Source: Gammaproteobacteria bacterium
GTDB lineage: Bacteria; Pseudomonadota; Gammaproteobacteria; Ga0077536
Length of the DNA stretch: 64,000 bases
Assembly (NCBI GenBank): GCA_016209015.1
Contig: JACQWY010000002.1
Location: 77,622 to 141,621 of the forward strand
Direction of reading: 5' to 3'
The notes under the pieces were generated by a model. That model was not told the DNA's origin. It saw nothing but the letters and a program-made list of their open reading frames with translations, and ran no database searches. A program made the position numbers and the translations under genes. Shown one piece after another: positions 1 through 64,000 of the stretch. Positions within the stretch are counted from its first letter, which is position 1. Every line of letters begins with the position of its first letter.

Positions 1-17
1 GCCTCTTCTTCGGCGAT

Positions 18-1181
18 TTGAGCGGCAAGGTCTATGCGCTCGATCCGGACACCGGGCGCGAGCACTGGAGCAGCGTCGCCGACGATCACCTTCACGCACG
101 CGTCACCGGCACGCCGATGTATCACGCCGGCCGGCTCTACGTGCCGCTGTCCTCGCTCGAGGAAGTCGCCGGCGCGATGCCCGACTACGAGTGCTGCACG
201 TTCCGCGGCGCCATCGCGGCACTCGACGCGACCACCGGCAAGCAGGTCTGGAAGACGCACACCATCGCCGAAGCGCCGACCAGGCGCGGCAGAAATCCGG
301 CCGGCGCGCAACTCTGGGCACCTTCCGGTGCCGCAGTGTGGTCCGCACCGACGCTCGACCCGGAGCACGACGCGCTCTACCTCGCGACCGGCGACAGCTA
401 TTCCGATCCCGCGGCGCCGGAGAGCGATGCCGTGATGTCGCTCGCGATGTCGACGGGCAAGGTCCGTTGGATCCGTCAGGCGACGCACGGCGACGCCTAT
501 ACGACGGCCTGCGCGGATCCCTCGCCGAAGTCTCAGGTCGCGTGTCCGAAATCGAAGGGCCCCGACCTCGACTTCGGTGCTTCGCCCGTGCTCGCGAAGG
601 ATGCGAACGGGCGCAGCGTGCTGCTCGCAGGACAGAAGTCCGGCGTGCTCCATGCGCTCGAGCCCGCGACGGGCAGCGTGTTGTGGCAGAAGACCGTCGG
701 CCGCGGCGGTATCGTCGGCGGCATCGAATGGGGCTTCGCGGTCGCGGATGGCCGCGCCTATGTCGCGCTCGCCGAAGCCTGGGAGCACGGCCCGAACGAC
801 GCCGGCGGCATCGTCGCCGTCGACCTCCGCGACGGCGCGACGGTCTGGCAGGTCGGCCCCGCGCAGGGCACGTGCGAAGGACGCAAGCGCTGCAATACCG
901 GCCAGCTCGCCGCGGTGAGCGGAATGCCGGGCGTCGTGTTCTCCGGCGCGCTCGACGGCCATTTGCGCGCGTATTCGACGCAGGACGGCAGTGTGCTGTG
1001 GGACGTCGATACGCGCGGGGATTACGCGACCGTGAACGCCATCGCGGCCCGCGGCGGGTCGCTCAACGGTCCCGGCCCGGCCATCGCCGATGGCCGTGTG
1101 TTCCTCGTCTCCGGCTATGCGCTCTGGAACCTGTGGACGCCGGGCAACGTGCTGCTCGCGTTCACGGTCGAGGGTCATTGA
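18..1181 (+). CDS. PQQ-like beta-propeller repeat protein (BamB/PQQ-dehydrogenase-like fold), 5' end outside window
   Basis: ORF track 18..1181. Repeated 'G.VYALD..TG...W' style beta-propeller repeats (VYALDPDTGREHW, LHALEPATGSVLW, LRAYSTQDGSVLW). The reading frame is open to the window edge, so the N-terminus is missing. Confidence 0.55.
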   Translation: MSGKVYALDPDTGREHWSSVADDHLHARVTGTPMYHAGRLYVPLSSLEEVAGAMPDYECCTFRGAIAALDATTGKQVWKTHTIAEAPTRRGRNPAGAQLWAPSGAAVWSAPTLDPEHDALYLATGDSYSDPAAPESDAVMSLAMSTGKVRWIRQATHGDAYTTACADPSPKSQVACPKSKGPDLDFGASPVLAKDANGRSVLLAGQKSGVLHALEPATGSVLWQKTVGRGGIVGGIEWGFAVADGRAYVALAEAWEHGPNDAGGIVAVDLRDGATVWQVGPAQGTCEGRKRCNTGQLAAVSGMPGVVFSGALDGHLRAYSTQDGSVLWDVDTRGDYATVNAIAARGGSLNGPGPAIADGRVFLVSGYALWNLWTPGNVLLAFTVEGH

Positions 1182-1245
1182 AAAGCGTGCGCGTTGCGGA
1201 TGTAAAGCAGCCGCAACTGCGCAGTGAGATCACGCACGCTTTCGT
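1182..1245 (+). terminator. Nested hairpin downstream of the PQQ-repeat gene (AAAGCGTGCG...CGCACGCTTT enclosing GTTGCGG...CCGCAAC)
   Basis: Inverted repeats read directly from the sequence right after the stop codon at 1179-1181. There is no U-tract, which is common in high-GC genomes. Confidence 0.3.
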
Positions 1246-1405
1246 CGCGACCTGATCCCGGGCTCTGAAGAATTCCACGAACGTGCCGCCACTGTCGTTG
1301 AATCACCCGGGTCGCCCGCCGGATCCGACAGCCCTGCCTGCCGGATCACGCCCACGACGGACAGTCTTTGCGCGCGCGGCCATCGCCGCGAACAGGAGTT
1401 TTGAC

Positions 1406-1819
1406 ATGGCGTTTTATGCATGGAACGACAGTTACGCGATGGGGATACCCCTCATCGACCGCCACCACCGGATGCTGGTGGGCTACGTCAACAAGCTCGC
1501 CGACGCGCTCGATCACGGCGCCGCCGACCAGATCGTGGGCGAACTGCTGAACGAGCTCGGCGTCTACACCCAGATGCATTTTTCCTACGAGGAGGCGCTG
1601 TTCAACGAGCACCACTATCCCGAGGAAGTCGAGCATCGCCACTATCACGAGAATCTCGTCGGGCAGGTGAAGGCCTTCCTGCAGCGCTATCAGGCCGGCT
1701 CAGACGGATTGAGCGTCGAGCTTCTCGAATTCCTGAAGCAGTGGCTCAACAATCACATCCTGCGCGAAGACATGGCCTACTCCGGCTTCCTCCGCGAGCG
1801 CATGGGGCGCAAGCACTGA
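1406..1819 (+). CDS. Bacteriohemerythrin (hemerythrin-like metal-binding domain protein)
   Basis: Internal ATG at 1406 of ORF 1283..1819. It is preceded by AGGAG and is in frame by mod-3 check. The His/Glu/Asp spacing is typical of hemerythrin: H..H...E, HF..EE, HH..H, H...ED (MAFYAWNDSYAMGIPLIDRHH...HFSYEEALF...HRHYHENL...NHILREDMAY). Confidence 0.8.
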   Translation: MAFYAWNDSYAMGIPLIDRHHRMLVGYVNKLADALDHGAADQIVGELLNELGVYTQMHFSYEEALFNEHHYPEEVEHRHYHENLVGQVKAFLQRYQAGSDGLSVELLEFLKQWLNNHILREDMAYSGFLRERMGRKH

Positions 1820-1861
1820 GCTCGGGCGCGCGCCTCGCCCGGAGGCGCGCAGCACTTTGCT

Positions 1862-3100
1862 TCAGGCGGTCGGCGCCGCCGTCCGTCGCGCCCAGCGTTC
1901 GCGGATGTAGTCCAGGAGCTCCGTCGCGGAGGCAAAGCGGTCCTTGGGGTCTTTCGCCATCGTGCGGTCGATGATCGGTTGCAGCGCCGCGAACTCCTTC
2001 GGCAGCGTCGGCACCGGGTCGTTCGCATGCATGTACAGGAGCGCGATCAGCGAATTCGCCTGATACGGCTTCTCCCCCGTCAGCATCTCGAAGAAGATGG
2101 CGCCCAGGCTGTACAGGTCGCTGCGCGCATCGACCCCGGTCGCCGCGCCCTGCTCCGGGCTCATGTAGTACGGCGTTCCCAGCACCTCGCCCGGCATCGT
2201 CAGCGTCCACGACCACTCGAGCGCCCGCGAGACGCCGAAATCCATCAGCGCGATGCTGCGATCGGCCCGGAACATGATGTTCTGCGGTTTCAGATCACGA
2301 TGCACCACGCCCTGGCGGTGGACGTCCTCGAGCGCGATCGCGAGCTGGTAGAGGAAGCCGAGCGCGCGTTTCGGCGCGAGCGGCTTGCCGAGCAGCGGTT
2401 TCATGTCGCCGCCCGGGAAGTACTCCATCACGATGTACACGCTGTCGTCGGTGAAACCGTGCTCGTAGATGTGGGCGACGTGGTGGCTGTCGATTTTGGA
2501 GTGCAGATTGAATTCCTGCATGAAGCGCTTGAGCTGACCGTCGTCCTCGGTGAGCTCGCCATCGAGGATCTTGATCGCGACGGTCTCGTGCGTGTCCTGC
2601 TTGTCCGCGAGGTAGACCGTCGCCATACCGCCCCGACCAATCCGCTTCAGTACGTGATAGCCCTTGATGCGGACGTCCGCGGCTTCCGCCTCGGTCAGCG
2701 GCGCGAGCGGCTGCGTCAGGTCGAGATCCGAAAGCTCGACGCTCGTCGCGAGCGCTTCGTGCGTCGCGCGGTCCCGCGCCGCGAGCGCTTCCTTCATCGC
2801 TTCGGCGACGCTCTTGCGGTCAATCTGTCTGCTGTCGAGCACGGCCGCGCAGCGTACCCGCGCCACGTCGTCCGGCGCCGCCATACAGACGCCGATGCAG
2901 GCGGGAGTCGGCGGCCGCGGAAACGGCAGCTTCGACCCGAGATCGATGAACGCAACGTCGCAGCCCCGCGTCCCGCCCGCCAGTTCGAGCCAGGCCTGAG
3001 GATCGAACTCATCGACGTCGGCTTCCGGCCAGTCGATCGACAGCAGCTGCGCGAGCATGAGCCGCAGATCTTCATCGGGATGGACGATCGCAATGCGCAT
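1862..3100 (-). CDS. Hanks-type Ser/Thr protein kinase with an N-terminal ~150-aa non-kinase domain (possibly a degenerate receiver-like fold)
   Basis: ORF 1862..3205 on the minus strand. Kinase motifs: GRGGMATVY (P-loop), VAIKIL (catalytic Lys), HRDLKPQNIM, DFGVS, GTPYYMSPE. The probable start is MRIAIV at 3100. An alternative start at 3205 or 3187 cannot be excluded. Confidence 0.7.
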   Translation of the reverse strand: MRIAIVHPDEDLRLMLAQLLSIDWPEADVDEFDPQAWLELAGGTRGCDVAFIDLGSKLPFPRPPTPACIGVCMAAPDDVARVRCAAVLDSRQIDRKSVAEAMKEALAARDRATHEALATSVELSDLDLTQPLAPLTEAEAADVRIKGYHVLKRIGRGGMATVYLADKQDTHETVAIKILDGELTEDDGQLKRFMQEFNLHSKIDSHHVAHIYEHGFTDDSVYIVMEYFPGGDMKPLLGKPLAPKRALGFLYQLAIALEDVHRQGVVHRDLKPQNIMFRADRSIALMDFGVSRALEWSWTLTMPGEVLGTPYYMSPEQGAATGVDARSDLYSLGAIFFEMLTGEKPYQANSLIALLYMHANDPVPTLPKEFAALQPIIDRTMAKDPKDRFASATELLDYIRERWARRTAAPTA

Positions 3101-3368
3101 CGACGGGCCTGGTGACAAATCGGACGCCAAGTGTCCCTCCGGCCGGCGGCGATCGTCTACAGCGGACCGCACGATGCGCGCCCGCATCGGCTGCTTCTGC
3201 AACACGCGCTTGATCCAGGTCAGTCGCGGGGAACGGGATCACAGCGCGCGGCCCGGTCCTCAAGTCGATTTGCACGCTGGTCGATACCTTACCCGCGGCT
3301 GCCGTCATGGTGCAGGCGGATCCCTCTGCCGCGAAGTTCGAACAGGGAATGAAACACGGGAGGCCAGT

Positions 3369-3812
3369 GTGGGCGAGAAGTCCCCGACTGCCGGATACAA
3401 GATCCTCGTCATCGACGACAGCAACACGATCCGTCGAAGCGCCGAGATCACGCTGAAGCACGCGGGTTTCGAAGTGGTCCTCGCCGAGGACGGCTTCGAC
3501 GCGCTCGCGCAGATCGTCGATCACCATCCGGATCTCATTTTTCTCGACATCATGATGCCGCGCCTGGACGGTTATGCGACGTGCGGTCTCATCAAGCGCA
3601 ATCTCCAGTTCCGCGACACCCCGGTGATCATGCTCTCCAGCAAAGACAGCGTGTTCGATCGGGCGCGCGGCCGGCTGGTCGGCGCCAATGAATACCTGAC
3701 GAAGCCTTTCACCAAGGAGGGCCTGCTCGAGGCCGTCCGGGCGCATTTGGCCGCGCCGCATTCAACCGAGGAGAACCCGCATGTCCGTCAAGAGAGTACT
3801 GGTCGTCGATGA
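3369..3812 (+). CDS. pilG: Twitching-motility response regulator PilG (CheY-like single receiver)
   Basis: GTG at 3369 is preceded by GGGAGG. The REC domain reads KILVIDDSNTIRRSAEITLK...DLIFLDIMMPRLDGY...TPVIMLSSKD...YLTKPF and is almost co-linear with the P. aeruginosa PilG that I recall. The gene is first in the pilGHIJ-chpA order. Confidence 0.8.
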   Translation: MGEKSPTAGYKILVIDDSNTIRRSAEITLKHAGFEVVLAEDGFDALAQIVDHHPDLIFLDIMMPRLDGYATCGLIKRNLQFRDTPVIMLSSKDSVFDRARGRLVGANEYLTKPFTKEGLLEAVRAHLAAPHSTEENPHVRQESTGRR

Positions 3813-4146
3813 TTCCGCGACCGAGCGTCACATGTTGAGCGAGCTGCTCACGGCGCACGGTTACGAGGTGTTCACCGCCGAATCCGGCGAGGATGGCATC
3901 GAAAAGACCAAGCAGCTCAGGCCCGACCTCGTGCTCATGGACGTCGTCATGCCGGGACTCAACGGATTCCAGGCCACCCGCATGCTGACGCGTGACGACG
4001 CGACGAAGAACATTCCGGTCATCATGTGCACGACGAAATCGCAGGAGACCGACAAGGTGTGGGGCCTGCGGCAGGGCGCCGCGAGCTATGTCACGAAGCC
4101 GGTCGACGAGGGCGAGCTGCTCGAGCAGATCGCCGCGCTCAACTGA
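3781..4146 (+). CDS. pilH: Response regulator PilH (CheY-like)
   Basis: ORF track. REC domain reads VLVVDDSATERHML...DLVLMDVVMPGLNGF...IPVIMCTTKSQETDKVWGLRQGA..YVTKP. The gene overlaps the pilG 3' end by 32 bp. Confidence 0.8.
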   Translation: MSVKRVLVVDDSATERHMLSELLTAHGYEVFTAESGEDGIEKTKQLRPDLVLMDVVMPGLNGFQATRMLTRDDATKNIPVIMCTTKSQETDKVWGLRQGAASYVTKPVDEGELLEQIAALN

Positions 4147-4147
4147 C

Positions 4148-4660
4148 ATGGGCAAACGCACCAGCCTCGTCGAGTTCCAGCGCGAGTTGCTGGAACGCCT
4201 GAGCGTCGCGCCGCGCGGCGAAGCGCTCAATGCGCTGCTCGCCGTCGCGCTCGGTGACGAGCCCTGGCTCATCGGTCTCGGCGACATCTCCGAAGTGCTG
4301 CCGGTCCCGCCGATCGAGACCGTGCCGTGGACGAAACGCTGGCTGCAGGGCGCGGTGAACGTGCGCGGCCAGGTATACGGCGTGGTGGATCTCGCGGCGT
4401 TCGTCGGTGCCGGGGCAGCGGCCGCCGGCCCGGGCGCGCGCATCCTGCTCGTGCACCGGCGCATCGCCAACGCCTGTGCGCTGCTGGTACCGCGCGTCAT
4501 CGGACTGCGCAACCCGACCTCGTTCATCGCGGATCTCGCGATGCCGGGCGATGCGCCCTGGGTCCGAACCATTCACGTCGACGCGGAGAAGCAGCGCTGG
4601 TCGGAGCTCGATCTGCGTCGCCTCACGTCGCATCCCACTTTTCTCGAGGCCGCGCTGTAG
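4148..4660 (+). CDS. pilI: CheW-like coupling protein PilI
   Basis: ATG at 4148 is in frame within ORF 3992..4660. The CheW-like fold is LIGLGDISEVLPVPPIETVPWTKRWLQGAVNVRGQVYGVVDLAAF. The gene lies between pilH and the MCP gene. Confidence 0.7.
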   Translation: MGKRTSLVEFQRELLERLSVAPRGEALNALLAVALGDEPWLIGLGDISEVLPVPPIETVPWTKRWLQGAVNVRGQVYGVVDLAAFVGAGAAAAGPGARILLVHRRIANACALLVPRVIGLRNPTSFIADLAMPGDAPWVRTIHVDAEKQRWSELDLRRLTSHPTFLEAAL

Positions 4661-4711
4661 GCCGGGCTCCGGCTCCGCGCACAGCCCACCCGAACAACAC
4701 TGGAGGTTTTC

Positions 4712-6058
4712 ATGTCAGCGAACAACACTGCGCCGGCCGGCCAGAGCGGAAAGGACAGCGGCTCGTCCGGCGCCGGAGGCGGCAAGGTCGCCCATCTGTT
4801 CGGCGCGAAGAAGAAGAGCGGAACGCGCAGCGCGGCGCTCGGCTCCGCGCAGCTCCACATGCTCGCCGGCGCCCTCTGTGCAGGCGCGGTCGGCGTGTTG
4901 CTGTTCGCGGCGGCGGGCGCGGGCGTGACGGCGGGCTTCCTCGTCACGGCGGGACTCGCGATTGCGCTCGTCGGCAGCGGCGTCGCGGTACTCGCGAAGC
5001 TCTCCAAGGCGGCAGCCGCGGCGCAGAAGTCGCTCGAAGAGCAGACGGCGAAGCACGCGACGGAATCCCAGCGCAACCAGTCGGCGATCCTGCGTCTCCT
5101 CGACGACATGGGCGCGCTGGCCGATGGCGATCTGACCGTGAAGTCGAAGGTGACCGAGGACATCACGGGCGCGATCGCCGACTCCGTGAATTACACGGTG
5201 GGCGAGCTCCGCAGCCTCGTGACCCGCGTGAACGACGCTTCCGCGGAAGTGCTGCAGAAGACGACGGGCGCCGAAGCGCTCTCCGTCACGGTGCTCGAGG
5301 CCGCGCAGCGACAGGCCGACCAGATCAAGCTCGCCAGCACGCAGGTGATGGGCGTCGCGGACTCGGTGAAGGACGTCTCGAGCAAGGCGACGGACTCGGC
5401 GCGCGTCGCGGGGCGCTCACTCGAGGCGGCGGAAGCCGGCGGTGCCGCGGTGGAGAACTCCATCAAGGGCATGAACGAAATCCGCGAGAACATCCAGGAG
5501 ACCTCGAAGCGCATCAAGCGTCTCGGCGAGAGCTCGCAGGAAATCGGCGAAATCGTCGAGCTCATCTCCGACATCACCGAGCAGACGAACGTGCTCGCCC
5601 TGAATGCGGCCATCCAGGCCGCCGCGGCGGGTGAAGCGGGCCGCGGCTTCGCGGTGGTCGCCGAGGAAGTGCAGCGTCTGGCCGAACGATCCGGCGAAGC
5701 CACGAAGCAGATCGGCAATCTCGTGAAGACGATTCAGCGCGACACGCAGGACGCGGTGGCCGCCATGGAGCGCAGCACGGTCGGCGTGGTGGAAGGCGCG
5801 AAGCTCGCCGACGCGGCGGGTGATTCGCTGCGCCAGATCCGACAGGTGTCGAACGATCTCGCCCGCATCATCGAGGACATCTTCGGCAAGACGAAGGAAC
5901 AGGCCGTGGTCGCGGACGAAGTGGCGAACACGATGCAGTCGATCCTCGGCATCACGGACGAGAACACGCGGGGCACGATGCAGATGACGGAATCCGTCAC
6001 CCAGCTCGCGAGCCTCGCGAGCGAGCTCAAGCAATCGGTATCCGGATTCAAGCTCTAG
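4712..6058 (+). CDS. pilJ: Methyl-accepting chemotaxis protein PilJ
   Basis: ORF track. There is an N-terminal TM region. The MCP signalling domain with the highly conserved hairpin tip is LALNAAIQAAAAGEAGRGFAVVAEEVQRLAERS. SD GGAGG lies upstream of the ATG. Confidence 0.85.
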   Translation: MSANNTAPAGQSGKDSGSSGAGGGKVAHLFGAKKKSGTRSAALGSAQLHMLAGALCAGAVGVLLFAAAGAGVTAGFLVTAGLAIALVGSGVAVLAKLSKAAAAAQKSLEEQTAKHATESQRNQSAILRLLDDMGALADGDLTVKSKVTEDITGAIADSVNYTVGELRSLVTRVNDASAEVLQKTTGAEALSVTVLEAAQRQADQIKLASTQVMGVADSVKDVSSKATDSARVAGRSLEAAEAGGAAVENSIKGMNEIRENIQETSKRIKRLGESSQEIGEIVELISDITEQTNVLALNAAIQAAAAGEAGRGFAVVAEEVQRLAERSGEATKQIGNLVKTIQRDTQDAVAAMERSTVGVVEGAKLADAAGDSLRQIRQVSNDLARIIEDIFGKTKEQAVVADEVANTMQSILGITDENTRGTMQMTESVTQLASLASELKQSVSGFKL

Positions 6059-6074
6059 ACGGAGCGTACGCCCA

Positions 6075-9000
6075 ATGATCGCTCAAACGGACATGGACGC
6101 CCTGCGCATCGTCGCTCCGGAAATCGACCGGGTCCTCGCGCTGACCGCGTCCGCCCTGACCGACGGCGCCAACGCCGAGCTCGCGCGTCAGTGCGAGCGC
6201 GATCTGCATCGTCTGCGCGGGGCCTTCGAGATGGCGGCGGCGCCGGGACTCGCACGCTTCTGCGAATGCTTCACCGCGGGGTACTGCGCGAGCCTCGCCG
6301 ATCCCGCGAATCGCAGCCGCTGGAACGCGCTGCTCGAACGCGCGCTGGCCGCGCTCAAGCGCTGCGTCAGAGACGCCGAGCACAACGGTGCAGTGCAGTC
6401 CATGCTGCTCTTCCCGCTCTACGTGGACATGAAGCGCGCGCTCGGTGAGGACAAGGTCAGCGCGAGCGATCTGTACTATCCCGAGGTCGATGTCGAACGC
6501 AGCCGCGGCGAACCGGTCACTCTGCCTGCGCAGGACTCGACCGCGGTCGCGAAACTCGCCCGCGGCCGCTATCAGCGGGCACTGCTCGCCTGGCTGCGCG
6601 GCGACGGCGTAGCGCCGGCCGCGATGCTGCGGGCCGTGACGACGGTCGACCAGTTGTTCGGCGCGCAATCGAATTTCTGGTGGGTGGCCTGCGGCTTCCT
6701 CGACGGCATCCGGGCCGGCGGCTTCACCATAGACTCCCATCTCAAGCGCATCTGCGCGCGCATCGATCTGCAGATTGCCCGCATCTGCGACGGGGCGAAC
6801 CTCGTCTCCGACGCCCTGCTGCGCGAGATGCTGTACTTCATCGGCCGCTGCACGGTCGACACCACGCGGATCAGCGAACTGCGCGAGGCTTATGCGCTCG
6901 ACGACGACGCACGTAACGGCGCCGCGGAGAGCGACGATCCCGCGGCGCGTGCCGCGGCGCTGAGCGCGGTACATACCGCCCAGCGTACGTTGGAAGGCCT
7001 CGCTGGCGGCGGTGCCGGCGCGGAAGCGGCTTTCGATGCCGCGATCGAGCGGCTCAACGCCTGCATCGACACGCTGCGCGAGCCCGCAGTGAAGGCGGCG
7101 GGCAACGCCGTCGGTACCGAAGCGCAGGAGCTGCGCTCGGGCGGACGGAACTACGAGAAAGACGCCGTCTCGCTCGCCGGCCTGCTGCTCGCGCTCGAGC
7201 GGGTGCTCGACGAGCGCACCGCCCAGCCCGGCGCGACGGCCGAGCTCAATGCCCTGCTCGAAGGGGGAACCACGACCGGCGGCACGACGAACCGTCTCGA
7301 TGCAGCGCTCGGGCAGGAGATCCGCAAGAGTCTCAAGCAGGTCGAGCATGCACTCGAGAGCCTGACCGCGGCCGCCGTGCCGCGCGACGTCGCACCCGCG
7401 CTGAATCCGCTGCGCCGGGCCGGGGCCGCGCTCGCGATCGCGAGCCAGACCGAGGCCGCGCAACTGCTCGCGCACGCCGAAGGCCTGGTGCGCGAGCTCG
7501 CGGACTCGCCGACGCCCGAAACGCAAATCGAGACGCTCGCCGAATGCCTCGGCGGCGCCGAGTTGTTCGTCGAGGCCGCGTGCCGCGGCAGCAACGGTCG
7601 CGAGGTGATCCTGCCGCTGCTGCGCAAGCTCGGCCTCGCCCCTGCCGACGAGCCGCCCGGCGAGCCGGCCGCGACCCAGCCGGCGACGGTCGAACAAGCG
7701 CTCGCACTCGAACGTCGCGGCGTGCAGGACCTGTTGCACAACTGGCAGCGCTCGAGCGAACGCGTCGTCGATGAATTGAAGAACAACCTGCAGGCGATCC
7801 ACCAGGACGCGCTGCTCGTCGCCGATCGCGAAGTTCGCGAACGATCCGCGCACGCGCTGTCGCTGCTCCAGGCGGCGCCGCCGGCGATAGATCCGCAACT
7901 GCGCGACGCCGTCGCCGCCGTCGGCGGCGTGATGGGCGGCCGCGGCCAGGCGCCGGCGGCCGTCGACGTCGCTTCCGATCCCGAGGTGCTGGACGTCTAT
8001 CTCGAGGAAGCGCGCGAAGTGCTCGATACGGTACGTGCGCATCTCGCGAGCGACGCGCGCACGCCGGAGGGTCTGCGCGAAGTCCGCCGCTATTACCACA
8101 CGCTGAAGGGCAGCAGCCGCGTCGTCGGCCTCGTCCACATGGGCGAAGTGGCGTGGAGCGTGGAACGCCAGTTGAATGCCTGGCTCGATGCCGACCTCGA
8201 CGCGACGCCGGCATTGCTCGCCGCCGTCGGCGCGGTCGCCGAAGCGTTCGCGGGCTGGGTGGAGAATCTCGCCGATCACGGCAGCACCGGCGTCGATGCC
8301 GCGGCACTGCAGGCCGGGATTGACGCCTTGACGCCGGCCAGCGCCACCGCGCCGGAGCCCGTCCCGGCGGCGCAAGCCGACGTCGAACCCGAGCCCCCCG
8401 CCGCGGGCGCGGCGCCGAATCCCGATCACGTGCGCCTCGGTCCCGAGTTCACCGTCTCCCGCGCGCTCCTCGACATCTTCCGCTCCGAAGCCGCGCAGCA
8501 CCTCGCTACCCTGCGCACGGACGCCGACTCGGCCGCGCCGGGCGATACCGTGCGGCGCACCGCGTTGCGCGCCGCCCATACGCTGGCCGGGATCGGGCGC
8601 ACCGTACGCATCGACGCCGTCGCGGGACTCGCCGCCGCGCTCGAAGCGTGGCTCGAGCGCATGCTCGACGCCGGTGCGGCGATGGAGGAGGAGTGCCGCG
8701 CGCTGTTCGTCGAAGCCGTCGACAGTCTGGGCGCGATGCTCGCGACCATCGAGGGCGAAGCGCTGCCCATCGCCGACACCGCGCTCCGCGACAAGCTCGA
8801 AGCCGCGGCTGCCGCGGTCGTCGCCGCCGAGGAAGCGGCATTCGTCGAACAGGAGATCGCGATCCCGGCCGCGCTGCTCGAGGCGGCGTTCATGCAGGGC
8901 GTGAATCCGGAAATCCTGCCCGTCGTGCTGGACGAGGCCCACGACCTGGGCGCCGCGATTGGGCGCGAGCTCGTCGGCTGGCGCGAGTCGCCCGACGAGG

Positions 9001-11105
9001 AAGCGCACGGCGAAGCGGTCGTACGCCATCTGCACACGCTGAAGGGCTCGGTCCGGGCCGCGGGCGCGATGCAGCTCGGCGACTTCGCGCATGCGAGTGA
9101 AGCGCGCATTCAGACCATGCTGCTCAACGAGACCGCGGATCCCGAGTGGCTCGAAGCGCTGCAGCAGTGGTTCGACACGTGGCTCATCGCAATCGACGCG
9201 CTGAAGTCGGCGCGTGCCGGCCAGCTCGGCGGCGCGGCGCAACGAAGCGTCGCCGAAGGTCAGCGCCCCGCGCCGCGCGCGACCGGCCAGCTACGGGTCG
9301 CGACGGAAACGGTCGAACACCTCATCGAAGCCTCGAGCGAGCTCGGGCTCACCCGCGCCCGTACCGCGAACGAAGTGGACGGGATCGGTCAGGGTGTCGC
9401 GGATCTCAAGGAATCGATCGTGCGCCTGCGTCAGCAGATCCGCGAAGTCGAGATCCAGGCGGAATCGCAGATGAGCGCCCGCCAGACGCAGATCGAGGAA
9501 GACAACGCCGCCTACGATCCGCTCGAGTTCGACCGCTTCACGCGCCTGCAGGAGCTCACGCGTCAGATGGCGGAATCGCTGCACGATGTCGTGACGGTGC
9601 AACAGAACCTGCAACGCCACCTAGACGACGTCGAGGAAGTCCTGGAGCGCCAGGGCTCGCTCAGCCGGGACATGCACGGCGCGCTCATGCGCATCTATGC
9701 CGTGCCGTTCGGGACGGTGACCGAACGTCTCGAGCGCGTGGTGCGGCAGGCCACGTCCGCGCTCGACAAGGCCGTGCGCCTCCACGTGCGCGGCGCCGAG
9801 GTCGAGCTCGACCGCGGCATTCTCGATCGCATCGTCGGACCGCTCGAGCACCTGCTGCGCAATTCTATCGCGCACGGCATCGAAGCCGGCGCGGAACGTC
9901 TCGCCGCGGGCAAGCCCGCGGCCGGCCGGCTCGACGTCGTGGTGCGCCAGGATGCGAACCGCGTGACGATCGAAGTGAGCGACGACGGGCGCGGTCTCGA
10001 CCTCGCGAGGATCCGCGCCAAGGCGGAGACCGCGGGCATCGTCGCGCCGGGCGCGGAGCTCACGGAGCAACAGTTGCGCGCGCTGATCTTCGCGCCCGGA
10101 CTCAGCACCGCGGAGTCGGTGACGGAGGTGTCGGGGCGCGGCATCGGCATGGATGCCGTGCGCAATGCCGTGCAGACGCTCGGCGGGACCATCGACATCC
10201 GCACGGAAGCAGGCCGCGGGACGACGTTCCTGGTGCACCTGCCGCTCACCGTCGTGGTCGTCTCCGTCGTCACCGTGATGGTCGGCGGGCGTCAGTTCGC
10301 GATCCCCGCGAATCTCGTCCGGCAGGCGCAGCGGATGAACGGGACGGCGCTGCGCGAGCTCTACGCCCGCGGCGAATCGGCGTGGCAGGACGAGCGCTAT
10401 CCGTTCCACCACTTGAGCGAGCTCATCGGCAAGCGCGTCGCGCCCACCGTGAACGAGCGCGGCAACATGGTGCTCTACCTCGGCGCGGACGAACGCCGCG
10501 TCGCGATTCACGTCGACAGCCTGTCCGTCACCCAGGACGTGACGCTGAAAGACATGGGCCCGCAGCTCGGCCGCGTGCCGGCTCTCGCCGGTGCGAGCGT
10601 CACGGGCGCCGGGCGGGTGCTGCTCGTGATCGATCCACTGCAGATGGTGAGCCGCGTGGCCGCGGCGAAGCGCGAGGACGACAAGACGAAAGGCGCCGCA
10701 CGGCGCCAGCCGCTCGTCCTCATCGTCGACGACTCGATCACCGTGCGCAAGGTCACGAGCCGGTTGATGGAACGCGCGGGCTATCGCGTGGCGACGGCGA
10801 AAGACGGTGTCGAGGGTCTCGAACAGATGCACGCGAAACGGCCGGACATCGTGCTGCTCGACATCGAGATGCCGCGCATGGACGGCTTCGAGTTCACGAA
10901 GCACGTCCGCAGCGAGGCAGCGACGGCTGCGCTGCCGATCGTGATCATCAGCTCGCGTACGGCGGACAAGCACCGTCAGCACGCGGAACGTCTCGGCGTG
11001 AATCTCTTCCTCGGCAAGCCGTACGAGGACGACCGGCTCCTCGCGGCGGTGGCGTCTCTGGTCGGTGGTGAAGGAACCGACGCGCTGCCGCGCACCGGCA
11101 CGTGA
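6075..11105 (+). CDS. chpA: ChpA-type multi-Hpt CheA histidine kinase with C-terminal receiver (Pil-Chp system)
   Basis: 1676 aa. Several Hpt-like blocks: HTLKGSSRVVGL, HTLAGIGRTVRID, HTLKGSVRAAGAM. HATPase_c region: GRGIGMDAVRNAVQTLGGTIDIRTEAGRGTTFLVHLPLT. A CheW-like domain is followed by a REC domain (PLVLIVDDSITVRK...DIVLLDIEMPRMDGFE). Confidence 0.85.
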   Translation: MIAQTDMDALRIVAPEIDRVLALTASALTDGANAELARQCERDLHRLRGAFEMAAAPGLARFCECFTAGYCASLADPANRSRWNALLERALAALKRCVRDAEHNGAVQSMLLFPLYVDMKRALGEDKVSASDLYYPEVDVERSRGEPVTLPAQDSTAVAKLARGRYQRALLAWLRGDGVAPAAMLRAVTTVDQLFGAQSNFWWVACGFLDGIRAGGFTIDSHLKRICARIDLQIARICDGANLVSDALLREMLYFIGRCTVDTTRISELREAYALDDDARNGAAESDDPAARAAALSAVHTAQRTLEGLAGGGAGAEAAFDAAIERLNACIDTLREPAVKAAGNAVGTEAQELRSGGRNYEKDAVSLAGLLLALERVLDERTAQPGATAELNALLEGGTTTGGTTNRLDAALGQEIRKSLKQVEHALESLTAAAVPRDVAPALNPLRRAGAALAIASQTEAAQLLAHAEGLVRELADSPTPETQIETLAECLGGAELFVEAACRGSNGREVILPLLRKLGLAPADEPPGEPAATQPATVEQALALERRGVQDLLHNWQRSSERVVDELKNNLQAIHQDALLVADREVRERSAHALSLLQAAPPAIDPQLRDAVAAVGGVMGGRGQAPAAVDVASDPEVLDVYLEEAREVLDTVRAHLASDARTPEGLREVRRYYHTLKGSSRVVGLVHMGEVAWSVERQLNAWLDADLDATPALLAAVGAVAEAFAGWVENLADHGSTGVDAAALQAGIDALTPASATAPEPVPAAQADVEPEPPAAGAAPNPDHVRLGPEFTVSRALLDIFRSEAAQHLATLRTDADSAAPGDTVRRTALRAAHTLAGIGRTVRIDAVAGLAAALEAWLERMLDAGAAMEEECRALFVEAVDSLGAMLATIEGEALPIADTALRDKLEAAAAAVVAAEEAAFVEQEIAIPAALLEAAFMQGVNPEILPVVLDEAHDLGAAIGRELVGWRESPDEEAHGEAVVRHLHTLKGSVRAAGAMQLGDFAHASEARIQTMLLNETADPEWLEALQQWFDTWLIAIDALKSARAGQLGGAAQRSVAEGQRPAPRATGQLRVATETVEHLIEASSELGLTRARTANEVDGIGQGVADLKESIVRLRQQIREVEIQAESQMSARQTQIEEDNAAYDPLEFDRFTRLQELTRQMAESLHDVVTVQQNLQRHLDDVEEVLERQGSLSRDMHGALMRIYAVPFGTVTERLERVVRQATSALDKAVRLHVRGAEVELDRGILDRIVGPLEHLLRNSIAHGIEAGAERLAAGKPAAGRLDVVVRQDANRVTIEVSDDGRGLDLARIRAKAETAGIVAPGAELTEQQLRALIFAPGLSTAESVTEVSGRGIGMDAVRNAVQTLGGTIDIRTEAGRGTTFLVHLPLTVVVVSVVTVMVGGRQFAIPANLVRQAQRMNGTALRELYARGESAWQDERYPFHHLSELIGKRVAPTVNERGNMVLYLGADERRVAIHVDSLSVTQDVTLKDMGPQLGRVPALAGASVTGAGRVLLVIDPLQMVSRVAAAKREDDKTKGAARRQPLVLIVDDSITVRKVTSRLMERAGYRVATAKDGVEGLEQMHAKRPDIVLLDIEMPRMDGFEFTKHVRSEAATAALPIVIISSRTADKHRQHAERLGVNLFLGKPYEDDRLLAAVASLVGGEGTDALPRTGT

Positions 11106-11118
11106 GGAGCGCCGAGGA

Positions 11119-11859
11119 TCAGCGGGCGGGCGTGAAGCTCGCGCCTTCCCGCGCGGCCGGCGCGGCGTCGAAGAGCAGGAAAGCGCGGTCCCCCTTCACG
11201 TTCATGTAGGAGACCGCGGCGCCGCGACGCCACTGAAAGCTCCGGCCGTCGCCGTCCGCGCCCGCCGCCCAGCGCCAGGGCGCGAAGCCCTGCATATTGC
11301 CCACGATAGAAATCCAGTACGGCTGCCCGCCCTCGAGCACGATCGGCTCGTCGAGATCGGCGTCGAAGCGGAACGCGTCGTTGCCTGCGGCCTCGCGCTT
11401 GAAACGCTTCACCTGACGGCGGGCGACGACCCCCGCATCGTCCTCGGGCGCGAACGCGGGCTCGCTCACCGCCGGCTTCTGCCGGTAGACCGTGATCGTG
11501 AAACCATGTTCGGGCAACGGCTGTCCCTCGCCCCACCACGCCATGCGCGCAATTTTCGTCGTACGGTGCAACGTGACGTTGTCGAAGGCGGCGCTGTCGG
11601 AATCGAGACCGTCCGCGGCGATGGTCTGCTGCGAGTCGACGAAGCCGCCGGCCGGCCTGGCTGCGGGTTGGGCATAGACCTGGATCGCGAGCGCGCCCTG
11701 CGTCGTCGCGAGCAGCGCGGCGGCGAGCGCGGGCCCGGCGCATCGCCGCGCCGGCACACTCCCCGGAATCACCGCCGCGTCGCTCAATGCAAGCCCACGC
11801 GTCGGCGGTATTCCGCGACGACGCGATCGGCGCTCGCGAATCCTTCGAGCCGCAGCCAC
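11119..11859 (-). CDS. Hypothetical secreted protein, last gene of the MCO operon. The true start is probably internal, just before the signal peptide.
   Basis: ORF track 11119..11859 on the minus strand. A signal-peptide-like stretch GPALAAALLATTQGALAIQVYAQ is followed by a Trp-rich soluble domain. I recognise no family. The gene overlaps the SCO1 gene's 3' end. Confidence 0.35.
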   Translation of the reverse strand: MAAARRIRERRSRRRGIPPTRGLALSDAAVIPGSVPARRCAGPALAAALLATTQGALAIQVYAQPAARPAGGFVDSQQTIAADGLDSDSAAFDNVTLHRTTKIARMAWWGEGQPLPEHGFTITVYRQKPAVSEPAFAPEDDAGVVARRQVKRFKREAAGNDAFRFDADLDEPIVLEGGQPYWISIVGNMQGFAPWRWAAGADGDGRSFQWRRGAAVSYMNVKGDRAFLLFDAAPAAREGASFTPAR

Positions 11860-12464
11860 GGCTCGCCGGGCTTCGCCCGCATGAAGACGACGGGGATGTG
11901 ATTCATCTTGTCACCGCGAAATGTCTTGAAGGCCTTTTGCAGCGCGATGCTGTTCTCGACGGAGCCGGTATAGAACTGCCAGCTCGGCCCGGCCTCGAAC
12001 TTCTCCGCATAGGCCGGCAGCGGACCGCTCACCGTGTCGTTCTCGGGGTCGATGGAAATGGAGACGAGGTGCGGCATCGGACCGTCGGCGGCGAGCTTGT
12101 CCTGCACCTGGGCGAACGTGCGGCTCAGGATCGGACAGATCGCCGTGCAGGTCGTGAAAATGAAGTTCACGAGCACCGGACGACCGTCGTCGAGCTCGGC
12201 CGGGAATTCGACCTTGCGGCCGTCGTGACGCTGCATGCCGAGCTTCGGGATCTCGACGCGGTCCTCCGCGCGTTTGACGTCCTGCGGGGCGTTCGCCAGG
12301 TGCTGAGCGTGCATGTCGTGGTTCATGCCCGAATGGTCCATCTGCGAATGATCCATGGGCGCCATGTCTTCGGCCCGCACACCGGATGCGGCACCGAGCC
12401 CGAGGCAGGCGATTGCGATCCATGCGCCGCGCGTCAGGCGCCTGCAGCCGCCGGTTTCGTGCAT
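11784..12464 (-). CDS. SCO1/SenC-family copper chaperone (thioredoxin fold) with a His/Met-rich N-terminal metal-binding stretch
   Basis: Start MHETGG at 12464. The complement of ATG was verified, and GAGAGAGGA lies upstream. CxxxC motif FIFTTCTAICP plus a downstream conserved His. His/Met cluster: MDHSQMDHSGMNHDMHAQH. Signal/TM segment: AWIAIACLGLGAASGVRA. Confidence 0.75.
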   Translation of the reverse strand: MHETGGCRRLTRGAWIAIACLGLGAASGVRAEDMAPMDHSQMDHSGMNHDMHAQHLANAPQDVKRAEDRVEIPKLGMQRHDGRKVEFPAELDDGRPVLVNFIFTTCTAICPILSRTFAQVQDKLAADGPMPHLVSISIDPENDTVSGPLPAYAEKFEAGPSWQFYTGSVENSIALQKAFKTFRGDKMNHIPVVFMRAKPGEPWLRLEGFASADRVVAEYRRRVGLH

Positions 12465-12490
12465 CTCGTCGTCCTCTCTCGTCTCGTCCT

Positions 12491-14302
12491 TCAGGGTACC
12501 GTCCACTCGCCCTCGGCGACCAGCGCCGTGTCGTCCGGCTTCTCGTAGCGGACGACGTAAGCGCCTTTCGAGGCATGGCGCTGCCCGGGCCCGAGACTCA
12601 GGCGCGGATAGACCGTGGTGCCGCTCTGGTGCGCGCGGGGCCCGCCTTCCCGGGCCAGCGCCGCGATCTCGGCCGCCGCGTCGAGGCGCTTGGCGTTCGG
12701 CAGGACGCGATTGCCGCCGGGCTTCCTGACACCGAGCGCGGCACGGTCGCGCGCCTCCTGCTCGGCCTTGCTGGCCTCGCGCCTGCTCAGCATATTCTCG
12801 GCGCGCTCGATCAGATAATCCCGATAGAGATTGTCGAGCATCTCGGCCGTCGTGTTCGTGAGGAAGCTGATCGCGAAGAAGACCTCGGACTGCAGCGGCT
12901 CGTCGACGATTTCGACCTTGGACATCTTGCTCCAGGAACGGAAGTAGGCGAGGTTCGCGCGCCGCTTCGCCGGCAGCTCGTAGGGATAGACGATCTTCGA
13001 CGCGGCGCGCCAGGCTGCGGGCAGCGGCGCGTAATCCGGCCGGCCGAGCGTCGCCGAGACGAGATACGTCGCGCCTGCGACGGGCTGCGTCGCGGCAAGA
13101 TCATCGGGCCTCGCGAAGAGCATGACGTGATCGCCGGCGCGCACGCCGGCGAGCGCGGACGCGAGACCGCCCGTTCCCAGCACGCGCTCGTCGGCCTTCA
13201 CCTCGGCGCGCGCGAGGGCTGCGGCGAACGCTGCGCCGGCGCTGCGGCCCGGTTCGTCGTCGTGACGGATCGCGATCACCCGCGACGGCTTCGTGCCGCC
13301 CACCGGCGCGATCGCGTCGGCCGCGACCGCCGCCTCGAGCCGCACGCCTTGCGAGAAATACAGACCGTACTGCGATGTCACGGGCGGCGCCGGCACGCTC
13401 GGGAACCACAGTGGCAGATGCTGCGCTTCGCAGAACTCGTGCACGGGCGCCCAGTCGGAGTCGGAGATGCCCGAGATGAGCGCGAATGCGGGCTGACGAC
13501 GGTAGAACTCGCCGAGCTGTGCGCCCCAGGTCTTCGCATCGCCCTTCAGCTCCCAGACCTCGAGCGCCCATTTGCGCTCCGTCCCGAGCACGAGCTCCGC
13601 GGCCGTGACCATGTGGCGGCGACGGGCGCGATGCAGGCCCGGCACGGTGCTCGCGTTCTTCTGATCGAACGCGCGCCGCAGCGTGTCGAGCATCGCCTGA
13701 CGCCGTGCCGGCGCGACGCCCGGCGCAATCACCGTGGCGAAGTGGATCGTCTCCTGCTCCGCACCCGGCGAACGTTCGCGCGAGAGCTGCTTCAGGTAGG
13801 CGACGATCGCGGCGGAGTCCTCGGGCCCGAGGTCGTAGCGCGGCATCATCACGCCGAGCGTCCGTCCGTCGGCCGTCGTGCCCTCGCGGATCGCGGTGGT
13901 GAGCGTTTCCTCGTCGTAGTCGGCATGTGCCTGGTTGAAGGCCTTGCCGCGTCGCGGATCCATGGTCGCGACGACGCGTTCGGCATCGTTGAACAGGGCC
14001 TTGCCGGTGATGGGCGGCACGATGATGTCGCCCTCCACCGAGCCCATGCCGCTCTTGCGATGGCATTGCGCACACGCGGCGCCGCGGCCGTCGACCGGCG
14101 TCTCGTTCGCGCGGGAACCGTGCAGCGGCTGGCCCGAGGGCAGCATGCCCTCTTCGTAGATCATGCGGCCGCGTTCGAGCACGGAGGGTGCCGCCGCCGC
14201 GAATCCGCAGACGAAGAACAGCGCCAGCGCCGCGCCCAGACGGCGCGCGAGGTTCGGATCGAGGCGCCGCGGCGAAGGCGGCGCGCCGCGCCGCATGCTC
14301 AT
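12491..14302 (-). CDS. c-type cytochrome domain protein (CxxCH) fused to a large periplasmic domain; a MofC-like accessory cytochrome
   Basis: ORF 12491..14302 on the minus strand. Signal peptide LGAALALFFVCGFAAAAPS. Heme-binding CAQCH. The start ATGA overlaps the stop of the upstream FKBP gene at 14299-14302. Confidence 0.7.
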   Translation of the reverse strand: MSMRRGAPPSPRRLDPNLARRLGAALALFFVCGFAAAAPSVLERGRMIYEEGMLPSGQPLHGSRANETPVDGRGAACAQCHRKSGMGSVEGDIIVPPITGKALFNDAERVVATMDPRRGKAFNQAHADYDEETLTTAIREGTTADGRTLGVMMPRYDLGPEDSAAIVAYLKQLSRERSPGAEQETIHFATVIAPGVAPARRQAMLDTLRRAFDQKNASTVPGLHRARRRHMVTAAELVLGTERKWALEVWELKGDAKTWGAQLGEFYRRQPAFALISGISDSDWAPVHEFCEAQHLPLWFPSVPAPPVTSQYGLYFSQGVRLEAAVAADAIAPVGGTKPSRVIAIRHDDEPGRSAGAAFAAALARAEVKADERVLGTGGLASALAGVRAGDHVMLFARPDDLAATQPVAGATYLVSATLGRPDYAPLPAAWRAASKIVYPYELPAKRRANLAYFRSWSKMSKVEIVDEPLQSEVFFAISFLTNTTAEMLDNLYRDYLIERAENMLSRREASKAEQEARDRAALGVRKPGGNRVLPNAKRLDAAAEIAALAREGGPRAHQSGTTVYPRLSLGPGQRHASKGAYVVRYEKPDDTALVAEGEWTVP

Positions 14303-14994
14303 TTGATTTCCACGAGCTCGAAGTCGTAGATCAGCACTTCGTTCGGCGCGATGTCACCGCCGACGCCGCGCTCGCCGAAGCCGAGCTTCGGCGGAATGAC
14401 GAGCTGCCACTTCGAGCCAAGCGGCATTTCGGCGACGGCGTCGCGCACGCCTTCCGGTGTGATGCCCGTCATCTTCACCGTCGCAGTCTGATCGCCCTGC
14501 GTGCCGACGAACTCCATGCCCGCGGTCGTGGTGCCGCGGAACCTGCAGACTATCGTGTCGTCCTTCGTCGGCTTGCGGCCGGCGCCGGCCTTGACCACTT
14601 TGTACTGCACGCCGTTCGACAGCTCTTTCACGCCTTCCCTGCTCTTGTTCGCGGCGAGGAAGGTGTCCGCCTTCTTCGCGTTCTCCTGTGCGGCGAGCTG
14701 GCGGGTGACGCGCGATTTGCGGACGAGCTCGGCCATGAACTTGTTCATGATGTCCTTGAGCTCGGCTTCGGAGATCGCGATGCGCTCACCGGACATGCCA
14801 TCGCGCAGTCCGCGCACCATGGCCTCGACGTTGATCTCGACCTGATCCTTCTTGAAATTGCGTGCGGTCTGCACGCCGATGCCATAGCTCAGGCGATCCT
14901 GTTCCGTCTTCAGCGCGGGCGCTTCGTCCTTGGCATGGACCGCAACGGTCCACGCCAGAGCCATGAGGGCGAGCGCAAGAGGCTTCGGTGTCAT
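14299..14994 (-). CDS. FKBP-type peptidyl-prolyl cis-trans isomerase (FkpA/Mip-like), periplasmic
   Basis: Start MTPKPLALALMALAWTVAVHA at 14994. The complement of ATG was verified, and AAGGAA lies upstream. FKBP C-terminal domain: GVQYKVVKAGAGRKPTKDDTIVCRFRGTTTAGMEF...PLGSKWQLVIPPKLGFGERGVGGDIAPNEVLIYDFELVEI. Confidence 0.8.
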   Translation of the reverse strand: MTPKPLALALMALAWTVAVHAKDEAPALKTEQDRLSYGIGVQTARNFKKDQVEINVEAMVRGLRDGMSGERIAISEAELKDIMNKFMAELVRKSRVTRQLAAQENAKKADTFLAANKSREGVKELSNGVQYKVVKAGAGRKPTKDDTIVCRFRGTTTAGMEFVGTQGDQTATVKMTGITPEGVRDAVAEMPLGSKWQLVIPPKLGFGERGVGGDIAPNEVLIYDFELVEIK

Positions 14995-15194
14995 GTCATT
15001 TCCTTGTACGTGTGAGAGGGGATCGCGGCGCACGGAGCAGACGTCCGGTGGGCGCCGCCGTCAGGATACCAACGTTGCGACCGCTCGAATCTCGAGGGCG
15101 CTCGAGCCGACGACGCGGTCCGATCGGGCGTTGCCCGGTGGCCGCGGCGTGCGGCACCGGAACGCGGGCACTGCGCCCGCGTTCCGGAACCTCG

Positions 15195-15704
15195 TCAGCG
15201 CGCGATGTGGTTCTCGGGCAGCGGATTCACGAGCAGATGGCTCGACGCCACTGCAGCGCCATCCGGATTCGCCTCGCCCGCGGCGGCCGGCGTCGTGGTG
15301 ACGCTGAAGTTGCCGTTGACGTTGCGCTTGCCCCCGGCGGTGTCGAGCGTGCCGTAGACGACGCCGCTGAGCGCGTAGGACACGCTGCCGTCGGCGTCCG
15401 TCACGGTCTTCAACACCACGCGGGAGATGTGCCCGCTCAGGCTCGTCGCGCCGTCGTTGAATTCGAGCGTGCCGTCCTTGAACGTCGCGGCGCCCGAGCG
15501 CGGATCGCCGCTGGAGGGTTTGGAAGTGGTGAGGCTGATCGGACGGCCGCTCACCGCGATCTCGTGATCGGCAGTGATGCTCATGCTGCCCGATTCCACG
15601 CCGCCCTGGTTCGGGTCGGGGAGGACGAGGGGCAGGCCCCATGCCGCCGAGACCAGCGAGGCGGCGAGACCGATCGAGGCCAAGGTCTTGTGCACGATGT
15701 TCAT
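15195..15704 (-). CDS. Hypothetical small secreted protein (~169 aa) inside the MCO operon
   Basis: Start MNIVHKTLASIGLAASLVSAAWG at 15704. The complement of ATG was verified, and AAGGA lies upstream. Composition is Ser/Thr/Gly-rich, and I recognise no domain. Confidence 0.5.
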   Translation of the reverse strand: MNIVHKTLASIGLAASLVSAAWGLPLVLPDPNQGGVESGSMSITADHEIAVSGRPISLTTSKPSSGDPRSGAATFKDGTLEFNDGATSLSGHISRVVLKTVTDADGSVSYALSGVVYGTLDTAGGKRNVNGNFSVTTTPAAAGEANPDGAAVASSHLLVNPLPENHIAR

Positions 15705-15951
15705 AGTCGTAATCCTTCTGGATGTGTGTCGCTGATCCGTCTGTCGCCGCGCTTCGTAGCGTGCACGGCACGTTCCGGACCCTTGCTGCAAGAAACCCTC
15801 GTGGCGAATCCGGCCGCCCGGGCGCTGTGTTCGTTCGAAGCGATGATGTTCATCTTCCCTTCTCCCTCCACGCAGATGCCCGTTAGTCCGTTTCCGCCTT
15901 CGCCTCACGCCGCGGTAAAGCGGCGCGAGGCTGCATCGACCCGCGCTACGC

Positions 15952-18900
15952 TCAGTTCAGCGTGACGGTCGCCGTGGCCGGAGCCGACGTCAGACCGCCG
16001 TAGTTCAGCTGATACGTGAACGTATAGGTTCCGCGCTTCTGCACCTGACGCTGGGCCGGGGTCAGCCCCGTTCCCACCGGCGTCAGGGCGATGTTGCACG
16101 AACCCGAAGTCGGAGCGCAGGTCAGGGTCGCCGTGGCGCCGCCGTTGACGGAGTTCAACGTACCGACCGTCACCGTACCGCCGGACGCCGAGGACGGCGT
16201 GTCGTTGGTGCGGATGTTGAAGCTGACGGTCTGCGTCGAGTTCGTCGTCGACTGCGTCGCGGGGAACGTGAAGCTGTCGCTCACGGTTACGGGCGCAACC
16301 AGCGTGGTGGCCGACGACGGGGTGGCGGCGAAAGCCGAGCTGCCCCAGGCGTTGGCCCGTACGCGGAAGCTGTAACGTGTGGCCGGCTGCAGACCCGTCG
16401 TCGGCAGCGACGTTCCGGTCGCTGCGTTGTTCAGGGTCGTCCAGCCGTTCCCGTCACACGGACTCGCCACGGTGTTCGCACACTGCTGCTGCTGCACCGT
16501 GTAGTTGACCGCAGCGGAAGAACCGTTCCAGCGGATCGTCATGGACGTGCTCTGGATGTTGTTCGGCCCGGCCATCGTCGGAGTCGATGGGACACGCAGC
16601 GTGGTCAGTGTCTTCGCGTTGGAGTACGGCAGGCCCGGATGCCCGGCCACCACCGGCTGCGCGAAGTACGTATACGTCGTACCCGGCGCTGCGGTCGTGT
16701 CGGCCCACGGACTGCCGGCCGCGGCGGAGAACGTCGTACGACCGCTCGTGCAGGTCCCAAAGGTCTGCGTGCCCGTGCAGCGCACGGCGCTATAGGAGTC
16801 CACGCTGAACGAGAGGTTCGACCACGTCAGATCCACCTGCGTCTTGCCGGGCGCGCTCACCGCATTGAGGTCGGCGATCGCGAGGCTCACCGCCGTCACG
16901 TTGATGTTGACCGGCGCCGACTTCTGCACGCCGTCCTTGCCGACGACCGTCACCGCGTAGCTGTACGCATTGCCGGGCGTGAGGCTCGTGTCGGCATAGG
17001 GACCGGCCGCGACCGTCGAGGTCATGTCGGGTGTACGGTCGACTTCGAACGTCACCGCGTTCGGGTTGTCGTTCGTCCAGTCGAGCGACACCGCCCACGG
17101 GGTGAGCGAGCCGTTGACGATCTGGAGAGCCGATACCGGCTGCGGTGCCGTGGTCACGTTCAACGAGGCGTCGGCCGTGCCGTCCGCACCCGAGATCGTC
17201 ACCGTATAGGCGTAATCGGAGTTCGCACTCACGTTCTCGTCCGTCCACGTCGTCGTGCCCGTGAGACCCGACGCAACGGGGGTGCCGTCACGGCTGATCG
17301 TCGCGTTCAGGCCCGCCGTGTTCGCGTTCGCCGGATACGTCCAGCTCAGCACGACGCTCGTCGCCGTGTGGGTCTGCGTGAACGTGGCGATGGCCGGCGC
17401 AGTCGTCACGTCCTTCGAGACCGTGAACGCATTGCCGTTCGCGCCGGTCACCGTCACCGCATAGCTGAAGGCCGCATTGGCAGCCAGCCCGGCATCGGTG
17501 TAGGTGTCCGCGGCCAGAATCTGCGCCCCGGTCAGCGTGGCGACGACATCGCCGTTGCGGGCGATCTCCACCTTCTGGAGGGCGCTGAGATTCGGGTTCG
17601 CGTTCGCCCAGCGCAGCGTCACGGCGCTCGCGGTCACGTCACCGGCCCGGGCAGCTTCGAAGCTCGCCGGCACGGCGTCGGTGGTCGCGGAGACCGTGTT
17701 GCTGTGGATCGAGGAGCCGTGTTTCGCGACGACATCGAAGAAGTACGTCGTGTTCGCCGCGAGACCCGTGATGACGGAGTTGAGATCGGTCAGCGAGGCA
17801 TTCACGTCGGCGAGGGCATCGGCCGCGAAGCCGTCCTCGACCTGGTAGCTCGTCGCGTTCTGCGACGAGGTCCAGCTCAGCGCGACGGAGCTCGAGTTCA
17901 CCGTCCCCAGCGTCAGCGTGAAGGTGCCGGGCGGCGTGAGCTGCAGGAGGGCCTGCGACCACGCGGTCGGCTTGATCGAGGTCTTCGGATCGCTATACGG
18001 CGTCATAGGACCCTGCTGGGCCGAGTTGTACGCACCGACGCGGAACGCGTAGTCCGTATTCGGCGTGAGCGTGGCACGCTCGATGGACGCCGACTCGGTA
18101 TTCGCGATCGCGGTCGAGACCGTCTGCCAGGCATTGGCGTCGAGGATCGGTTCATCGCCGTTGTAGCCGGTGATGGGCTGCATCTGCACCATGAAGCCGA
18201 TTTCGTTCATCGGGTTGCCGAGGTTGGCAGGCTTGTCTTCCACCAGCGTCGCCGGCGTCGGATCCTGCCAGGTCAGGTCGATCTTCTGCGCATCGGCGGT
18301 CGCGCTGAGCGTGCCGGGTGCGGTCGGAGCGACGACCGACGCCTTCGTGTCCATCACGAACGGACGCATGAAGTCGTTTTCCTCATGGCCCAGGATGTGA
18401 CAGTGCCAGACGTACTCGTTGTCGAAGTCCTCGAGCCTGTTCTGCACGAGCAGCGGGTTGTTGGTCTGCGGATCGATCTGCGTGAAGCCGGTGGTCACAC
18501 CCACTTCCTGCGAGGGATCGTCCGTGCGCACGCTGCGCGGCTGACCGAAAGGCGTCTTCGGGGCAACGGCCTTGACCGCGACGATGACGTCCTCGAGCGG
18601 ATTCATCTTCACGGTTTCCTTCCAGCCGACTTCGTTCGCTTCCGGCGGCTTGATCGTGCCGTCCCAGCCCACGCGGTTGATCAACTGCACATTCACGAGG
18701 TGGAAGTGCACGGGGTGCGCGTCGACGCCGTTGTGGGTGATCTTCCAGATCTGCACCTGGCCCTGCGGAATCGTCTCCGTCGTCGGGTCGATGTAGTTCA
18801 GCGGAATCGTCGTCTGGGTCAGCGCGCTCGTGAACGGGAGCTCGACACCGAGCGTCGCGTTCATGCGGCCGTAGAAGGGTTCGAAGAGCTCCTGAATCGC

Positions 18901-21723
18901 CTTGTTCTGCACGTCGTAGGCCGTCGTTGCAGAGCTCACGTTGTCGGGATTGGCGAGATCGTAGCGATCCATGATCGCCATGGCGGCGGCACCGCCACCG
19001 CTCATCGTCGCGGTGGCCTTGGCCTGCGTGCCGCCCGCCGGCGGATCGATGGTCACCTTGAGGGGCGCGGCGAGGACCTGCGGCAAACCGGCGGCGGCCA
19101 GCGTCACGCCGGAGACCTGGCCCGTGGCCGAGACCGTCGCCGTGGCGGCGACGGAGGTGACGGGCACGTCGTGGGCATCGGTCAGCGTGACCGCGGGCGG
19201 GGACGCCTGGCTGTAGCCCGTGCCGCGCACCGTCACGACCACCCGGCTCGGCACCTGGCCGAACGTCACGGTCGGGGCGGCGGTATAACCCGCGCCGGCA
19301 CTGCTGAGCGAGAGGCCCTGCACGATGCCGGGATGCGCGGGATCCATGATGGCCGTGGCGGCGGCCTGCGTGCCGCCGGCCGGCGGCGCGGCGAGCGTCA
19401 CCGGCGGCATGAACGTGTAACCCGTACCGCCGCCGCTCAACGCGAAGGAGTTGACACGCAGGGCTTCACCCGCGACCGGGGTATCCGTCGCGTAGAACTT
19501 CGGCAGGTTCGCGGAACCCGTGAAGATCGACGCGTAGTTGTCGCCGTAGGTCGTGCCGAGTGCGTCGTTATAGGCGATCTGGCCCGCGACCGGCGGATCC
19601 TGCACGGCCTTGTACGCCGCGTGCAGCGCGTCGTTGAGCGCCACGGCATCGAGCGGTGCGGCCGGCGCGGCGGCCCGGACGTGGATCTGCATCACCGTAC
19701 GCGTATTCGGACCGTAGCCGGGCTTCGTGCTCGGCGCGCCGCCGGCATCGGTCTGATCACCGTTGCCGGTGTAGTAGTCGCTACGCGGGTCGAAGCCCGG
19801 GTTCGGCGCCGGCCCATCGTTGTAGAGGATCAGCGTCTTGCCCGCGAACTGCGAGAAGTCGACCACGACGTCCGCCCGTTCCGCCGGTCCGAGGTAGAGG
19901 GCGTGGCAGTCCGGATAGCAGGCCTGCGAGGGATCCTCGTTCTGCGAGACGTTCAACACGGTGGCGGTGCGGCGGTTGTAGTCGTAGTTCTCCGGCACGG
20001 GCTTGACCGTGCTGACATTCGGCATCAGGCCCGCTTCATTGCCGATCTGGTACATGACCGGACCGACGGTCGTCGGATCGGGTACGCCACCCGCGCGGGA
20101 GTCGGTCGGCCAGTTGTACGGGAAGCCCGGGGTTGCCGTGGCCGGCACCATCTTGACCTCGGTGCAGTCCTCGATGTCGGTCGGCGCGTTCGGGCTGCCG
20201 TCGCAGAGCTTCAGGCCGGGGCTGTTGAGCGGATCCTCGGGGTTCGTCGTGTTCTTGTCGGCGGCGACGTAGAATCCGAGGTTCAGGAAGCGGTCGTTGC
20301 CCGCGGCGAGGATGCGGAAGCGATAGGCCTTCGGATCCACGGTCATCGTCGGATACGCGGTACCGTTGACGACCGAGGTGTCCATGAACGCTTCCGGCGT
20401 CGTCGTCTCGTCACCGTAGGCACCGGTGGGCAGCGCGTACTGCGCCGGGAACACCGGCCAGAACCACGGCCCCCAGTCCCAGCGGCCGACGGCGTTCGCG
20501 CCGCCCTTCTGGTTCGGATCCTGGTTCGTCTCGTAGACGTGCGGGAACCACAGGTCGCCGGGCTGGCCCCAGGTCATCGGATCCCACAGCGCGTCCTGCG
20601 TGTCGATGTCCGCCGGTACGAACGTCTTGTCCTGGATGACGAGCGGGATCTGCTCGCCGGGCAGACCGCCCGCGGCGAGGATGGTTTCCGCCTGCGGATC
20701 CGTCAGCACGTAACCCGCAGCTTCGCCCGCATACACGTTCAGGCGCGTGAGGCCCGAGGTGTGGTCGTGGTAGAACATGAAACGCGCGCTCTGGTCGTTC
20801 GTCCAGTACAGCGTCGCGGAGCCCTCACCCGGATCGACCATGTCGGGCACGTTCTGGAAGCTCTGACCCTTCTTGTAGTGCGCACCCGTATCGCCGACCG
20901 GCACGGTCCACTGGTGCGGCGTACCATCGGAAATCCACGGCGTGAGACCGCCATGGAGGTGAATCTCCGCGCGGTTCTCCGTGAACATCGGAGCGTCGGG
21001 GCCATCGGGACCGAAGCCCGCACCCGGCAGGGTGTGGTCGACCGGGATGAACAGGTCGCCATTGCGTTTGCCGGTTTCGGGATCGAACTTGCCGATCGGC
21101 AACAGGTTGCTGTATTTCATGCGCACCGGCTTGCCCTTCGTCGCGAGGATGATCGGGCCGAGGTAGTGCGGCTTCGCGTAGGCATAGACCTGCTTGCCGT
21201 CGACCATGATCGCGTTGCCGTCGAGGTAGGTCAGCGGATAGCACTCGCTGCCCGCGCTCTTCGCGCCACAGTCGCCGGCCGCGGTCGCCGCCGCGTCGAT
21301 CTGCACGTAGCCGCGCAGCGTCGTCGCCTTCGGCAGATCGCTGTGCATTTTCTCGGTGTACTCGACGATGCCGATCCAGTAGTAATCCGAACCCGGATAG
21401 CTCGCCGTGTCCGCCGCGGCAAGCGGGAGAGACTGGCCGAGGTTGTTCACGCCGGCGTTCGTCGAGGGCGCGAGGCCCGGCACGCTGGACAGCGTGTCGA
21501 CGAACTTGCGGAGCGCCGTACCGGACTGGTGAGCGTTGCCCGCCCAGTCCGTGTAGTCGCCGCTGGGGCTGTTCGCGAAATACGTGGGGACCGGGAACTC
21601 GAGGCCTCCCAGATCCATGCCGCTGCCGAGCCCGGCGCCCGCGAATGCGGAATCCATGGCGGCGGGCAGCGTCGCGAGTAGGAATAGCGACCCTATCCGG
21701 GATCGCGTTTTGCGTCGGCTCAT
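15952..21723 (-). CDS. Giant multicopper oxidase (~1924 aa): N-terminal cupredoxin/MCO catalytic region followed by ~8 FN3/Ig-like repeats. MnxG/MofA-like candidate Mn(II) oxidase.
   Basis: Start MSRRKTRSRIGSLFLLATLPAAMDSAFA at 21723. The complement of ATG was verified, and GGAGGA lies upstream. Copper-ligand motifs: IHLHGG and FMFYHDHTSG (N-terminal HxH pairs), HPVHFHLV and WHCHILGHEENDFM (C-terminal HxH and HCH..H..M, the type 1/trinuclear site). The C-terminal ~800 aa are tandem ~90-aa repeats rich in Thr/Ser/Ala with conserved W/Y positions, typical of FN3 domains. Confidence 0.8.
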   Translation of the reverse strand: MSRRKTRSRIGSLFLLATLPAAMDSAFAGAGLGSGMDLGGLEFPVPTYFANSPSGDYTDWAGNAHQSGTALRKFVDTLSSVPGLAPSTNAGVNNLGQSLPLAAADTASYPGSDYYWIGIVEYTEKMHSDLPKATTLRGYVQIDAAATAAGDCGAKSAGSECYPLTYLDGNAIMVDGKQVYAYAKPHYLGPIILATKGKPVRMKYSNLLPIGKFDPETGKRNGDLFIPVDHTLPGAGFGPDGPDAPMFTENRAEIHLHGGLTPWISDGTPHQWTVPVGDTGAHYKKGQSFQNVPDMVDPGEGSATLYWTNDQSARFMFYHDHTSGLTRLNVYAGEAAGYVLTDPQAETILAAGGLPGEQIPLVIQDKTFVPADIDTQDALWDPMTWGQPGDLWFPHVYETNQDPNQKGGANAVGRWDWGPWFWPVFPAQYALPTGAYGDETTTPEAFMDTSVVNGTAYPTMTVDPKAYRFRILAAGNDRFLNLGFYVAADKNTTNPEDPLNSPGLKLCDGSPNAPTDIEDCTEVKMVPATATPGFPYNWPTDSRAGGVPDPTTVGPVMYQIGNEAGLMPNVSTVKPVPENYDYNRRTATVLNVSQNEDPSQACYPDCHALYLGPAERADVVVDFSQFAGKTLILYNDGPAPNPGFDPRSDYYTGNGDQTDAGGAPSTKPGYGPNTRTVMQIHVRAAAPAAPLDAVALNDALHAAYKAVQDPPVAGQIAYNDALGTTYGDNYASIFTGSANLPKFYATDTPVAGEALRVNSFALSGGGTGYTFMPPVTLAAPPAGGTQAAATAIMDPAHPGIVQGLSLSSAGAGYTAAPTVTFGQVPSRVVVTVRGTGYSQASPPAVTLTDAHDVPVTSVAATATVSATGQVSGVTLAAAGLPQVLAAPLKVTIDPPAGGTQAKATATMSGGGAAAMAIMDRYDLANPDNVSSATTAYDVQNKAIQELFEPFYGRMNATLGVELPFTSALTQTTIPLNYIDPTTETIPQGQVQIWKITHNGVDAHPVHFHLVNVQLINRVGWDGTIKPPEANEVGWKETVKMNPLEDVIVAVKAVAPKTPFGQPRSVRTDDPSQEVGVTTGFTQIDPQTNNPLLVQNRLEDFDNEYVWHCHILGHEENDFMRPFVMDTKASVVAPTAPGTLSATADAQKIDLTWQDPTPATLVEDKPANLGNPMNEIGFMVQMQPITGYNGDEPILDANAWQTVSTAIANTESASIERATLTPNTDYAFRVGAYNSAQQGPMTPYSDPKTSIKPTAWSQALLQLTPPGTFTLTLGTVNSSSVALSWTSSQNATSYQVEDGFAADALADVNASLTDLNSVITGLAANTTYFFDVVAKHGSSIHSNTVSATTDAVPASFEAARAGDVTASAVTLRWANANPNLSALQKVEIARNGDVVATLTGAQILAADTYTDAGLAANAAFSYAVTVTGANGNAFTVSKDVTTAPAIATFTQTHTATSVVLSWTYPANANTAGLNATISRDGTPVASGLTGTTTWTDENVSANSDYAYTVTISGADGTADASLNVTTAPQPVSALQIVNGSLTPWAVSLDWTNDNPNAVTFEVDRTPDMTSTVAAGPYADTSLTPGNAYSYAVTVVGKDGVQKSAPVNINVTAVSLAIADLNAVSAPGKTQVDLTWSNLSFSVDSYSAVRCTGTQTFGTCTSGRTTFSAAAGSPWADTTAAPGTTYTYFAQPVVAGHPGLPYSNAKTLTTLRVPSTPTMAGPNNIQSTSMTIRWNGSSAAVNYTVQQQQCANTVASPCDGNGWTTLNNAATGTSLPTTGLQPATRYSFRVRANAWGSSAFAATPSSATTLVAPVTVSDSFTFPATQSTTNSTQTVSFNIRTNDTPSSASGGTVTVGTLNSVNGGATATLTCAPTSGSCNIALTPVGTGLTPAQRQVQKRGTYTFTYQLNYGGLTSAPATATVTLN

Positions 21724-21949
21724 CTCTCGAATCCTCCGATTCAGACCTCGGTTGCCGCGGGCTGCCAGGGGCCGCCGGCGGGGCGTTTCGTCTGGCTCCC
21801 CACCCGCCGATCGGGGTGCGATCCGTTCGCCCGAGAGGTCCGGGCGGGACACGCACCACGGGCACGGAGCCCAGGTGTGCGGCAGGATGTCGCATGGCGA
21901 TCCCGCATTGCGATTCGGTCAAACGCGCGGGGGGCGGAGGGGAATTCGT

Positions 21950-22130
21950 GGTAGGGAAAGACTGTAGAGGCCCGCGCTATGTCACTGAATTAGCACGGCT
22001 AGTGATTTAGATTCGCATTACGGGGATCAATTTACTGTCATTCGCCCTACTTTCGGACGATTTTGCCCCGGCGCGGTGCCACGGGGCGTTGATGAACAAT
22101 AATGCATTGCATTTGCATCACGGGATCCCG
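21950..22130. promoter_or_regulatory. AT-rich divergent control region between the MCO operon and the hemerythrin-GGDEF gene, containing a TGCAT direct-repeat cluster
   Basis: Local GC is far below the window average. AATGCATTGCATTTGCAT sits at about 22101-22118. The region lies between divergent starts at 21723 (minus) and 22375 (plus). Confidence 0.3.
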
Positions 22131-22374
22131 GCTCGGCGGGCATTCAAAACTATTGTTTCCCGGCCGCGCCCGCTGCGCTGCCCGCGAATTGACGGACGTC
22201 AAGGTTCGGAACGCCCGCGCGGGGTTTGATGCATCCTGGAGCCGCAGGGCGGGGCCGGCCGCGGGTCCGGTGAGGCTGCGGGCCGCTACGAGCGCAGGGA
22301 GGAAGGAACGCTCGAATGATCAGACCACTCGCCGGCTGTCGTTGACAGGACCGCTGCCACGGGCTCACGCATCC

Positions 22375-23568
22375 ATGGAAACCTTCGTCTGGGACCGCCA
22401 CTTCACCACCGATCTCGACACGGTGGACGATCAGCACCACGCGCTCGTCGATTTGATCAACCGGCTCGGCGAGCACCTCGTCGCGGGCCCGGCCGACGAC
22501 ACCGATCTCGAAGCGATATTCGGGCAGCTCGCCGAATACGCGATCTACCACTTCGCCGAAGAAGAGAATCTGATGGCCGCCTCGGGCGTCGACCCGCGGC
22601 ACGTCGACGAGCACAAGGACTTGCACCGGCGCTTCGTCAACCAGGTCCAGAGCATGTGGCACGCGCGGCGCACGATCGCGACCGCCACGACCGTCCTCCA
22701 CGAATTCCTCGCCGCCTGGCTGAGCTTCCACATCCTCGGCGAGGATCAGGCGATGGCGCGCCAGATCAAGCGCATCGCCGAGGGAGAATCGCCGGGCGTC
22801 GCCTACGCGCGCGAGGCGGACCCGGTGGACAACGCGACGACGGCGCTGCTCGGCGCGCTGCGGAATCTCTATCACGTGCTGTCAGCGCAGAACGACGATC
22901 TCGTCATCGCGAATCGCAATCTCGAACAGCGCGTCGCGGAACGTACCGAGGCACTGGCACGCGCGAACGCCGCGCTCACCGACGCAAATCGTCAGCTCGA
23001 GAAGGCCTCGCGCACCGACGGCCTGCTCGGTATCGCGAACCGCAAATACTTCGACGAGAAGCTGCGCGAAGAATGGCAGCGCGGCCGGCGGGAACGTCAT
23101 CCGCTGGGGCTCATCATGCTCGACGTCGATCACTTCAAACGCTACAACGACAGCTACGGTCACATCGCCGGCGATGCCTGCCTGCGCGCCGTCGCGGGGG
23201 CGGCCGGCGGGGCGCTGAAACGTCCGGGCGACCTCATCGCGCGCTACGGCGGGGAGGAGCTCGTCATCATGCTGCCGCACACCGACGTCGCGGGCGCGCT
23301 CGCCGTTGCGCGACAGGTCCTCGAACACATTCACGCGCTCGCCCTGCCGCACTGTGATTCACCCGTTGCGCCGCACGTCACCGTGAGCATGGGCGTCGCG
23401 TCGCGATTCGCGGATACCGCGCGCAGCGCGGAATCGCTCATTGCCGCGGCGGATGCCGCGCTCTACGCGGCGAAGGAAGCCGGCCGCAATCGCATCTGCG
23501 GCGCGACGCCGCACGATCCGCAAGCCGGCGCGGCTATGCCGGACCAGCCGACCGAGGGGCTGCGCTGA
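22375..23568 (+). CDS. Bacteriohemerythrin-GGDEF diguanylate cyclase (putative O2/NO/redox-sensing DGC)
   Basis: ATG at 22375 is in frame within ORF 22102..23568. N-terminal hemerythrin: HHALVDLINRL...AIYHFAEEENLM...HVDEHKDLHRRF...FLAAWLSFHILGEDQAM. C-terminal GGDEF: GLLGIANRKYFDEKL...LIMLDVDHFKRYNDSYGHIAGDACL...RYGGEELVIML (GGEEL active site). Confidence 0.8.
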   Translation: METFVWDRHFTTDLDTVDDQHHALVDLINRLGEHLVAGPADDTDLEAIFGQLAEYAIYHFAEEENLMAASGVDPRHVDEHKDLHRRFVNQVQSMWHARRTIATATTVLHEFLAAWLSFHILGEDQAMARQIKRIAEGESPGVAYAREADPVDNATTALLGALRNLYHVLSAQNDDLVIANRNLEQRVAERTEALARANAALTDANRQLEKASRTDGLLGIANRKYFDEKLREEWQRGRRERHPLGLIMLDVDHFKRYNDSYGHIAGDACLRAVAGAAGGALKRPGDLIARYGGEELVIMLPHTDVAGALAVARQVLEHIHALALPHCDSPVAPHVTVSMGVASRFADTARSAESLIAAADAALYAAKEAGRNRICGATPHDPQAGAAMPDQPTEGLR

Positions 23569-23572
23569 TCGC

Positions 23573-25180
23573 TCACGCCCCGGATGGCGGCCCCGTCAGG
23601 AACCAGTAGCCGTCCTCGTCGCGCGCGGCGCTCGCGCCGTGCCACCACAAGTCCGGACGGCGCGACCAATAGCTCTCGAAATAGCGCGCGGGATCGTTCC
23701 ACAGACCGCGCGTCATGCCGATCGACGAACGCCGCATCACGAGCGTGCCGCGGCCCGCACCGCGGATGCTGGAGCACGCCTCGTCGACGAGGTCGACGCC
23801 GCTGCCCGGTACCGCCGCGCTGAACGCACAAGGCTTCAGGGGATGCAGCAGCGTATCGGTCAATACGCCGCCGCCGAGGTCCGGCGCGCCCGAGCAGCCG
23901 AGGATCGGCACGCGCCGCCGGCACACGTGCTCGAACGTCCAGTGCCAGGCCTCGGGCCTCCAGTCCTCCCCGGCCGCCACGACGAGCCGCAGGGCGCGCA
24001 GGTCGTAGCGTTCGATGCCGTAACCGCCGGCGCGGGTCGCGGCCCAGAGGCTCGCGGGCGAGGCGCCGAGCACCGTGACGTGGTGCTCCTGCAGCAGGCG
24101 CCACAACCGCGCCCCGTCGGGCGCGTGCGGCTCACCCTCGGCGAGGATCAGCGTCGCCCCGAGCAGCGTCGCCGCGACGAGTTGCATGGGACCGGCGAGC
24201 GAGCCCGGATCGCTCATCCACAGCACGCGATCCTCCGTCCGCCAATCGAGACACAGACCGAAATCGAGCGCCATCTTCGTCATGAAGCCGCAATGCGTAT
24301 GCACCGTGCCGCGCAGGCGTGCGCTGTTCGTCGCGGCCGGCGCGTAGTAGACGAGGGCCGGCGTGTCGGCCGGGACGACGCGCGGCATGAAGTCGCGCCG
24401 CGCGGGCTTCCGTACCCGGTGCCACCAGCGGTCACGCATCGAACGCCCGGTTCGCTCGTAGCCGAGATGGCGGACCGTGACGACGCGCTTGAGCGCCGGC
24501 GCCGCGACGAGTGCGGCGGCGAGCGTCGCGCGGAAGTCCTGCGGCACACCGCCGCTGGAGCCGCCGTCGGCCATCAGCATCGCGACGGCGCCGGAGTCGC
24601 GGAGCAGCGCGCCGAGGCGCGCGGCATCGACGTCCGCGGGCACCGGCAGGACGACCGCGCCCACCGCGAGCACGGCGAAGAAGCCGATCGCCCATTCCGG
24701 GATCGCCGGCATGTACAGCGCCACGACTTCGCCGGGCCCGATGCGCAGCGCCTCGAGTCCCGCCGCGACCCGTCCCACTTCGGCGTCGAGCTCGGCATAG
24801 GTGTAGCTGCGCCGACTGCCGTCCTCCCCTTCCCAGACGAGCGCGGGCTTGCGCCACACCGGCGTGTCGCGATGTCGCGTGAGGCAATTGAGCGCGAGAT
24901 TCGTCTCGCCGTCGAGGCACCACACGGTCCACGGCATACCGAACGCGGGCTCGCAGACCTTGGAGTAGGGCCGGGAGAAGCGCAGCCCGAAGTATCCGAT
25001 GCACGCATCCCAGAACCAGCCCGGATCCGCGTCGGCGCGGGCCACGAGCTGCGCATACGCGGCCTCCGGCGCGCCACCGATGCCGAGGGTCCGCATGAAA
25101 TGCGTCAACCGCGCCTGCCGCTTCAGATCGGCGTCGGCGTTCCAGAAGATATCGCTCGCGAATTTCGGGGATTCCAGCAT
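23573..25180 (-). CDS. AMP-dependent synthetase/ligase family protein (acetyl/acetoacetyl-CoA synthetase-like)
   Basis: Start MLESPKFASDIFW at 25180. The complement of ATG was verified, and GGAGG lies upstream. The N-terminal region resembles the ACS N-domain, and the architecture is ANL-superfamily-like. The family was assigned by overall resemblance only. Confidence 0.55.
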   Translation of the reverse strand: MLESPKFASDIFWNADADLKRQARLTHFMRTLGIGGAPEAAYAQLVARADADPGWFWDACIGYFGLRFSRPYSKVCEPAFGMPWTVWCLDGETNLALNCLTRHRDTPVWRKPALVWEGEDGSRRSYTYAELDAEVGRVAAGLEALRIGPGEVVALYMPAIPEWAIGFFAVLAVGAVVLPVPADVDAARLGALLRDSGAVAMLMADGGSSGGVPQDFRATLAAALVAAPALKRVVTVRHLGYERTGRSMRDRWWHRVRKPARRDFMPRVVPADTPALVYYAPAATNSARLRGTVHTHCGFMTKMALDFGLCLDWRTEDRVLWMSDPGSLAGPMQLVAATLLGATLILAEGEPHAPDGARLWRLLQEHHVTVLGASPASLWAATRAGGYGIERYDLRALRLVVAAGEDWRPEAWHWTFEHVCRRRVPILGCSGAPDLGGGVLTDTLLHPLKPCAFSAAVPGSGVDLVDEACSSIRGAGRGTLVMRRSSIGMTRGLWNDPARYFESYWSRRPDLWWHGASAARDEDGYWFLTGPPSGA

Positions 25181-25214
25181 CGCCACCTCCGCACGGCCGG
25201 ACCAGCCGCCGCTC

Positions 25215-25262
25215 AATTGTACCATATAGTATATTCTCATACTGTTTGGTAGATACGGCGGC
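25215..25262. promoter_or_regulatory. Candidate TetR operator: AT-rich inverted repeat ACCATATAGTATAT-TCTCATACTGTTTGGT in the divergent region
   Basis: The half-sites AGTATA and TATACT-like are read directly. This is the only AT-rich patch between the ligase start (25180) and the TetR start (25449). Confidence 0.35.
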
Positions 25263-25448
25263 CGCGGTTCGGCTCGCGCGAGGGCCCGGAAAGCCCGGGT
25301 GCTGCCGATATGGCGGCCCGCTTGCGCAGCGCGCTGGCGGCATCGACGGCGCAGTGCTAGTGTGCAGTCCCGTCGTGCTGCGTCGCGCACTCCACCGCCG
25401 GGGGGCGGCCGGGTGAGAACGCGGCGCGGCGCCGGAACCGATGAGACC

Positions 25449-26144
25449 ATGAAAGAAGAAATCAAAGAATACAAACGCGAGCGCATCCTCGAAGCCGCGA
25501 TCGCGCTGTTCCACGAGCGCGGGTTCGCGGGCACGTCCGTCGAAGCCGTCGCCGACCGCCTCGGCGTCACGAAGCCCTTCATCTATACGTATTTCGAGAA
25601 CAAGCACGCATTGCTGGTCGCCATCTTCCTGCAGGCGACCGAACGGCTGCTCGCGCTCGTCGCCGCGGCGCTCGCCGAAGAGGCCCCGCCGGACCGTCAG
25701 CTCGCGAACCTCGTGCACGCCTTCGCACGCGAGAACATGGACGTGCGGCTCATCTCGCGCGTGTTCCTGCAGGAAGAGAAGCACCTCGACGAGAAATTCC
25801 TCAAGCGCATCCGTCAGGCGCAGAAGAAGTTCGACACCCAGCTCACCGAGCTCATCGCGCGCGGGGTCGAATGCGGACTGTTCGAGGTCGAGGATCCCGC
25901 GGTCGCGGCGCTCGCGATCACGGGCATGATCCGTTGGATCCAGCGCTGGTATCGCGAGGACGGCCGACGCGAGGCCGAAGATCTCGCGCGCATCATGTCG
26001 GAGCTCGCCTTGAACCTCGTGCGCTGCAAATCCACCGCCGCGCCCGCGAGGGCGGTGCGGACCCCGACGTCGCGCCGCACCAAGGCCGTGACGAAAGAGA
26101 AGGCACCACCCGCGCGACGCGTGAGGCGCAAGACGAACGCCTGA
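25449..26144 (+). CDS. TetR/AcrR family transcriptional regulator
   Basis: ATG at 25449 is in frame within ORF 25299..26144. N-terminal HTH: RERILEAAIALFHERGFAGTSVEAVADRLGVTKPFIYTYFENKHALL. Confidence 0.8.
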   Translation: MKEEIKEYKRERILEAAIALFHERGFAGTSVEAVADRLGVTKPFIYTYFENKHALLVAIFLQATERLLALVAAALAEEAPPDRQLANLVHAFARENMDVRLISRVFLQEEKHLDEKFLKRIRQAQKKFDTQLTELIARGVECGLFEVEDPAVAALAITGMIRWIQRWYREDGRREAEDLARIMSELALNLVRCKSTAAPARAVRTPTSRRTKAVTKEKAPPARRVRRKTNA

Positions 26145-26438
26145 TCGGGCGACGCCGCCGCCCGGGTGAGGCGCGGCCATGGCCCTGGACTTCGTCCGCC
26201 GGCCCGGCAAGCACGCAGCGCCTGCGTCTCCCGCCATGATCGAAGAGGCTCACAGGTGAGGAAGCTCTGAGTACGTTCAGCGCTTCCCTAAGGCGTCCGC
26301 GAGCTCATCGACGGCAACCCGCCTCCCCATTCCGCCGCCTTCACCGCCCCGCTATGCTCTCTGTGCGCACGGAACGCGGGCCCGCCATTCACCGTGCGTC
26401 CGCGCCGTGCCTTTCACCACACCCGAGGGGAGGCAGCG

Positions 26439-27521
26439 ATGAAATTCGGCATCATGTTCGACACCCACGTCGACAAGTGGGAGCTCATCCGTTACGCCGA
26501 GGAGCTCGGCTACGACATGGCCTGGGTTCCCGACTCGCAGATGATCTGGTCCGACTGCTACGCGACGATGGCGCTCGCGGCGGTCAACACGAAGCGCATC
26601 CGCATCGGCACCGGTGTGGCGATCGCGGGCACGCGCATCGCGCCCGTGACCGCGCATTCCATCGCGAGCATCAATCAGCTCGCGCCGGGCCGCGTCTTCC
26701 TCGGCATCGGCACCGGTCACACCGCGATGCGGGTGATGGGCCAGGATCCGATGCCGCTGAAGGAGTTCCGGGAATATCTCCGCGTCGTGCGCGCGCTGCT
26801 CGCGGGTGAAGCCGTCGACTACACGTATCGCGGCGAGACGCGCGAGATAAAGTTCATCCACCGCGATCGCTACTTCATCAACCTCGACAATCCGATCCCG
26901 ATCTACATCGCCGCGAACGGGCCGCTCGCGATGAAGACCATCGGCGTCTACGGCGACGGCTGGATGTCGATCACGACCGACCCCGCGATGGTCCGCGACG
27001 GGCTCGCGCTCGTCCGCGAAGGCGCGGCGAAGGTGAACCGCACGCTGCCGGCGAATTTCCACAACGCGGTCGTGACCTCGGCCTGCGTGCTCCGTCCCGG
27101 CGACAGGCTGACGGACGATCGCGTGATCGACGAGACCGGCTCGATGGTGACCTGCGTGCTGCACTTCGCCTGGGAGGTCTGGAAGCAGCACGGCGAGAAG
27201 GACGAGCTCATCCCGCCCTTCTTCGCCGACGTATGGGAGCGCTACTGCGAGCGCGTGGCGAAGTATTCACTGCCGGAAGGCGCGCGCTTCCGCCAGATCC
27301 ACGACGGCCACTGCACGTTCCTGCAGCCGGAGGAGCGGCCGTTCGTCACGCCGGAGGCGATCCGGAACTGCTGCATCGTCGGCACGCCGGAGGATATCGT
27401 GCAGCGCATCCGCGATCTCGGGGCCGCGGGCATAAACGAGGTGAGCTTCCTGCCGCCGGCGGATTACCAGCGCAAGGTGTATCGCGATCTCGCAGAAATG
27501 GTGTTTCCGGCGTTCCGCTGA
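26439..27521 (+). CDS. LLM-class (luciferase-like) flavin/F420-dependent oxidoreductase
   Basis: ATG at 26439 is preceded by GAGGGGAGG. MKFGIMFDTHVDKWELIRYAEELGYDMAWVPDSQMIW is the typical LLM N-terminus. Size 360 aa. Confidence 0.75.
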   Translation: MKFGIMFDTHVDKWELIRYAEELGYDMAWVPDSQMIWSDCYATMALAAVNTKRIRIGTGVAIAGTRIAPVTAHSIASINQLAPGRVFLGIGTGHTAMRVMGQDPMPLKEFREYLRVVRALLAGEAVDYTYRGETREIKFIHRDRYFINLDNPIPIYIAANGPLAMKTIGVYGDGWMSITTDPAMVRDGLALVREGAAKVNRTLPANFHNAVVTSACVLRPGDRLTDDRVIDETGSMVTCVLHFAWEVWKQHGEKDELIPPFFADVWERYCERVAKYSLPEGARFRQIHDGHCTFLQPEERPFVTPEAIRNCCIVGTPEDIVQRIRDLGAAGINEVSFLPPADYQRKVYRDLAEMVFPAFR

Positions 27522-27524
27522 GGC

Positions 27525-28532
27525 TCAGAAGCGGCGGCGGATCGCGCCGAGGTCCTCGCCGCGCAGCTCGCGCAGTGCATAGCTCACGAGCTGCGTCGCG
27601 ACGTCCTTGCGCCAGCGCGTCTCGAAGTCCGTGTTGTCGACCGGCTTCGCGCGCGCGGCGACGCGGCGGGCGGTCGCGGCGATCGTCGCGTCGTCGAGCG
27701 TGCGGCCGATGAGCGCCTCGGACGCCTGCGGCACGAGGAAGGGCCGCGAGCCCGCCGCGCCGAGTGCGACGCGCGCGGCTTCGATCGTGCCGGCGGTGTC
27801 GCGCTTGACCGCGGCCGCGACGCCGAGCACCGGGAAATCGATCGCGCCGCGGCGCCGCAGCTTCCAGTACGTGCTGCGCCACCCCTGCGCGTCCGGCACG
27901 TCGACCGCGCTCAGGATTTCGTCCGGACGCTTCACGAGATGATCCATGCCGTCGTCGCGGTAGAAATCCTCGAGCGCGACCTCGCGCGTGCCTTCACGCG
28001 AGACGAGCCGCACGCGCGCCCCGAGCGCGACGAGCGCCGGCGCGCAATCCGAAGACGACACCGCGACGCAGCGCCTGCTCGCCGTCGCGACCCAGCACGT
28101 GTCGCCGTCCTTCTTCAGGCAACAGCCGATCGCGCGGCGCCAGGGCTCGCTCTGGTCGTAATAGCTGCAGCGCGTGTCGAGACAGAGATTGCCGCCGAGC
28201 GTCGCCTGATTGCGAAGCTGCGGGCTCGCCACGCGCGCCGCGGCCTGCGCGAGCGCGCCGTACTGCGCCATTCGCGTATCGGCGGCGAGCGCGGCGAGCG
28301 TCGTACCCGCGCCGATCGCGAGCGCGGCACCGTTCGTGAACGTCCGCAGCCCGGGGATCTCGCCGAGCGCGACGAGCACGCGTGGCGTCTGCTGCCGGCG
28401 CTTCATGTTCGGCAGCAGATCCGTGCCGCCCGCGAGCGGCCTCGCGGCCGGGCCCTCGCCCGCGAGGATCGTCGCGGCTTCGGCGAGCGTGCGCGGCCGG
28501 CGCAATTCGAAATCGGGCAGGCGCATCATCGC
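27525..28532 (-). CDS. Xanthine-dehydrogenase-family FAD-binding (medium, CoxM/CutM-like) subunit
   Basis: Start MMRLPDF. The ATGA overlaps the stop of the large-subunit gene. The FAD-binding motif LAGGTDLLPNMK is present. It is the third gene in S-L-M order. Confidence 0.7.
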   Translation of the reverse strand, partial: AMMRLPDFELRRPRTLAEAATILAGEGPAARPLAGGTDLLPNMKRRQQTPRVLVALGEIPGLRTFTNGAALAIGAGTTLAALAADTRMAQYGALAQAAARVASPQLRNQATLGGNLCLDTRCSYYDQSEPWRRAIGCCLKKDGDTCWVATASRRCVAVSSSDCAPALVALGARVRLVSREGTREVALEDFYRDDGMDHLVKRPDEILSAVDVPDAQGWRSTYWKLRRRGAIDFPVLGVAAAVKRDTAGTIEAARVALGAAGSRPFLVPQASEALIGRTLDDATIAATARRVAARAKPVDNTDFETRWRKDVATQLVSYALRELRGEDLGAIRRRF

Positions 28533-30961
28533 AGCTTCACCTCGCGTCTGATCTCGCGCCCGTCGCCGCCTTCCCAGGGCGGCGGCACGAACAGGGGCTC
28601 GGGATAGGGCACGTCGGGAAAGTGCTCGGGGCCGACGCGCGCCGGCTCGCCGCGCGCCTTGCGCTCGAGCGCGCGCAGGATCTTCCCGGGCGTCACCGGC
28701 ACTTCGTCGATGCGCACGCCGATCGCGTCGTAGACCGCGTTCGCGAGCGCCGGCATCACCGGCAGCAGCGGTCCCTGCCCCACTTCCTTCGCGCCGAACG
28801 GTCCGTTCGGATCCGGATCCTCGACGAGCACGACGTCGACCTCGGGCATGTCGAGCGCGGTCGGGCTCTTGTAGTCGAGCATCGAGGGCGCGCGATGCAC
28901 GAGCGCGTCGGAGAGCTTCGGCGGGAGTCGCCGGAACGCCTGCTCTTCCATCAAGGCCTCCCCGAGCGCCATGTAGACGCTGCCGATGACCTGGCCTTCG
29001 GCGAGCGTCCTGTTCAACGTGCGGCCGATGTCGTGCGCGATCCAGACCTTCTCGACGCTGACCCATCCGGTCGCTTCGTCGACTGCCACTTCGACGACGC
29101 AGGCTGTGTAGGAATACGCGGGCGAGGGGCCGATGCCGCCGCCCTTGTAGAGCGCGGTGTGCGGCGGCGGCGTGTAGGAGCCGACCGCGCCGAGCGTGCC
29201 GAAGCGTTCCTCCGCGGCGATCACCGCCTCGTGGAAGGCGAGCGCGCGCGCGGGATCGTCGGTGCGGAACACGCGGCCCTCCGCGAAGACGATCGCCTCG
29301 GTCGTCGTTTCGAGCTTCGCGGCCGCGGCTTCCGCGAGTTGCCCGCGCACGCGTTCGGCCGCGGCGATCGCGGCGTTGCCCATCATGAGCGTGACGCGGC
29401 TCGAGTAGGAGCCGAGATCGACGGGCGTGAGCGCGGTATCGCCCGTGACGCAGCGCACGTCGTCCGTGCCGATGCCGAGCACTTCCGCGACGAGCGCGGC
29501 GAGCACGTCGTCCGAGCCCTGGCCGACTTCGGTCGCGCCGCTGAACACGGTCACCTGGCCGCTGCGATCGAGCAGGATCTGCACGCCCGAGAGCGGCATC
29601 GCATTGCGATAGATCGGATGCGAGACGCCGGACATGTAGGAGCCGCAGGCGATGCCGACGCCGCGGCCCTGCGGCAGTCTGCGGTGCTTGCCGCGCCAGC
29701 CCGAGCGCGTGACGACTTCATCGATGCACTCCGCGAGGCCGATCGAGCCGATGCGGAACCAGTTCGTGCTGAGCGAGCCGGGCTTCGCGACGATGCCGAG
29801 CCTGAGCTCCGCGGGGTCCTTCTCCAGCGCTTCCGCGATTCGATCGAGCTGCACCTCCTGCGCGAAGCGCGGCTGCGGCGTGCCGTGACCGCGCTTCGGA
29901 CCGCAGGGCGGTTTGTTCGTGAACGTCCGGCAGCCTTCCCACTTGTAGCGCGGAATTTCGTAGGTCATCGCCTGCAGCGCGCCGGTGTAGAACACGCTCG
30001 CGACGCCATAAGACGCATACGCGCCGCCGTCGAGCAGGGTCTGCAGATGCATGCCGGTGATGCGCCCGTCCTGCGTCACACCCGTACGCAGGCGCATCGT
30101 CACGGGATGGCGGCCGCGGTGCATGTAGAAGACTTCCTCGCGCGTGAGACAGATCTTCACCGGCCGGCCGAGCCGCTCCGCGGCGCGCGCGACGACGAAC
30201 TCGTGATTGCAGAGATCGGTCTTGCCGCCGAAGCCGCCGCCGTTCGGGCAGGCGACGATGCGCACTCGCGCGGCCGGGCGGCCCAGCACGCGCGCCATCA
30301 TGCGATGCAGATAATGCGGCACCTGCGTGCTCGACCACAGCGCGAGCCGGCCGTCCGGTTCGAGCGCGGCGAGCGCGGCGTGCTGCTCGATGGGGAGATG
30401 CGTGCTGCCCTGGTAGAAGTAGAGATCCTCGAAGACGCGATCGGCGCCCGCGAGCGCCTCCTCGACGTCGCCGAACTCGAGCGCCTGCAGGCGATGGATG
30501 TTGCCCTGCTCGCTGTAGGCATGGAGCCGCGGCTCGGGATGCGCGAGCGCGTCCGCAGCATCGGCGATCGTGCGCAACGGGCGGTACTCGACCTCGATCG
30601 CCGCGAGCGCGGCCTCGGCCGTGCGCTCGTCGCGCGCGACGACGGCCGCGACGGGATCGCCGACGTAGCGCACGCGCTCGCGGGCGAGCGGATATTCGTC
30701 GGGCGTCACGGGCAGGATGCCGTAGCCGATGGGGAAGTCGGCGCCCGTCAGCACGAGCAGCACGCCGGGCCATGCCGCCGCGCGCGAGGTATCGACGCGC
30801 ACGATCTCCGCATGCGGATGCGGCGAGCGCAGGAGCTTCGCATGCACCATGCGCGGCAGCGTCAGATCGTCCGCGAAGCGGGTCTGGCCGAGCACTTTCG
30901 CGCGGCCGTCGACGCGCCGGCGCGCCTTGCCGATGACCGAGTAGCGCTCGCGCGCCGTCAT
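28526..30961 (-). CDS. Xanthine-dehydrogenase-family molybdopterin-binding large subunit (CoxL/aldehyde-oxidase-like; not a form I CODH)
   Basis: Start MTARERYSVIGK at 30961, obtained by residue arithmetic from the ORF end. The Moco-domain motif is CPNGGGFGGKTD. The active-site loop reads GIACGSYMSG rather than the CODH signature AYRCSFR. Size ~811 aa. Confidence 0.8.
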   Translation of the reverse strand: MTARERYSVIGKARRRVDGRAKVLGQTRFADDLTLPRMVHAKLLRSPHPHAEIVRVDTSRAAAWPGVLLVLTGADFPIGYGILPVTPDEYPLARERVRYVGDPVAAVVARDERTAEAALAAIEVEYRPLRTIADAADALAHPEPRLHAYSEQGNIHRLQALEFGDVEEALAGADRVFEDLYFYQGSTHLPIEQHAALAALEPDGRLALWSSTQVPHYLHRMMARVLGRPAARVRIVACPNGGGFGGKTDLCNHEFVVARAAERLGRPVKICLTREEVFYMHRGRHPVTMRLRTGVTQDGRITGMHLQTLLDGGAYASYGVASVFYTGALQAMTYEIPRYKWEGCRTFTNKPPCGPKRGHGTPQPRFAQEVQLDRIAEALEKDPAELRLGIVAKPGSLSTNWFRIGSIGLAECIDEVVTRSGWRGKHRRLPQGRGVGIACGSYMSGVSHPIYRNAMPLSGVQILLDRSGQVTVFSGATEVGQGSDDVLAALVAEVLGIGTDDVRCVTGDTALTPVDLGSYSSRVTLMMGNAAIAAAERVRGQLAEAAAAKLETTTEAIVFAEGRVFRTDDPARALAFHEAVIAAEERFGTLGAVGSYTPPPHTALYKGGGIGPSPAYSYTACVVEVAVDEATGWVSVEKVWIAHDIGRTLNRTLAEGQVIGSVYMALGEALMEEQAFRRLPPKLSDALVHRAPSMLDYKSPTALDMPEVDVVLVEDPDPNGPFGAKEVGQGPLLPVMPALANAVYDAIGVRIDEVPVTPGKILRALERKARGEPARVGPEHFPDVPYPEPLFVPPPWEGGDGREIRREVKLR

Positions 30962-31464
30962 GCCGGCTCGCCGCGCATGACGGCCGCCGCATGCGCGATG
31001 GCGTCCACGATCTGCTGGTAGCCCGTACAGCGGCACAGGTTGCCGCCGATCGCCTCGCGGATCCGCGCCCGATCCGGTGCAGGCTCGGCGGCGAGGAGCT
31101 GCTTCGCGCTCATCAGCATGCCGGGCGTGCAGTAGCCGCATTGCGAGCCGCCGAGATCCGCGAACGCCGCCTGCAGGGGATGGAGCCCGGGACCGTCGGC
31201 GAGCCCTTCGACCGTCTCGACCTGGCGACCGGCGCAGGTCTGGGCAAGCACGAGACAGGACAGCACGGACGCACCGTCGAGCAGCACGGTGCACGCGCCG
31301 CATTCGCCGAGCTCGCAGCCGTGTTTCGTGCCCGTCAGACCGAGCTCCTCGCGCAGCGCTTCGAGCAGTGTCACGTGCGCCGCGCACGCGATCGCGACGG
31401 GCTCGCCGTTGACGCTGAATTCGCAGGGCTCGCGTGGGGACGCGGGACGGGTCGAGTCGTTCAT
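30958..31464 (-). CDS. (2Fe-2S) iron-sulfur small subunit of the Mo-hydroxylase (CoxS-like)
   Basis: Start MNDSTRPAS at 31464. The complement of ATG was verified. The first Cys cluster has the spacing C-x4-C-x2-C...C (CELGECGACTVLLDGASVLSC), and the second is CGYCTPG ... CRCTGY. The stop overlaps the large-subunit start (ATGA). Confidence 0.8.
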   Translation of the reverse strand: MNDSTRPASPREPCEFSVNGEPVAIACAAHVTLLEALREELGLTGTKHGCELGECGACTVLLDGASVLSCLVLAQTCAGRQVETVEGLADGPGLHPLQAAFADLGGSQCGYCTPGMLMSAKQLLAAEPAPDRARIREAIGGNLCRCTGYQQIVDAIAHAAAVMRGEPA

Positions 31465-31553
31465 GAGAATTACCGGTGTGTGGAAGGCGGCGCGCCTGCT
31501 CCACCGTAGGCGGCGGCGGTGCATCCCGCTATCCCGTAAATCCGTGACGCGCG

Positions 31554-34190
31554 CTACAGGAGGTCGAGCTGGCGCGCCCTGGCGATGGCCTGCGTGCGGG
31601 TATGCGTGTCGAGCTTCTGGTTCACGCGCCGCAGGTGGGTCTCGACGGTGTTGTCCGTGATGCCGAGCAGACGCGCGATCTCCTTGTTCGCGCGACCGTC
31701 CGCGACGAGGCGCAGGATCGCCGTCTCGCGCGGGGAGAGCAGGCCGCGGCCGGCAGGTGCGAGCGGTACGGCGCCGCGGCGGGCATCGAGTTTCGCGACC
31801 GCGTGCCCGAGCCGCGCGAGTTGCGCCGGCTCGCCGCGGCCGCTGCGCGCGAGCTCGTCCAGCAGTCCCGCGAGCGACCAGGGTTCGTCCGCGAAGGCGC
31901 GCAGCACGCCGCTCGGCGCCGCGGCGCGCAGGGTCTGCTCGAGCGTGCGCAACGCGGCCGGGCGCTGACCCGCGGCGGCCTGGGCCTGCGCCTGCAGACC
32001 CTGCAGGAAGAATTTGCGGCGGCGGCGGCCCTGGGCGTCCGCCCGTTCGATCAGGGCCGGCAGCGCGGCGAGCGCCCGCTCCGCGTCGCCGGCCACGACG
32101 TCGAGGCGCAGGCGTGCTTCTGCGGGACCGTCGAGATCGTGGGCCGGAAGCTCGAAGCCCGCGTGTGCCGCCCACAGGCGCGGCTCCGCACCCAGCTCGA
32201 CATAACGCCGCGCGGCCTCGACGTCGCCGCGCAGCAGCGCGAAACGCGCGCTCTCGAGCCACGCGGCCGCACGCGGCCGCGGCACGCCGCGCACGTCGCC
32301 GAGATCGCCGAGCGTCGCGAGCAGGCGCTCCACGCGCTCACCCGCGCCGGCGAGGAAGGCGGCACGCGCGGCGCAGCGGCAGGCGAGGATCACGGTGTCG
32401 AGGTCAGCCGCCGCGCGGATCGCCTGCAGATGTTCCTCGAGCAGGCTCGCCGCGCCGACGTCGTCGTCGAGCTCGTAGAGCGCGAGCGCACGATAGACGG
32501 CCGCGAGCCCGGCACCGACGCCGCCGCTGACTGCGGCATCGAGGCGCGCGAGCGCCGCGCGCGGATCGGCGCGGGAGAGATCGAGCGCGGCCTCGAAGCA
32601 CACGCTGTAGGTGTTCGCCCAGCCGCCCGCGCTCGCGCTCTTCGCGGCGGCGAGCAGGAGCGCGGCCTCGTCGCCGGCACCGCGCGCGATGGCATGATAG
32701 GCCATGATGTTGCGTGCAATGCCGTCGAGCATCGTCCGTCCGCGATCGAGCTGCGGCGCGTAGTCGGCGATCTCCCGGCGTGTGAGATCGTGGCGATCCA
32801 TGAATTCGTGGAGGAGCGCGGCGAGGATCGTCGCCTCGAGCTCGGCGCCGCGGTCGCGGCGGCAATGCGCGAGGGCGTCTTCGGCCGCAGCGTAGCGATG
32901 GAGCGCGATCATCGCGTAGGCCCTGGCGCGTTGCAGCGCCGGGCGCGTGCCGGCGAGCGCCCCCGGCAGGGCGTCGAGCCAGCCCGCGACGGTCTCGATG
33001 CGGCCGGCCGCGACGAAATCGAGCGCGCACTCGGCCATGAGATCGGCCGCGAGCGCGAACTCGCCGGCGGCGAGCGCATGATCGATCGCCGGCGGAAAGC
33101 GCTGCCGCTCGCGATACCACTGCGCCGCGCGGCGATGCAGTGCCGGCACCTCGGACGGCGCGGTGCGCGCGAGCTCGGCCTGCAGGAAATCCCTGAACAG
33201 CGCGAGGAAGCGATAGGCCGGTCGGGCCGCGGGCGGGCCGAAGGCCACGATGAAGGCGTTCGCACGCGCGAGCCCGGCGAGCAGCGTCGCGCTGTCCGTG
33301 GTGTCGAGCACGGCGTCGCAGAGCTCGCCCGACAACTGTTCGAGCACACTCGAGCGCACCAGGAACTGCGCGACGTGAGGGTCGAGGCCGTGCAGTACGT
33401 TCTCGGCGAGATAGGTCGCGATGCCCGCGCTATGCCCCGAGAGCTCCGCGATCCAGCGCGCCGGATCGCGCTGTCCCGGCAGCGCGAGCGCCGCGAGCCG
33501 CACCGCCGCCGGCCAGCCCTCGGTGCGCTCGTGCAATTGCGCGGTGGCCGCCGCATCGAGCCCGAGCGCGGGCTGGGCCGCGAGGAAGGCCCGCGTCTCG
33601 TCCGCATCGAAGCGCAGCGCAGCGGCATCGAGCTGCCGCACACGCCCGCGGAGCTGCTGCGTGGAGAGCGCGAGACGCCCGAGCCCGCGCGCACCGACGA
33701 CGATGCGCTGTCCGTCCTGCACGGCGTCGATCATCTCCTGCACCAGGCGCAGGACCTCCGGCGCGGTGATCTTCTCCACGTCGTCGAGGAACAGCGTGCA
33801 GGGCCCCGCACTCGCGATCGCATCGAGGAGCGCGGCGGCGCCGGCGCCGGCCGCGCTGAAGGGATCGGGTCCCGCGACGGCCGCCGGCAGCGCGGTGATG
33901 CGCTCGGCGAAAGCGCGCAGATAAGCGACGAAGCGGCCGGGATCGTCGTCGCGGGCATCGAGCGTGAGCCAGCTCGCCGGACGCCCGGCGAGCAGCTCCG
34001 CGGCGTAGAGCTCGACCATGAGCGTCGTCTTGCCGAAGCCCGCGGGCGCGACGATCGCGACGAGCGGCTCGCTGCTCTCGAGAATCGCGGCGACGAGCCG
34101 CGTGCGCCGGAGCGCATCGCCCGCGCGCTGTGGCGCGGTGAGCTTGCCCGGAATGAGGCGCGGCACGGCGGGCGTGGCGGCTCGCGTCAT
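31554..34190 (-). CDS. MalT-like large ATP-dependent LuxR-family regulator
   Basis: Walker A: APAGFGKTTLM. Long helical repeat region. C-terminal LuxR HTH: LSPRETAILRLVADGRANKEIARLLGITDNTVETHLRRVNQKL. Size 878 aa. Confidence 0.8.
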   Translation of the reverse strand: MTRAATPAVPRLIPGKLTAPQRAGDALRRTRLVAAILESSEPLVAIVAPAGFGKTTLMVELYAAELLAGRPASWLTLDARDDDPGRFVAYLRAFAERITALPAAVAGPDPFSAAGAGAAALLDAIASAGPCTLFLDDVEKITAPEVLRLVQEMIDAVQDGQRIVVGARGLGRLALSTQQLRGRVRQLDAAALRFDADETRAFLAAQPALGLDAAATAQLHERTEGWPAAVRLAALALPGQRDPARWIAELSGHSAGIATYLAENVLHGLDPHVAQFLVRSSVLEQLSGELCDAVLDTTDSATLLAGLARANAFIVAFGPPAARPAYRFLALFRDFLQAELARTAPSEVPALHRRAAQWYRERQRFPPAIDHALAAGEFALAADLMAECALDFVAAGRIETVAGWLDALPGALAGTRPALQRARAYAMIALHRYAAAEDALAHCRRDRGAELEATILAALLHEFMDRHDLTRREIADYAPQLDRGRTMLDGIARNIMAYHAIARGAGDEAALLLAAAKSASAGGWANTYSVCFEAALDLSRADPRAALARLDAAVSGGVGAGLAAVYRALALYELDDDVGAASLLEEHLQAIRAAADLDTVILACRCAARAAFLAGAGERVERLLATLGDLGDVRGVPRPRAAAWLESARFALLRGDVEAARRYVELGAEPRLWAAHAGFELPAHDLDGPAEARLRLDVVAGDAERALAALPALIERADAQGRRRRKFFLQGLQAQAQAAAGQRPAALRTLEQTLRAAAPSGVLRAFADEPWSLAGLLDELARSGRGEPAQLARLGHAVAKLDARRGAVPLAPAGRGLLSPRETAILRLVADGRANKEIARLLGITDNTVETHLRRVNQKLDTHTRTQAIARARQLDLL

Positions 34191-34332
34191 GCGTGATCCG
34201 TCGATTGGGGGCTCACAGTGTACTGAATCGACGTCGCGGCCGGCGCGGCGGGGTACCGGCAGGCCTGAACCCAGGCGGAGCTTCCTTTAGTAAACTGTCC
34301 CCGCAATTCCCCTCCCGACCACGAGAGACCTC

Positions 34333-34704
34333 ATGAGCGCACGCCAGACCTCGCAGCACCCCGCCACATGTCGCACGCGAGTGCACCGCTGCGGCCTCGG
34401 CGTGTTCGCCCTCCTGCTCGCCGGCTGCAGCTTCAACGTTCCCGAAGCGCGCCTCGAGCCGCGGGTGGAGGCCATCGTGATCACCGCCGATCCGGCCGCC
34501 CTGCGCGGCTGCACATTCCTCGGCTCGTTCGCCGGCAGCGGCAAGCGCGACGGCGTCGGCCAGGCCGCGAGCCCGCGCACGCGCTCGCTCGCGAAGCTGC
34601 AGGGCGACAAGCTCGGCGCGACGCACCTGCTGGAATACGCCCTCGACGTCGATCTCGACACCTCTTTCGACTACACGGCATACCGCTGTCCGCCGCGGCC
34701 CTAG
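34333..34704 (+). CDS. Hypothetical small lipoprotein
   Basis: The signal peptide ends in the lipobox LLLAGCSF. Size 123 aa. I recognise no family. Confidence 0.45.
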   Translation: MSARQTSQHPATCRTRVHRCGLGVFALLLAGCSFNVPEARLEPRVEAIVITADPAALRGCTFLGSFAGSGKRDGVGQAASPRTRSLAKLQGDKLGATHLLEYALDVDLDTSFDYTAYRCPPRP

Positions 34705-34920
34705 ATACGGTCTGCGCCGCGTCCGCAGTCATCGGGTGCGGAGCGCTCATTCCCCGGCCGGGAGATTCTTCGCGAGCCTGACGGCGTGCAACAGGCCGAC
34801 CTGAACGTGCTCCTCGAACGCGTCCCGCCGTTCAGCGCCGGCGTCACGGGCCTCCGTGATACCCGCCGCACTGCGCGCGCCGCGACAATCCGACCCTCCA
34901 CCGCTCCCGGAGCTCACGCC

Positions 34921-36231
34921 ATGGCCGTCACGTTGATGGACGAACACTACGCCCGCCGCACGCGGCCCGACGCGCCGCCGTTCAACTGGCCCGCGGCACC
35001 GCGCACGACGCCCGATGCCCTCGGCGCCGAAGCGCCGCCGAGCACGCTGGAGGCCGAAATGCGCCGGACCGTGCATCAATTCGCGGCACGCGTGATGCGG
35101 CCGATCGGCGTCGCGCTCGATGGGCTCACCGCCGCCGAGGTCATCGCCCCCGGCTCGCCGTACTTCGACTACCGCAGCGAGCTCATGAAGCTCGGCCTCA
35201 CGCCGCGCGCCTTCCTCGAGCTCACGGCCGAGGAACGTGGACGCCTGTTCCCGGTGATCATGGAAGAGTTCGGCTGGGGCGACGCCGGTCTCTCCATCGT
35301 CTACGGCGCGAGCTGCCTACCGCCGCTGATGGCACTCGTCTTCCGGCGCCGGTTCCTGATCGAGCGTTTCCCGGAGACGCTGCGCGGCTGCTGGGCGATC
35401 ACCGAGCCCGATCACGGCAGCGACACGCTCGATCCCGGTGCCGAGGCCTTCCACGCGGCGGGCCGCTACGGAAGACCGAACTGCATCGCCCGGCTCGACG
35501 GCGATCGCGTGATCATCGACGGTCAGAAATCGGCGTGGGTGTCGAACGCGCCGCTCGCCGAAGTGTGCGTGCTCTACTGCGCGGCCGACACCGGCAACGG
35601 CCCCGACGCACGGCACGGCGTCTGCGTGCTCGTACCGCTCGACGCGCCGGGCGTCTCGCGCGGCAAACCGCTCGAGAAGATGGGCCAGCGTCCGCTGCCG
35701 CAGGGCGAGCTCTTCTTCGATCATGTCGAGCTCTCCGCCGATTACGTCGTCGCCGGCCCCGAGGACTATCAGCGCGCACTGCACTTCATCCATTGCGAGG
35801 CGAACAGCCAGATGGCGTGCATCTTCACCGGGGTGGCGCGCGCCGCTTACGAGCTCGCGCATGCCTACGCCCACCAGCGTCGGCAGGGCGGCGTGCCGCT
35901 CGTGCGCCATCAGCGCGTCGCGACGCGGCTCTTCCACATGTACCGGAAGATCGAGGCCTCGCGCGCGCTCGCGAAACGCGTCGCGTATTTCAACAACACC
36001 GCCGCCGTGCCGTCTCTGCCGGCCGCGATGTCCGCGAAGATCACCGGTACGCAGACCGCCTTCGAGGTCGCGAGCGAGGCGCTCCAGATCTTCGGCGGCA
36101 ACGGCCTCACGCGCGAATATCCCGTGGAGAAAATATTTCGCGACGCGCGCGCCGCGCTGATCGAGGACGGTTGCAACGAGCTGCTCGCGATCAAGGGCGG
36201 AATGGGGTTGATCGATCCGGAGCTCTTGTAA
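34921..36231 (+). CDS. Acyl-CoA dehydrogenase family protein
   Basis: ATG at 34921 is in frame within ORF 34786..36231. ACAD middle and C-terminal domain features: WAITEPDHGSD, IFGGNGLTREYPVEKIFRDAR. Confidence 0.7.
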   Translation: MAVTLMDEHYARRTRPDAPPFNWPAAPRTTPDALGAEAPPSTLEAEMRRTVHQFAARVMRPIGVALDGLTAAEVIAPGSPYFDYRSELMKLGLTPRAFLELTAEERGRLFPVIMEEFGWGDAGLSIVYGASCLPPLMALVFRRRFLIERFPETLRGCWAITEPDHGSDTLDPGAEAFHAAGRYGRPNCIARLDGDRVIIDGQKSAWVSNAPLAEVCVLYCAADTGNGPDARHGVCVLVPLDAPGVSRGKPLEKMGQRPLPQGELFFDHVELSADYVVAGPEDYQRALHFIHCEANSQMACIFTGVARAAYELAHAYAHQRRQGGVPLVRHQRVATRLFHMYRKIEASRALAKRVAYFNNTAAVPSLPAAMSAKITGTQTAFEVASEALQIFGGNGLTREYPVEKIFRDARAALIEDGCNELLAIKGGMGLIDPELL

Positions 36232-36335
36232 GCCTCACAGGCAAATTGCCCGGCGCGACCGGGCGATTCGCCCTTGTCCCGCTGCCGGTGCGCGCGCCAC
36301 ACTCGCCGCCCCACTATCGATGCAAGGAGCTCACG

Positions 36336-36731
36336 ATGATCGGGATCTGGAGTGCGCACGCGCAGGTCTTCCTGCTCGTGCTGTGTGTCGCGACCTCGGC
36401 ATGTTTCGCCCTGCCGCTGTTCTTCGTGCCGATCGCCTGGGCGAGAATCTTCCGCTGGACGATCCCCGCCGAGACCGATCTCGCCGTCTACTTCGGCCGC
36501 TGCCTCGGCGCGTTCGTGTTGATCGTCGAGGCGCTCATGCTGCGCGCCGGCCTGACCGGCACCGGTCTCGAATTCACGTTCCAGGTGCTGCTCGCCGTCG
36601 CGGGGATGATGGTGATCGTGCACGTCTGGGGCTACGTCAAACGCATCCAGCCGTTCACCGAGACGCTCGAAATCGGCATGTACTCCGGGATGGGGATCCT
36701 CTGCGCGTTGTTCTATCCGGGGCTGTCGTAG
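36336..36731 (+). CDS. Hypothetical small membrane protein (~131 aa, 3-4 predicted TM helices)
   Basis: ATG at 36336 is preceded by AAGGAG. The sequence is hydrophobic (VFLLVLCVATSACFALPLFFVPIAWARIF...). It sits in the C-terminal part of ORF 35535..36731. Confidence 0.45.
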   Translation: MIGIWSAHAQVFLLVLCVATSACFALPLFFVPIAWARIFRWTIPAETDLAVYFGRCLGAFVLIVEALMLRAGLTGTGLEFTFQVLLAVAGMMVIVHVWGYVKRIQPFTETLEIGMYSGMGILCALFYPGLS

Positions 36732-36737
36732 AGGTCT

Positions 36738-36765
36738 GGAAAGGGGGTCAGGTTCGATATCCCGG
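36738..36765. repeat. Solo half-copy of the GGGAAATGGGGTCAGGTTCGAATTCGCGG repeat family (left arm only)
   Basis: GGAAAGGGGGTCAGGTTCGATATCCCGG matches about 24 of 29 positions of the left arm of the maeB-flanking repeats. No partner arm is nearby. Confidence 0.3.
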
Positions 36766-36831
36766 ATGACACCGGTCGGATCGGCACCGTGACCGTCGGA
36801 GACATCGAGCCTGCCCCGTCTCCCGAAGCGC

Positions 36832-37674
36832 CTACCCCTGATCCAGCGCCCCCGCGACGCACTCCACGAACGCCTCCTCCGAGCTGACGCTACCGAGCAC
36901 GTCCGCGCCGATCGTGTAGCCGTGATCGCGGGCGATCGCCTCGTAGCGCGGGATGCGCGCCTGGAAGAGGCGCGGGAACATCCAGAGCACGAACTCGTCG
37001 GGCACGATGTCCTCGATGCGCGCGATGCCGCGCTCTTTCCGGAACACGGCGAGCTCGGCGTCGAGGAAGGGCTCGCGGTAGTAGAGCGGCTTCGGATCGA
37101 GCTCGGCGCGGCGCATGAGCTCGCGGCCGTACTCCGGCGTCGCTTCGATATAGACGATGAGCGTGTCGCGGGCGAGCACGTCGAGCACGTCGGGATCGTC
37201 GAGCTCGCAGAGGCTGCCTGCCGAGTCGTTCACGAAATGGCGGTAGCCGTAGATCTCGTGCGCCTTCGTGATGAACGCCGGCACGTCGAGCATCGCCGCG
37301 ACCTCGGCATCGCGATAGAGCTTCTGCCGGCGCTTGAACTCGAGGAGCGCGAGCCCGCCGAGCGACGGCATGCCGAGCTTGCCGAGGAAGGTGAGCACGG
37401 CGGTGAGGTTGTCGACGGTGATGTTGTTCGAGATGTAGATGGAATCTGCACGCAGCAGCTCGCGCAGGAACGGCACCTGCATCGCCTGGCGCTTGATGTT
37501 GTCGAGGATCGGCTCGTTGAGATAACGCGTGCCGATGCGGTAATCCGCGGAGTAGTGGAACCAGTGCGCGTGGCGCAGACAGGTCGAGAGGTGCGTCTTG
37601 CCCACGCCCGACATGCCGAGCAGAGTCACCGATTTCCGATCCCAGCGCCGGAATTCTGAAGCCGTCATTCGCAT
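36832..37674 (-). CDS. Uncharacterized P-loop NTPase (Walker A GMSGVGKT)
   Basis: ORF track. Walker A is near the N-terminus (VTLLGMSGVGKTHLS). I recognise no other family signature. It lies between two acyl-CoA dehydrogenase genes. Confidence 0.45.
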   Translation of the reverse strand: MRMTASEFRRWDRKSVTLLGMSGVGKTHLSTCLRHAHWFHYSADYRIGTRYLNEPILDNIKRQAMQVPFLRELLRADSIYISNNITVDNLTAVLTFLGKLGMPSLGGLALLEFKRRQKLYRDAEVAAMLDVPAFITKAHEIYGYRHFVNDSAGSLCELDDPDVLDVLARDTLIVYIEATPEYGRELMRRAELDPKPLYYREPFLDAELAVFRKERGIARIEDIVPDEFVLWMFPRLFQARIPRYEAIARDHGYTIGADVLGSVSSEEAFVECVAGALDQG

Positions 37675-37705
37675 GCGCGCATGCTACCAAGCGAAAGCAA
37701 GTTAT

Positions 37706-37775
37706 CAACAGGGGTCGGAGGGACTTTCTCGTTCTCGCACGCTAAAGCAAAAGTCCCTCCGACCCCTGTGGATAA
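37706..37775. repeat. Long near-perfect inverted repeat (27-bp arms, ~22-nt spacer) between two minus-strand genes
   Basis: GTTATCAACAGGGGTCGGAGGGACTTT ... AAAGTCCCTCCGACCCCTGTGGATAAG. There is one mismatch in 27 bp. Confidence 0.5.
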
Positions 37776-37801
37776 GTGGGCGATACGTTGCGGTATGGCG
37801 C

Positions 37802-38950
37802 TCAGTCGCCGGCGACGAGTGTGCGGCCGATGATCTCCTTCATGATTTCGGACGAGCCGCCGGCGATGCGCGAGACGCGGTTGTCGGCCCAGGCGCGCGT
37901 GATCGGATATTCCCACATGTAGCCGTAGCCGCCGTGCATCTGCACGCAGTCGTCGAGCACCCGCCAGAGCGATTCCGTCGCGTGCAGCTTCGCCATCGCG
38001 GCATCGACCGCGTCGAGCGCGCCTTCGAGATGGCGCAGGAGACAGGCATCGATGAACGTCCGGGTGACTGTCGTGAGCGTCTTCAGCTCCGCGAGCTTGA
38101 AGCGCGTGTTCTGAAAGCCCGCGAGCGTGCGGCCGAACGCCTCGCGCTCGTTCACGTAGCGCACCGTCCACTCGAGCGCCGCCTCCATCACCGCCGTCGA
38201 GCGCAGCGCGACGACGAGCCGTTCCTGCGGGAGCTGTTCGATGAGCTGAACGAAGCCGCGCCCCTCGACACCGAGCAGATTCGTCACCGGCACGCGGCAG
38301 TCGTTGAAGAAGAGCTCCGAATTGTCCTGGGCATGGAAGCCCGCCTTCTGCAGCCTGCGGCCGCGCTCGAAGCCCGGGCGGTCGCGTTCGACGAGGAGCA
38401 GGCTGATTCCTTTCGCGCCGAGCGCCGGGTCCGTCTTGCAGGCGAGGATGATCAGATCCGCGAGCCCGCCGTTCGAGATGAACGTCTTCTGACCGTTCAC
38501 GACGTAGTCCGCGTCCTCGCGCCGCGCATGCGTCTTGATCGCCTGCAGATCGGAACCCGCCGACGGCTCGGTCATCGCGATCGCGGTGATCGTCTCGCCG
38601 GTGCAGAGCTTCGGCAGCCAGGTGTGCTTCTGCGCCTCCGTGCCGTAGTGCACGAGATAGGGTGCGACGATTTCCGAATGCAGATGGAACGACGCGCCGG
38701 CATAACCCGCGCGGCCGAACTCTTCGACGACGATCGCGCCGAAGCGGAAATCCGCGCCCGCGCCGCCGTATTCCTCCGGCACGCACGGACAGAGGATGCC
38801 GGCCTCGCCCGCGGCGAGATAGACCTCGCGGCTCACCGAGCCCGCCTTCTCCCACGCCGCGTAATGCGGCGCGACCTCCTTGTCGATGAAGCGGCGGACG
38901 GTGTCGCGGAACGCTTCGTGCTCCGGCTCGAAGAGGGTTCTCGGGATCAT
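37802..38950 (-). CDS. Acyl-CoA dehydrogenase
   Basis: 382 aa. Classical ACAD motifs: AIAMTEPSAGSD, GQKTFISNGGLAD, MHGGYGYMWEYPITRAWADNRVSRIAGGSSEIMKEIIGR. Confidence 0.8.
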   Translation of the reverse strand: MIPRTLFEPEHEAFRDTVRRFIDKEVAPHYAAWEKAGSVSREVYLAAGEAGILCPCVPEEYGGAGADFRFGAIVVEEFGRAGYAGASFHLHSEIVAPYLVHYGTEAQKHTWLPKLCTGETITAIAMTEPSAGSDLQAIKTHARREDADYVVNGQKTFISNGGLADLIILACKTDPALGAKGISLLLVERDRPGFERGRRLQKAGFHAQDNSELFFNDCRVPVTNLLGVEGRGFVQLIEQLPQERLVVALRSTAVMEAALEWTVRYVNEREAFGRTLAGFQNTRFKLAELKTLTTVTRTFIDACLLRHLEGALDAVDAAMAKLHATESLWRVLDDCVQMHGGYGYMWEYPITRAWADNRVSRIAGGSSEIMKEIIGRTLVAGD

Positions 38951-39029
38951 GCAGGGCTCACTCGCGGACGTGGAAGGACACGCGGGATCCTAGCGGCGGC
39001 GGCGGCGCCCGCCATGATCCGGATCCGGA

Positions 39030-42000
39030 TCAGGCGCGCTTGAGCCTGCGCAGCGCGTGCTGCTGGAGCGCCGCGACGAGGTGCTCGAGCTCGATCGGTT
39101 TCGCGAGGTGCGCGACCATGCCCGCCGCGTGACACTTCGCGCTCTCCTCGGCCATCGCGTGCGCGGTCTGCCCGACGATCGGCAGATGCGGCGCGATTTC
39201 GAGGATGCGGCGCGTCGCCTCGTAGCCGTCCATCTCCGGCATCTGGATGTCCATGAGGATCGCATCGAACTCCGCATGCCCGCCGGCCGCGATGCGGGCG
39301 ACCGCCTGGCGGCCGTCGCCGACGATTTCATAGGCCGCGCCCTCGCCCTGCAGGAAGTCTTCGAGCACGAGGCAGTTCACCGTGTTGTCTTCGGCGACGA
39401 GCACTTTCATACCCGCGAGGCGGCGCTGGCCGGGCGCCGGGGGCAGCGGTTCCGCCGCCGGCAGCGCATCGGGCGGGGCCTCGACGAGCGGCAGACGCAG
39501 GTCGAACGTGCTGCCTTCGCCGGGCCGGCTCTCGACGCGGATCTCGCCGCCCATCAGCGCCGCGAGCTGGCGGCAGATCGTGAGCCCGAGCCCGCTGCCG
39601 CCGTAGCGGCGCGTCGTCGAGGAATCGCCCTGCCGGAACGGCTCGAAGATCTGCGTGAGCTGCTCCGCGCTCATGCCGGTCCCGGTGTCGGCGACCCGGA
39701 ACGACAGCATCGCGCCGGCCCGCGCCACCGTGAGCGTCACTTCGCCCCGGCTCGTGAACTTCAGCGCGTTCGACAGCAGGTTCGTCAGGATCTGGCGCAA
39801 GCGCAGCGGATCCGCGAGGCAGGCCGCAGGGAGGTCGTCCGCGAAGCGCGCCGCGAGTACGAGACCCTTGTCCTCGGCCTGGGCGCGGAACAGCTCCACG
39901 CTCTCGAGCGCGACCTGGCGCGGCTGGACGGCGATCGATTCGACATCGAGCTTGCCCGCCTCGATTTTCGAGAAGTCGAGCACGTCGTCGATGATCCCGA
40001 GCAGCATGCGGCCGGATTCCAGGATGCGGCGGAACATCTGCTCGGTGCGTGGCTCGCGCGCGCTGTCGCGCTGTCCGATTTGCGCGAACGCGAGCACGCC
40101 GTGCAGCGGCGTGCGGATCTCGTGACTCATGTTCGCAAGGAACGCGCTCTTCGCCTGCGCGTAGCGCTCGGCCTCGAGCCGGGCCTTCTCGAGCCGGGCG
40201 ATGAGCTCGAGATTCGCGAGACCGATCGCCGCGGCGTCGGCGAGCGCCCGCTGCAGGCGGAGCTCTTCCGGGCTCGCGCGATGCGGCCGCGCCCAGTAGC
40301 AGCCGAGCGCGCCGGAAGCCGTCGGCCGTCCGACCGGCACGATCGAGAGCGCACGCACGAAAGTGTGCCCGTAAGCCTCCTCGGGCACGTCCGGGTGGCC
40401 GGCCGTGTCCTCGATGATGTCGGGCTCGCCGCGCTCCATGACGCGTCCCGACACGCGTTGCGCGAGCAGGAAACGCTGGCCCTGCCACAAGGGGGTTATC
40501 GCGTCCTCTCCGACGTAGTGACACTGCTCCTCGTCGCGCAGCACGACCGTTGCCCCATCGCAGCCGATGATGCTGCGCGTCGCGCGGCAGACGATGGCGA
40601 GCAGTTCGGGCAGCGTGCGCACGCCCGCCATCTCGCCCACCGCCTCGGTGAGCTGGTGCAGGCGCTCGAGCGCGAGCTTGCGCTCCGTGATGTCCTGGCA
40701 GGTGCCGAACGCGCTCATCACTTTGCCCGCGGCGTCGCGTTCGAGTTCGGCGCACTCGCGGCACCAGCGCACCGCGCCGTCGACGAGAATGCGATGCTCG
40801 AAATCGTACGGCCGCCCCGCGAGCGCCCCGTCCCAGGCCCCTGCGAGAGCATCGCGATCCTCGGGATGCACGGCCGCGAGGAAATCCGCGAACTCGAGCG
40901 GCCGTCCCTGCGGAATGCCGAACAGCCGGTAGAGCTCGTTCGACCAGCGCAGCTCGTTCGTCGCGGTATCGAGACGCCAGCTCCCGATGTGGCCCATGGC
41001 CTGCGCGCGTTCGAGATCGTGCCGCGCCTCGGTGAGCGCGCGCTCGGCGAGCACATGTTCGGTGACGTCTAGCTTCGCGCCGATCGCGGTCAGCGGCCGG
41101 CCGTCCTCATCGCGGACGATCACGGCCCGGTCCTTCACCCAGGCGTAGCCGCCCGCGGGGGTCATGATGCGGTAGTCGCAGTACCAGGCGTCCGCGCCGG
41201 CGAGCGCCGCGGCGAACGACGCCGTGACGCGAGCGCGATCCTCGGGATGCAGCCGGCTCTCCCACCACGCACTCGATTCGCCGTCCTCCGGCATGCGCCC
41301 GAAGAGCTCGCGGTAGGCGTCGTTCCATTGCACCGTGCCGTCGACGAGGTTGCGCTCCCAGATCGCTTCCTTCGCAGCTTGCGTGGCGAGCCGGTAGCGC
41401 GCCTCGCTTGCCGCGAGCGCCGCCTCGGCGCGGCGGCGTCCGGAGATATCGATCACCGCACCCAGCACGCTGCGCCGCCCGCCTTCGAGGGCGCTGCGGC
41501 CGTGCGACTCGAGCGCGATGCGCCGGCCGTCGCGGGTGAGGCCGGTGAACGCATAACGGACGTCGTCCGCCTCGCCGCTCGCCCGCCGGCGCAGATTCTC
41601 GGCGACCTGGACGCGATCTTCGGGCGCCACGAGATCGAGCACCGCGGCCGACTCGATGAGCTCGGCCGGGCTCGCGTAACCGAACATCGTCGCGAGCGCC
41701 TCGTTCACGTAGCGGAACCGCTCGCCCTCGATGACGTACACGCCGACGAGTGACTGGCCCGCGAGCGCCTCGAGCCGCGCCGCATCGCGCTCGCTCCCGG
41801 CGCGGCGCACCTGTTCGAACAACAGGCAGACGAGCACGCCCATCGCCGTGAACATCGCGAGGAGCAACGTATCCTCGAGCTCGGGCAGCGCGAAGGACAG
41901 ACGGGGCGGCATGAACAGATACCAGGCGAGCAGCGCGCAAGCCGCCGTCGTGACGAGCCCGGCCTCGAGGCCGCCGAGCCAGGCTGCGGCGAACACCGCG

Positions 42001-42152
42001 GGATACATGAACAGCCATGGCGAGGGCGAGATGTGCTCCCACGCGAGCCATTGCAGGCCGGTCGCGAGCAGCGTCGCGAGCACGCCCACGGCGAGGCCGT
42101 AGCGGCGCGCCACGGGGCCGTTCGCGGGGCCGCTCAGGGGCCGGAACGTCAC
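39030..42152 (-). CDS. Hybrid sensor histidine kinase/response regulator with N-terminal membrane module and multiple PAS/GAF domains
   Basis: 1040 aa. TM segments at the N-terminus. Repeated PAS-like blocks. HisKA: MSHEIRTPLHGVLAF. HATPase: ADTGTGMSAEQLTQIFEPF...GGSGLGLTIC. C-terminal REC: VLVAEDNTVNCLVL...ILMDIQMPEMDGYE. Confidence 0.8.
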   Translation of the reverse strand: MTFRPLSGPANGPVARRYGLAVGVLATLLATGLQWLAWEHISPSPWLFMYPAVFAAAWLGGLEAGLVTTAACALLAWYLFMPPRLSFALPELEDTLLLAMFTAMGVLVCLLFEQVRRAGSERDAARLEALAGQSLVGVYVIEGERFRYVNEALATMFGYASPAELIESAAVLDLVAPEDRVQVAENLRRRASGEADDVRYAFTGLTRDGRRIALESHGRSALEGGRRSVLGAVIDISGRRRAEAALAASEARYRLATQAAKEAIWERNLVDGTVQWNDAYRELFGRMPEDGESSAWWESRLHPEDRARVTASFAAALAGADAWYCDYRIMTPAGGYAWVKDRAVIVRDEDGRPLTAIGAKLDVTEHVLAERALTEARHDLERAQAMGHIGSWRLDTATNELRWSNELYRLFGIPQGRPLEFADFLAAVHPEDRDALAGAWDGALAGRPYDFEHRILVDGAVRWCRECAELERDAAGKVMSAFGTCQDITERKLALERLHQLTEAVGEMAGVRTLPELLAIVCRATRSIIGCDGATVVLRDEEQCHYVGEDAITPLWQGQRFLLAQRVSGRVMERGEPDIIEDTAGHPDVPEEAYGHTFVRALSIVPVGRPTASGALGCYWARPHRASPEELRLQRALADAAAIGLANLELIARLEKARLEAERYAQAKSAFLANMSHEIRTPLHGVLAFAQIGQRDSAREPRTEQMFRRILESGRMLLGIIDDVLDFSKIEAGKLDVESIAVQPRQVALESVELFRAQAEDKGLVLAARFADDLPAACLADPLRLRQILTNLLSNALKFTSRGEVTLTVARAGAMLSFRVADTGTGMSAEQLTQIFEPFRQGDSSTTRRYGGSGLGLTICRQLAALMGGEIRVESRPGEGSTFDLRLPLVEAPPDALPAAEPLPPAPGQRRLAGMKVLVAEDNTVNCLVLEDFLQGEGAAYEIVGDGRQAVARIAAGGHAEFDAILMDIQMPEMDGYEATRRILEIAPHLPIVGQTAHAMAEESAKCHAAGMVAHLAKPIELEHLVAALQQHALRRLKRA

Positions 42153-42405
42153 GTGCCGCGGTGGGCGGGGTCGGAGCGCGGCGGAATGGCCGGCGGTCGG
42201 GCGGCGGCGCGGACGGACGCGGACGACCCGTCGGGGGCGCAGGGCCGCGAGGAGGGGATGACTGTGCTCGGGCTCATCATGTCTGGCATGGGACTCCGTG
42301 CGCCAAGGTCCTGCAGAGCGGCTGCGCGAGCGGCGGAGTTCCCTCCGCCTCGCAAGGTGCCCCGAGTGTAGCCGCCGGGTTGTGGCCAGACAACCGGCGC
42401 CGCGT

Positions 42406-43356
42406 TCACGGCTGCGGCGAGATGCCCTTCAGATATTTGAAGATGTCGCTGTCCGTCGAGAGGATCAGCGTCGTGTTCTTCGCGATCGCGTCGCGGTAGA
42501 TCTCCATGCTGCGCGTGAACTCGTAGAAGCGCACGGCCTCCGGGCTCTGGTTGTAGGCCTTCGCATAGATCTCCGTCGCCCTCGCGTCCGCCGCGCCGCG
42601 GATCTCCTGCACCTGGCGATACGCTTCCGATCGGATCTTGTTCAGATCGCGCTCGCGGTTGCCGCGGATGCGCGCCGCTTCGCCGTTGCCCTCGGAGCGG
42701 AAACGCTCGGCGATCTGCCGGCGCTCGCTGATCATGCGATCGTAGATCTTCGGCTGCACGCTGCGGTTGTAGTTGATGCGCTTGAAGCGGATGTCGAGCA
42801 GCTCGATGCCGAAGACCTTCACCTTCTCCGCCGCCGCCGCGTAGATCTCCTCCTCGACGGCCTTGCGGCCCTTGCGGATCGGCACGAGCGTGGCATTCGC
42901 CTCGCCGAGCGAGGCATCCTTGAGCGGCGCGCGATCCTTCGTCGTGCGGACGATTTCGATCAGTGCGTGCTTCGCGATGGCGTTGCGCGTCTCGCTGCCG
43001 AGGATGTCGTCGAGCCGCGACTGCGCGCTGCGCTCGTCGTGCAGCCGCAAGTAGTACTGCAGCGGATCGGTGATGCGCCAGCGGCCGTAGAGATCGACGG
43101 TGATGTAGAGCTTGTCCTCGGTCGGCATGTCGGAGGGGCTGCCGTCCCATTCCAGGATGCGCTTCTCGATGCGGTTGACCTCCTGCACGAACGGCGTCTT
43201 GAGCTTGAGTCCCGCGGTCGTCACGGGCTTCACGACAGGCTTGCCGAACTGCGTGATGATGACCTGCTCGAGCTCGTTGACGGTGTAGATGGAGTCGTAA
43301 GCGGCGAACAGCGCGAAGGCGAGCGCGAGGTAGCCGAGAATCTTCACGAGGCTCAT
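42406..43356 (-). CDS. hflC: Protease modulator HflC (SPFH/band-7)
   Basis: Start MSLVKILGYLALAFALFAAY from residue arithmetic. The SPFH domain is present. The start ATGA overlaps the hflK stop. Confidence 0.8.
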   Translation of the reverse strand: MSLVKILGYLALAFALFAAYDSIYTVNELEQVIITQFGKPVVKPVTTAGLKLKTPFVQEVNRIEKRILEWDGSPSDMPTEDKLYITVDLYGRWRITDPLQYYLRLHDERSAQSRLDDILGSETRNAIAKHALIEIVRTTKDRAPLKDASLGEANATLVPIRKGRKAVEEEIYAAAAEKVKVFGIELLDIRFKRINYNRSVQPKIYDRMISERRQIAERFRSEGNGEAARIRGNRERDLNKIRSEAYRQVQEIRGAADARATEIYAKAYNQSPEAVRFYEFTRSMEIYRDAIAKNTTLILSTDSDIFKYLKGISPQP

Positions 43357-44378
43357 TGCTGCTCCTCCTGGACGGGCGCCTGCGGCGCCGCCGGGATCTC
43401 GGCCGCGGCGGCGGCCGCGCTCTCCGGCGTGCTGTTGTCGAGATGGAGCAGCGGCAACATGCGCTGCGTCTTCTCGTCGACGACGATCTTCGAGCGGATC
43501 TCCGGCAACACCTGCTGCAGCGTCTCGAGATAGAGCCGGCGCTTCGTCACGTCCGGCGCCTTGAGGTATTCCGCGAGCACGGCGTCGAAACGCGCGGCGT
43601 CGCCCTCCGCCTCGTTCACGCGCTTGAGGCGGTAGCCCTCCGCCTCCTGGATGCGCTGATCCTTCTCGCCCTCGGCGAGCGGCACGACCTTGTTGTAGGC
43701 CTGGCGCGCCTCGTTGATGAGCTTCTCCTTCTCCTGCTGTGCCTGGTTCACCTCGTTGAACGAAGCCTGCACCGGCACGGGCGGATTGATGTTCTTCAAC
43801 TGCACCTGGTCGATGCTGATGCCGAGCTCGTATTTCTTCGCGAGTGCCTGCATGCGCGCGAGCGCCTCGATCTCGATTTCCTGGCGGCCGATCGTGATGA
43901 CCTCGTCCACCGTGCGATCGCCGACGACCTCGCGCATCGCGGATTCGGAGACGTCGCGCAGCGCCATCGAGGGTTCGCGGGCCTTGAACAGGAACGTCGT
44001 CGGATCGGCGATGCGGTACTGCACGACCCACTCGACGAGCGCCGCATTGAGATCGCCCGTCACCATCTGCGTCTCCTTCGCGGCGTCCTGCGCGACCTGG
44101 TAGGGATTCGTCGCGCCCGGGGTACCGAAACCGAACTCCTGTTTCAACTGGCGCTTCACGGGCAGCTTCGTCGCGATGTCCATGCCGAGCGGCAGCTTGA
44201 AGTGCAGGCCCGGCTCGACGACTTTCAGAAACCGGCCGAAGCGCTGCACGACCGCGACGGAATCGCCGGGCACGGTGTAATACGTCGACATCACCGCGAG
44301 CAGAGCGAGCAGCAGCGGCAAGGCGAGCCGCAATACGCGATCGCGCAGCGCAGTCACCCGATCGAGATCGATCACCAT
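43353..44378 (-). CDS. hflK: Protease modulator HflK (SPFH/band-7)
   Basis: Start MVIDLDRVTAL at 44378. The complement of ATG was verified, and GGAGG lies upstream. The SPFH domain and an Ala/Gln-rich C-terminus are present. Confidence 0.8.
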   Translation of the reverse strand: MVIDLDRVTALRDRVLRLALPLLLALLAVMSTYYTVPGDSVAVVQRFGRFLKVVEPGLHFKLPLGMDIATKLPVKRQLKQEFGFGTPGATNPYQVAQDAAKETQMVTGDLNAALVEWVVQYRIADPTTFLFKAREPSMALRDVSESAMREVVGDRTVDEVITIGRQEIEIEALARMQALAKKYELGISIDQVQLKNINPPVPVQASFNEVNQAQQEKEKLINEARQAYNKVVPLAEGEKDQRIQEAEGYRLKRVNEAEGDAARFDAVLAEYLKAPDVTKRRLYLETLQQVLPEIRSKIVVDEKTQRMLPLLHLDNSTPESAAAAAAEIPAAPQAPVQEEQQ

Positions 44379-44440
44379 TCGAGCCTCCCCAACTTTTCCG
44401 TGTCCGGGGCCGAGCATACGCTGGCCACCTGCGGATTAGT

Positions 44441-44613
44441 AGGTTGCCATGAAAGAGCGGCGGCGCCGGCGGGAAATGGGGTCAGGTTCGAATTCGCGGG
44501 GGAGCGCCCGGGTACGCGCCATTACGTTCGCCGCGAAATCGAACCTGACCCCAATTCCCTCTACGCGTCTTTCATAATTGCGGGCGCTGCTGCACAAACT
44601 TCATGACTGTTGG
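44441..44613. repeat. MITE/REP-like palindromic repeat, copy 1 (family with 21-bp arms GGGGTCAGGTTCGAATTCGCG / CGCGAAATCGAACCTGACCCC)
   Basis: Read directly. It is about 170 bp and about 90% identical to copy 2 at 47114..47284. Terminal inverted arms flank a ~35-nt spacer. Confidence 0.6.
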
Positions 44614-44748
44614 GCTGACGCAGGAAGCCCAACACCCGAAGTTTCATCGAGCGACAGCGACCCGCCCGGAGCTTGCAGGATCCTGCCGTCGACGAAGCAG
44701 TTGCACGCCGCAGTGTTGGGCTTCCTGCGTCAGCCCCACCTGCGCCAT
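44609..44748. repeat. Pair of 28-bp inverted repeats (GTTGGGCTGACGCAGGAAGCCCAACAC / revcomp) spaced ~85 bp apart, in the maeB 5' region
   Basis: Read directly. This is a second structured element adjoining repeat copy 1, immediately upstream of the maeB start at 44818. Confidence 0.4.
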
Positions 44749-44817
44749 CCCTGCGCTTGCCTCTCCCCCGCATCGGATGCATCGTAAGCGCCCCACCCGA
44801 TCCACGGTAGATGCCAG

Positions 44818-47103
44818 ATGACGAATCCGTTCCTCGAAGCCGCGCTCGATTACCACCGCAAGCCCGTCCCGGGCAAGATTTCCGTCACACCGACGAAGGC
44901 GCTCCTGAACCAGCGCGACCTCTCGCTCGCCTACTCGCCCGGCGTCGCCGCGGCCTGCGAGGCGATCGTGCGCGACTCGGGCGAAGTCTCGGCGCTGACC
45001 GCGCGCGGCAATCTCGTCGGCGTGGTGACGAACGGCACGGCGGTGCTCGGCCTCGGGCCGATCGGCCCGCTCGCCGCGAAGCCCGTGATGGAAGGCAAAG
45101 CCGTGCTGTTCAAGAAGTTCGCCGGCATCGACGTCTTCGACATCGAATTGAACGAAACGGATCCCGATCGCCTCGTCGACGTCATCGCCGCGCTCGAGCC
45201 GACGTTCGGTGGCATCAACCTCGAGGACATCAAGGCGCCGGACTGCTTCTACGTCGAGCGCAAGCTGCGCGAGCGTCTCAAGATCCCGGTCTTCCACGAC
45301 GACCAGCACGGCACGGCGATCATCACGAGCGCGGCGGTGACGAACGGCCTGCGCGTCGTCGGCAAGAAATTGAACGAAGTGAAGCTCGTCTGCAGCGGCG
45401 CGGGCGCGGCGGCGCTCGCCTGCCTCGATCTGCTCGTTCACCTCGGCCTCGACATGAAGAACGTCTGGGTCTACGACAAGTTCGGCGTCGTCTATACCGG
45501 GCGCCGCGAGGAGATGGACGAGAACAAGGTGCGCTACGCGAAGGACACGGACAAACGCACGTTGACGGACATCATTCCGGACGCGGACATCTTCCTCGGA
45601 CTCTCGGCCGGCAATGTGCTGAAGCCCGAGATGGTGAAGCTCATGGCCGCCCGCCCGCTCATCCTCGCGCTCGCGAACCCGACGCCCGAGATCCTGCCCG
45701 AGCTCGCGAAGGAGGCGCGCCCGGATTGCATCGTCGCGACCGGCCGCTCGGACTATCCGAACCAGGTCAACAACGTGCTGTGCTTCCCGTTCATGTTCCG
45801 CGGTGCGCTCGACGTCGGCGCGACGACCATCACCCGCGAGATGGAGCTCGCCGCAGTGCAGGCAATAGCCGAGCTCGCGTACGCCGAGCAGAGCGAGGTC
45901 GTGGCCGCGGCGTACGGTGATCAGGTGCAGCCGTTCGGGCCCGAGTACCTCATCCCCAAGCCTTTCGATCCGCGCCTCATCGTGAAGATCGCGCCGGCCG
46001 TCGCGCGCGCCGCGATGATCTCCGGCGTCGCGACGCGCCCCATACCCGATTTCGGGGCCTACGAAGAGCAGCTCAAGGTCTTCGTCTATCACTCGGGGCT
46101 GCTGATGAAGCCCGTCTTCGCGGCCGCGAAGGCGAACCGCAAGCGCATCGTGTTCGCCGAGGGCGAGGACGAGCGCATCCTGCGCGCGACGCAGGTCGTC
46201 GTCGACGAGGGTCTCGCGCAACCGATCCTCGTCGGCCGGCCGGACGTCGTCGAGGCGCGCATCAGACAATACGGCTTGCGCATCCGCCCGGACGTCGACT
46301 TCGAGCTCGTCAATCCGAACAGCGACGCGCGCTACAAGGACTACTGGCAGAGCTACTACGCGCTCACCGAACGCATGGGCGTGACGGCGGAATACGCAAA
46401 GATCGAAATGCGGCGGCGCTTGACGCTCATCGGCGCGATGCTCGTCCGCAAGGGTGATGCCGATGGCCTCGTCTGCGGCACGCTGGGCACGCACGCCCAG
46501 CATCTGCGCTACATCGATCGCGCCATCGGCCGCCTGCCCGGCACGTCGATCTACGCGGCGATGAACGGGCTGCTCCTGCCGAATCAGACGGTGTTCGTCT
46601 GCGACACGTACGTGAACTACGATCCGACCGCGGAAGAGCTCTGCGAGATGACGATCCTCGCCGCGGAGATGGTGAAACGCTTCGGCTTGATGCCCAAGAT
46701 CGCGCTCGTCTCGCATTCGAGCTTCGGCACCTACGACACGCCGAGCGCGAAGAAGATGCAGCGCGCGACGAAGCTCCTCTGGGAGCACGCGCCCGAGCTC
46801 GAGGTCGAAGGCGAGATGCACGGCGACGCCGCGCTCTCGGAGGAAGTGCGCCTCGCCGTCTTCCCGCGGGCGAAGCTGAAAGGCGCGGCGAATCTGCTCA
46901 TCATGCCCTCGCTCGACGCCGCGAACATCGGCTTCAATCTGCTGAAGCAGGCAGCCGGTGAAGGTCTGACGATAGGCCCGATCCTGCTCGGCGCCGCGAA
47001 GCCGGTGAACATCCTCACGCCGACGGCGACGGTCCGCCGCATCGTGAATCTCACGGCGCTGACGGCGGTGGAGAGTGCGCTCGAGGCGAATGGGGCGGCG
47101 TAG
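44818..47103 (+). CDS. maeB: NADP-dependent malic enzyme (malate dehydrogenase, decarboxylating) with C-terminal phosphotransacetylase-like domain
   Basis: 761 aa. Malic enzyme motifs: [31 protein letters not shown](P)-binding VCSGAGAAA. The C-terminal ~330 aa are a PTA-like domain. Confidence 0.9.
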
Positions 47104-47113
47104 TAGAGGCGTG

Positions 47114-47284
47114 GGTTGCCGTGAAAGAAGTGCGGTGCGGACGGGAAATGGGGTCAGGTTCGAATTCGCGGGCGAGCGCCCGGGTACGGGTCACCGCGTC
47201 GGCCGCGAAATCGAACCTGACCCCAATTCCCTCTACGCGTCTTTCATGATTGCGGGCGCCGCACGAACTGCATGACCGTGGGGC
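47114..47284. repeat. MITE/REP-like palindromic repeat, copy 2 (same family as 44441..44613)
   Basis: GGGAAATGGGGTCAGGTTCGAATTCGCGGGCGAGCGCCCGGGTACGG...GCCGCGAAATCGAACCTGACCCCAATTCCCTCTACGCGTCTTTCATGATTGCGGGCGC. It lies immediately downstream of the maeB stop. Confidence 0.6.
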
Positions 47285-47481
47285 TTCCTTCGTCGGCCCC
47301 AAACCTACCGTCCTCCCACGCCCCGTGCTACGCTCGCAGCGCGTGCCGGACGCACGCAAGACCGCTGCTCTCGAGGTGCGAACGGGACACGGCGCTGCAT
47401 GGTCCATTGCTTCCCTCGCGATCAGCCGGCCCGCCGCCGCACGGCGGCTTCACCACGTTCCGAGCCAGCGAGGGGAAAGCC

Positions 47482-48444
47482 ATGACAACGACGCCCGGCC
47501 ATGCCATCCACCGCCATCACCACATCACGCTCTGCACCGGCGGCGCGCAGGAGGACTTCGATTTCCACACGAAAGTCCTGGGTCTGAAAATCGTCAAGCG
47601 CACGCTGCTCTACGACGGGCAGGTGCCGATTTATCACTTCTACTACGGCAACGACAACGGCAACGAGAGCACGCTCGTCACGAGCTTTCCGATGCGCCAC
47701 ACGGGACGCAAGGCGCGCAAGGGCTCGGGGCAGATCGGCTCGGTCTCGCTCTCGATCCCCGAAGGCGCGCTCGACTACTGGACGGCGCGGCTCACGGAAT
47801 CGGGCTTCGAGACGCGCTACTCGGAACGCTTCGGTGAATCGCAGCTCGAGTTCCAGCATCCCTGCGGCATCGACTACCGCCTCGTCGCGACGAAGGACGA
47901 CGCGCGCACGCCGCACACGAAAGGCCCGGTGCCCGCCGAGCACATGATCCGCGGCACGCATGCCATCACGGTCTCGGTGCGCGACATGGACATGATGGAC
48001 GAGTTCATGGAGCTCGGCTGGGGCGGCACGCGGGTCGCCGCCGACAGCGAGGGCGTGCGCTACCAGATCGGCGCGGGCGGCTCCGGCCGCTACGTCGATT
48101 TCGTCGTCGAGCCGAACGTCAAGCAGGGGAGCTGGTCGCTCGGCGAAGGCTTCATCCACCACATGGCGTTCGAGGTCGACACGCACGAACAGCAGAACGC
48201 GATCAAGGCGACGCTCGAAGCGCTCGGCTTCACGGACACCTCCGATGTGAAGAATCGCGGCTACTTCGATTCGATTTACGTGCGCACGCCGGGCGGCGCG
48301 CTGTTCGAGGCGACGGTCTCGCACCAGCCCTCGTTCGCCTGCGACGAGCCCGCGGATCGCATCGGCCACGACGTGATCGTCTCGCCGCAGTTCAAGCAGG
48401 ATCTGCCGGGCTTGATCGCGCAGCTCGGCGCGATTCAGGACTGA
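47482..48444 (+). CDS. VOC-family (glyoxalase/ring-cleaving dioxygenase-like) two-domain protein
   Basis: ATG at 47482 is preceded by AGGGGAAAG and is in frame within ORF 47272..48444. HHITLCTGGAQEDFDFHTKVLGLKIVKR and a second half HHMAFEVDTHEQQNAIKATLEALGF give two tandem VOC modules. Size 320 aa. Confidence 0.6.
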   Translation: MTTTPGHAIHRHHHITLCTGGAQEDFDFHTKVLGLKIVKRTLLYDGQVPIYHFYYGNDNGNESTLVTSFPMRHTGRKARKGSGQIGSVSLSIPEGALDYWTARLTESGFETRYSERFGESQLEFQHPCGIDYRLVATKDDARTPHTKGPVPAEHMIRGTHAITVSVRDMDMMDEFMELGWGGTRVAADSEGVRYQIGAGGSGRYVDFVVEPNVKQGSWSLGEGFIHHMAFEVDTHEQQNAIKATLEALGFTDTSDVKNRGYFDSIYVRTPGGALFEATVSHQPSFACDEPADRIGHDVIVSPQFKQDLPGLIAQLGAIQD

Positions 48445-48510
48445 ATGAGACGGGCCGGGATGCGACCGGCCCGTTCGCTCTCCTCCACCCCCGAACCAGG
48501 AGGGCCGCAC

Positions 48511-49143
48511 ATGGCCGCGCCGTACAAATACAATCGCCTGTCGAAAGACGATGCCGCGCTGCTGCTCGTCGATCACCAGGCCGGCCTCATCTCGCTCGTA
48601 CAGGATTTCTCACCCGCCGAGTTCAAGAACAACGTGCTCGCCGTCGGCGCCTGCGGCAAGTATTTCAAGCTCCCGACGATCCTCACCACGAGCTTCGAGA
48701 ACGGCCCGAACGGCCCGCTCGTGCCGGAGCTGAAGGAGATGTTCGCCGACGCGCCGTACATCGCGCGCCCCGGCAACATCAACGCCTGGGACAACCCGGA
48801 CTTCGTCGCCGCGGTGAAGGCGACGGGCAAACGCCAGCTCATCCTCGCCGGCGTCGTCACCGAAGTCTGCGTCGCCTTCCCCGCGCTGTCCGCGATCGAG
48901 GAAGGCTTCGAGGTCTTCGTCATCACGGACGCCTCCGGCACGTTCAACGACGTCACGCGCCACGCGGCGTGGCTGCGCATGCAGGCCGCGGGCGCGCAGC
49001 TCATGAACTGGTTCGGCATGGCCTGCGAGCTGCATCGCGACTGGCGCAACGACATCGAGGGGCTGGGCACGCTATTCTCGAATCACATCCCGAATTACCG
49101 GAACCTGATGACGAGTTATTTTGCGGTGATGGGGAAGGGGTAG
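48511..49143 (+). CDS. Isochorismatase-family cysteine hydrolase
   Basis: ATG at 48511 is preceded by CCAGGAGGG. ALLLVDHQAGL...QLILAGVVTEVCVAFPALSAIEEGFEVFVITDASG shows the catalytic Cys in VTEVCV. Confidence 0.75.
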   Translation: MAAPYKYNRLSKDDAALLLVDHQAGLISLVQDFSPAEFKNNVLAVGACGKYFKLPTILTTSFENGPNGPLVPELKEMFADAPYIARPGNINAWDNPDFVAAVKATGKRQLILAGVVTEVCVAFPALSAIEEGFEVFVITDASGTFNDVTRHAAWLRMQAAGAQLMNWFGMACELHRDWRNDIEGLGTLFSNHIPNYRNLMTSYFAVMGKG

Positions 49144-49511
49144 ACGAAGGCTGCGCAGTTCGCGGGCACGGCTCGCACCACCGCAGTCGACGTCACGCCC
49201 TCGTCACAGGCGCAGCCGGGGATTCAGTCGGTGACCCAGCCACCAGCGGCGAACTACGGTATTCCAGAGTGACGGGACCGGGCCTCGAGGCCGAGACCCG
49301 ACCTAGGGCCCCGGGGCTGATCGTCTGCGCCGGGGCTCGACGACTGGATTCCCGCCTGCGCGGGAATGACGGTGGCGGGTGGCGGCGACATGCGCCGACA
49401 CTGCAATTCGTTCAGTGCGCGCTGCGAGTTGCAACCCGCGGGCCGTCGCCTCGGCACGAGTCGTGAACTGCAGCTCGATCCTCCAGCGAAGCCCACGAAC
49501 GATACGCGCCC

Positions 49512-50276
49512 TCACTGCACCACGAACCCCCCATCCACCGTCAACGCATGCCCGGTCGTGAACGAGGATCGATCCGAGCACAGCCAGATCACCGCCTTCG
49601 CGACTTCGGCGGCCTGCACGAGCCGTCCCGCGGGATGCTTCGACACGAGACGCTCCTTCGCGCCGGGCGTCTCCGCGAACAGGCGCTCGCCCATCGGCGT
49701 TTCCACGACGCCCGGGCACACGGCGTTCACGCGGATGCCCTGCTTCGCGTATTCGAGCGCCACGGTCTTCGTGAGGCCGACGACGGCGTGCTTCGTCGCG
49801 ACGTAGGCGGGCGCGCCGCGCCAGCCGATGAGTCCGACTATGGAGGCGGTATTGACGATGCTGCCGCCGGTCGGCTGCTTCAGCATCAACTGGCATTCCT
49901 TGCGCAGACAGTGGAAGACGCCGGTGAGATTCACGTCCAGCACTTTCTGCCAGTCGGCGTCCGTGTATTCGGACGTGCGGCCATAGACGCCTTCGATGCC
50001 GGCGTTGTTGAACGCGCAGTCGACGCGGCCATAGGCGTCGATGACCGAATCGAAGAAGGCATCGACTGGTGCGGACTTCGAGACGTCGCACTTGCCGGCC
50101 ATGGCGAAGCCGCCTTTCGACTCGATGAGGGCGACGGTCTCCTCGGCGGCTTCGAGATTGATGTCGGCGATCGCGAGCAGCGCGCCTTCTGCGGCCATCG
50201 CGAGTGCGGTCTCGCGGCCGATGCCGCTGCCGCCGCCGGTGACGACGATCGCCTTGCCCTTCAACTCCGTGCCCAT
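49512..50276 (-). CDS. SDR-family oxidoreductase
   Basis: Start MGTELKGKAIVVTGGGSGIGRE (TGxxxGxG). NNAG motif present. Catalytic YxxxK in PAYVATKHAV. Size 254 aa, from the C-terminal part of ORF 49512..50711. Confidence 0.8.
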   Translation of the reverse strand: MGTELKGKAIVVTGGGSGIGRETALAMAAEGALLAIADINLEAAEETVALIESKGGFAMAGKCDVSKSAPVDAFFDSVIDAYGRVDCAFNNAGIEGVYGRTSEYTDADWQKVLDVNLTGVFHCLRKECQLMLKQPTGGSIVNTASIVGLIGWRGAPAYVATKHAVVGLTKTVALEYAKQGIRVNAVCPGVVETPMGERLFAETPGAKERLVSKHPAGRLVQAAEVAKAVIWLCSDRSSFTTGHALTVDGGFVVQ

Positions 50277-50320
50277 CTGCTGCTCCCTCGTTGTCGTTGT
50301 GAGCTCTTCGAGGCCCGAGT

Positions 50321-51526
50321 CTAACAGGCGGAGGCCGATGCGAGGAACGCGAGCAGGAGCCGCGTCACCTCGACAGCCTGCTCCTGCTGCACCCAGTGGC
50401 CGGCGCCGTCGACGAAATGACAGCCGAGCATGCGCGTGAACGTCTGCTCGCGCATGCGCTCGATCGCGCCGGGCACCTGATAGTGACCCCAATCGTGCCG
50501 CCCGGAGATGAAGCACGCGGGCCGATCGATCGTCCGCCCTGCGAACACTTCGAGCTCCGCGCGATAGCGATCGGTGAAGTTCGCGCGATACCAGTTCAGG
50601 CCGCCCTGGAAGCCCGTGCGCGAGAACTCCGCCGCGTAGACGGCGAGCTCGGCCTCGGTCAACCATTTGCATTTCGCGATCGCCGCCGCATCCGGCATGA
50701 ACGGCGCACAATCCTCCGGCATCGTCCGATCGCGGTTCATCACGTAGTAGGTCGGCAGCTTCGCGAGCTCCACGGCGCTCCAGGACGCGAGCGGCTGCGG
50801 CTCGTTGCCCGGCCAGTCTGCGCTCTTGTAGTGGTAGTAGGCGCGGAGGAACGCGTGCACGAAGGAATTGGGGTCAGGATCCATCAGCCCCGCGCTAATG
50901 GATCCTGACCCCATTGCGCTGCCGCGCATGTCGGTCGCCGCTTCGCGCGTCGCGTAGTAGCGCCAGTAGTGCTTGCGCGGTGGTTCGAGCGCGGCGAGAG
51001 CGGCGTGGATGTCTGGTTCGGATTTCCGTTCCTCGCCGTCGGTGATCGCGGGCGCGCCGGTGAACGGCGCGCTCATCACGACGACGGCTTCGAAGACGTC
51101 CGGACGCAGCAGCGCGCACCAGCCCGCGACGAACGTGCCGAAGTCGTGCCCCATGACGCACGCGACGTTCGGGATGCCGAGCACGTGCAGCAGGCCCAGC
51201 ACGTCGCGCACGAGATTCAGGATCCGGAACGGCGCGAGATCGCCGTCGTAGTCGGCGTTCCAGCCCGTGGTGCGGCCGTAGCCGCGCTGGTCGGGCGCAA
51301 TCACGTGATAGCCCGCGGCGGCGAGCGCAGGCATGAGCTTGCGCCAGCTATAGGCGAGCTCGGGAAAGCCGTGCAGCAGGAGCAGGCAGGGGCGGCCCGG
51401 CGTTTCGAAGCCGGCGTCGAGGACGTGCAGGTCGAGGCCGTTCACGCCGGGGACGAGGCGGGAGCGAATGACGGGATCGAGCGTCGGGGTCTTCAGCGGA
51501 TCGATGGTGGCGGCCTCCGCGGGCAT
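50321..51526 (-). CDS. Alpha/beta-hydrolase (epoxide-hydrolase-like) carrying an in-frame 54-bp palindromic-repeat insertion
   Basis: 401 aa. HGFPELAYSWR, nucleophile elbow GHDFG, and the distal His region are typical of epoxide hydrolases. The segment MGSGSISAGLMDPDPNS is encoded by the repeat at 50865..50918. Confidence 0.75.
   Translation of the reverse strand: MPAEAATIDPLKTPTLDPVIRSRLVPGVNGLDLHVLDAGFETPGRPCLLLLHGFPELAYSWRKLMPALAAAGYHVIAPDQRGYGRTTGWNADYDGDLAPFRILNLVRDVLGLLHVLGIPNVACVMGHDFGTFVAGWCALLRPDVFEAVVVMSAPFTGAPAITDGEERKSEPDIHAALAALEPPRKHYWRYYATREAATDMRGSAMGSGSISAGLMDPDPNSFVHAFLRAYYHYKSADWPGNEPQPLASWSAVELAKLPTYYVMNRDRTMPEDCAPFMPDAAAIAKCKWLTEAELAVYAAEFSRTGFQGGLNWYRANFTDRYRAELEVFAGRTIDRPACFISGRHDWGHYQVPGAIERMREQTFTRMLGCHFVDGAGHWVQQEQAVEVTRLLLAFLASASAC
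50865..50918. repeat. Short variant of the GGGGTCAGG palindromic repeat family embedded in-frame within the hydrolase coding sequence
   Basis: GGAATTGGGGTCAGGATCCAT-N13-ATGGATCCTGACCCCATT. The terminal ~16 bp of each arm match the maeB-flanking repeats. Length is 54 bp, or 18 codons. Confidence 0.45.
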
Positions 51527-51776
51527 GTCGTCCGGTCATTGTGCCGCGCTTGGCGGGAAGCAGCATCCGAGAGAGAGATGAATTTGGGCGATGGTCCCGG
51601 GTTCGACAGGGCTGCCGCGGGCCAGCGACCGGGTCCCGGTCCCGGCCTCCGCCGGGAGGGTCCCTGCCCCGGGACGACGGGCCGCGATCGATGCGCCTCC
51701 TGCGCCGGCGCATCCGATAAACTCGCGGCGGTCACACGCGCGGTGCAGGATCGCGCCGGCACCCCGAGGAGCATTC

Positions 51777-53438
51777 ATGTCCGAAGAGTTCCCTTCCGCC
51801 CTCTCCCGCCGCGAATTCCTGAAACGCGCCGGCGCCTCGGGCGTCGCGGTCGCCGCGGGCACGTTCGGCCGTGCCGCGGCCGGCGCGGGCGGCGGCACGC
51901 CCGAGCAGGTGCATCTCACCTGGGGTGCGGATCCGTCGAGCGAAGTCGTCGTCTCCTGGTGCACGGTCGAAGCGGCCGTGAGTCCGCGCGTGCACTACGG
52001 GCCGACGCCCGCGCTCGGCAGGATCGTGCCTGCCGAAACGCGGCGCTACGTCGATGGTCTGAGCGGCGAAACGGTGATCTGCCATCACGCGCGGCTCAGC
52101 GGTCTGGCGCCCGCTTCGACCGTGCATTACGCCGTGACGGCGGACAACGACGCGAAGCAGGATCGGCCCTTCGCCGCCGGGTTCGTCACCGCGCCGCGCG
52201 AGCGCCGCGGCTTCCGCTTCACGAGCTACGGCGATCTCGCGACGCCGAACACGCAGTGGACGATTTCATCCCCGCAGGCCCGGCATGCGATCGTCGCGGT
52301 CGAGCGTTTCGCGCCGCTGTTCCATCTGCTGAACGGCGATCTCTGCTACGCGAACCTGAATCCGGCGGCGCAGCCCGCGGTGTGGCGCGACTTCGGCGAC
52401 AACGTCGAGCCGTCCGCCGCGCGCCGGCCGTGGATGCCCTGTCCCGGCAATCACGAGATCGAGTTCAACAACGGCGCGCAGGGCTACGGCGGCTATCTCG
52501 CGCGTTACGAGCTGCCCGCGAACGGCACGCGCTTTCCCGGGCGCTGGTATGCGTTCCGCGTCGGCGGCGTGCTGTTCGTCTCGCTCGATGCGAACGACGT
52601 CGTCCACCAGGACTGCGGGCCGCTCGTGAACGGTCCGCGCCCGCTCGTGCCCGCCCTCAATGCAGGCCAGCCGCCGATCGCCCCCGGCACCGCGCTCTAC
52701 GTCCGCGGCTAAAGCGGCGGCGAGCAGACGCGCTGGCTCGAGCAGACGCTGCGCGCCGCGCGCGCCGACGCGGGTCTCGACTGGATCGTCGTGCAGATGC
52801 ACGAGGACGCGATGAGCTCCTCCGATCCCGGCAACGGCTCGGACAAGGGCATCCGCGAAGCCTGGCTGCCGCTCTTCGACACATACGGCGTCGACCTCGT
52901 GCTGTGCGGCCACGATCACGACTACGAGCGCACGTTCCCGGTCCGCGGCCGTCATCACGACACGGGGCGCGACGTGGCAACGGGCGAGCCCGTCGACACG
53001 CTGCAGCCGATCCCGCTCGTCAGGGAGGACCCGGCGGACGGCGTATACGACTCACCGCAGGGCGCGATCCATCTCGTGCTCGGCGGCGGCGGTACGGGCG
53101 CACCGCTCGGCGTCTACGGCCGCGATCCGCAATCCGGCGCGCCGCTCGCGAAAGTCTTCACGAAGCGCAACGCGCCGCGGCCCGGTGCGAAGCCCGGCAC
53201 GTTCATGCGTGCCAAAGCGGATGCGGTGGAAGCGGCAATCTGGTCGGCGCGCCGCGACACGGAGAGCGCTTACGGTATCGCGGTCTTCGACGTGCATTAC
53301 GACGAGACGCCGGGCATGACGTCGATCACCCTGAGCTACTGGCACACAGTCGGCGCCGTGCCGACGGGCGATTACGAGCTCTTCGAGAAGATCGTGTTGC
53401 GGAAGAAGCGCAAGGACGCTCTTCGCAACTCGTCGTAG
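51777..53438 (+). pseudogene. Purple acid phosphatase/metallophosphoesterase with Tat signal, interrupted by a single in-frame TAA (52710-52712). Possible pseudogene or sequence error.
   Basis: ATG at 51777 is preceded by CCGAGGAG. Tat motif: SRREFLKRAG. PAP motifs: GDLCYAN, GNHE, GHDHDYER. ORFs 51591..52712 and 52791..53438 are in the same frame. The sequence reads continuously across the TAA: YVRG*SGGEQTRWLEQTL. Confidence 0.5.
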
Positions 53439-53489
53439 GTCCGTAGCCGCGGGCGTAATCGGACGTTCGATTCGCCTTCGGCCCGGCGC

Positions 53490-54623
53490 TCAATTCCCCG
53501 GCTGCAAGGTGACTTCGACATCACCCTTCTTGCCGTGCCGGAGCAGCGAGAGCGTGACGTTGTCGCCGACCTTGAAGTCGTCGAGGCGCGCGAAGAGCTT
53601 GCTCACGCTGTCGACGGGTTTGCCGTTGACCGCGACGATCACGTCGCCGATCGCGACTTCGCCCTGGGCCGACATCGCCGCGCCCTCGAGGCCGGCTTTC
53701 GCGGCCGGCGAGTCCGCCTTCACGCGGAGGATCACCACGCCCTGCACGCCGAGCATGTTCGTCAACTGCTGGTTCAACTCCTCGTCAAGCTCCACACCGA
53801 GGCCGGGGCTGATGTACTTGCCGTGGCGGATGAGCTGCGGCACGACGCGGTTCACGACGTCGACCGGTACGGCGAAGCCGATGCCGGCGCTCGCGCCGCT
53901 CGGGCTGTAGATCGCGGTGTTGATGCCGATGAGCCGGCCCGCGGAATCGAGCAGCGGGCCGCCGGAATTGCCGGGATTGATCGCCGCGTCGGTCTGGATC
54001 AGATGTTCGATCGTCGCGCCGTTCTCCTCGCCGAGCGAGCGATCGAGCGCGGAGACGATGCCGGTCGTGAGCGTCCAGTCGAGGCCGAAGGGATTGCCGA
54101 TTGCGAAGACCTTCTGGCCGACCTTGAGCTTCGCGCTCTCGCCGATCGGCACGGGCGGCGGACGCTTGAAGCCGACGCCGATCTTCAGCACCGCGATGTC
54201 GTGCGCCTCGCTCGCCCCGACGAGTCCCGCCTTGTAATCACGGCCGTCGGCGAGCTTGACGGTCGCTTCGCTCGCGCCTTCGAGCACGTGGTAGTTCGTC
54301 ACCACGTGGCCCGCACCGTCCCAGATGAAGCCCGAACCCGTGCCGCGCGGCACGGAGTAGACGTTGCGCGTCCAGAAATCGCGCACTTTCGCGCGCGTCG
54401 TGATGTAGACGACGCCGCCGCGCGCGTTCTCGAAGAGATCGATCGTCGCCTTTTCGTCGGCCGCGAGATCGCCGCGTGCGGTGACCACGCGCGGTGCGGC
54501 ATCCTCGCGCGAGAGCGTGTATTCGTAGCGCGTGGTGATGCGCCACAACACGAGCACGGCAGCGATCGCCGCGGCGATCCACAGGATCTTCGCGTAGTCG
54601 CGTTCAGGTTCTTCGTAGCGCAA
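53490..54623 (-). CDS. HtrA/DegS-like S1C serine protease with one PDZ domain and an N-terminal membrane anchor
   Basis: Catalytic triad context: TNYHVL (His), DIAVLKI (Asp), GNSGGPL (Ser). PDZ: GVQGVVILRVKADSPAAKAGL. The probable start is TTG at 54623 (or CTG at 54626), 8 nt after GAGGGAAG and in frame with ORF 53490..55250. Confidence 0.7.
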   Translation of the reverse strand: MRYEEPERDYAKILWIAAAIAAVLVLWRITTRYEYTLSREDAAPRVVTARGDLAADEKATIDLFENARGGVVYITTRAKVRDFWTRNVYSVPRGTGSGFIWDGAGHVVTNYHVLEGASEATVKLADGRDYKAGLVGASEAHDIAVLKIGVGFKRPPPVPIGESAKLKVGQKVFAIGNPFGLDWTLTTGIVSALDRSLGEENGATIEHLIQTDAAINPGNSGGPLLDSAGRLIGINTAIYSPSGASAGIGFAVPVDVVNRVVPQLIRHGKYISPGLGVELDEELNQQLTNMLGVQGVVILRVKADSPAAKAGLEGAAMSAQGEVAIGDVIVAVNGKPVDSVSKLFARLDDFKVGDNVTLSLLRHGKKGDVEVTLQPGN

Positions 54624-54762
54624 CAGAGCTTCCCTCGTCCGTTCGCGATCGCGCGTTCGTTCCGCCGTCCGGCGCCTACGCTGCAAGTGCGGGCGGTCGG
54701 GCCGGGAATCAAGGGGCCGGCCGTCGGCGCGATGGATCCGCGTCCGACACGCCCGGCGCGGA

Positions 54763-54790
54763 TTGAAATCGTCACCACCGGTCCACATAT
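54763..54790 (+). promoter_or_regulatory. Sigma32 (RpoH)-type heat-shock promoter candidate upstream of the first hsp20
   Basis: TTGAAA-N14-CCACATAT compared with the sigma32 consensus CTTGAAA-N13-15-CCCCATnT. It lies about 55 nt upstream of the ATG at 54846. Confidence 0.4.
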
Positions 54791-54845
54791 ATCCGCCGGA
54801 CACATGACGAACGGTGTCCACACGAATCCGAAAGGACGCAGCCAG

Positions 54846-55304
54846 ATGGAGGACGAAACCATGATATATCGATCCCTGTTCCCCGGCGACGTGTTCGCCG
54901 AAATCGATCGCCTGCGCCGTGACATGCAGGAGAGCTTCGATTATTCGCCCAGCATCCGCGGCATCGGCCGCGGCGGTTTTCCCGCCATGAACGTCGGCGG
55001 CTCGCCGCAATCGATCGAGATCTATGCGTTCATGCCGGGCGTCGACCCGGCCCAGGTCGAGGTCCAGATCGAGAACGGCGTGCTGACGATTTCCGGTGAG
55101 CGCAAATCCGATCTGCCGACGGACAAGACCCAGCGCTCCGACGTGCACATCGCCGAACGATTCACGGGCCGCTTCAGGCGCGTCGTGACGCTGACGGAGG
55201 ACGCCGATCCGGACGCCGTGAACGCGGTGTATCGCGACGGCGTGCTCCACATCAGCATCCAGCGCCGCGCCGCGGCCCAGCCGCGCCGCATCAGCATCCA
55301 GTGA
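54846..55304 (+). CDS. Hsp20/alpha-crystallin small heat-shock protein (copy 1)
   Basis: ATG at 54846 is preceded by AAAGGA. The alpha-crystallin domain (IEIYAFMPGVDPAQVEVQIENGVLTISGER...FTGRFRRVVTL...DAVNAVYRDGVLHI) shows the A..G.L motif. Confidence 0.8.
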   Translation: MEDETMIYRSLFPGDVFAEIDRLRRDMQESFDYSPSIRGIGRGGFPAMNVGGSPQSIEIYAFMPGVDPAQVEVQIENGVLTISGERKSDLPTDKTQRSDVHIAERFTGRFRRVVTLTEDADPDAVNAVYRDGVLHISIQRRAAAQPRRISIQ

Positions 55305-55321
55305 GTCGAGGAGGTGACACC

Positions 55322-55702
55322 ATGAACGAGACGAAGCCCAGCACGAACGAGCAGCGCAACACCCGCCCCGAGGCGGCGATCCTGCCGCCCGTCGACGTCA
55401 TCGAAGATAAATCGGGCATTACGCTGATCGCCGATCTGCCCGGTGTGGCGAAAGAGAACATGCACGTGCGGCTCGAAGCGGACACGCTGACGATCGAGGG
55501 TGAAGTGACGCTCAACCTCCCGCAGGGAACGGAGGCGACGCACGCCGAGGTCAACCTGCCGCGTTACCGCCGCGCGTTCACGCTCTCCAAGGAGCTCGAC
55601 AGCGAGCAGGTGCGCGCCGAGTTCACGCACGGCGTGCTCAAGCTCCACATCCCGAAGGCCGCGCACGCCCAGCCGCGCAAGGTGGATGTCCACGTCGGAT
55701 GA
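55322..55702 (+). CDS. Hsp20/alpha-crystallin small heat-shock protein (copy 2)
   Basis: ATG (MNETKP) is preceded by GAGGAGG. ITLIADLPGVAKENMHVRLEADTLTIEGE...AEFTHGVLKLHIPK. Confidence 0.8.
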   Translation: MNETKPSTNEQRNTRPEAAILPPVDVIEDKSGITLIADLPGVAKENMHVRLEADTLTIEGEVTLNLPQGTEATHAEVNLPRYRRAFTLSKELDSEQVRAEFTHGVLKLHIPKAAHAQPRKVDVHVG

Positions 55703-55710
55703 GAAGGGGT

Positions 55711-55836
55711 CTGACGCGTGTGGGTAACTCGCAGCAAGCGAGTTATCCACGCGGGTCATACCCCGGCTTCCCGAGCGCCGAACGAAGGGCGCGCCGGCCG
55801 CCGAACACCGCGATCGATGCGCCTCCTTCGTCGGCA
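55711..55836 (+). repeat. Copy 1 of a ~100-bp conserved intergenic element that starts immediately after a stop codon and includes a CCTCCT block
   Basis: Conserved blocks are shared with 61353..61453 in reverse orientation: CTGACGCGTGTGG; GCGGGTCATACCCCGGCTTCC-GAGCGCCGAACGAAGGG; CGATCGATGCGCCTCCTTCGTCGGCA. This copy also carries an extra palindrome, GTGGGTAACTCGC-AGCAA-GCGAGTTATCCAC. Confidence 0.5.
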
Positions 55837-55890
55837 TCCTATAGGCCAAAACTCCGGACCGCCGCTGCGGTCGATGCAGGAGGTCATGCC

Positions 55891-56391
55891 ATGACATTCG
55901 AGAATCTGAAAGAGAATCTCAGCTCGCTGTGGGATTCGGTGGCCGAGGGCTGGCAGCACCTCGCGCAGTCCGCGAACAGTGCGCTGACGCGGTTCAAGCC
56001 CGGCGCCGAAATGCCGGACAAGCGCGAAGTGGACGATACGTGGTATCTGCCCACCCGCGGGTGGGCGATGCTCGGCGGCGATGTCTTCGAGGATACCGCC
56101 CGCATCGTGGTCCGCCTCGAAGTGCCGGGTCTGCAGAAGCAGGATCTCAGGCTCGAGATCGAAGACAACGCGCTCGTCGTCAGTGGTGAGAAACGCTTCG
56201 AGCGCGAGAGCACGCAGGGGCGCTGGCGCGTGATGCAATGCGCGTACGGCAGCTTCCGCCGCGTCGTGCCGCTGCCGGCGAGCGTCGCGCCCGAACAGGC
56301 GAAAGCGAGTTACCGGGAAGGCGTGTTGCGCGTGGAGATACCGAAGCTCCGGCAGGCCGCGCCCGAGGGCCGGACGATACCCATCGACTGA
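55891..56391 (+). CDS. Hsp20/alpha-crystallin small heat-shock protein (copy 3)
   Basis: ATG at 55891 is preceded by GCAGGAGG. IVVRLEVPGLQKQDLRLEIEDNALVVSGEKR...GSFRRVVPLP...ASYREGVLRVEIPK. Confidence 0.8.
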   Translation: MTFENLKENLSSLWDSVAEGWQHLAQSANSALTRFKPGAEMPDKREVDDTWYLPTRGWAMLGGDVFEDTARIVVRLEVPGLQKQDLRLEIEDNALVVSGEKRFERESTQGRWRVMQCAYGSFRRVVPLPASVAPEQAKASYREGVLRVEIPKLRQAAPEGRTIPID

Positions 56392-56518
56392 CTTTCGGCC
56401 GCCCCGGAACAGAGCCGGAGTCCGAATGCGTCGGACTCCGGCTCCGACCCGGCAGCGTGTGCCGTCTCCGTCGCTGCGCGATGCCGGGCTTCGGATGACG
56501 CCCGAGGAGCCGCGGCGA

Positions 56519-57358
56519 TCAGCTCCAGTCGTCGCCGCCGATGTCGCCGCCGCCGAGATCGCCGCCGTCGACGTAGCCCGAGTTGTCGCCCCAGGACGAG
56601 GAGTCGTTCACACCGAAATCCTGATCCTCCGGGACGCCGCGGTTCGCCTGCGTGAAGCCCGCCGGCCCGAAGCCCGCGCCGGGATCCGCGGTGCGGTTGC
56701 CGTCCATCACGCGATGCACGAGCGCCTCGCCCGCGGCGATACCCGCGCCCACGGCGAGCCCGCTCGCGAGGCTCGAGCCGAGACCCGGCCCCGAGCCGCC
56801 CATCGGCGCGGGACCGCCGCCGTACGGGCCTTGTGCATACGGGCCACCCTGGGCGCCGCCGTAGCCTGCCCCATAGGCTGTCGGAGGGTTCGCGGCGTTG
56901 CGGCGCGCGGACCTCGCCCGCACGACGAACATGACGAGCAGGAGGCCGCCGACCCCGAGCACGATCGGCATCAGCGAATGGCCGCCGCGCATGGCGCCGC
57001 CGTCCGCCACGGGCAGCGCCGCGGCGGTGCCGTTGATCATCTCGCGCAGATGGGCGACCGCGCTCGGCTTCGCGAACGTGAGGCCCGGGGCGAGCTTCTC
57101 CGCGGTGGCGAGCGCCTCGCGCGCCTCGTCGCGACGGCCTTCGCGCGCGAGCACCTCGGCATGCACGAAGTGTGCTTTCGCGCTGTCCGGATGCGCTTTC
57201 AACACTTCGCCCATCATCGTGTCCGCTTTACCGAGCTTGCCGGCCTCTACGGCTTCGAAGACCTCGTGCAGCGTGGGCTCCGCGGCGTAACCCGCGGTCG
57301 CGACGCCGCCGGCGAGCGCGAGGGCGAAGACCGTATTCCTGGCAATCTGTCTCAACAT
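56519..57358 (-). CDS. Hypothetical membrane-anchored protein: signal peptide, TPR-like helical domain, one TM helix and a Gly/Asp-rich disordered tail
   Basis: ORF track. MLRQIARNTVFALALAGGVATAGYA, then a helical region (AHFVHAEVLAREGRRDEAREALATAEKLAP), a TM helix (IVLGVGGLLLVMFVV), and a C-terminal GGxG/DG repeat region. Confidence 0.45.
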   Translation of the reverse strand: MLRQIARNTVFALALAGGVATAGYAAEPTLHEVFEAVEAGKLGKADTMMGEVLKAHPDSAKAHFVHAEVLAREGRRDEAREALATAEKLAPGLTFAKPSAVAHLREMINGTAAALPVADGGAMRGGHSLMPIVLGVGGLLLVMFVVRARSARRNAANPPTAYGAGYGGAQGGPYAQGPYGGGPAPMGGSGPGLGSSLASGLAVGAGIAAGEALVHRVMDGNRTADPGAGFGPAGFTQANRGVPEDQDFGVNDSSSWGDNSGYVDGGDLGGGDIGGDDWS

Positions 57359-57591
57359 GGCTGACTCCTGAGGTTCGTACGCCGGGATCGTTTCGAGTGC
57401 CGGCGGTGGCGGGGGTTCCGTCGCTGTGCAGTGTTTCCGGAGCTGCTCGAGCGAATCTGAAATCCGGGGCCGTCACGCGTCGGCCGGCAGACTACCACGC
57501 GCCGGCATATCCATATGACGGATCCGCAGGCGGCTTCACCGCGCATCGCTGATACTATGCCGCGCCTTCGAACCCGGACCCTCGTTGCCCC

Positions 57592-58386
57592 GTGATCACG
57601 ACGACTCTCATGAATCCCGCCGCGGGCTTTCTCGTCGGCACGCTCGTGGGCTTCACCGGCGTGGGCGGCGGCGCGCTGATGACGCCGATCCTCGTGCTGC
57701 TGTTCGGCGTCGTCCCGCACACCGCGGTGGGCACGGATCTGCTCATGGCGACGATCACGAAGACGGTCGGCAGCTCCGTGCACTGGTCGCGGGGCGCGGT
57801 CGACTGGCAGGTCGTGCGCAGGCTCTGGCTCGGCAGCCTGCCGGCCGCGGCGGCGACGCTCGTCTTCCTCCATCACGCCGAAACGGACAGCGCGCGCGTC
57901 TCGGCCATCATCCTGCCCATGCTCGGCGTCGCCCTGCTGCTCACGAGCCTCGGCGTGCTGTTCAAGCCCGCGCTGCACCGGCTCGGTAAACATCTCCGCT
58001 CGCATTTCACGGCGCGCTTCAAGCGCGCGCAGCCCGCGCTCACGGTGCTCGCAGGGGCGATCCTCGGCGTGCTCGTGACCCTGACCTCGGTCGGCGCCGG
58101 CGCGCTCGGGACGGTGATGCTCGTCTATCTCTATCCGTTCCGCATGCACGCGACGAAGCTCGTGGGGACGGACATCGCGCACGCCGTGCCGCTCACGCTC
58201 GTCGCGGGACTCGGCCATCTCGCGCTCGGCAACGTCGATCTCGCGCTGCTCGCGGGCCTGCTCGCGGGCTCGATACCGGGCATCGTGCTCGGCGCGCTGC
58301 TGAGCCACCGTGTCGATCCGGGCTGGGTGACGAAGGGAATCGCCGTCACGCTCGCGCTGATCGCGGCGAAGCTGCTGCTGAAGTGA
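57592..58386 (+). CDS. TSUP-family (TauE/SafE) sulfite/anion exporter
   Basis: 264 aa. Duplicated 4-TM halves with GxGGG-type motifs (FTGVGGGALMTPILV; TSVGAGALGTVMLV). Confidence 0.7.
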   Translation: MITTTLMNPAAGFLVGTLVGFTGVGGGALMTPILVLLFGVVPHTAVGTDLLMATITKTVGSSVHWSRGAVDWQVVRRLWLGSLPAAAATLVFLHHAETDSARVSAIILPMLGVALLLTSLGVLFKPALHRLGKHLRSHFTARFKRAQPALTVLAGAILGVLVTLTSVGAGALGTVMLVYLYPFRMHATKLVGTDIAHAVPLTLVAGLGHLALGNVDLALLAGLLAGSIPGIVLGALLSHRVDPGWVTKGIAVTLALIAAKLLLK

Positions 58387-58428
58387 GAGAGAACGCGCGG
58401 ACGCCGGACGGCGCCCGCGCGCAGGCCA

Positions 58429-59208
58429 TTACGGCTGGACGGGCGGGAGGTTCGCGCTCAGCGCGGAGACGTTGTCCGCACCGGCGATCGCGCACACCGG
58501 ATGCGAGAAGTCGTTCTGCAGGCTCGGCACCGCGACCTGACCCTGGTAATTGATGTTGTCGGGACGCGTGGCGTCCGCGCCGACGCCGCCCGGCACGTAG
58601 TCGAGCTTCAGGTTGTGACGCGTGCGCCAGGCGATGTTGTGGTCCGCGCAGGACGTGTCGCCCGAGACGCCGACGGCGCCGAGCAGCACCTTGCCCTTGC
58701 CGTAGAGCGCGAGGCCGCCGCCGAAGACGTTCACGCCGCCGATCTTCTCGCCGACCATGGGATCGTTCACCTGGCCATAGTTCTGCGACGGGCCCTTGTA
58801 GGCCGCGGCCGTGTTGACCGGGTTGCTCTCCTGCAGACCGAAGAGTGAGCCGCCGGGCTGCACCGCCGCCCACAGGTTCGCCGTCGACAGCGCGAGCCCC
58901 GGCAGGCTGAACGCGTTCGCGGTATTCGCCTTCTGGGCCGAAATCACGCGGCTGCCGGGCCATTCCGCGCCACGGTCCCCGCCGGTGAACGCGACCGCGC
59001 ACACGACCCCGTCACGGTTCACGACCGTGCCCCACATATCGAGATTGAAACCGCCGTTCGAGGCGTTGCGCGCGTCGATCAGTGCCTGCTCGAGCTGGGC
59101 CTGCGAGGGCAGACCCTTGCACGAGTTGTCGCTCGCGGCGTAGACGGCGCCGGACGCGGCCACGAGGCCGCCCATCCACACTGCCATGACGTGTTTGTTG
59201 TTCAGCAT
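58429..59208 (-). CDS. Secreted GlcG/HbpS-like (DUF336, heme-degrading-type) domain protein
   Basis: Start MLNNKHVMAVWMGGLVAASGAVYAA at 59208. The complement of ATG was verified, and AGGAGA lies upstream. GAVGVSGDT matches the family's GAIGVSGG loop. Size ~259 aa. Confidence 0.5.
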   Translation of the reverse strand: MLNNKHVMAVWMGGLVAASGAVYAASDNSCKGLPSQAQLEQALIDARNASNGGFNLDMWGTVVNRDGVVCAVAFTGGDRGAEWPGSRVISAQKANTANAFSLPGLALSTANLWAAVQPGGSLFGLQESNPVNTAAAYKGPSQNYGQVNDPMVGEKIGGVNVFGGGLALYGKGKVLLGAVGVSGDTSCADHNIAWRTRHNLKLDYVPGGVGADATRPDNINYQGQVAVPSLQNDFSHPVCAIAGADNVSALSANLPPVQP

Positions 59209-59614
59209 GGTTTGCTCTCCTGTTCGAGTTGGAATTCTTTTCTGGAACCCGATTGCCGAGCGAGTGCGGGCGCGTCGCGTCCTGCCGCCGTGTTCCGGTG
59301 TCCTGGAGATCGATGCTGGAAAGCTCGCATTGCCGCACCCACGAAGCAGGCGCACGGTAAACCCGTCCGCCGGGGAAGGGAAGCGCGCAGAAGCGACAGT
59401 GCTTCACGCGTCGTGACATTCGGCACCGTAGGGTCCAATCGGGTCGTGCGCGGGACGCCGTGTAAGCACTGCGTGTCGCGTCAGAACAAATTACACGCGC
59501 GCCGCCGCGTAATGCCGCTGCAGACCGGCGCTTTCCGCTGGCATGTGTATTGCCTCGTGCCATGCGACGTCCGCGCGGCGGACGCTTCCCTTCCATCATG
59601 CAGAGGTGAACACC

Positions 59615-59689
59615 ATGAACGGAATCATCTATCTCGTCGGGCTGGTCGTGGTGATCCTCGCGATCCTCTCGTTCCTCGGACTGCGCTGA
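59615..59689 (+). CDS. Unannotated 24-aa hydrophobic micro-protein (MNGIIYLVGLVVVILAILSFLGLR), DUF1328-like N-terminal pattern
   Basis: ATG at about 59615 is preceded by GAGGTG. The TGA stop is 2 nt before the ATG of the following membrane-protein gene. It is absent from the ORF track because it is shorter than 60 aa. Confidence 0.3.
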   Translation: MNGIIYLVGLVVVILAILSFLGLR

Positions 59690-59691
59690 TC

Positions 59692-60606
59692 ATGAGCAGC
59701 CAGACCCTGCCTCCGCGCAACGACGCGGTAATCACGCCACGTGGCGACGCGCCGCACGTCGATCTGCCCGCGATCATCGCGGGCGCATTGTTGAGCGCCG
59801 CGGTCGCCCTGTTGTTCACGACGTTCGGCTCCGGCATCGGTCTCTCGATGCTCTCGCCCTATCGCGGCGAAGGCACGTCGGGGACGATGTTCCTCGTCGC
59901 GTTCGGGCTGTGGACGATCTGGGTCGCGGTGTCGAGTGCGATGGCCGGCGGTTATCTCGCCGGCCGGCTGCGCCGGCGCACCGCGGACGCGACGCCCCAC
60001 GAAGTCGAGATCCGCGACGGCTTCCACGGTCTCGCGGTGTGGGCGCTCGCAGCGCTGATCGGCGCCTGGCTCGCCGCGGGCGCGACGGCAGGCGTCGCGA
60101 AAATGGGTGCGGGCGCCGCCCGTGGCGCGATGCACGCGGGCGCACAGGCCGCAGGACATCACGCCGGCGGTATGATGCGCGGCATGATGAGCGACATGCA
60201 GGGGATGACCGGGCAGGACGATTTCGGCGCGACGGCCGATCGTCTCGTGCGCGCGCCGCAGGACGGCTCGCCGCGCGAAGTCGCGCGCATCCTCTCGCAC
60301 AGTGCGGCAGCAGGCCAGCTCAGCGCGGAGGATCGCCAGTATCTCGTCGACGTCGTCGCCGCGCGCACGAACCGCACGCCCGAAGAGGCCGGTCAGATCG
60401 TCGATCGTGCCTTCACCGACGCCCAGCAGGCACTCGCCCACGCCCGGGATGCGGCCGAGAAGGCGCGCAAGGCGGGAATACTGTTCGCGTTCCTGACCGC
60501 CGCCTCGCTGCTCGCGGCCGGTGTCGGCGCCTGGTGGGCGGCGACGCGCGGCGGCCTGCATCGCGATCAGAACACGGACTTCAGCCGGCTCACGCGCTGG
60601 GCCTGA
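59692..60606 (+). CDS. Hypothetical inner-membrane protein with Gly/Ala/Met-rich central segment
   Basis: ATG at 59692 is in frame within ORF 59191..60606. Multiple TM helices. The stretch MHAGAQAAGHHAGGMMRGMMSDMQGM suggests possible metal binding. I recognise no family. Confidence 0.45.
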   Translation: MSSQTLPPRNDAVITPRGDAPHVDLPAIIAGALLSAAVALLFTTFGSGIGLSMLSPYRGEGTSGTMFLVAFGLWTIWVAVSSAMAGGYLAGRLRRRTADATPHEVEIRDGFHGLAVWALAALIGAWLAAGATAGVAKMGAGAARGAMHAGAQAAGHHAGGMMRGMMSDMQGMTGQDDFGATADRLVRAPQDGSPREVARILSHSAAAGQLSAEDRQYLVDVVAARTNRTPEEAGQIVDRAFTDAQQALAHARDAAEKARKAGILFAFLTAASLLAAGVGAWWAATRGGLHRDQNTDFSRLTRWA

Positions 60607-60609
60607 AGC

Positions 60610-61047
60610 GTGGCGAACCAGGGCACGCTCGTCGACGGCACGCACAGCGCGGCCGTCGGCTACGTGCTCTGGATCTTCGGCTTCATGGGCGCGCACCGTT
60701 TCTACTTCGGACGGCCGGTGAGCGGGACGATCTATTTCTTCACGCTCGGACTCTTCCTCATCGGCTGGATCGCGGATCTGTTCCTGATGCCGGGCCTCGA
60801 GGCCGCCGCGGATCAACGCTACGCCGCCGGCCGCTACAGCTTCACCCTGGCCTGGGTGCTGCTCATCTTCCTCGGGCTCTTCGGCGCCCACCGCTTCTAT
60901 CTCGGCAAATGGCTCACCGGCCTGCTCTGGCTCTGCACCGGCGGTCTCTTCCTCGCCGGGTGGCTCTATGATCTGTGGACGCTGAACGGGCAGGTCGATG
61001 CCCTGAATCGCGAGCACGGACGGACGCTGCGATATTCGAGTCTGTGA
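60610..61047 (+). CDS. TM2-domain membrane protein
   Basis: GTG start. A duplicated G.HRFY.G motif (GAHRFYFGRP; GAHRFYLGKW) is characteristic of TM2/NINE domains. Confidence 0.6.
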   Translation: MANQGTLVDGTHSAAVGYVLWIFGFMGAHRFYFGRPVSGTIYFFTLGLFLIGWIADLFLMPGLEAAADQRYAAGRYSFTLAWVLLIFLGLFGAHRFYLGKWLTGLLWLCTGGLFLAGWLYDLWTLNGQVDALNREHGRTLRYSSL

Positions 61048-61063
61048 TCTCTCCGATCAGCCG

Positions 61064-61306
61064 CAGGCGTAATCGGACGTTTCTTCGCGGGTTGCACGGC
61101 ATCGATCCCCTTACTCGCGGCCCGGGAACCGAAGAATTCATCCGATTACGCCGGCGCTAAGGAAGCTCTGAACAAGTTCAGAGCTTCCGGCGGCACAGGG
61201 ATGTGCCGCCGTGAACAGTGGCGTAAGCCATTGTTCACGTAAGGTTGGCAAGAACCACGCTTCTTGCCGACCGTGCTCTGAAAAGTCCAGGATGTCCAGG
61301 ATGGAC
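61064..61306. ncRNA. Candidate structured RNA / REP-array: six consecutive perfect or near-perfect hairpins filling a convergent intergenic region
   Basis: GGCGTAATCGGA...TCCGATTACGCC (61064-61140). GGAAGCTCTGAAC-AA-GTTCAGAGCTTCC (61161-61188). GGCGGCACA-GGGA-TGTGCCGCC (61189-61210). GTGAACAGTGGC-GTAA-GCCATTGTTCAC, with a GNRA loop and a G-U pair (61211-61238). GTTGGCAAGAA-CCACGC-TTCTTGCCGAC (61244-61271). GTCCAGGATGTCCAGGATGGAC (61285-61306). Local GC is reduced. Coding status of the two overlapping track ORFs is rejected. Confidence 0.3.
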
Positions 61307-61352
61307 TTATTGAGAGCTTCCCTAACGGTACCTACGAAGCGCTCATGGGACG

Positions 61353-61453
61353 TGCCGACGCAGGAGGCGCACCGATCGCGGGGCGACGTTCCGGAGATCC
61401 CTTCGTTCGGCGCTCTGGAAGCCGGGGTATGACCCCGGCGCCACACGCGTCAG
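61353..61453 (-). repeat. Copy 2 (reverse orientation) of the ~100-bp conserved element; contains hairpin GCCGGGGTCATACCCCGGC
   Basis: It shares three conserved blocks with 55711..55836. As in copy 1, it begins with the stop codon of the upstream minus-strand gene inside CTGACGCGTGTGG. Confidence 0.5.
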
Positions 61454-61884
61454 CCCCCGGCACCCGCACACGGCGGCACGACCGCGATCCCCACGGTGGC
61501 GAAGATCAACGCGAGCATGAAGCCCGCGCTCGCCATCATGCCGCACACCGCGAGGAAGCGCGTGCGGCCTTCGCCGGCATCGAGCAGGTGATGGGCGGAG
61601 CCGGCGGCTTCTTCGCGCGTCGCGCGCCAGCCGAGCCAGGCGACGACGAAGGCGGCGACGGTGACCGCGAGCGCCATGACGTCGACCGCGGCGAGCGCGC
61701 TGTGGAGCGTCCGGGCGTCGAGCGCGTAGCGCGCGCCGTTGCAGGTGACGCCGGTCACGGCATAGCTCGCGGTGAGCTGGAACGCCCAGGCGAGCGGTGC
61801 TGCGAAGAGACCGAAAGCGAGCGCGCCGCGGCCGTAACGTTCGCGATGCGGCGCAGGATGGGAGGAACCGAGCAGCGTGTTCAT
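61450..61884 (-). CDS. Small membrane protein (144 aa) downstream of coxIII; possible cytochrome oxidase accessory or subunit IV-like protein
   Basis: Start MNTLLGSS at 61884. The complement of ATG was verified. It lies 5 nt after the coxIII stop. Three predicted TM helices. I recognise no family. Confidence 0.4.
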   Translation of the reverse strand: MNTLLGSSHPAPHRERYGRGALAFGLFAAPLAWAFQLTASYAVTGVTCNGARYALDARTLHSALAAVDVMALAVTVAAFVVAWLGWRATREEAAGSAHHLLDAGEGRTRFLAVCGMMASAGFMLALIFATVGIAVVPPCAGAGG

Positions 61885-61889
61885 GGGTG

Positions 61890-62489
61890 TCACCCGAGGC
61901 GTGGGAGGAGATAGAACGTGGTGAAGACGGCGAGCCACACGGCGTCGACGAAATGCCAGTAGACGGCACTCACCGCGACGGGGACGGGCCGCGCGGGCCC
62001 GGCGCGGCCGCTCGCGAGCCACCAGGCGACGGCGGCGAGCATCACCCAGCCCGCGACGACGTGCGCCATGTGGAAGCCCGTGATCGTGAAGTACAGCGAG
62101 CCGTAGACGTGCGAGGCCGGCGTGAAGGATTTCTTGTGCCACTCGAGGAGCTGCACGGCGATGAAGACGGCACCGAACGCGAGCGTCGCGAGGAAGCCGC
62201 GCCGGCAGCCGCGCAGATCGCCGCGGCGCGACAGCCGGCGCTCGGCCCACCACACCGTCACGCTGCTCGCGAGCAGCACGAGAGTGTTCGGCAGCGCGAG
62301 CTTCAACTCGGGCGCACCGACCGGCGGCCACGGCGGCGGCGCCTGCGCCGCGATGTAGCCATAGGAGAACAGCAGGTAGGCGAACAGTGCGGCCTCGGTC
62401 GCGATCGTCGCGATCATGCCCCACCAGCCGGACGTGCGGTGGGGCTTGCGCTCCGCGCCGGCGAGGATTTCGGCGGGAATCGCGCTCAT
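61890..62489 (-). CDS. ctaE: Cytochrome c oxidase subunit III
   Basis: Start MSAIPAEIL from residue arithmetic. GSLYFTITGFHMAHVVAG, YWHFVDAVW and WLAVF are Cox3 signatures. The start overlaps the coxI stop (ATGA). Confidence 0.8.
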   Translation of the reverse strand: MSAIPAEILAGAERKPHRTSGWWGMIATIATEAALFAYLLFSYGYIAAQAPPPWPPVGAPELKLALPNTLVLLASSVTVWWAERRLSRRGDLRGCRRGFLATLAFGAVFIAVQLLEWHKKSFTPASHVYGSLYFTITGFHMAHVVAGWVMLAAVAWWLASGRAGPARPVPVAVSAVYWHFVDAVWLAVFTTFYLLPRLG

Positions 62490-64000
62490 GGCGCCCCGAG
62501 CGTCGCCGGTCGGGCGGGCGTGAGCCAGACGAGCGTGCAGATCGCCGTGCCAATCGCGGCCGCGAGCGCGAGCCACCAGTGATGCGCGAGCAGGGCCGCG
62601 AAGCCCGCGAGCATGACGAGTGCGGTCACGAGCGGCAGCAGGGAGTCCTCCGGCATGTGCACGGAGCCGTCGGGCTCGGCGTCGAGCGGCGTCGTGCGCA
62701 GGATCTCGCGGCCGTGATCGAGGGCCGGGCCGACGCGCGTCGAGGAGCGTTCGCCGGTTTCGTCGAGGCGGTTCTCCCACAGCGGATGGCGGCTTGCGAC
62801 CGTCGGGATGACGAGGAAGTTGTAGGGCGGCGGCGGTGAGGACGTCGCCCACTCGAGCGTCGGCGCGTCCCAGGGATTCGGCCCGGCGATCGCGCCGGAC
62901 TTCAGGCTCCTGATCACGTTCACGACGACGAGCAGCACGCCGAGGGCGACGACGAACGCGCCGATGCTCGTCAGCATGTTGAGCCCGTCCCAGCCGACGC
63001 CGGCGGGATAGGTGTAGATCCGCCGCGGCATGCCGAGCAGGCCCGTGAGGTGCATCGGCAGGAACGCGACGTTGAATCCGGTGAACGTGATCCAGAAGCT
63101 CCAGCGGCCGAGGCGCTCGCTCATGAGCCGGCCCGTCATCTTCGGGAACCAGAAGTGGATGCCGCCGAGCACCGGGAAGACGTTGATCCCGAGCAGCACG
63201 TAGTGGATGTGCGCGACGACGAAGTAGGTGTCCGTGAGCTGCCAGTCGAGCGGCACGGCGGCCGTCATGAAACCCGAGACGCCGCCGACGACGAACAGGA
63301 ACACGAAGCCTGCGAAATAGAGGAACGGTGTCGCGCGCACCGGCCGGCCCGTCCAGATCGTCGCGATCCAGGCGAAGACCGCGACGGCCGAGGGGATGAC
63401 GATCGCCATGCTCGCCGCGCTGAAGAACGACAGGCCGAGGGGCGGGATGCCGGTCGCGAACATGTGATGCAGCCAGACGCCGAAGCCGAGCACGATCGTC
63501 GCGACCGTCGACAGCGCGACCGCGGTGTAGCCCACGAGCGGGCGGCGGCAGAATACGGGCAGCGCGTCCGAGACGATGCCCATCGCCGGCAGCACGATCG
63601 CATACACCCAGGGATGGCCGAACATCCAGAACAGGTGCTGCCAGAGCAGCGGGCGGCCGTTCTGCTCGACGTCGAAGAAGTGCGTGCCGAACTGGCGATC
63701 GAGCCACAGCATGAGGAAGGCGAGGCTCACCGCCGGCACTGCGGCAAGGTTGCCGAAAGACGCCGTCAGCGTGCCCCACACCATGATCGGCACGCGATTG
63801 ACAGACATGCCCGGCGCACGCGTCTTGAACAGCGAGACGATGAAGTTCACGGCACCGACCGTCGTCGAGATCCCGAAGAACACCATGCCGAGCGCGTAGA
63901 TATCGATGTTCGGCCCCGGATCGTAGGCGCGCGAGGTGTAGGGCACGTAGTTGAACCAGCCCGCATCGGGCCCGTGTCCCGTGACGAAGCCCACGTAGAT
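62486..64000 (-). CDS. ctaD: Cytochrome c oxidase subunit I (heme-copper oxidase catalytic subunit), N-terminus beyond window; unusual ~60-aa hydrophobic C-terminal extension
   Basis: WFFGHPEVY-type region appears here as MFGHPWVYAIVLP. His ligands: VVAHIHYVLL, GGIHFWFPK, WQHLFWMFGHP. The extension is LLPLVTALVMLAGFAALLAHHWWLALAAAIGTAICTLVW. Confidence 0.85.
   Translation of the reverse strand: MYVGFVTGHGPDAGWFNYVPYTSRAYDPGPNIDIYALGMVFFGISTTVGAVNFIVSLFKTRAPGMSVNRVPIMVWGTLTASFGNLAAVPAVSLAFLMLWLDRQFGTHFFDVEQNGRPLLWQHLFWMFGHPWVYAIVLPAMGIVSDALPVFCRRPLVGYTAVALSTVATIVLGFGVWLHHMFATGIPPLGLSFFSAASMAIVIPSAVAVFAWIATIWTGRPVRATPFLYFAGFVFLFVVGGVSGFMTAAVPLDWQLTDTYFVVAHIHYVLLGINVFPVLGGIHFWFPKMTGRLMSERLGRWSFWITFTGFNVAFLPMHLTGLLGMPRRIYTYPAGVGWDGLNMLTSIGAFVVALGVLLVVVNVIRSLKSGAIAGPNPWDAPTLEWATSSPPPPYNFLVIPTVASRHPLWENRLDETGERSSTRVGPALDHGREILRTTPLDAEPDGSVHMPEDSLLPLVTALVMLAGFAALLAHHWWLALAAAIGTAICTLVWLTPARPATLGAP

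Follow-up and report, generated by a model that had tools for sequence, protein, structure and literature searches.

A further copy of the mof-type multicopper oxidase cluster in a gammaproteobacterial metagenome-assembled genome

Known mof-type clusters and the layout of the locus

The mofA-mofB-mofC operon of Leptothrix discophora (Corstjens 1997 and Brouwers 2000, as cited in PMC5566968) has a five-gene version in Rubrivivax sp. A210 (PMC8218464), and the MofA/OmpB family of multicopper oxidases (MCOs) has been tied in the literature to both manganese and iron chemistry. Clusters of the mof type are already published for iron oxidisers, Leptothrix and Rubrivivax (PMC5566968, PMC8218464; the same cluster is drawn in PMC5566968 Fig. 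4 and PMC8218464 Fig. 3), and the locus described here is a further copy. The OmpB cluster of Geobacter sulfurreducens (GSU1394-1398), compared here through the summary in PMC5566968, contains an MCO of the same family with an Fn3 domain, as well as MofC-like and SCO1/SenC genes nearby, but is reported in that summary to be without mofB and to have a MofC that is only a distant homologue (29%). OmpB itself is reported to be surface-exposed and to be secreted via an atypical type II system (Mehta et al. 2006, cited in PMC5566968). The mnxG operon of Pseudomonas putida GB-1, compared by its published description (PMC11409713 Table 4), encodes a giant secreted MCO followed by the same kinds of helper, namely SCO1/SenC (as an earlier note on this DNA had correctly stated), a cytochrome c/substrate-binding-protein fusion and a periplasmic PPIase-type chaperone. 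However, the GB-1 oxidase is MnxG-type (reported identity to Bacillus MnxG 25%, across 99% of its length), its chaperone is of the SurA type and not an FKBP, and the operon includes a pair of SCO1 genes as well as one for a YVTN beta-propeller (PMC11409713).

The window (the whole stretch of DNA analysed, 64,000 nucleotides) comes from an organism known solely as a metagenome-assembled genome. ORF calls confirmed six co-directional genes on the minus strand, in the order and at the coordinates given in the earlier note, and GC3, Pfam and homologues all indicate that they are real. The called frames have a GC3 of 0.85-0.90, and the alternative frames that overlap them one of 0.47-0.61; Pfam matches above the curated cut-offs were obtained for Cu-oxidase_2 and fn3 (MCO), FKBP_N and FKBP_C, Cytochrom_C (gene 4) and SCO1-SenC; and N-terminal export signals are predicted on all six products. 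The genes and the region upstream are as follows.

21724..22101, no strand: upstream non-coding region, common to a divergent hemerythrin-GGDEF gene; likely the promoter region of the MCO cluster
15952..21723, minus strand: MofA/OmpB-family MCO, 1923 aa (ORF, GGAGGA ribosome-binding site, Pfam)
15195..15704, minus strand: g2, secreted protein of a rare family, 169 aa
14299..14994, minus strand: MofB-type periplasmic Mip/FkpA-like FKBP peptidyl-prolyl isomerase, 231 aa, signal peptide (Pfam, NCBIfam FKBP subfamily)
12491..14302, minus strand: MofC-type cytochrome c/binding-protein fusion, 603 aa (Pfam)
11784..12464, minus strand: SCO1/SenC-type copper chaperone, 226 aa, N-terminal signal or anchor (Pfam SCO1-SenC)
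11119..11772, minus strand: g6, secreted, distant DUF7901 member, 217 aa (start as in the public annotation)

The one amended call is the start of g6, for which position 11859 is probably too far upstream; the GTG at 11772 is preferred, as it agrees with the public annotation and yields a signal peptide. A sigma-70 scan of the upstream region 21724..22101 found no minus-strand site.

The oxidase and its family

The MCO begins with a signal peptide, after which come a three-cupredoxin core enlarged by sizeable insertions, seven Fn3-like repeats and, at the C-terminus, a domain of ~120 aa. Its main features are listed here.

20953..20961, minus strand: copper motif 1, HLH, residues 255-257, invariant in a 17-sequence alignment
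20761..20769, minus strand: copper motif 2, HDH, residues 319-321, invariant in the same alignment
18934..19503, minus strand: inter-cupredoxin insertion with GxGYTxxPxV-type repeats, which aligns with Leptothrix MofA (L035)
18700..18717, minus strand: copper motif 3, HPVHFH, residues 1003-1008, invariant in the same alignment
18367..18405, minus strand: copper motif 4, HCHILGHEENDFM, residues 1107-1119, invariant in the same alignment
16324..18321, minus strand: seven Fn3-like repeats, residues ~1135-1800, followed by the C-terminal domain to residue 1923

Each copper motif (HxH / HxH / HxxHxH / HCHxxxHxxxxxM) is present once, and the fourth, which contains the only HCH in the protein, provides the type 1 copper Cys, trinuclear-cluster His residues and the axial Met. 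Of relatives with a solved structure, CotA, bilirubin oxidase, phenoxazinone synthase and CueO match best (E ~1e-28 for parts of the sequence), and the CotA fold maps along the protein a single time. As judged from its sequence, the MCO has one catalytic centre, of four coppers, built on a three-domain core like that of CotA. An MnxG-like architecture was considered and is ruled out by the single set of copper motifs and the single CotA mapping; the earlier note had taken the giant size as a sign of the MnxG type, but this does not apply, because the size is due to the insertions and the Fn3 tail. The Fn3-like repeats were recognized from Pfam fn3 and Pur_ac_phosph_N matches and from periodic LxW...YxYxV motifs. 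The AF2 model of the core was poor (pLDDT 53.7), and its query ended 7 residues before the HCH motif.

The kinship with CotA, bilirubin oxidase and CueO, which share the catalytic fold and copper ligands of the window MCO, brings in the idea of a general laccase or CotA-like oxidase of phenols or bilirubin-type substrates, or a CueO-like Cu(I) detoxifier, with neighbours that serve only in envelope housekeeping. Several family members are labelled 'laccase' in databases and there are partial NCBIfam matches to PhsA and CueO, although their scores lie far below the cut-offs (90 against 950 for PhsA, 68.7 against 525 for CueO). Furthermore, the solved enzymes are ~500 aa proteins without large insertions, an Fn3 tail or dedicated FKBP, MofC and Sco genes, and, as dozens of genomes show synteny between this MCO family and the helper genes described below, the latter are no chance neighbours with housekeeping roles. 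We therefore regard this explanation as improbable.

The window MCO has more than 6000 homologues. It sits within a proteobacterial clade together with proteins from Leptothrix, Rubrivivax, Ferriphaselus and Gallionella. Its identity to the MofA-type protein of L. discophora is 43% across 942 aa and 52% across 330 aa, GYT-repeat insertion included, and MofC is 43% identical end to end to the MofC-type protein of the same species. The earlier note had likened the genes to mofA-mofB-mofC for their shared logic; these identities, together with synteny, extend the likeness to homology. The Leptothrix oxidase has the same copper motifs, GYT-repeat insertion and Fn3-type tail, but is 1645 aa long, compared to 1923 aa and a longer tail of seven Fn3-like repeats here.

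Helper genes, synteny and transcription

FKBP and MofC genes are present at 25 of 77 loci. In the proteobacterial clade, counted over the 27 loci whose flank reached 4.5 kb or more, they occur together in 20, with SCO1 as well in 14, and at least one of the three accompanies the oxidase in 26. FKBP adjoins the MCO in most proteobacterial relatives, and the order MCO>FKBP>MofC>SCO1 recurs, identically in L. discophora CCM 2812 (L035) and a Rubrivivax MAG (L034). Synteny of FKBP, MofC and Sco with the oxidase extends over Beta- and Gammaproteobacteria. The iron-oxidiser clusters (Ferriphaselus sp. R-1, Gallionellaceae; PMC5566968 Fig. 4B) share this set with the window, although SCO1 sometimes lies upstream of the MCO and a g6-like gene lies between FKBP and MofC. 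GspG-type pseudopilin genes adjoin ~10 of 25 syntenic clusters, and type II secretion genes flank those of the iron oxidisers; unlike these and the Leptothrix and Rubrivivax clusters, the window cluster has no adjoining type II secretion genes, and none were found within the 64-kb window. The locus is very probably a mof-type cluster, combining an extracellular or cell-surface MCO of the MofA (Leptothrix)/OmpB (Geobacter) kind with a dedicated periplasmic maturation module. The helper proteins carry the following motifs.

14060..14074, minus strand: haem-binding CAQCH of MofC, residues 77-81
12300..12365, minus strand: His/Met-rich stretch MAPMDHSQMDHSGMNHDMHAQH of SCO1
12135..12149, minus strand: CTAIC, the CxxxC copper-binding motif of SCO1

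MofC comprises a signal peptide, a single-haem cytochrome c domain and a type-1 periplasmic-binding-protein-like domain (Peripla_BP_6, 27.3 bits, below the 31.7 cut-off). Exactly one CxxCH is present in all 26 MofC homologues, and M153-P and PVH288xFC291 are conserved even in a distant Cupriavidus paralogue; a sequence search for a solved relative found none. For SCO1, which matches B. subtilis Sco1/YpmQ in the PDB (E 3e-11), the CxxxC motif and His189 are conserved in 21 homologues, and similar His/Met-rich stretches occur in 13 of 20 other cluster-associated homologues.

Homologues of both small secreted proteins were found elsewhere. The g2 product is predicted to be an all-beta small barrel; among the related loci its homologue occurs in one only (a Crenothrix MAG), and g2 is an addition between MCO and FKBP relative to Leptothrix and Rubrivivax. 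For g6, there is a weak Pfam match to DUF7901, and a profile search gave 714 representatives, among them proteins that clearly contain DUF7901, PEP-CTERM or Ig-like repeats. Its homologues lie in four related loci (L005, L023, L028, L030), placed between FKBP and MofC, and tblastn of g6 against the Leptothrix and Rubrivivax loci gave no match at E 1e-5. The six-gene co-occurrence raised in the earlier note holds for FKBP, MofC and SCO1, but not for the small genes. Its view that the two belong to no recognizable family stands for g2, a member of a rare family, and fails for g6, a distant DUF7901 protein, while their possible role as MnxE/F-like subunits does not fit their lack of conservation. 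On this comparative evidence, g2 and g6 are sporadic, lineage-specific extras of mof clusters, not core parts.

The tight spacing and ATGA overlaps described previously apply to part of the cluster: there is one ATGA overlap, between the FKBP stop and MofC start, and the MofC-SCO1 and SCO1-g6 spacers are 27 and 12 nt, but MCO-g2 and g2-FKBP are separated by 247 and 200 nt, each gap with a hairpin.

15902..15931, minus strand: 12-bp GC-rich stem-loop, 21 nt past the MCO stop codon, unique in the window
15157..15187, minus strand: 13-bp perfect GC-rich stem-loop, 8 nt past the g2 stop codon, unique in the window (segment folding z-score -3.0)

Because of these two long gaps, each with a hairpin, co-transcription of all six genes is only possible. 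The gaps and the strong stop-proximal hairpins after MCO and g2 would also suit an arrangement in which MCO, g2 and the FKBP-MofC-SCO1-g6 block are separate transcription units lying together, not one operon. However, neither stem-loop is followed by a U-tract, the sigma-70 scan found no promoter-like site in either gap, the last four genes are tightly packed and gene order is kept across genomes; we consider separate units plausible but the lesser prospect, and the functional linkage of the genes would stay unchanged even so. The 15902..15931 stem-loop is possibly an attenuator or an mRNA-stabilising hairpin.

Substrate and proposed maturation pathway

By homology, the window MCO is a candidate Mn(II) oxidase. 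MofA was found via the Mn-oxidising factor of L. discophora (PMC5566968; bioRxiv 10.1101/2022.11.10.515945), the same operon is present in the Mn oxidiser Rubrivivax sp. A210 (PMC8218464), and its helper gene types are common to the proven Mn oxidase operon mnxG of P. putida GB-1 (PMC11409713). Against this, deletion of mofA in L. discophora SS-1 left Mn oxidation in place, according to a preprint (bioRxiv 10.1101/2022.11.10.515945), and the family is abundant in groups that are not known as Mn oxidisers (Gallionellaceae, Geobacterales, Neobacillus, Actinomycetota, Chloroflexota). Over conserved columns, moreover, identity of the window MCO reaches 62-64% with proteins of Ferriphaselus, Gallionella and Geomonas, and only 56% with Leptothrix MofA. 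That it is specifically an Mn(II) oxidase, and that the task of the cluster is Mn oxide formation at the cell surface, is thus rather doubtful.

The same identities point toward iron, with the window MCO either an extracellular ferroxidase of iron-rich, low-oxygen settings or an OmpB-like surface protein for insoluble Fe(III)/Mn(IV) oxides. Its closest sequence relatives come from iron oxidisers (Ferriphaselus R-1, L023, ~64% over conserved columns; Gallionella; Ferrigenium) and from Geobacterales, with the Geobacter and Geomonas proteins (L052, L024) at 56-62%. Expression of mofA ranks with the highest of any gene of L. ochracea in iron mats, which contain far more Fe than Mn, although that recent work does not decide between the two metals (PMC11412304). 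Reduction of Fe(III) oxides by G. sulfurreducens depends on OmpB, according to the summary in PMC5566968; this reported phenotype is one of reduction and not oxidation. Iron-oxidation genes such as cyc2 or mtoA were not found within the 64-kb window, and a role on iron is likewise tentative.

For the mof-type cluster as a whole, a maturation pathway can be proposed. The oxidase would cross the inner membrane unfolded, because the family consensus is a Sec-type signal peptide without a twin-arginine motif; the window MCO has SRR near its N-terminus, and Tat export is therefore possible for it. The Mip-like FKBP would aid folding of this proline-rich, 200-kDa protein, while the His/Met-rich arm of Sco would capture periplasmic copper, to be bound by CxxxC and His and then transferred to the oxidase. 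That SCO1 and a PPIase together serve to assemble a copper oxidase of the periplasm or surface, as the earlier note had proposed, is judged reasonable. An MCO reduces O2 without need of a cytochrome partner. Purely by inference, MofC might give or take electrons during copper loading, for instance so that copper stays Cu(I) or the Sco thiols stay in reduced form, and its conserved PVHxFC motif may bind a ligand. The stem-loops past MCO and g2 may set a high ratio of oxidase to helper expression. The copper-loaded oxidase would be exported afterwards, in relatives via the type II secretion system, and the Fn3 tail would hold it at the surface or on minerals, where it would oxidise Mn(II), Fe(II) or another one-electron donor and reduce O2 to water.

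Gene calls and junctions of the cluster

The window derives from a MAG labelled Gammaproteobacteria bacterium and has a GC content of ~0.65–0.74, with third-position GC reaching 0.85–0.90 in the six minus-strand ORFs at 11119–21723 as compared with 0.47–0.61 in the overlapping alternative frames. Together with this bias, the Pfam confirmation of four of the six products and the existence of homologues for the other two (the small secreted proteins g2 and g6) establish that the six genes read here in the earlier note are genuine. N-terminal export signals could be read from the sequences of all six products.

Genes and stem-loops of the cluster, in gene order
15952–21723 (−): multicopper oxidase (MCO), 1923 aa; Pfam Cu-oxidase_2 and fn3
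15902–15931: GC-rich stem-loop of 12–13 bp, just past the MCO stop codon
15195–15704 (−): g2, 169 aa; no curated family; two database relatives
15157–15187: GC-rich stem-loop of 12–13 bp, just past the g2 stop codon
14299–14994 (−): FKBP (mofB); Pfam FKBP_N and FKBP_C
12491–14302 (−): MofC; Pfam cytochrome c domain with one CAQCH; partial Peripla_BP_6 match
11784–12464 (−): SCO1/SenC (Sco); PF02630; CTAIC; His/Met-rich stretch MAPMDHSQMDHSGMNHDMHAQH
11119–11772 (−): g6, 217 aa; no curated family; homologues exist

A GGAGGA lies 8 nt ahead of the oxidase ATG at 21723. In the public annotation (P0001, 1901 aa), the oxidase begins 22 codons downstream of this ATG (21658–21723, −), and this shorter start drops a signal peptide that is present in the family consensus. 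The start of g2 was set at a Met that is also the first residue of three homologues, and that of g6 is best called at GTG 11772, because the public annotation agrees and a signal peptide results.

The proposal of a tight single operon was borne out for part of the cluster: FKBP and MofC share an ATGA overlap, and the MofC to SCO1 and SCO1 to g6 junctions measure 27 nt and 12 nt. Against it stand the gaps of 247 nt (MCO to g2) and 200 nt (g2 to FKBP), each of which contains one of the stem-loops. Neither stem-loop carries a U-tract, promoter and terminator consensus scans found nothing above shuffles in the locus, and an Rfam search of the entire window returned nothing. Repeated REP-like elements were ruled out, as each hairpin is single-copy within the window. 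The hairpins may serve as transcriptional attenuators or make the upstream message more stable, and would in that case yield oxidase in excess of the helper proteins.

Other features of the window
1256–1819 (+): stand-alone second hemerythrin gene
3700–11105 (+): Pil-Chp-like chemosensory block (response regulator, methyl-accepting protein and, from a 1676-aa ORF judged by eye, a putative ChpA/CheA-type hybrid kinase), running towards the mof cluster end, the two stop codons lying 13 nt apart
22102–23568 (+): hemerythrin-GGDEF diguanylate cyclase, divergent from the oxidase; real start probably ~22375
23703–23794 (−): 92-nt tRNA-Ala(CGC) called by ARAGORN within an acyl-CoA synthetase ORF (23573–25582); probably a false positive
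51582–52712 (+): additional protein containing a purple-acid-phosphatase-N (Fn3-like) domain; no link found to the cluster
62486–64000 (−): haem-copper oxidase subunit I gene, truncated by the window end; no link to the cluster found

Family and architecture of the oxidase

Protein database relatives of the oxidase number more than 6000 and are frequently labelled 'laccase' or 'choice-of-anchor D', with named sources including Gallionella, Ferrigenium, Azonexus, Geotalea and Geomonas; in a one-genome-per-species scan, at least 593 stretches matched. The 77 loci that were kept come from Leptothrix discophora, L. ochracea, Rubrivivax, Ferriphaselus R-1, Geobacter, Anaeromyxobacter, Neobacillus and many uncultured lineages. 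Homology to Leptothrix MofA spans the whole catalytic region: aligned with its MofA-type counterpart in L. discophora CCM 2812, the window oxidase is 43% identical along 942 aa and 52% along 330 aa (E = 0), and the match takes in an unusual GxGYT-repeat insertion. The MofC proteins of the same two loci are 43% identical from end to end, the FKBP encoded behind mofA there is ~40% identical to the window FKBP, and the gene order is shared, confirming the parallel that had been drawn with the Leptothrix mof operon. In a neighbour-joining tree, the window oxidase forms its own branch within the proteobacterial MofA clade, with conserved-column identities of ~64% to Ferriphaselus R-1 and 56% to Leptothrix. 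In a Gallionellaceae MAG (L030 ~2348–14440, +), the MofA-type reading frame is roughly double the normal length, at 4030 aa.

The copper motifs H255xH, H319xH, H1003xxHxH and H1107CHxxxHxxxxxM are present in one copy each, and all four are invariant in the family alignment. Seven Fn3-like repeats, recognized by motif spacing, occupy residues ~1135–1800 (Pfam fn3 E 2e-18) and are followed by a C-terminal domain; Fn3 domain(s) are a feature of OmpB, the Geobacter member of the family. Among solved structures, CotA and bilirubin oxidase come closest, matching at residues 224–368 and ~980–1055. An AF2 model of residues 1–1100, which is poor (pLDDT 53.7), ended 7 residues before the HCH motif and was used solely for a single mapping, gave one alignment with the whole of CotA (target TM-score ~0.65).

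These features bear on the earlier suggestion that the very large size marks an MnxG-type enzyme. MnxG-type Mn oxidases owe their size to six cupredoxin domains in a ceruloplasmin-like arrangement. Here, a single HCH, a single set of copper motifs and the single CotA alignment do not fit six cupredoxin domains, mainly on sequence evidence, and no MnxG entry appeared among the PDB sequence matches. The bulk of the protein appears to be made up of insertions, the Fn3 repeats and the C-terminal domain, without extra cupredoxin domains, so the link from size to MnxG fails; it is by architecture that the oxidase is set apart from the MnxG type. A CueO or CotA-type three-domain laccase is also unlikely, since the scores against the NCBIfam CueO (68.7 bits) and PhsA (90) models lie below the curated cut-offs of 525 and 950, respectively, and the protein has 1923 aa versus ~500 aa.

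Core and optional genes of mof clusters

SCO1 is frequent in mof clusters, although it lies outside their original three-gene definition. OmpB/MofA clusters in which mofB and mofC (a cytochrome c joined to a periplasmic binding domain) accompany SCO1/SenC were described by He et al. in 2017 for iron oxidisers, L. cholodnii and G. sulfurreducens (PMC5566968), and a five-gene mof operon of Rubrivivax A210 by Martinez-Ruiz et al. in 2021 (PMC8218464); with these published precedents, the cluster type is not new. To assess how far the six-gene neighbourhood is conserved, the six window proteins were compared with the 77 loci by tblastn. FKBP and MofC adjoin the oxidase in 25 of the 77. Within the proteobacterial clade, 27 loci extend at least 4.5 kb past the oxidase stop; 20 of these contain FKBP and MofC, 14 contain SCO1 as well, and 26 contain at least one of the three. 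The exact order MCO, FKBP, MofC, SCO1 recurs in L. discophora, a second Leptothrix, Rubrivivax and several further loci. Co-occurrence of the six genes therefore holds for these three helpers, whereas g2 and g6 are sporadic: among the 77 loci, g2 was found in one, a Crenothrix MAG, at the same position as in the window, and g6-like genes in four, there between FKBP and MofC. Their absence from most relatives argues against g2 and g6 as obligatory subunits of the MnxE/MnxF kind.

Additional genes adjoin the cluster in other genomes. GspG-type pseudopilin genes lie beside ~10 of the 25 syntenic mof clusters, and 11 loci have a LuxR-type response regulator next to the cluster; neither T2SS genes nor a LuxR-type response regulator were found in the 64-kb window. 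Examples of T2SS genes adjoining a MofA-type cluster are found in the fetched locus L001 (19228–19665), Ferriphaselus R-1 (L023 677–8780), a Rubrivivax MAG (L034 5123–8719) and ~7 further loci, and putative secretin and ATPase ORFs were recognized among such genes by eye. The hemerythrin-GGDEF gene upstream of the oxidase was considered as a conserved regulator and dismissed, with one weak GGDEF match among the 77 loci.

The helper proteins retain their probable ligands. All 26 MofC homologues contain exactly one CxxCH, and they keep a Met-Pro (M153) and, in the binding-protein-like part, PVH288xFC291; no solved relative of MofC was found by sequence. The Sco homologues, for which B. subtilis Sco1/YpmQ is the nearest solved relative, retain CxxxC and His189, and an arm resembling the His/Met-rich stretch of the window Sco is present in 13 of 20 others. 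The two small proteins, which had been noted as having no recognizable family, can be placed in part. The g6 protein is a distant DUF7901 member, with 714 cluster representatives in a profile search; in some of these, Ig-like repeats or a PEP-CTERM tail accompany a clear DUF7901, a pairing that marks g6 as a generic secreted or surface domain. The rare g2 protein is beta-barrel-like, predicted as an eight-stranded all-beta fold (pLDDT 64.7) with generic barrel matches only.

A mof-like helper trio was also found on the C. metallidurans CH34 megaplasmid (NC_007974.2, ~1.331–1.343 Mb; L078 1–13213 and L079 303–8399), a locus that was read from ORFs and Pfam. A MofC-like protein (36% identity), a Sco (46% identity) and a PPIC-type PPIase lie there behind a 2698-aa secreted protein that has cadherin/Big_9 and beta-helix domains and is cupredoxin-like at its N-terminus, in which no HxH or HCH copper motif was found. 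The MofC-like paralogue keeps the CxxCH, Met-Pro and PVHxFC features. The trio is thus not limited to bona fide multicopper oxidases, which suggests that it is a portable module serving giant surface proteins of the cupredoxin type.

Maturation and substrate

With the three helpers syntenic and their haem and copper ligands conserved, the maturation logic of the earlier note, a PPIase and SCO1 serving a copper oxidase, is upheld, and we hold the assignment to the MofA/OmpB family and the reading of the helpers as a maturation module with good confidence. In the proposed sequence of events, the oxidase would be exported unfolded via Sec, a route inferred from the family consensus, which has no twin-arginine motif; the window oxidase carries SRR and may instead use Tat. 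The FKBP would then assist its folding, Sco would deliver copper, and MofC would have a redox or ligand-handling role. A T2SS encoded elsewhere in the genome may secrete the oxidase, and the Fn3 tail may retain it at the surface, where it would pass electrons to O2 from Mn(II), Fe(II) or a different donor.

The identity of the donor divides the evidence. Mn(II) oxidation, for which the earlier note made the locus a candidate, is suggested by the kinship with Leptothrix MofA; against it, a preprint reports that Mn oxidation persists in L. discophora SS-1 after mofA deletion (bioRxiv 10.1101/2022.11.10.515945); as the physiological function we regard it as rather doubtful. An iron-related role would suit the clusters of iron oxidisers and the position of L. 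ochracea mofA at the top of the transcriptome in iron mats, a result for which the authors were undecided between Fe and Mn (PMC11412304). According to a 2026 paper, iron oxidation is not known for MofA/OmpB-type MCOs, and we consider such a role similarly tentative.

The mnxG operon of P. putida GB-1 contains two SCO1/SenC genes, in agreement with the earlier note, which places SCO1/SenC there, along with a cytochrome c/substrate-binding-protein fusion and a SurA-type chaperone (PMC11409713). The helper set is thus common to two different giant-MCO families, mof and mnxG. A far more speculative extension, which we think improbable, is that FKBP/PPIase, MofC and Sco form a general portable periplasmic metallation and folding module for Sec-exported cupredoxin giants (MofA, MnxG and the Cupriavidus 2698-aa protein), with MofC as a haem-driven copper handler, acting as a Cu(II) reductase or binding Cu via PVHxFC, and g2 as a lineage-specific subunit or carrier.

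The locus is another complete, well-delimited mof cluster from an uncultured proteobacterium and alone changes little. The MofA/OmpB family, whose mofA was cloned nearly 30 years ago, is very large, and its members are highly expressed in iron mats. Our comparison quantifies which genes are core (FKBP, MofC and Sco) and which optional (g2, g6, T2SS and the LuxR regulator). This division, together with the same helper types beside MnxG-type oxidases and a giant without copper motifs, points to a role of MofC and Sco in maturation rather than in substrate choice. The interest lies in the biochemistry of the family, not in the locus itself.

Follow-up and report, generated by a model that had tools for sequence, protein, structure and literature searches.

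We analysed a 64-kb window, that is, the whole stretch of DNA under study, whose minus strand carries from 21723 to 15952 one unbroken gene of 1923 codons with a uniform codon bias. The reading frame stops at 15952-15954 and has two possible starts, at 21852 (GTG) and at 21723 (ATG). We preferred the ATG at 21723 over the internal Met23, at which the public annotation starts (P0001, 1901 aa), because a Shine-Dalgarno sequence, GGAGGA, can be read directly 8 nt 5' of it (21732..21737, minus strand). GC-rich DNA yields long spurious reading frames, one of 1680 aa lies on the opposite strand (16639-21681, plus strand), and the start codon differs in the public annotation. These points might suggest that the long frame is not real and results from a sequencing frameshift joining two genes, an eventuality that the preliminary description had raised, or from chance in GC-rich DNA; the product might also be a type I-secreted (T1SS) adhesin of the RTX type with oxidase-like motifs. 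We consider such readings extremely improbable, and indeed refuted. GC3 stays between 0.83 and 0.91 in each 150-codon window, head and tail alike, while the opposite frame has the mirrored composition of a shadow ORF; alignments to full-length homologues (about 1950-2060 aa) span 87-96% of the oxidase (for example P0021, with 40% identity over 95%); and both head and tail yield confident, meaningful structural models. The gene is thus one continuous frame and not a split pair. As for the adhesin, the protein has an N-terminal signal peptide and we found no RTX repeat or GGxGxD motif in its 1923 residues, which also makes the T1SS association mentioned in the preliminary description unlikely.

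The signal peptide occupies residues 1-28 (MSRRKTRSRIGSLFLLATLPAAMDSAFA, followed by GAG; 21640..21723, minus strand). Inspection of the sequence downstream of the Shine-Dalgarno-supported ATG agrees with the Sec type proposed earlier, with a basic n-region, a hydrophobic core and a c-region ending in an A-x-A cleavage motif (AFA-G). The homologue consensus shows an equivalent N-terminal hydrophobic segment with an AxA-GAG end, and the pLDDT of the AlphaFold2 (AF2) model is below 50 for residues 1-30. The n-region contains the residues SRRK, so that the Tat route is formally possible as well.

The catalytic head (aa 29-1126; 18346..21639, minus strand) is one three-domain multicopper oxidase (MCO) of the CotA/bilirubin-oxidase kind, a type in which domain 3 holds the type-1 copper and domains 1 and 3 enclose the trinuclear cluster. 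Its AF2 model (pLDDT 79.7, pTM 0.82) matches CotA (1w6l) in Foldseek with E 2e-32 and a TM of 0.82 normalised to CotA, and bilirubin-oxidase chains match too. In phmmer the three CotA domains map in order (D1, D2, D3) onto the query, and Pfam finds Cu-oxidase_2. As the whole CotA chain superposes on the core at this TM, we read the head as a single three-domain MCO with insertions, located at aa 29-112, 141-223, 485-606 and 650-975 and amounting to about 600 residues. This settles in favour of three the number of cupredoxin domains, for which both three and six had been envisaged; a six-domain MCO of the MnxG/ceruloplasmin type, in which several type-1 sites are usual, was rejected, as there is a single set of motifs with one Cys-containing HCH motif, and one three-domain template suffices. 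Between cupredoxin domains 2 and 3 lies an Ala/Gly/Thr-rich repeat insert (aa ~755-925; 18949..19461, minus strand) without a Pfam or NCBIfam match and with a pLDDT of 43-56 over about aa 830-930. It bears three GxGY(T)xxxP motifs (aa 766, 810 and 834), which are part of the family consensus and whose copy number ranges from 0 to 5 among 79 homologues.

All four His-rich copper motifs announced in the preliminary description could be located on the minus strand, at residues 255, 319, 1003 and 1107. HLHGG (aa 255-259; 20947..20961) aligns to the HxH of CotA, with His255 and His257 being trinuclear-cluster ligands by position; HDH (aa 319-321; 20761..20769) also aligns to CotA; HPVHFH (aa 1003-1008; 18700..18717) aligns to CotA HPIHLH; and HCHILGHEENDFM (aa 1107-1119; 18367..18405) contains the type-1 copper ligand Cys1108. 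The ten His, Cys1108 and Met1119 are invariant in the 79 aligned homologues (79/79). In an ungapped alignment to CotA 483-506, Phe1118 falls opposite the axial Met502, and Met1119 opposite Met503. The axial Met at the type-1 copper, present in CotA and in most bacterial members, is absent here, and the same column holds Phe in 77 of 79 close homologues. A Phe in the axial position is a known variant state of MCOs, seen in fungal high-potential laccases, and membership of the three-domain MCO superfamily is therefore still allowed. From this alignment the type-1 site would be predicted to be three-coordinate and of higher potential. In the MofA/OmpB family, to which we assign the oxidase below, Phe-axial and Met-axial members are about equally numerous and separate by taxonomy, the Phe-axial branch including the oxidase described here and all the sampled Leptothrix, Gallionella, Ferriphaselus, Crenothrix, Geobacter and Geothrix loci.

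The tail comprises residues 1127-1923. With its 797 aa, 16% Thr, 15% Ala and 10% Ser, it bears out the earlier account of a Thr/Ser/Ala-rich repeat tail of about 800 aa. For the whole protein, the Pfam fn3 profile gives a score of 66.8 bits. AF2 models the tail as all-beta, with seven sandwiches (seven strands in modules 1-6, six counted in module 7; block pLDDT mostly 60-95), and Foldseek matches it to fibronectin FN3 7-10, titin/MyBP-C, cytokine receptors and contactin (E 1e-13 to 3e-24), so that the repeats do fold as FN3-like sandwiches in the structure prediction, the outcome on which the earlier domain call had been made to depend. When the modules were scanned singly, fn3 or fn3-like matches were obtained for modules 1, 2, 4, 5 and 7 (modules 2 and 7 above the 25-bit fn3 cutoff, modules 1, 4 and 5 just below it), a weak one for module 3 and none for module 6. 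Modules 3 and 6 are nevertheless counted as FN3-like because of their internal homology to other modules (z about 13 for modules 3 vs 4 and 3 vs 5, and 7.5 for 5 vs 6).

Along the minus strand, module 1 (aa 1127-1262; 17938..18345; fn3 22.9 bits, E 1e-4) is an FN3 that reaches 136 aa because of an internal insertion followed by a disordered linker (pLDDT 32-40). It precedes the FN3 module 2 (aa 1263-1348; 17680..17937; fn3 28.1 bits, Pur_ac_phosph_N 31.7 bits) and the FN3-like module 3 (aa 1349-1441; 17401..17679; weak fn3_2, E 0.023; pLDDT 76-95), which is 46% identical to both modules that follow it, the FN3 modules 4 (aa 1442-1525; 17149..17400; fn3 E 0.002; pLDDT 82-95) and 5 (aa 1526-1612; 16888..17148; fn3 E 0.007). 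The FN3-like module 6 (aa 1613-1709; 16597..16887; pLDDT 60-82) has no Pfam match, contains a Cys1649/Cys1658 pair and shares 43% identity with module 5 over 58 aa. Module 7 (aa 1710-1808; 16300..16596; fn3 33.7 bits) is the counterpart of the FN3 that ends most homologues, with the motif ...Y.FRV.A.N..G.S...P. The last module, 8 (aa 1809-1923, 115 aa; 15955..16299), is a beta-rich terminal module that fails as an FN3: it matches only Big_9, weakly (E 0.067) but over the whole profile, and its pLDDT is 42-68. It is possibly, on this profile match, a Big_9-like bacterial Ig domain. No relative and no NCBIfam match were found for it, and being poorly modelled and without detectable relatives it cannot be called an anchor. 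Of the approximately eight FN3-like repeats first described, seven thus stand as FN3, and the eighth is of uncertain type. Likewise, the tail is indeed an FN3-type tail of about 800 aa, but it is not unusual for such an oxidase, since 68 of the 120 best homologues carry fn3, with tails of about 100 to about 2000 residues. Pfam detected no carbohydrate-binding module in the protein or in its tail modules.

Five further genes on the minus strand lie downstream of the oxidase. The first (15195..15706), between the oxidase and FKBP genes, encodes a 169-aa secreted protein with a signal-like N-terminus and without a Pfam or NCBIfam family, whose sole relative among 82 loci is found at the same position in a Crenothrix MAG (L023, 47%). 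It is followed by a gene for a mofB-like periplasmic FKBP-type peptidyl-prolyl isomerase (14299..14994; Pfam FKBP_N and FKBP_C), 40-42% identical to the product of the same-position gene in L. cholodnii and L. discophora, and by a mofC-like gene (12491..14302) whose ATG overlaps the FKBP stop codon (ATGA). The mofC-like protein, 42% identical to its counterparts in the same two species, combines one CxxCH cytochrome c with a periplasmic-binding domain (Pfam Cytochrom_C and Peripla_BP_6), the architecture described in PMC5566968. Next come a SCO1/SenC-family copper chaperone (11784..12464; Pfam SCO1-SenC; 46-47% identity to syntenic Leptothrix genes) and a 246-aa secreted protein with a weak DUF7901 match and an uncertain start (11119..11859), possibly the last gene of the cluster, relatives of which are encoded between mofB and mofC in Gallionellaceae, Ferriphaselus and related loci (L005, L006, L018 and L021). 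The order MCO, FKBP, cytochrome c/periplasmic-binding protein (PBP), SCO1 recurs in Leptothrix and in numerous loci of Burkholderiales and Gallionellaceae, and PMC5566968 describes the same cluster for OmpB/MofA; the SCO1/SenC gene is part of it in some family members. Gene order, shared strand and the ATGA overlap suggest an operon.

On the strength of its sequence, the oxidase can be placed in the MofA/OmpB family, whose members are very large secreted MCOs. Its core matches the L. discophora and L. cholodnii loci (L025 and L001) with a tblastn E of 0 and 53.8% identity over about 1017 aligned residues, and the Gallionella, Ferriphaselus and Geomonas proteins with 61-63% identity; core homology, the four motifs, the mofB/mofC/SCO1 cluster, the signal peptide and a C-terminal FN3 are all found together. 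As the gene sits in the usual gene cluster of the family, we regard it as a real but ordinary member of an already described group.

Family context also bears on where the enzyme may act. In line with the preliminary description, the C-terminus (...APATATVTLN) has no LPXTG, PEP-CTERM-like end or membrane anchor; a C-terminal membrane anchor is present in the distant homologue L012. No gene for a secretin, for a T2SS or for other secretion functions was found in the 64-kb window. In 9 related proteobacterial loci the oxidase gene has a secretin gene at most 9 kb away, and by analogy with these we favour a T2SS-type export route. OmpB is presented as an outer-membrane surface protein secreted by an atypical T2SS in titles cited in PMC5566968. 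Surface or extracellular display of the oxidase is plausible on the same grounds; display on a sheath or matrix, and any link to Mn oxides, both of which had been proposed from the sequence, would follow from the analogy with OmpB and MofA (PMC5566968).

L. discophora SS-1 still oxidised Mn after its mofA had been deleted (bioRxiv 10.1101/2022.11.10.515945), and OmpB has been tied to Fe(III)-oxide reduction, not oxidation (PMC5566968). It is possible, if rather doubtful in our view, that the enzyme is not a Mn oxidase at all and takes part in extracellular electron transfer (EET) or iron cycling, either oxidising Fe(II) or, as proposed for Geobacter OmpB, supporting Fe(III)-oxide reduction, with the FN3 tail binding iron (oxyhydr)oxide particles and the mofC-like cytochrome linking the enzyme to the periplasmic electron chain. 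The core is nearer to Gallionella, Ferriphaselus and Geomonas (61-63%) than to Leptothrix (54%), He et al. put such clusters forward as EET candidates of Fe(II) oxidisers (PMC5566968), and mofA ranks near the top in expression in L. ochracea from iron mats, which are Fe-rich and Mn-poor (PMC11412304). The protein also contains three ExxE motifs, a possible Fe-binding motif in OmpB (PMC5566968), but so short a motif is expected by chance in 1923 residues. Moreover, neither cyc2 nor mtoA was found in the examined parts of the window, and the literature demonstrates Fe activity for no member of the family.

The structural neighbours point in another direction, as the nearest solved structures are the CotA laccase and bilirubin oxidases. 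Together with the name 'laccase' given by their sources to several homologues, and with the presence of the family in lineages without known metal oxidation (including Neobacillus, Micromonospora and methanogen MAGs), this could designate a secreted laccase- or bilirubin-oxidase-like enzyme whose substrates would be organic (phenolics, humic substances or pigments, for example), and in which the FN3 tail would be a spacer or polymer-binding module. We judge this unlikely: the 'laccase' names come from automatic annotation and not from experiment, no aromatic-metabolism genes adjoin the cluster, and the tight, conserved linkage to cytochrome c/PBP, copper chaperone and FKBP genes is atypical of laccases.

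We think it likely that the locus as a whole is best explained by a secreted MCO of the MofA/OmpB family working as follows. The signal peptide, which is apparent in the sequence, would take the unfolded chain into the periplasm, probably by the Sec route. There the mofB-like FKBP and the SCO1 chaperone, both present and syntenic, may help the protein to fold and to load its four coppers. The head, with the fold and ligands of a CotA-like three-domain oxidase, would carry out the established chemistry of MCOs, and the raised potential expected of a three-coordinate type-1 site with Phe1118 in the axial position would suit donors that are hard to oxidise, for instance Mn(II). Export across the outer membrane would probably rely on a secretin-based (T2SS-like) system whose genes lie elsewhere in the genome. 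Once outside, the protein could extend a flexible stalk built from its seven FN3 modules and its terminal beta module, as suggested by OmpB, MofA and related loci. Such a stalk would measure roughly 25-30 nm if extended, assuming about 3.5 nm per FN3, and may act as a spacer or tether that keeps the head on the cell surface, extracellular polymer or mineral particles. The most likely class of substrate would be a reduced metal ion, Mn(II) or Fe(II), and the mofC-like cytochrome c could be the redox partner.

Oxidases of the MofA/OmpB type occur widely (matches in at least 588 species genomes, and over 5800 clustered proteins at E <= 1e-10), show high expression in iron mats and have repeatedly been proposed as Mn or Fe oxidases. 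To our knowledge, no member of the family has had its structure solved, or its substrate or location proven. The present locus adds a further well-preserved example, with all the accessory genes present, and leaves the overall picture unchanged. What may be useful to the study of the family is the description of the head as a single CotA-like unit with four defined insertions, of the tail as a freely variable module in which an FN3 usually comes last, and of the split between Phe-axial and Met-axial forms along taxonomic lines. One might speculate further, and we give this little credence, that the Phe-axial branch is a dedicated class of high-potential, stalk-mounted extracellular metal oxidases. 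With the head kept off the cell by the FN3 stalk, the oxide mineral would then form some way from it. Through the conserved mofC cytochrome c/binding protein the enzyme would be linked to the periplasmic electron chain, and the system would be more than a simple O2-reducing oxidase, namely an electron conduit of relevance to energy; in the present locus, the anchor pair would consist of the lineage-specific terminal module and the 169-aa secreted protein.

Among known systems, the closest is MofA of L. discophora and L. cholodnii, the putative Mn(II)-oxidising product of the mofA-mofB-mofC operon. It shares with the oxidase a homologous core of about 1100 aa, the same four copper motifs, the Phe in the axial position, the FKBP, cytochrome c/PBP and SCO1 genes downstream, and FN3 after the core. 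There are differences as well: the tail is longer here (797 aa) than in L. discophora (370 aa) or L. cholodnii (712 aa) and ends in an additional module that is not an FN3, the 169-aa gene separates the oxidase and FKBP genes, no secretin gene is adjacent, and the host is an uncultured MAG of betaproteobacterial type instead of a known sheath former. OmpB of Geobacter sulfurreducens (GSU1394) belongs to the same family, a likeness drawn via Geotalea and Geomonas sequences and the published description of OmpB only; the Geotalea and Geomonas 'laccase' proteins are 55-57% identical to ours locally, and that of Geomonas 62% over the aligned core. OmpB has FN3 after the core and is clustered with a mofC-like cytochrome and a SCO1 chaperone, as here, but it has one FN3 domain against our seven modules, the Geobacter cluster is without the FKBP gene present here, and OmpB was linked, in an anaerobe, to the reduction of insoluble Fe(III)/Mn(IV) oxides (PMC5566968).

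The CotA laccase of Bacillus subtilis and the bilirubin oxidases have the same three-cupredoxin fold (Foldseek TM 0.80-0.83 normalised to CotA, E about 1e-32), and all the copper-ligand motifs of CotA align with the head, at an identity of only about 16%. Owing to its four insertions the head is more than twice the length of CotA, and the axial Met502 is replaced by Phe1118. CotA, a spore-coat protein, has neither signal peptide nor FN3 tail. The MCOs of the MnxG (Bacillus sp. PL-12, Pseudomonas putida)/ceruloplasmin type are likewise large, and MnxG is tied to Mn(II) oxidation at the surface of cells or spores; the protein described here owes its size to insertions and a non-catalytic tail, and has three cupredoxin domains instead of six. 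Finally, secreted bacterial chitinases and cellulases also place tandem FN3 modules, which serve them as spacers or surface-binding modules, behind a catalytic domain; the same arrangement is found here on a redox enzyme instead of a glycoside hydrolase.

The oxidase is encoded by a single open frame on the minus strand, running from 21852 to the stop codon at 15952-15954. Translation from the ATG at 21723, which is also the end coordinate of the preliminary description, gives a product of 1923 aa; a strong ribosome-binding site, GGAGGA, lies before this ATG at a spacing of 8 nt. In the N-terminus (MSRRKTRSRIGSLFLLATLPAAMDSAFA/GAG), the n-region is basic, the core hydrophobic and the cleavage motif of the form A-x-A, so that the Sec-type signal peptide proposed earlier does follow a start codon supported by a Shine-Dalgarno sequence; this signal peptide has no Cys, which rules out a lipoprotein. 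The identical public record (P0001, 1901 aa, annotated as 'MAG: fibronectin type III domain-containing protein [Gammaproteobacteria bacterium]') starts at Met23, which has no ribosome-binding site, and has thus lost the signal peptide; the two starts span 21657-21723 (minus strand). An artefactual fusion of two genes through a frameshift had been named as an alternative to one long protein. GC3 stays at 0.83-0.91 in all 150-codon windows, in head and tail alike, and homologues of ~1950-2060 aa cover 87-96% of the oxidase. Antisense to it runs a plus-strand ORF of 1680 aa (16639-21681), whose mirrored composition (GC1 0.89, GC3 0.61) marks it as a GC-rich shadow frame and rules it out as a real gene. 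The frameshift alternative is therefore excluded, and the continuous frame is one gene.

The four His-rich copper motifs reported from the sequence are all present in the head: HLHGG at aa 255-259, HDH at aa 319-321, HPVHFH at aa 1003-1008 and HCHILGHEENDFM at aa 1107-1119 (18367-18405, minus strand). The ten His, Cys1108 and Met1119 are all invariant in an alignment of 79 sequences, whose core identity to the query is 52-64%. An AlphaFold2 model of the head, built with this alignment, reached a pLDDT of 79.7 and a pTM of 0.82, and the whole chains of CotA and bilirubin oxidase superpose on it in Foldseek (E 2e-32, TM 0.80-0.83, normalised to a target of ~500 aa). By phmmer, the CotA domains map in order onto the query, D1 to residues 113-368, D2 to 425-484 and 607-649, and D3 to 976-1043 and 1100-1123. 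Hence the head consists of a single three-domain oxidase with insertions totalling ~600 aa (an N-terminal extension, aa 29-112, and segments 141-223, 485-606 and 650-975). The preliminary description had left the choice between three and six cupredoxin domains to be settled; both methods count three, and the mapping to one CotA chain rules out a six-domain enzyme of the MnxG/ceruloplasmin type. The largest insertion, between cupredoxin domains 2 and 3, holds an Ala/Gly/Thr-rich repeat insert (aa ~755-925; 18949-19461, minus strand) in which the GxGY(T)xxxP motif occurs at aa 766, 810 and 834. It is found in the family consensus with a copy number of 0-5, is poorly modelled and matched no Pfam or NCBIfam family.

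Within the fourth motif, an ungapped alignment of YVWHCHILGHEENDFMRP with YVWHCHILEHEDYDMMRP places Phe1118 opposite CotA Met502, which is the axial ligand at its type-1 copper, and Met1119 opposite Met503. Phe occupies this column in 77 of the 79 close homologues. Among the 82 homologue loci that we fetched, 40 are of the Phe type, 41 of the Met type, and one locus has both. The Phe type comprises all the beta- and gammaproteobacterial loci sampled (including Leptothrix, Gallionella, Ferriphaselus and Crenothrix), the Geobacter-group loci except two, and the Geothrix/Holophagaceae loci; the Met type is found mainly in Actinomycetota, Neobacillus/Ectobacillus, Chloroflexi and Anaeromyxobacter, and in the archaeal loci except one. 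Higher type-1 potentials accompany a non-coordinating Phe or Leu at the axial position, both in laccases of fungi and in engineered enzymes of bacteria, which suggests that the type-1 potential of the Phe1118 oxidase would be raised as well. None of the papers in the library searched connects MofA with the axial ligand.

The tail (aa 1127-1923, 797 aa; 16% Thr, 15% Ala, 10% Ser) consists of eight modules, numbered from the N-terminal side. On the whole protein the Pfam fn3 profile scores 66.8 bits; when the modules are scanned singly, 2 and 7 lie above the fn3 threshold, 1, 4 and 5 slightly below it, module 3 has a weak fn3_2 match and module 6 no match. Modules 3, 4 and 5 share 46% mutual identity (z about 13). 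A relationship also links module 6 to module 5 (z 7.5), and modules 1 and 2 to module 7 (z 6-7). Together, the profile matches and this internal relatedness show that modules 1-7 form one homologous set of old, diverged repeats (24-46% identity). The AlphaFold2 model of the tail (pLDDT 73.2; pTM 0.33, as expected of a beads-on-a-string arrangement) is all-beta; modules 1-6 have seven strands apiece, module 7 was counted at six, and module 1 is followed by a disordered linker. Its Foldseek matches are titin/MyBP-C, cytokine receptors, contactin and fibronectin FN3 7-10 (E 3e-24 to 1e-13). Thus the fold check proposed for the repeats gave sandwiches matching known FN3 strings, and the idea of an FN3 string holds; the count of about eight does not, as there are seven such modules plus one uncertain one.

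This last module (module 8, aa 1809-1923) has a weak Big_9 match over the whole profile (E 0.067) and a pLDDT of 42-68. BLAST against 92 homologues and the 82 loci gave only weak, composition-driven matches and no detectable relatives, NCBIfam returned nothing, and a scan of modules 7-8 against JGI metagenome contigs found no relatives. A search of module 8 against a collection of 5.8 billion proteins had no matches and also missed the identical public protein, probably through compositional filtering. In most homologues the FN3 equivalent to module 7 is the direct C-terminal end, and module 8 is therefore a lineage-specific addition. The C-terminus has neither an LPXTG motif, as already noted in the preliminary description, nor a PEP-CTERM-like end, a membrane anchor or RTX repeats. 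The absence of RTX repeats rules out a T1SS/RTX adhesin, and the T1SS association that had been considered is unlikely.

The oxidase is a further member of a known and already annotated family, which numbers more than 5800 clustered proteins at E <= 1e-10; its EYVWHCH / HEENDFM core occurs in the genomes of at least 588 species, including Gram-positives, Acidobacteriota, Chloroflexi and archaea. The tail had been thought unusually long for an oxidase. A precomputed fn3 domain is present in 68 of the 120 best matches, and across homologues the last copper motif is followed by anything between about 100 and about 2000 aa; in the MofA/OmpB family, a long FN3 tail is therefore the norm. Lineages differ in the make-up of the tail: besides FN3 strings there are 'choice-of-anchor D' modules in Gallionella and FG-GAP-like ends in Geobacteraceae, and one Dehalococcoidia protein has a membrane anchor. 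The first interpretation was thus essentially right, once corrected for the number of FN3 modules, the three cupredoxin domains and the ordinary length of the tail. As to the host, the NADP-malic enzyme of the window is closest to proteins of Burkholderiales and Rhodocyclales MAGs (74-77%), and the host is therefore an uncultured organism of betaproteobacterial type. Elsewhere in the window, a purple-acid-phosphatase-like gene (51582-53438, plus strand) has an in-frame TAA at 52710-52712, with Pur_ac_phosph_N before it and the C-terminal part of Metallophos after it; a pseudogene or an error in sequencing is the probable explanation.

The analysis shows the architecture of the oxidase, its copper ligands and its partner genes, whereas its route, location and substrate are inferred. 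The oxidase would be exported through Sec, would fold and take up copper in the periplasm with the help of the FKBP isomerase and the SCO1 chaperone, and would leave across the outer membrane by a secretin-type system whose genes lie elsewhere. Mounted on its stalk, it would take single electrons at the Phe-axial type-1 copper and reduce O2 at the trinuclear cluster. No secretion-system gene was found within the 64-kb window. Nine related proteobacterial loci (L001, L025, L009, L022, L018, L006, L030, L033 and L027), including both Leptothrix species and Ferriphaselus, have a secretin gene (Secretin_N + Secretin) no more than 9 kb from the mofA-type oxidase, which suggests that export across the outer membrane has a dedicated route. 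Biochemical work identified MofA as a Mn-oxidising factor, and Mn oxidation persists after mofA deletion (bioRxiv 10.1101/2022.11.10.515945); a 2026 survey still places MofA among the Mn-oxidising multicopper oxidases and notes the conflicts with the phenotype. OmpB has been tied to the reduction of insoluble Fe(III) (PMC5566968), and in iron-rich mats of L. ochracea, mofA ranks with the most highly expressed genes (PMC11412304).

Five genes follow the oxidase on the same strand. They encode a 169-aa secreted protein with no assigned family (15195-15706), an isomerase with FKBP_N and FKBP_C (14299-14994), a mofC-like protein with a cytochrome c and a periplasmic-binding domain (12491-14302), a SCO1/SenC chaperone (11784-12464) and, after SCO1, a 246-aa secreted protein with a weak DUF7901 match (11119-11859). 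NCBIfam gave only generic FKBP names for the neighbouring genes, and a promoter and terminator scan of the cluster returned counts equal to the shuffle expectation. The 169-aa protein, between the oxidase and the FKBP gene, has a sole relative among the 82 loci, which a Crenothrix MAG carries in the same position (L023, 9337-9735, 47%), and none was found in JGI metagenome contigs. In Gallionellaceae, Ferriphaselus and related loci (L005, L006, L018, L021), mofB and mofC flank a relative of the 246-aa protein; this protein may be one more conserved component, the fifth, of mofA-type clusters. Upstream, a divergently transcribed hemerythrin-GGDEF diguanylate cyclase (22102-23568, plus strand) could sense O2 or iron and regulate a surface or biofilm function. 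The cluster also adjoins chemosensory genes (3700-11105, plus strand: a response regulator, an MCP and a 1676-aa CheA/ChpA-like hybrid kinase). A che cluster likewise adjoins the mofA locus of L. cholodnii (L001, 1-7363), which may be coincidence.

The cluster of the window is of the mofA-mofB-mofC(-SCO1) type described by He et al. 2017 in Leptothrix, Gallionellaceae and Ferriphaselus (PMC5566968), whose MofC-like proteins, as these authors note, have both a cytochrome c and a periplasmic-binding domain; the Geobacter OmpB cluster is of the same type, without mofB. The mofA cluster of L. cholodnii SP-6 has the same four genes in the same order as the window, at 42-47% identity, and this gene order is also that of L. 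discophora and of about 20 other proteobacterial loci.

Follow-up and report, generated by a model that had tools for sequence, protein, structure and literature searches.

A hemerythrin-GGDEF diguanylate cyclase with candidate operators of its own, divergent from a MofA-type multicopper oxidase operon

Layout of the locus and its divergent spacer

The stretch of DNA analysed here (64 kb; hereafter, the window) carries a gene for a hemerythrin-GGDEF diguanylate cyclase that lies head-to-head with the gene for a MofA/OmpB-type multicopper oxidase (MCO) (Table 1). With the cyclase ATG at 22375 and the MCO start at 21723 on the minus strand, the spacer between the two genes spans 651 bp, and the divergent layout described in an earlier, sequence-only reading of this DNA is therefore borne out. 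That reading also took the spacer to be the least GC-rich part of the window, which holds for its core at the 100-200 nt scale (21943-22042 with 45% GC and 21959-22158 with 51% represent the minimum in the 64 kb) but not for the spacer as a whole, whose GC content (64.8%) comes close to that of the window and is undercut elsewhere at the 300-650 nt scale.

Table 1. Coordinates of the genes, protein domains and predicted control elements at the locus
Feature	Position	Strand	Remarks
MofA/OmpB-type multicopper oxidase, 1923 aa	15952..21723	-	Pfam Cu-oxidase_2 and fn3
MCO/cyclase divergent spacer	21724..22374	.	651 bp between the two gene starts
Block identical in L013, 69 nt	21866..21934	-	143-211 nt upstream of MCO ATG
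AT-rich core of the spacer	21943..22158	.	GC 0.45-0.51 vs. ~0.68 for the window
Predicted sigma-70-type promoter P1 of the cyclase	22076..22103	+	-35 GTGCCA, 16-nt spacer, -10 AATAAT
TGCAT cluster, imperfect palindrome ATGCAT-N5-TTGCAT; candidate repressor operator (NsrR-like)	22102..22118	.	Covers P1 -10/+1
Perfect CRP/FNR-type palindrome TTGACGGACGTCAA; candidate activator site	22189..22202	.	TTGAY-N4-RTCAA, zero mismatches
Putative -10 (TTTGAT) of FNR-type promoter P2	22225..22230	+	Inferred from the sequence
Hemerythrin-stalk-GGDEF diguanylate cyclase	22375..23568	+	397 aa including stop codon; Pfam, NCBIfam
Bacteriohemerythrin four-helix bundle, residues 1-135	22375..22779	+	Alignments, AF2 model
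Single 61-residue helix, residues 153-213, sensor-cyclase linker	22831..23013	+	AF2 model
GGDEF catalytic domain, residues 214-376	23014..23502	+	WspR 3BRE, E=1e-43
RxxD I-site (RPGD)	23221-23232	+	Product-inhibition site
GGEEL active-site motif, residues 292-296	23248-23262	+	Motif RYGGEELVIM

The only close relative of the locus is a near-identical metagenome contig (L013), whose spacer is ~94% identical overall (95% over 21724-21950, 92% over 21951-22160 and 82% over 22161-22374), and whose cyclase gene has diverged by 22% at third codon positions. A further locus (L102) turned out to represent the same sample as the window, and a scan of genome contigs for close relatives returned nothing above 43% identity, that is, the organism has no species-level representative in that set. 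The start of the cyclase is fixed by an N-terminus (METFVWD) conserved in 115 homologues and by frame-breaking indels upstream of it in L013; on the same grounds an N-terminal extension from the ATG at 22102 is ruled out, and the in-frame stretch back to that position is non-coding since the L013 indels break the frame. No recognisable Shine-Dalgarno sequence precedes the cyclase ATG. The MCO start has a GGAGG Shine-Dalgarno sequence 9 nt upstream and is followed by a signal-peptide-like N-terminus.

The MCO gene opens an operon, mofA-hyp-mofB(FKBP)-mofC(cyt c)-SCO1, which reaches down to about 11784 and has the same gene order as in Leptothrix cholodnii SP-6 and four metagenome loci, with synteny to L. 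cholodnii (CP001013) and to L097-L101 (family description and operon definition as in PMC5566968). The 69-nt block upstream of it that is identical in L013 reads, on the minus strand, TTGACC and then tandem 13-mers (GAATCGCAATGCG / GGATCGCCATGCG), and is probably an MCO promoter or a regulatory element; the oxidase seems to be served by upstream elements of its own, conserved separately and closer to its ATG. No RNA element turned up in an Rfam E-value scan of 21500-22600, there was no excess of RNA structure in either leader (folding z=-0.6 for the MCO and z=+2.3 for the cyclase), and a sigma-54 promoter was dismissed, with no credible GG-N10-GC in the spacer and matches in the window at chance level.

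Domain architecture and family of the cyclase

The cyclase joins an N-terminal bacteriohemerythrin domain to a C-terminal GGDEF domain, as the sequence-only reading had proposed: Pfam assigns Hemerythrin to residues 13-129 (E=6e-12) and GGDEF to residues 214-373 (E=8e-46), and the NCBIfam models for bact_hemeryth (86.3 bits, cut-off 84) and GGDEF (160.8 bits) both pass their cut-offs. All seven di-iron ligands are present (H21, H59, E63, H80, H84, H119 and D124, the H-HxxxE-H-HxxxH-HxxxxD set), occupy columns that are invariant or nearly so in alignments of 28 and 43 sequences, and align with those of DcrH-Hr (2AVK). The AF2 monomer model (pLDDT 89.8) consists of a four-helix bundle (helices 15-36, 42-69, 74-96 and 104-135), a stalk and the GGDEF domain; the single helix of the stalk aligns with the stalk of WspR and of a GCN4-WspR fusion, and is presumed to form a dimeric coiled coil.

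The catalytic residues of the GGDEF domain are complete, DVDHFKRYND among the motifs present, consistent with the active-looking GGEEL noted earlier. Within the family, GGEEL occurs in 82 of 120 members and RxxD in 119 of 120, so that Leu rather than Phe at the last position is usual for the family; the Phe/Leu position of the GG(D/E)EF motif is not known to be catalytic. It is important to note that the L013 cyclase has a 17-aa deletion directly after GGEELVI, which makes selection on cyclase activity in this lineage uncertain. The second, stand-alone hemerythrin reported at 1406..1819 is confirmed as well (Pfam E=1.6e-14).

The protein is a typical representative of the Bhr-DGC type, a large family that has already been characterised and whose iron-containing enzymes sense oxygen or redox state and produce c-di-GMP, a biofilm signal; more than 6000 database relatives have the hemerythrin-GGDEF architecture. 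Its clade is beta/gamma-proteobacterial, and relatives from Rhodocyclales, Sulfuritalea and Georgfuchsia are 55-67% identical. The Bhr-DGC of Vibrio cholerae (VC1216, UniProt Q9KSP0) is a soluble dimer composed of a bacteriohemerythrin and a C-terminal GGDEF domain, is about 10 times more active in the diferrous than in the diferric form, and leads to biofilm when overexpressed (PMC9388753). Hence, the description of the hemerythrin as "O2/NO-binding" is only loosely right, since it is redox state that the characterised homologue senses, without forming a stable O2 adduct, whereas DcrH forms an observable one (PMC9388753).

Candidate promoters and operators of the cyclase gene

The predicted promoter P1 is the sole promoter-like site on both strands of 21600-22500 (0.1 expected in shuffled sequences) and implies a cyclase leader of 265 nt, a length that, with the lack of a recognisable Shine-Dalgarno sequence before the ATG, speaks against the promoter and operator reading; the two hexamers of P1 are unchanged in L013. 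The TGCAT cluster (AATGCATTGCATTTGCAT) sits at exactly 22101-22118, the position at which it had been approximately placed before. We infer that the cluster is a candidate repressor operator on the cyclase's own promoter, based on its imperfect dyad symmetry, in which the half-sites are spaced as in a known class of operators, and on its placement over the predicted -10/+1, which is typical of repressors. The nearest published consensus is that of the Rrf2-type regulator NsrR, gATGyAT-N5-ATrCATc (PMC1274295), from which aATGCAT-tgcat-TTGCATc departs at one of 12 core positions; 0.07 matches to ATGYAT-N5-ATRCAT with at most one mismatch are expected per window. The likeness to NsrR was spotted after the motif had been noticed, and with hundreds of published consensus sequences available, some resemblance of this kind is not surprising.

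The alternative with the largest claim on our attention, although we consider it rather unlikely, is that the cluster does nothing regulatory in itself, being a short repeat of the slippage type or just a piece of the -10 and initial transcribed sequence of an AT-rich promoter, and that its identity in L013 reflects the recent divergence of the two genomes. Three TGCAT copies within 16 nt are unique for this 5-mer (42 copies in the window), yet one 5-mer or another often occurs in such triple clusters (15 observed vs. ~7 expected in the window), which makes the TGCAT repeat unremarkable as a repeat. Likewise, the cluster falls within a 47-nt run (22092-22138) that is identical in L013, the longest such run of the AT-rich core, but the 500 nt around it are 92-95% identical in any case; the conservation of the cluster has little power since L013 is the sole close relative and most of 21724-22228 is equally conserved. 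The cluster is unchanged in L013, and the promoters of the 77 more distant Hr-GGDEF orthologues all lack it: TGCAT is not enriched upstream of the orthologues (0.37 vs. 0.29 per 200 nt), nor are NsrR-like boxes, which are absent from these promoters except for one 1-mismatch match at -44 (L089). No cognate regulator gene was found nearby either. What argues against a sequence devoid of function, besides the dyad symmetry and the -10/+1 placement, is that the 47-nt run abuts a 10-nt patch (22082-22091, within the P1 spacer) with 5 substitutions. We continue to favour a repressor operator of the cyclase as the reading of this cluster.

The second candidate element, the palindrome TTGACGGACGTCAA, lies 80 bp downstream of the TGCAT palindrome and 180 nt from the cyclase ATG, and is the sole zero-mismatch match to TTGAY-N4-RTCAA in the window. 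It is kept in L013, in an island (22182-22202) with substitutions on its flanks, and similar boxes occur upstream of six of the 77 orthologues vs. 1.35 expected, a modest enrichment. Class II geometry at this site would place a transcription start near 22237, with TTTGAT, at the spot expected for a site centred near -41.5, as a putative -10; this hexamer is weak (4/6 consensus), and L013 (TCTGAT) retains the four matching positions.

Other candidates fared less well. The k-mers enriched upstream of Hr-GGDEF orthologues resemble neighbouring coding sequence and provide no family-wide motif, an FNR half-match (TTGATGAACAATAA) at 22089 is not kept in L013, and in a direct-repeat family ATTYGCATYAC (22011, 22040 and 22111) the first two copies are mutated there. 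The TetR gene at 25299..26144 was considered as the source of the TGCAT-dyad binder and rejected, given that its own divergent spacer has a different AT-rich palindrome and no TGCAT.

Relationship between the cyclase and the oxidase operon

The sequence-only reading had gone further, in that a single regulator bound at TGCAT would control both genes and couple oxygen status, c-di-GMP/biofilm formation and oxidase expression. In its favour, the two divergent genes have the 651-bp spacer in common, and this spacer is better conserved in the one relative than neutral sites are; in addition, Mn(II) oxidation in Pseudomonas resinovorans is increased by c-di-GMP, albeit via peroxidases rather than MCOs (PMC9765421), and a REC-GGDEF gene, unrelated to the one studied here, lies 4-5 kb upstream at two mofA-like loci (L098 and L099). 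Nonetheless, we regard shared control as improbable, as gene neighbourhoods offer functional coupling no backing: the pairing is seen just in the window and in L013; at 79 other Hr-GGDEF loci no MCO lies within 3 kb or more (0/79), and six other mofA-like operons lack an Hr-GGDEF gene (0/6). As for the cluster serving as the site of a shared regulator, it overlies the -10/+1 of a plus-strand promoter, ~380-395 nt upstream of the MCO ATG, and is missing upstream of other MofA-type genes, which have different common motifs, including a CCCTAC palindrome. Residual synteny of GGDEF, AMP-binding and mofA genes with L098/L099 was also considered and discarded, because the L098 GGDEF and AMP-binding proteins are not the orthologues of the window's proteins (23% identity). 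The head-to-head placement with the oxidase operon is, instead, a lineage-specific arrangement.

Finally, that the conserved stretch starting at the ATG at 22092 encodes a 45-aa His-rich peptide (MNNNALHLHHGIPARRAFKTIVSRP...; ORF 22092-22229), with the TGCAT repeats as codons, is barely credible and was dismissed on its substitution pattern and GC3, for even though in L013 both the ORF and its stop codon survive, with a 3-nt insertion that stays in frame, and the first two substitutions are synonymous, third-position substitutions (3/9) are at chance level, GC3 is ~58% vs. 80-93% in genes of the window, the C-terminal half varies freely, its ATG precedes the predicted P1 start, and the ORF was not called by JGI on L013.

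Proposed model and its implications

Taken together, we consider it reasonably probable that the gene encodes a Bhr-DGC-type cyclase with its own promoter(s) and operators in the spacer, and that its adjacency to the oxidase is specific to this lineage. The TGCAT palindrome and TTGACGGACGTCAA would then be candidate O2/NO-responsive operators acting on the cyclase gene only, an assignment made because the palindrome overlaps the cyclase-directed P1 and the oxidase is not a conserved partner. Under this model, the cyclase would be soluble and probably dimeric, with a bacteriohemerythrin-coiled-coil-GGDEF arrangement; by analogy with the V. cholerae homologue, the reduced (diferrous) centre would favour c-di-GMP synthesis, oxidation by O2 would turn synthesis down, and the signal would travel via the 61-residue stalk helix. 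Transcription may proceed from one or more promoters that belong to the gene and lie in the spacer's AT-rich core, where a dimeric repressor, for which the NO-sensing NsrR offers the nearest published consensus, could occupy ATGCAT-N5-TTGCAT at P1, and the CRP/FNR-type box might drive a second promoter activated at low O2 or by NO.

A more ambitious version, in which a two-level O2/NO gate on c-di-GMP (NsrR-like repression plus FNR/DNR-type activation at the promoters, and the redox state of the di-iron centre in the protein) feeds extracellular metal oxidation, strikes us as a long shot, more doubtful even than shared control by one regulator. If true, c-di-GMP would govern how the neighbouring MofA-type Mn/Fe oxidase is expressed or secreted, together with matrix formation, and the locus would represent a dedicated local circuit, born in this lineage when both loci met. 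If only the operators hold, a compact redox-sensing cyclase would itself be transcriptionally wired to O2/NO regulators, next to an enzyme system implicated in Mn/Fe oxidation, and the locus could serve as a test case for metal oxidisers tying oxidase production to biofilm at oxic-anoxic interfaces. As it stands, the analysis provides a correct annotation and two testable operator candidates, with the oxidase link unsupported.

Comparison with known systems

At the level of regulation, the likeness to NsrR operators consists of a dyad with a matching half-site and spacing, followed by c, and a single core mismatch over a predicted -10/+1, and the NsrR regulon classically takes in a di-iron hemerythrin-like protein, DnrN/YtfE (PMC1274295). 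The locus differs in that no nsrR, hmp or nor gene was seen in the window, no Rrf2 protein occurs among the ~50 window ORFs scanned, no second NsrR-like box exists in the 64 kb, and the promoters of orthologous cyclase genes are without the box. Similarly, TTGACGGACGTCAA fits the HcpR-type consensus (TTGACnnnnGTCAA) perfectly as well as the TTGA-N6-TCAA core of FNR/DNR sites (FNR/ANR/DNR, TTGATnnnnATCAA), and HcpR regulons often include hemerythrin-like genes according to the published source of the consensus; here, however, no CRP/FNR regulator gene was found within the window, the -10 is weak, and just the six orthologues mentioned above have a similar box. The oxidase operon resembles the Leptothrix mofA-mofB-mofC and Geobacter OmpB clusters in having a giant secreted Fn3 MCO followed by an FKBP isomerase, a ~600-aa cytochrome c and SCO1, but in relatives an SLT gene and a HisKA_3 kinase gene precede the mof operon and T2SS genes follow it, as opposed to the divergent cyclase that precedes it here.

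At the level of the protein, the closest solved hemerythrin is DcrH-Hr of the Desulfovibrio vulgaris chemoreceptor (PDB 2AVK/2AWC; E=2.5e-11), which, like the sensor of the cyclase, is joined to a signalling output, although in DcrH this output is an MCP, with the hemerythrin at the C-terminus. The output half resembles the stalk-GGDEF cyclases WspR (PA3702), DgcB, DgcR and SiaD, which share the long helical stalk before GGDEF and the RxxD I-site; the GGDEF domain of WspR is 44-45% identical to that of the cyclase and superposes on it in Foldseek with an rmsd of 1.4 A over 165 residues, whereas the sensor in WspR-type proteins is a receiver domain and not a hemerythrin. It is the V. cholerae Bhr-DGC that the window protein matches in both domains, all ligands and all catalytic motifs, and the likeness rests on these, with GGEE[LMI] in the clade of the window protein in place of GGEEF.

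The diguanylate cyclase and its relatives

The hemerythrin-GGDEF gene encodes a 397-aa protein whose start we place at the ATG at 22375, within a longer plus-strand open reading frame (22102..23568), because METFVWD begins the homologues and because the closest relative carries frame-breaking indels in 22102-22374. The product belongs to a known, well-populated kind: more than 6000 database proteins match it, and all of the best 120, mostly from Rhodocyclales-type Betaproteobacteria (Sulfuritalea, Georgfuchsia, Sulfuricella), share the hemerythrin plus GGDEF architecture. Pfam recognizes Hemerythrin at residues 13-129 (6e-12) and GGDEF at 214-373 (8e-46), and the NCBIfam scores are 86.3 bits for bacteriohemerythrin (cut-off 84) and 160.8 bits for GGDEF. 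The seven predicted di-iron ligands (H21, H59, E63, H80, H84, H119 and D124) vary little or not at all in family alignments (28 and 43 sequences), and their positions match those of the ligands in the solved hemerythrin domain of DcrH. WspR matches the GGDEF domain at E=1e-43; DVDHFKRYND and RYGGEEL are both present, and so is the RxxD I-site, as RPGD five residues ahead of GGEEL. Judging by the relatives, GGEEL is the usual form of the motif in the family and not a degenerate one (GGEEL in 82 of the 120, GGEEM in 14, GGEEI in 13, GGEEF in 4), and RxxD is found in 119 of them. The AlphaFold2 model (pLDDT 89.8) comprises a four-helix bundle (15-135) and an unbroken 61-residue helix (153-213), followed by an alpha/beta GGDEF domain; the latter fits the WspR GGDEF domain at 1.4 A across 165 residues. 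Domain matches, ligands, catalytic motifs and model thus bear out the proposal of the sequence-only reading that a bacteriohemerythrin is fused here to an active-looking GGDEF domain.

In L013, the JGI metagenome contig carrying the closest relative, the cyclase (808-1950, protein P0002) is without 17 residues right after GGEELVI. The loss reflects either an artefact of assembly or a deletion that inactivates the protein, and it bears on the question of selection on the enzyme in the window's lineage.

Features of the cyclase-oxidase locus (window coordinates)
Feature	Position	Strand	Description
Oxidase (MCO) operon	11784-21723	-	MCO, 237-aa protein, FKBP isomerase, 603-aa cytochrome c protein, SCO1/SenC copper chaperone
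Multicopper oxidase (MCO) gene	15952..21723	-	1923 aa; Cu-oxidase_2, fibronectin-III and purple-acid-phosphatase-N domains
Identical block	21866-21934		69 nt, 143-211 nt upstream of MCO start; 100% identical in L013
P1, predicted promoter	-35 GTGCCA 22076-22081; -10 AATAAT 22098-22103	+	16-nt spacer; consensus scan
CRP/FNR-type palindrome	22189-22202		TTGACGGACGTCAA; perfect match
Cyclase gene	22375..23568	+	bacteriohemerythrin-stalk-GGDEF

Conservation of the cyclase-oxidase pairing

L013, a 2.5-kb contig, was the sole close relative in the collections searched; its cyclase is 88% identical and its layout (MCO / spacer / cyclase / AMP-binding) is that of the window. The next relatives (66-67% identity) are flanked by DUF2252 or RpiA genes together with hydrogenase genes, no MCO gene was found within the 3-kb flanks of 77 further hemerythrin-GGDEF loci from metagenomes, and none of six mofA-type operons has a hemerythrin-GGDEF gene upstream, the genes found there being SLT plus a HisKA_3 kinase, or a chemotaxis cluster. 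Because the pairing is not conserved in either set, functional coupling argued from adjacency is without comparative support, and the suggestion that the cyclase is coupled to the oxidase is not supported, the pairing being seen in the window and L013 only.

Two Rhodocyclales-type mofA loci, L098 (185-3227) and L099 (1-2242), have two genes 4-5 kb upstream of the oxidase that encode a REC-GGDEF protein and an acetyl-CoA-synthetase-like protein. We rejected this pair as a counterpart of the window's cyclase and AMP-binding genes, the likeness being superficial and the proteins not orthologous (23% identity).

A promoter model for the cyclase gene

The divergent spacer measures 651 bp (21724-22374), as had been claimed, and the earlier observation was essentially right except for GC content: the core (21943-22158, 45-51% GC) is the lowest 100-200-nt stretch of the 64 kb (window GC ~68%), whereas the whole spacer, described as the least GC-rich region, is at 64.8% GC, and several other stretches of 300-650 nt are lower. 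Identity to L013 is 95% in 21724-21950, 92% in 21951-22160 and 82%, with indels, in 22161-22374; set against the 22% divergence at third codon positions in the cyclase gene, these values show constraint on the MCO-proximal 500 nt and near-neutral change over the final 150 nt leading up to the cyclase ATG. Runs of at least 30 identical nt lie at 21718-21767, 21866-21934, 22049-22081 and 22092-22138. There was no Rfam match or sigma-54 site in the spacer and no significant RNA structure in the MCO or cyclase leader; a 45-aa open reading frame at 22092 was not supported.

A consensus scan of both strands returned one promoter-like site (0.1 expected), P1, directed toward the cyclase. L013 keeps both hexamers and has five substitutions at 22082-22091, within the promoter spacer, as would be expected if the promoter were real. 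The TGCAT cluster (AATGCATTGCATTTGCAT, exactly where it had been reported, at 22101-22118) spans the last two bases of the P1 -10 to about +8. As a repeat it is unremarkable, since the window holds 15 triple 5-mer clusters where ~7 are expected; as a dyad, ATGCA-N7-TGCAT, it is the sole exact occurrence in the window, and it is best read as a candidate operator at which a dimeric repressor would act on the cyclase promoter. The repressor could be NsrR: the cluster, a-ATGCAT-N5-TTGCAT-c as Rodionov et al. would write it, differs from the consensus gATGyAT-N5-ATrCATc by one core mismatch (PMC1274295), matches this close are expected 0.07 times per window, and the hemerythrin-like di-iron protein DnrN/YtfE is a classical member of NsrR regulons (PMC1274295). 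Since this resemblance was found post hoc, since the window has neither an Rrf2 gene nor a second NsrR-like box, and since such boxes are not enriched upstream of the 77 cyclase orthologues (nor is TGCAT itself), we consider NsrR specifically to be unlikely, if well short of negligible. The TetR regulator can be dismissed as the binder of TGCAT, its own spacer being without the motif.

The distant orthologue locus L089, with no MCO nearby, carries ATGCATCTTGCATGCTT (~2957-2973) at position -44 relative to the cyclase start; no other of the 77 loci has a TGCAT-rich, NsrR-like match. The spacer between the TetR and divergent AMP-binding genes holds an AT-rich quasi-palindrome, TACCATATAGTATATTCTCATACTGTTTGGTA (25215-25250), likely a TetR operator unrelated to TGCAT.

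The sequence-only reading had overlooked the CRP/FNR-type palindrome, the sole zero-mismatch match of its type in the window (consensus sequences: HcpR, TTGACnnnnGTCAA; FNR/DNR core, TTGA-N6-TCAA). It lies within a conserved island (22182-22202), with the substitutions relative to L013 on the flanks. Class II geometry would place a transcription start near 22237, and the -10 of this possible second promoter, P2, would then be TTTGAT (22225-22230); L013 has TCTGAT, retaining four matching positions. Of 77 independent orthologues, 6 have an upstream box with at most one mismatch, vs. 1.35 expected (P ~0.003); the control for this count lets in -35-like TTGAC hexamers as well. No CRP/FNR gene was found in the window. 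A second FNR-like box, TTGATCCAGGTCAG (3210-3223, one mismatch), lies in the gap that separates the chemosensory cluster from a minus-strand Ser/Thr kinase gene (1862..3205).

The main use of the analysis is a concrete model of the cyclase promoter region that can be tested, in which P1 would lie under the NsrR-like dyad and a possible P2 would be served by the FNR-type box.

Oxidase-side elements

The MCO start at 21723, with GGAGG 5' of the ATG and a signal-peptide-like N-terminus after it, is also JGI's call on the related contig. The NCBI model (1901 aa) starts 22 codons downstream, at 21657; relative to it, the upstream ATG, with its GGAGG Shine-Dalgarno, regains the N-terminus MSRRKTRSRIGSLFLLATLPAAMDSAFA.

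On the MCO strand, the identical block contains TTGACC followed by tandem 13-mers, GAATCGCAATGCG / GGATCGCCATGCG. Distant mofA-type upstream regions have in common a palindrome, ACCCTACC-N4-6-GGTAGGG, at -164 (L097), -233 (L098), -178 (L099) and -159 (L100) from the MCO ATG, followed after ~25 nt by a conserved block, GGGTTTYG..GAGTGYG..TTYGYCGC. CCCTAC occurs in 6 of 7 MCO upstream regions, and none of 2000 shuffles gave as many; the window retains a single half-site (21951-21956, minus strand) at the matching distance of -233. The palindrome may be the site of the oxidase operon's own regulator. Because these motifs differ from the TGCAT dyad, which is absent upstream of the distant mofA-type genes, separate control elements for cyclase and MCO are favored over a shared one, and the proposal that the TGCAT repeats bind a shared regulator is not supported.

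Comparison with known systems

The order MCO-FKBP-cytochrome c-(hypothetical)-SCO1 recurs in Leptothrix cholodnii SP-6 as well as in five metagenome loci (L097-L101), and the window operon corresponds to the mofA-mofB-mofC / OmpB cluster of metal oxidisers and Geobacter (PMC5566968); the 237-aa protein 3' of MCO had no family match. The giant MCO bears Fn3, and in those loci HisKA_3 kinase and T2SS pseudopilin genes follow the operon. The tail of the window operon is adjoined by a Pil-Chp-like chemosensory cluster (3057-11105) of two receiver proteins, CheW, an MCP and a CheA of 1676 aa, which has three Hpt matches and ends in a receiver; a Che-like cluster lies beside mofA in L. cholodnii too.

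c-di-GMP has been linked to Mn oxidation in Pseudomonas resinovorans, there via peroxidases (PMC9765421). For the cyclase itself, the V. cholerae Bhr-DGC is a dimer that auto-oxidizes within a minute, its O2 adduct not being detectable, and its diferrous state is ~10-fold more active than the diferric one (PMC9388753); by this analogy, "redox/O2-sensing" would describe the hemerythrin domain better than the "O2/NO-binding" label first given to it.
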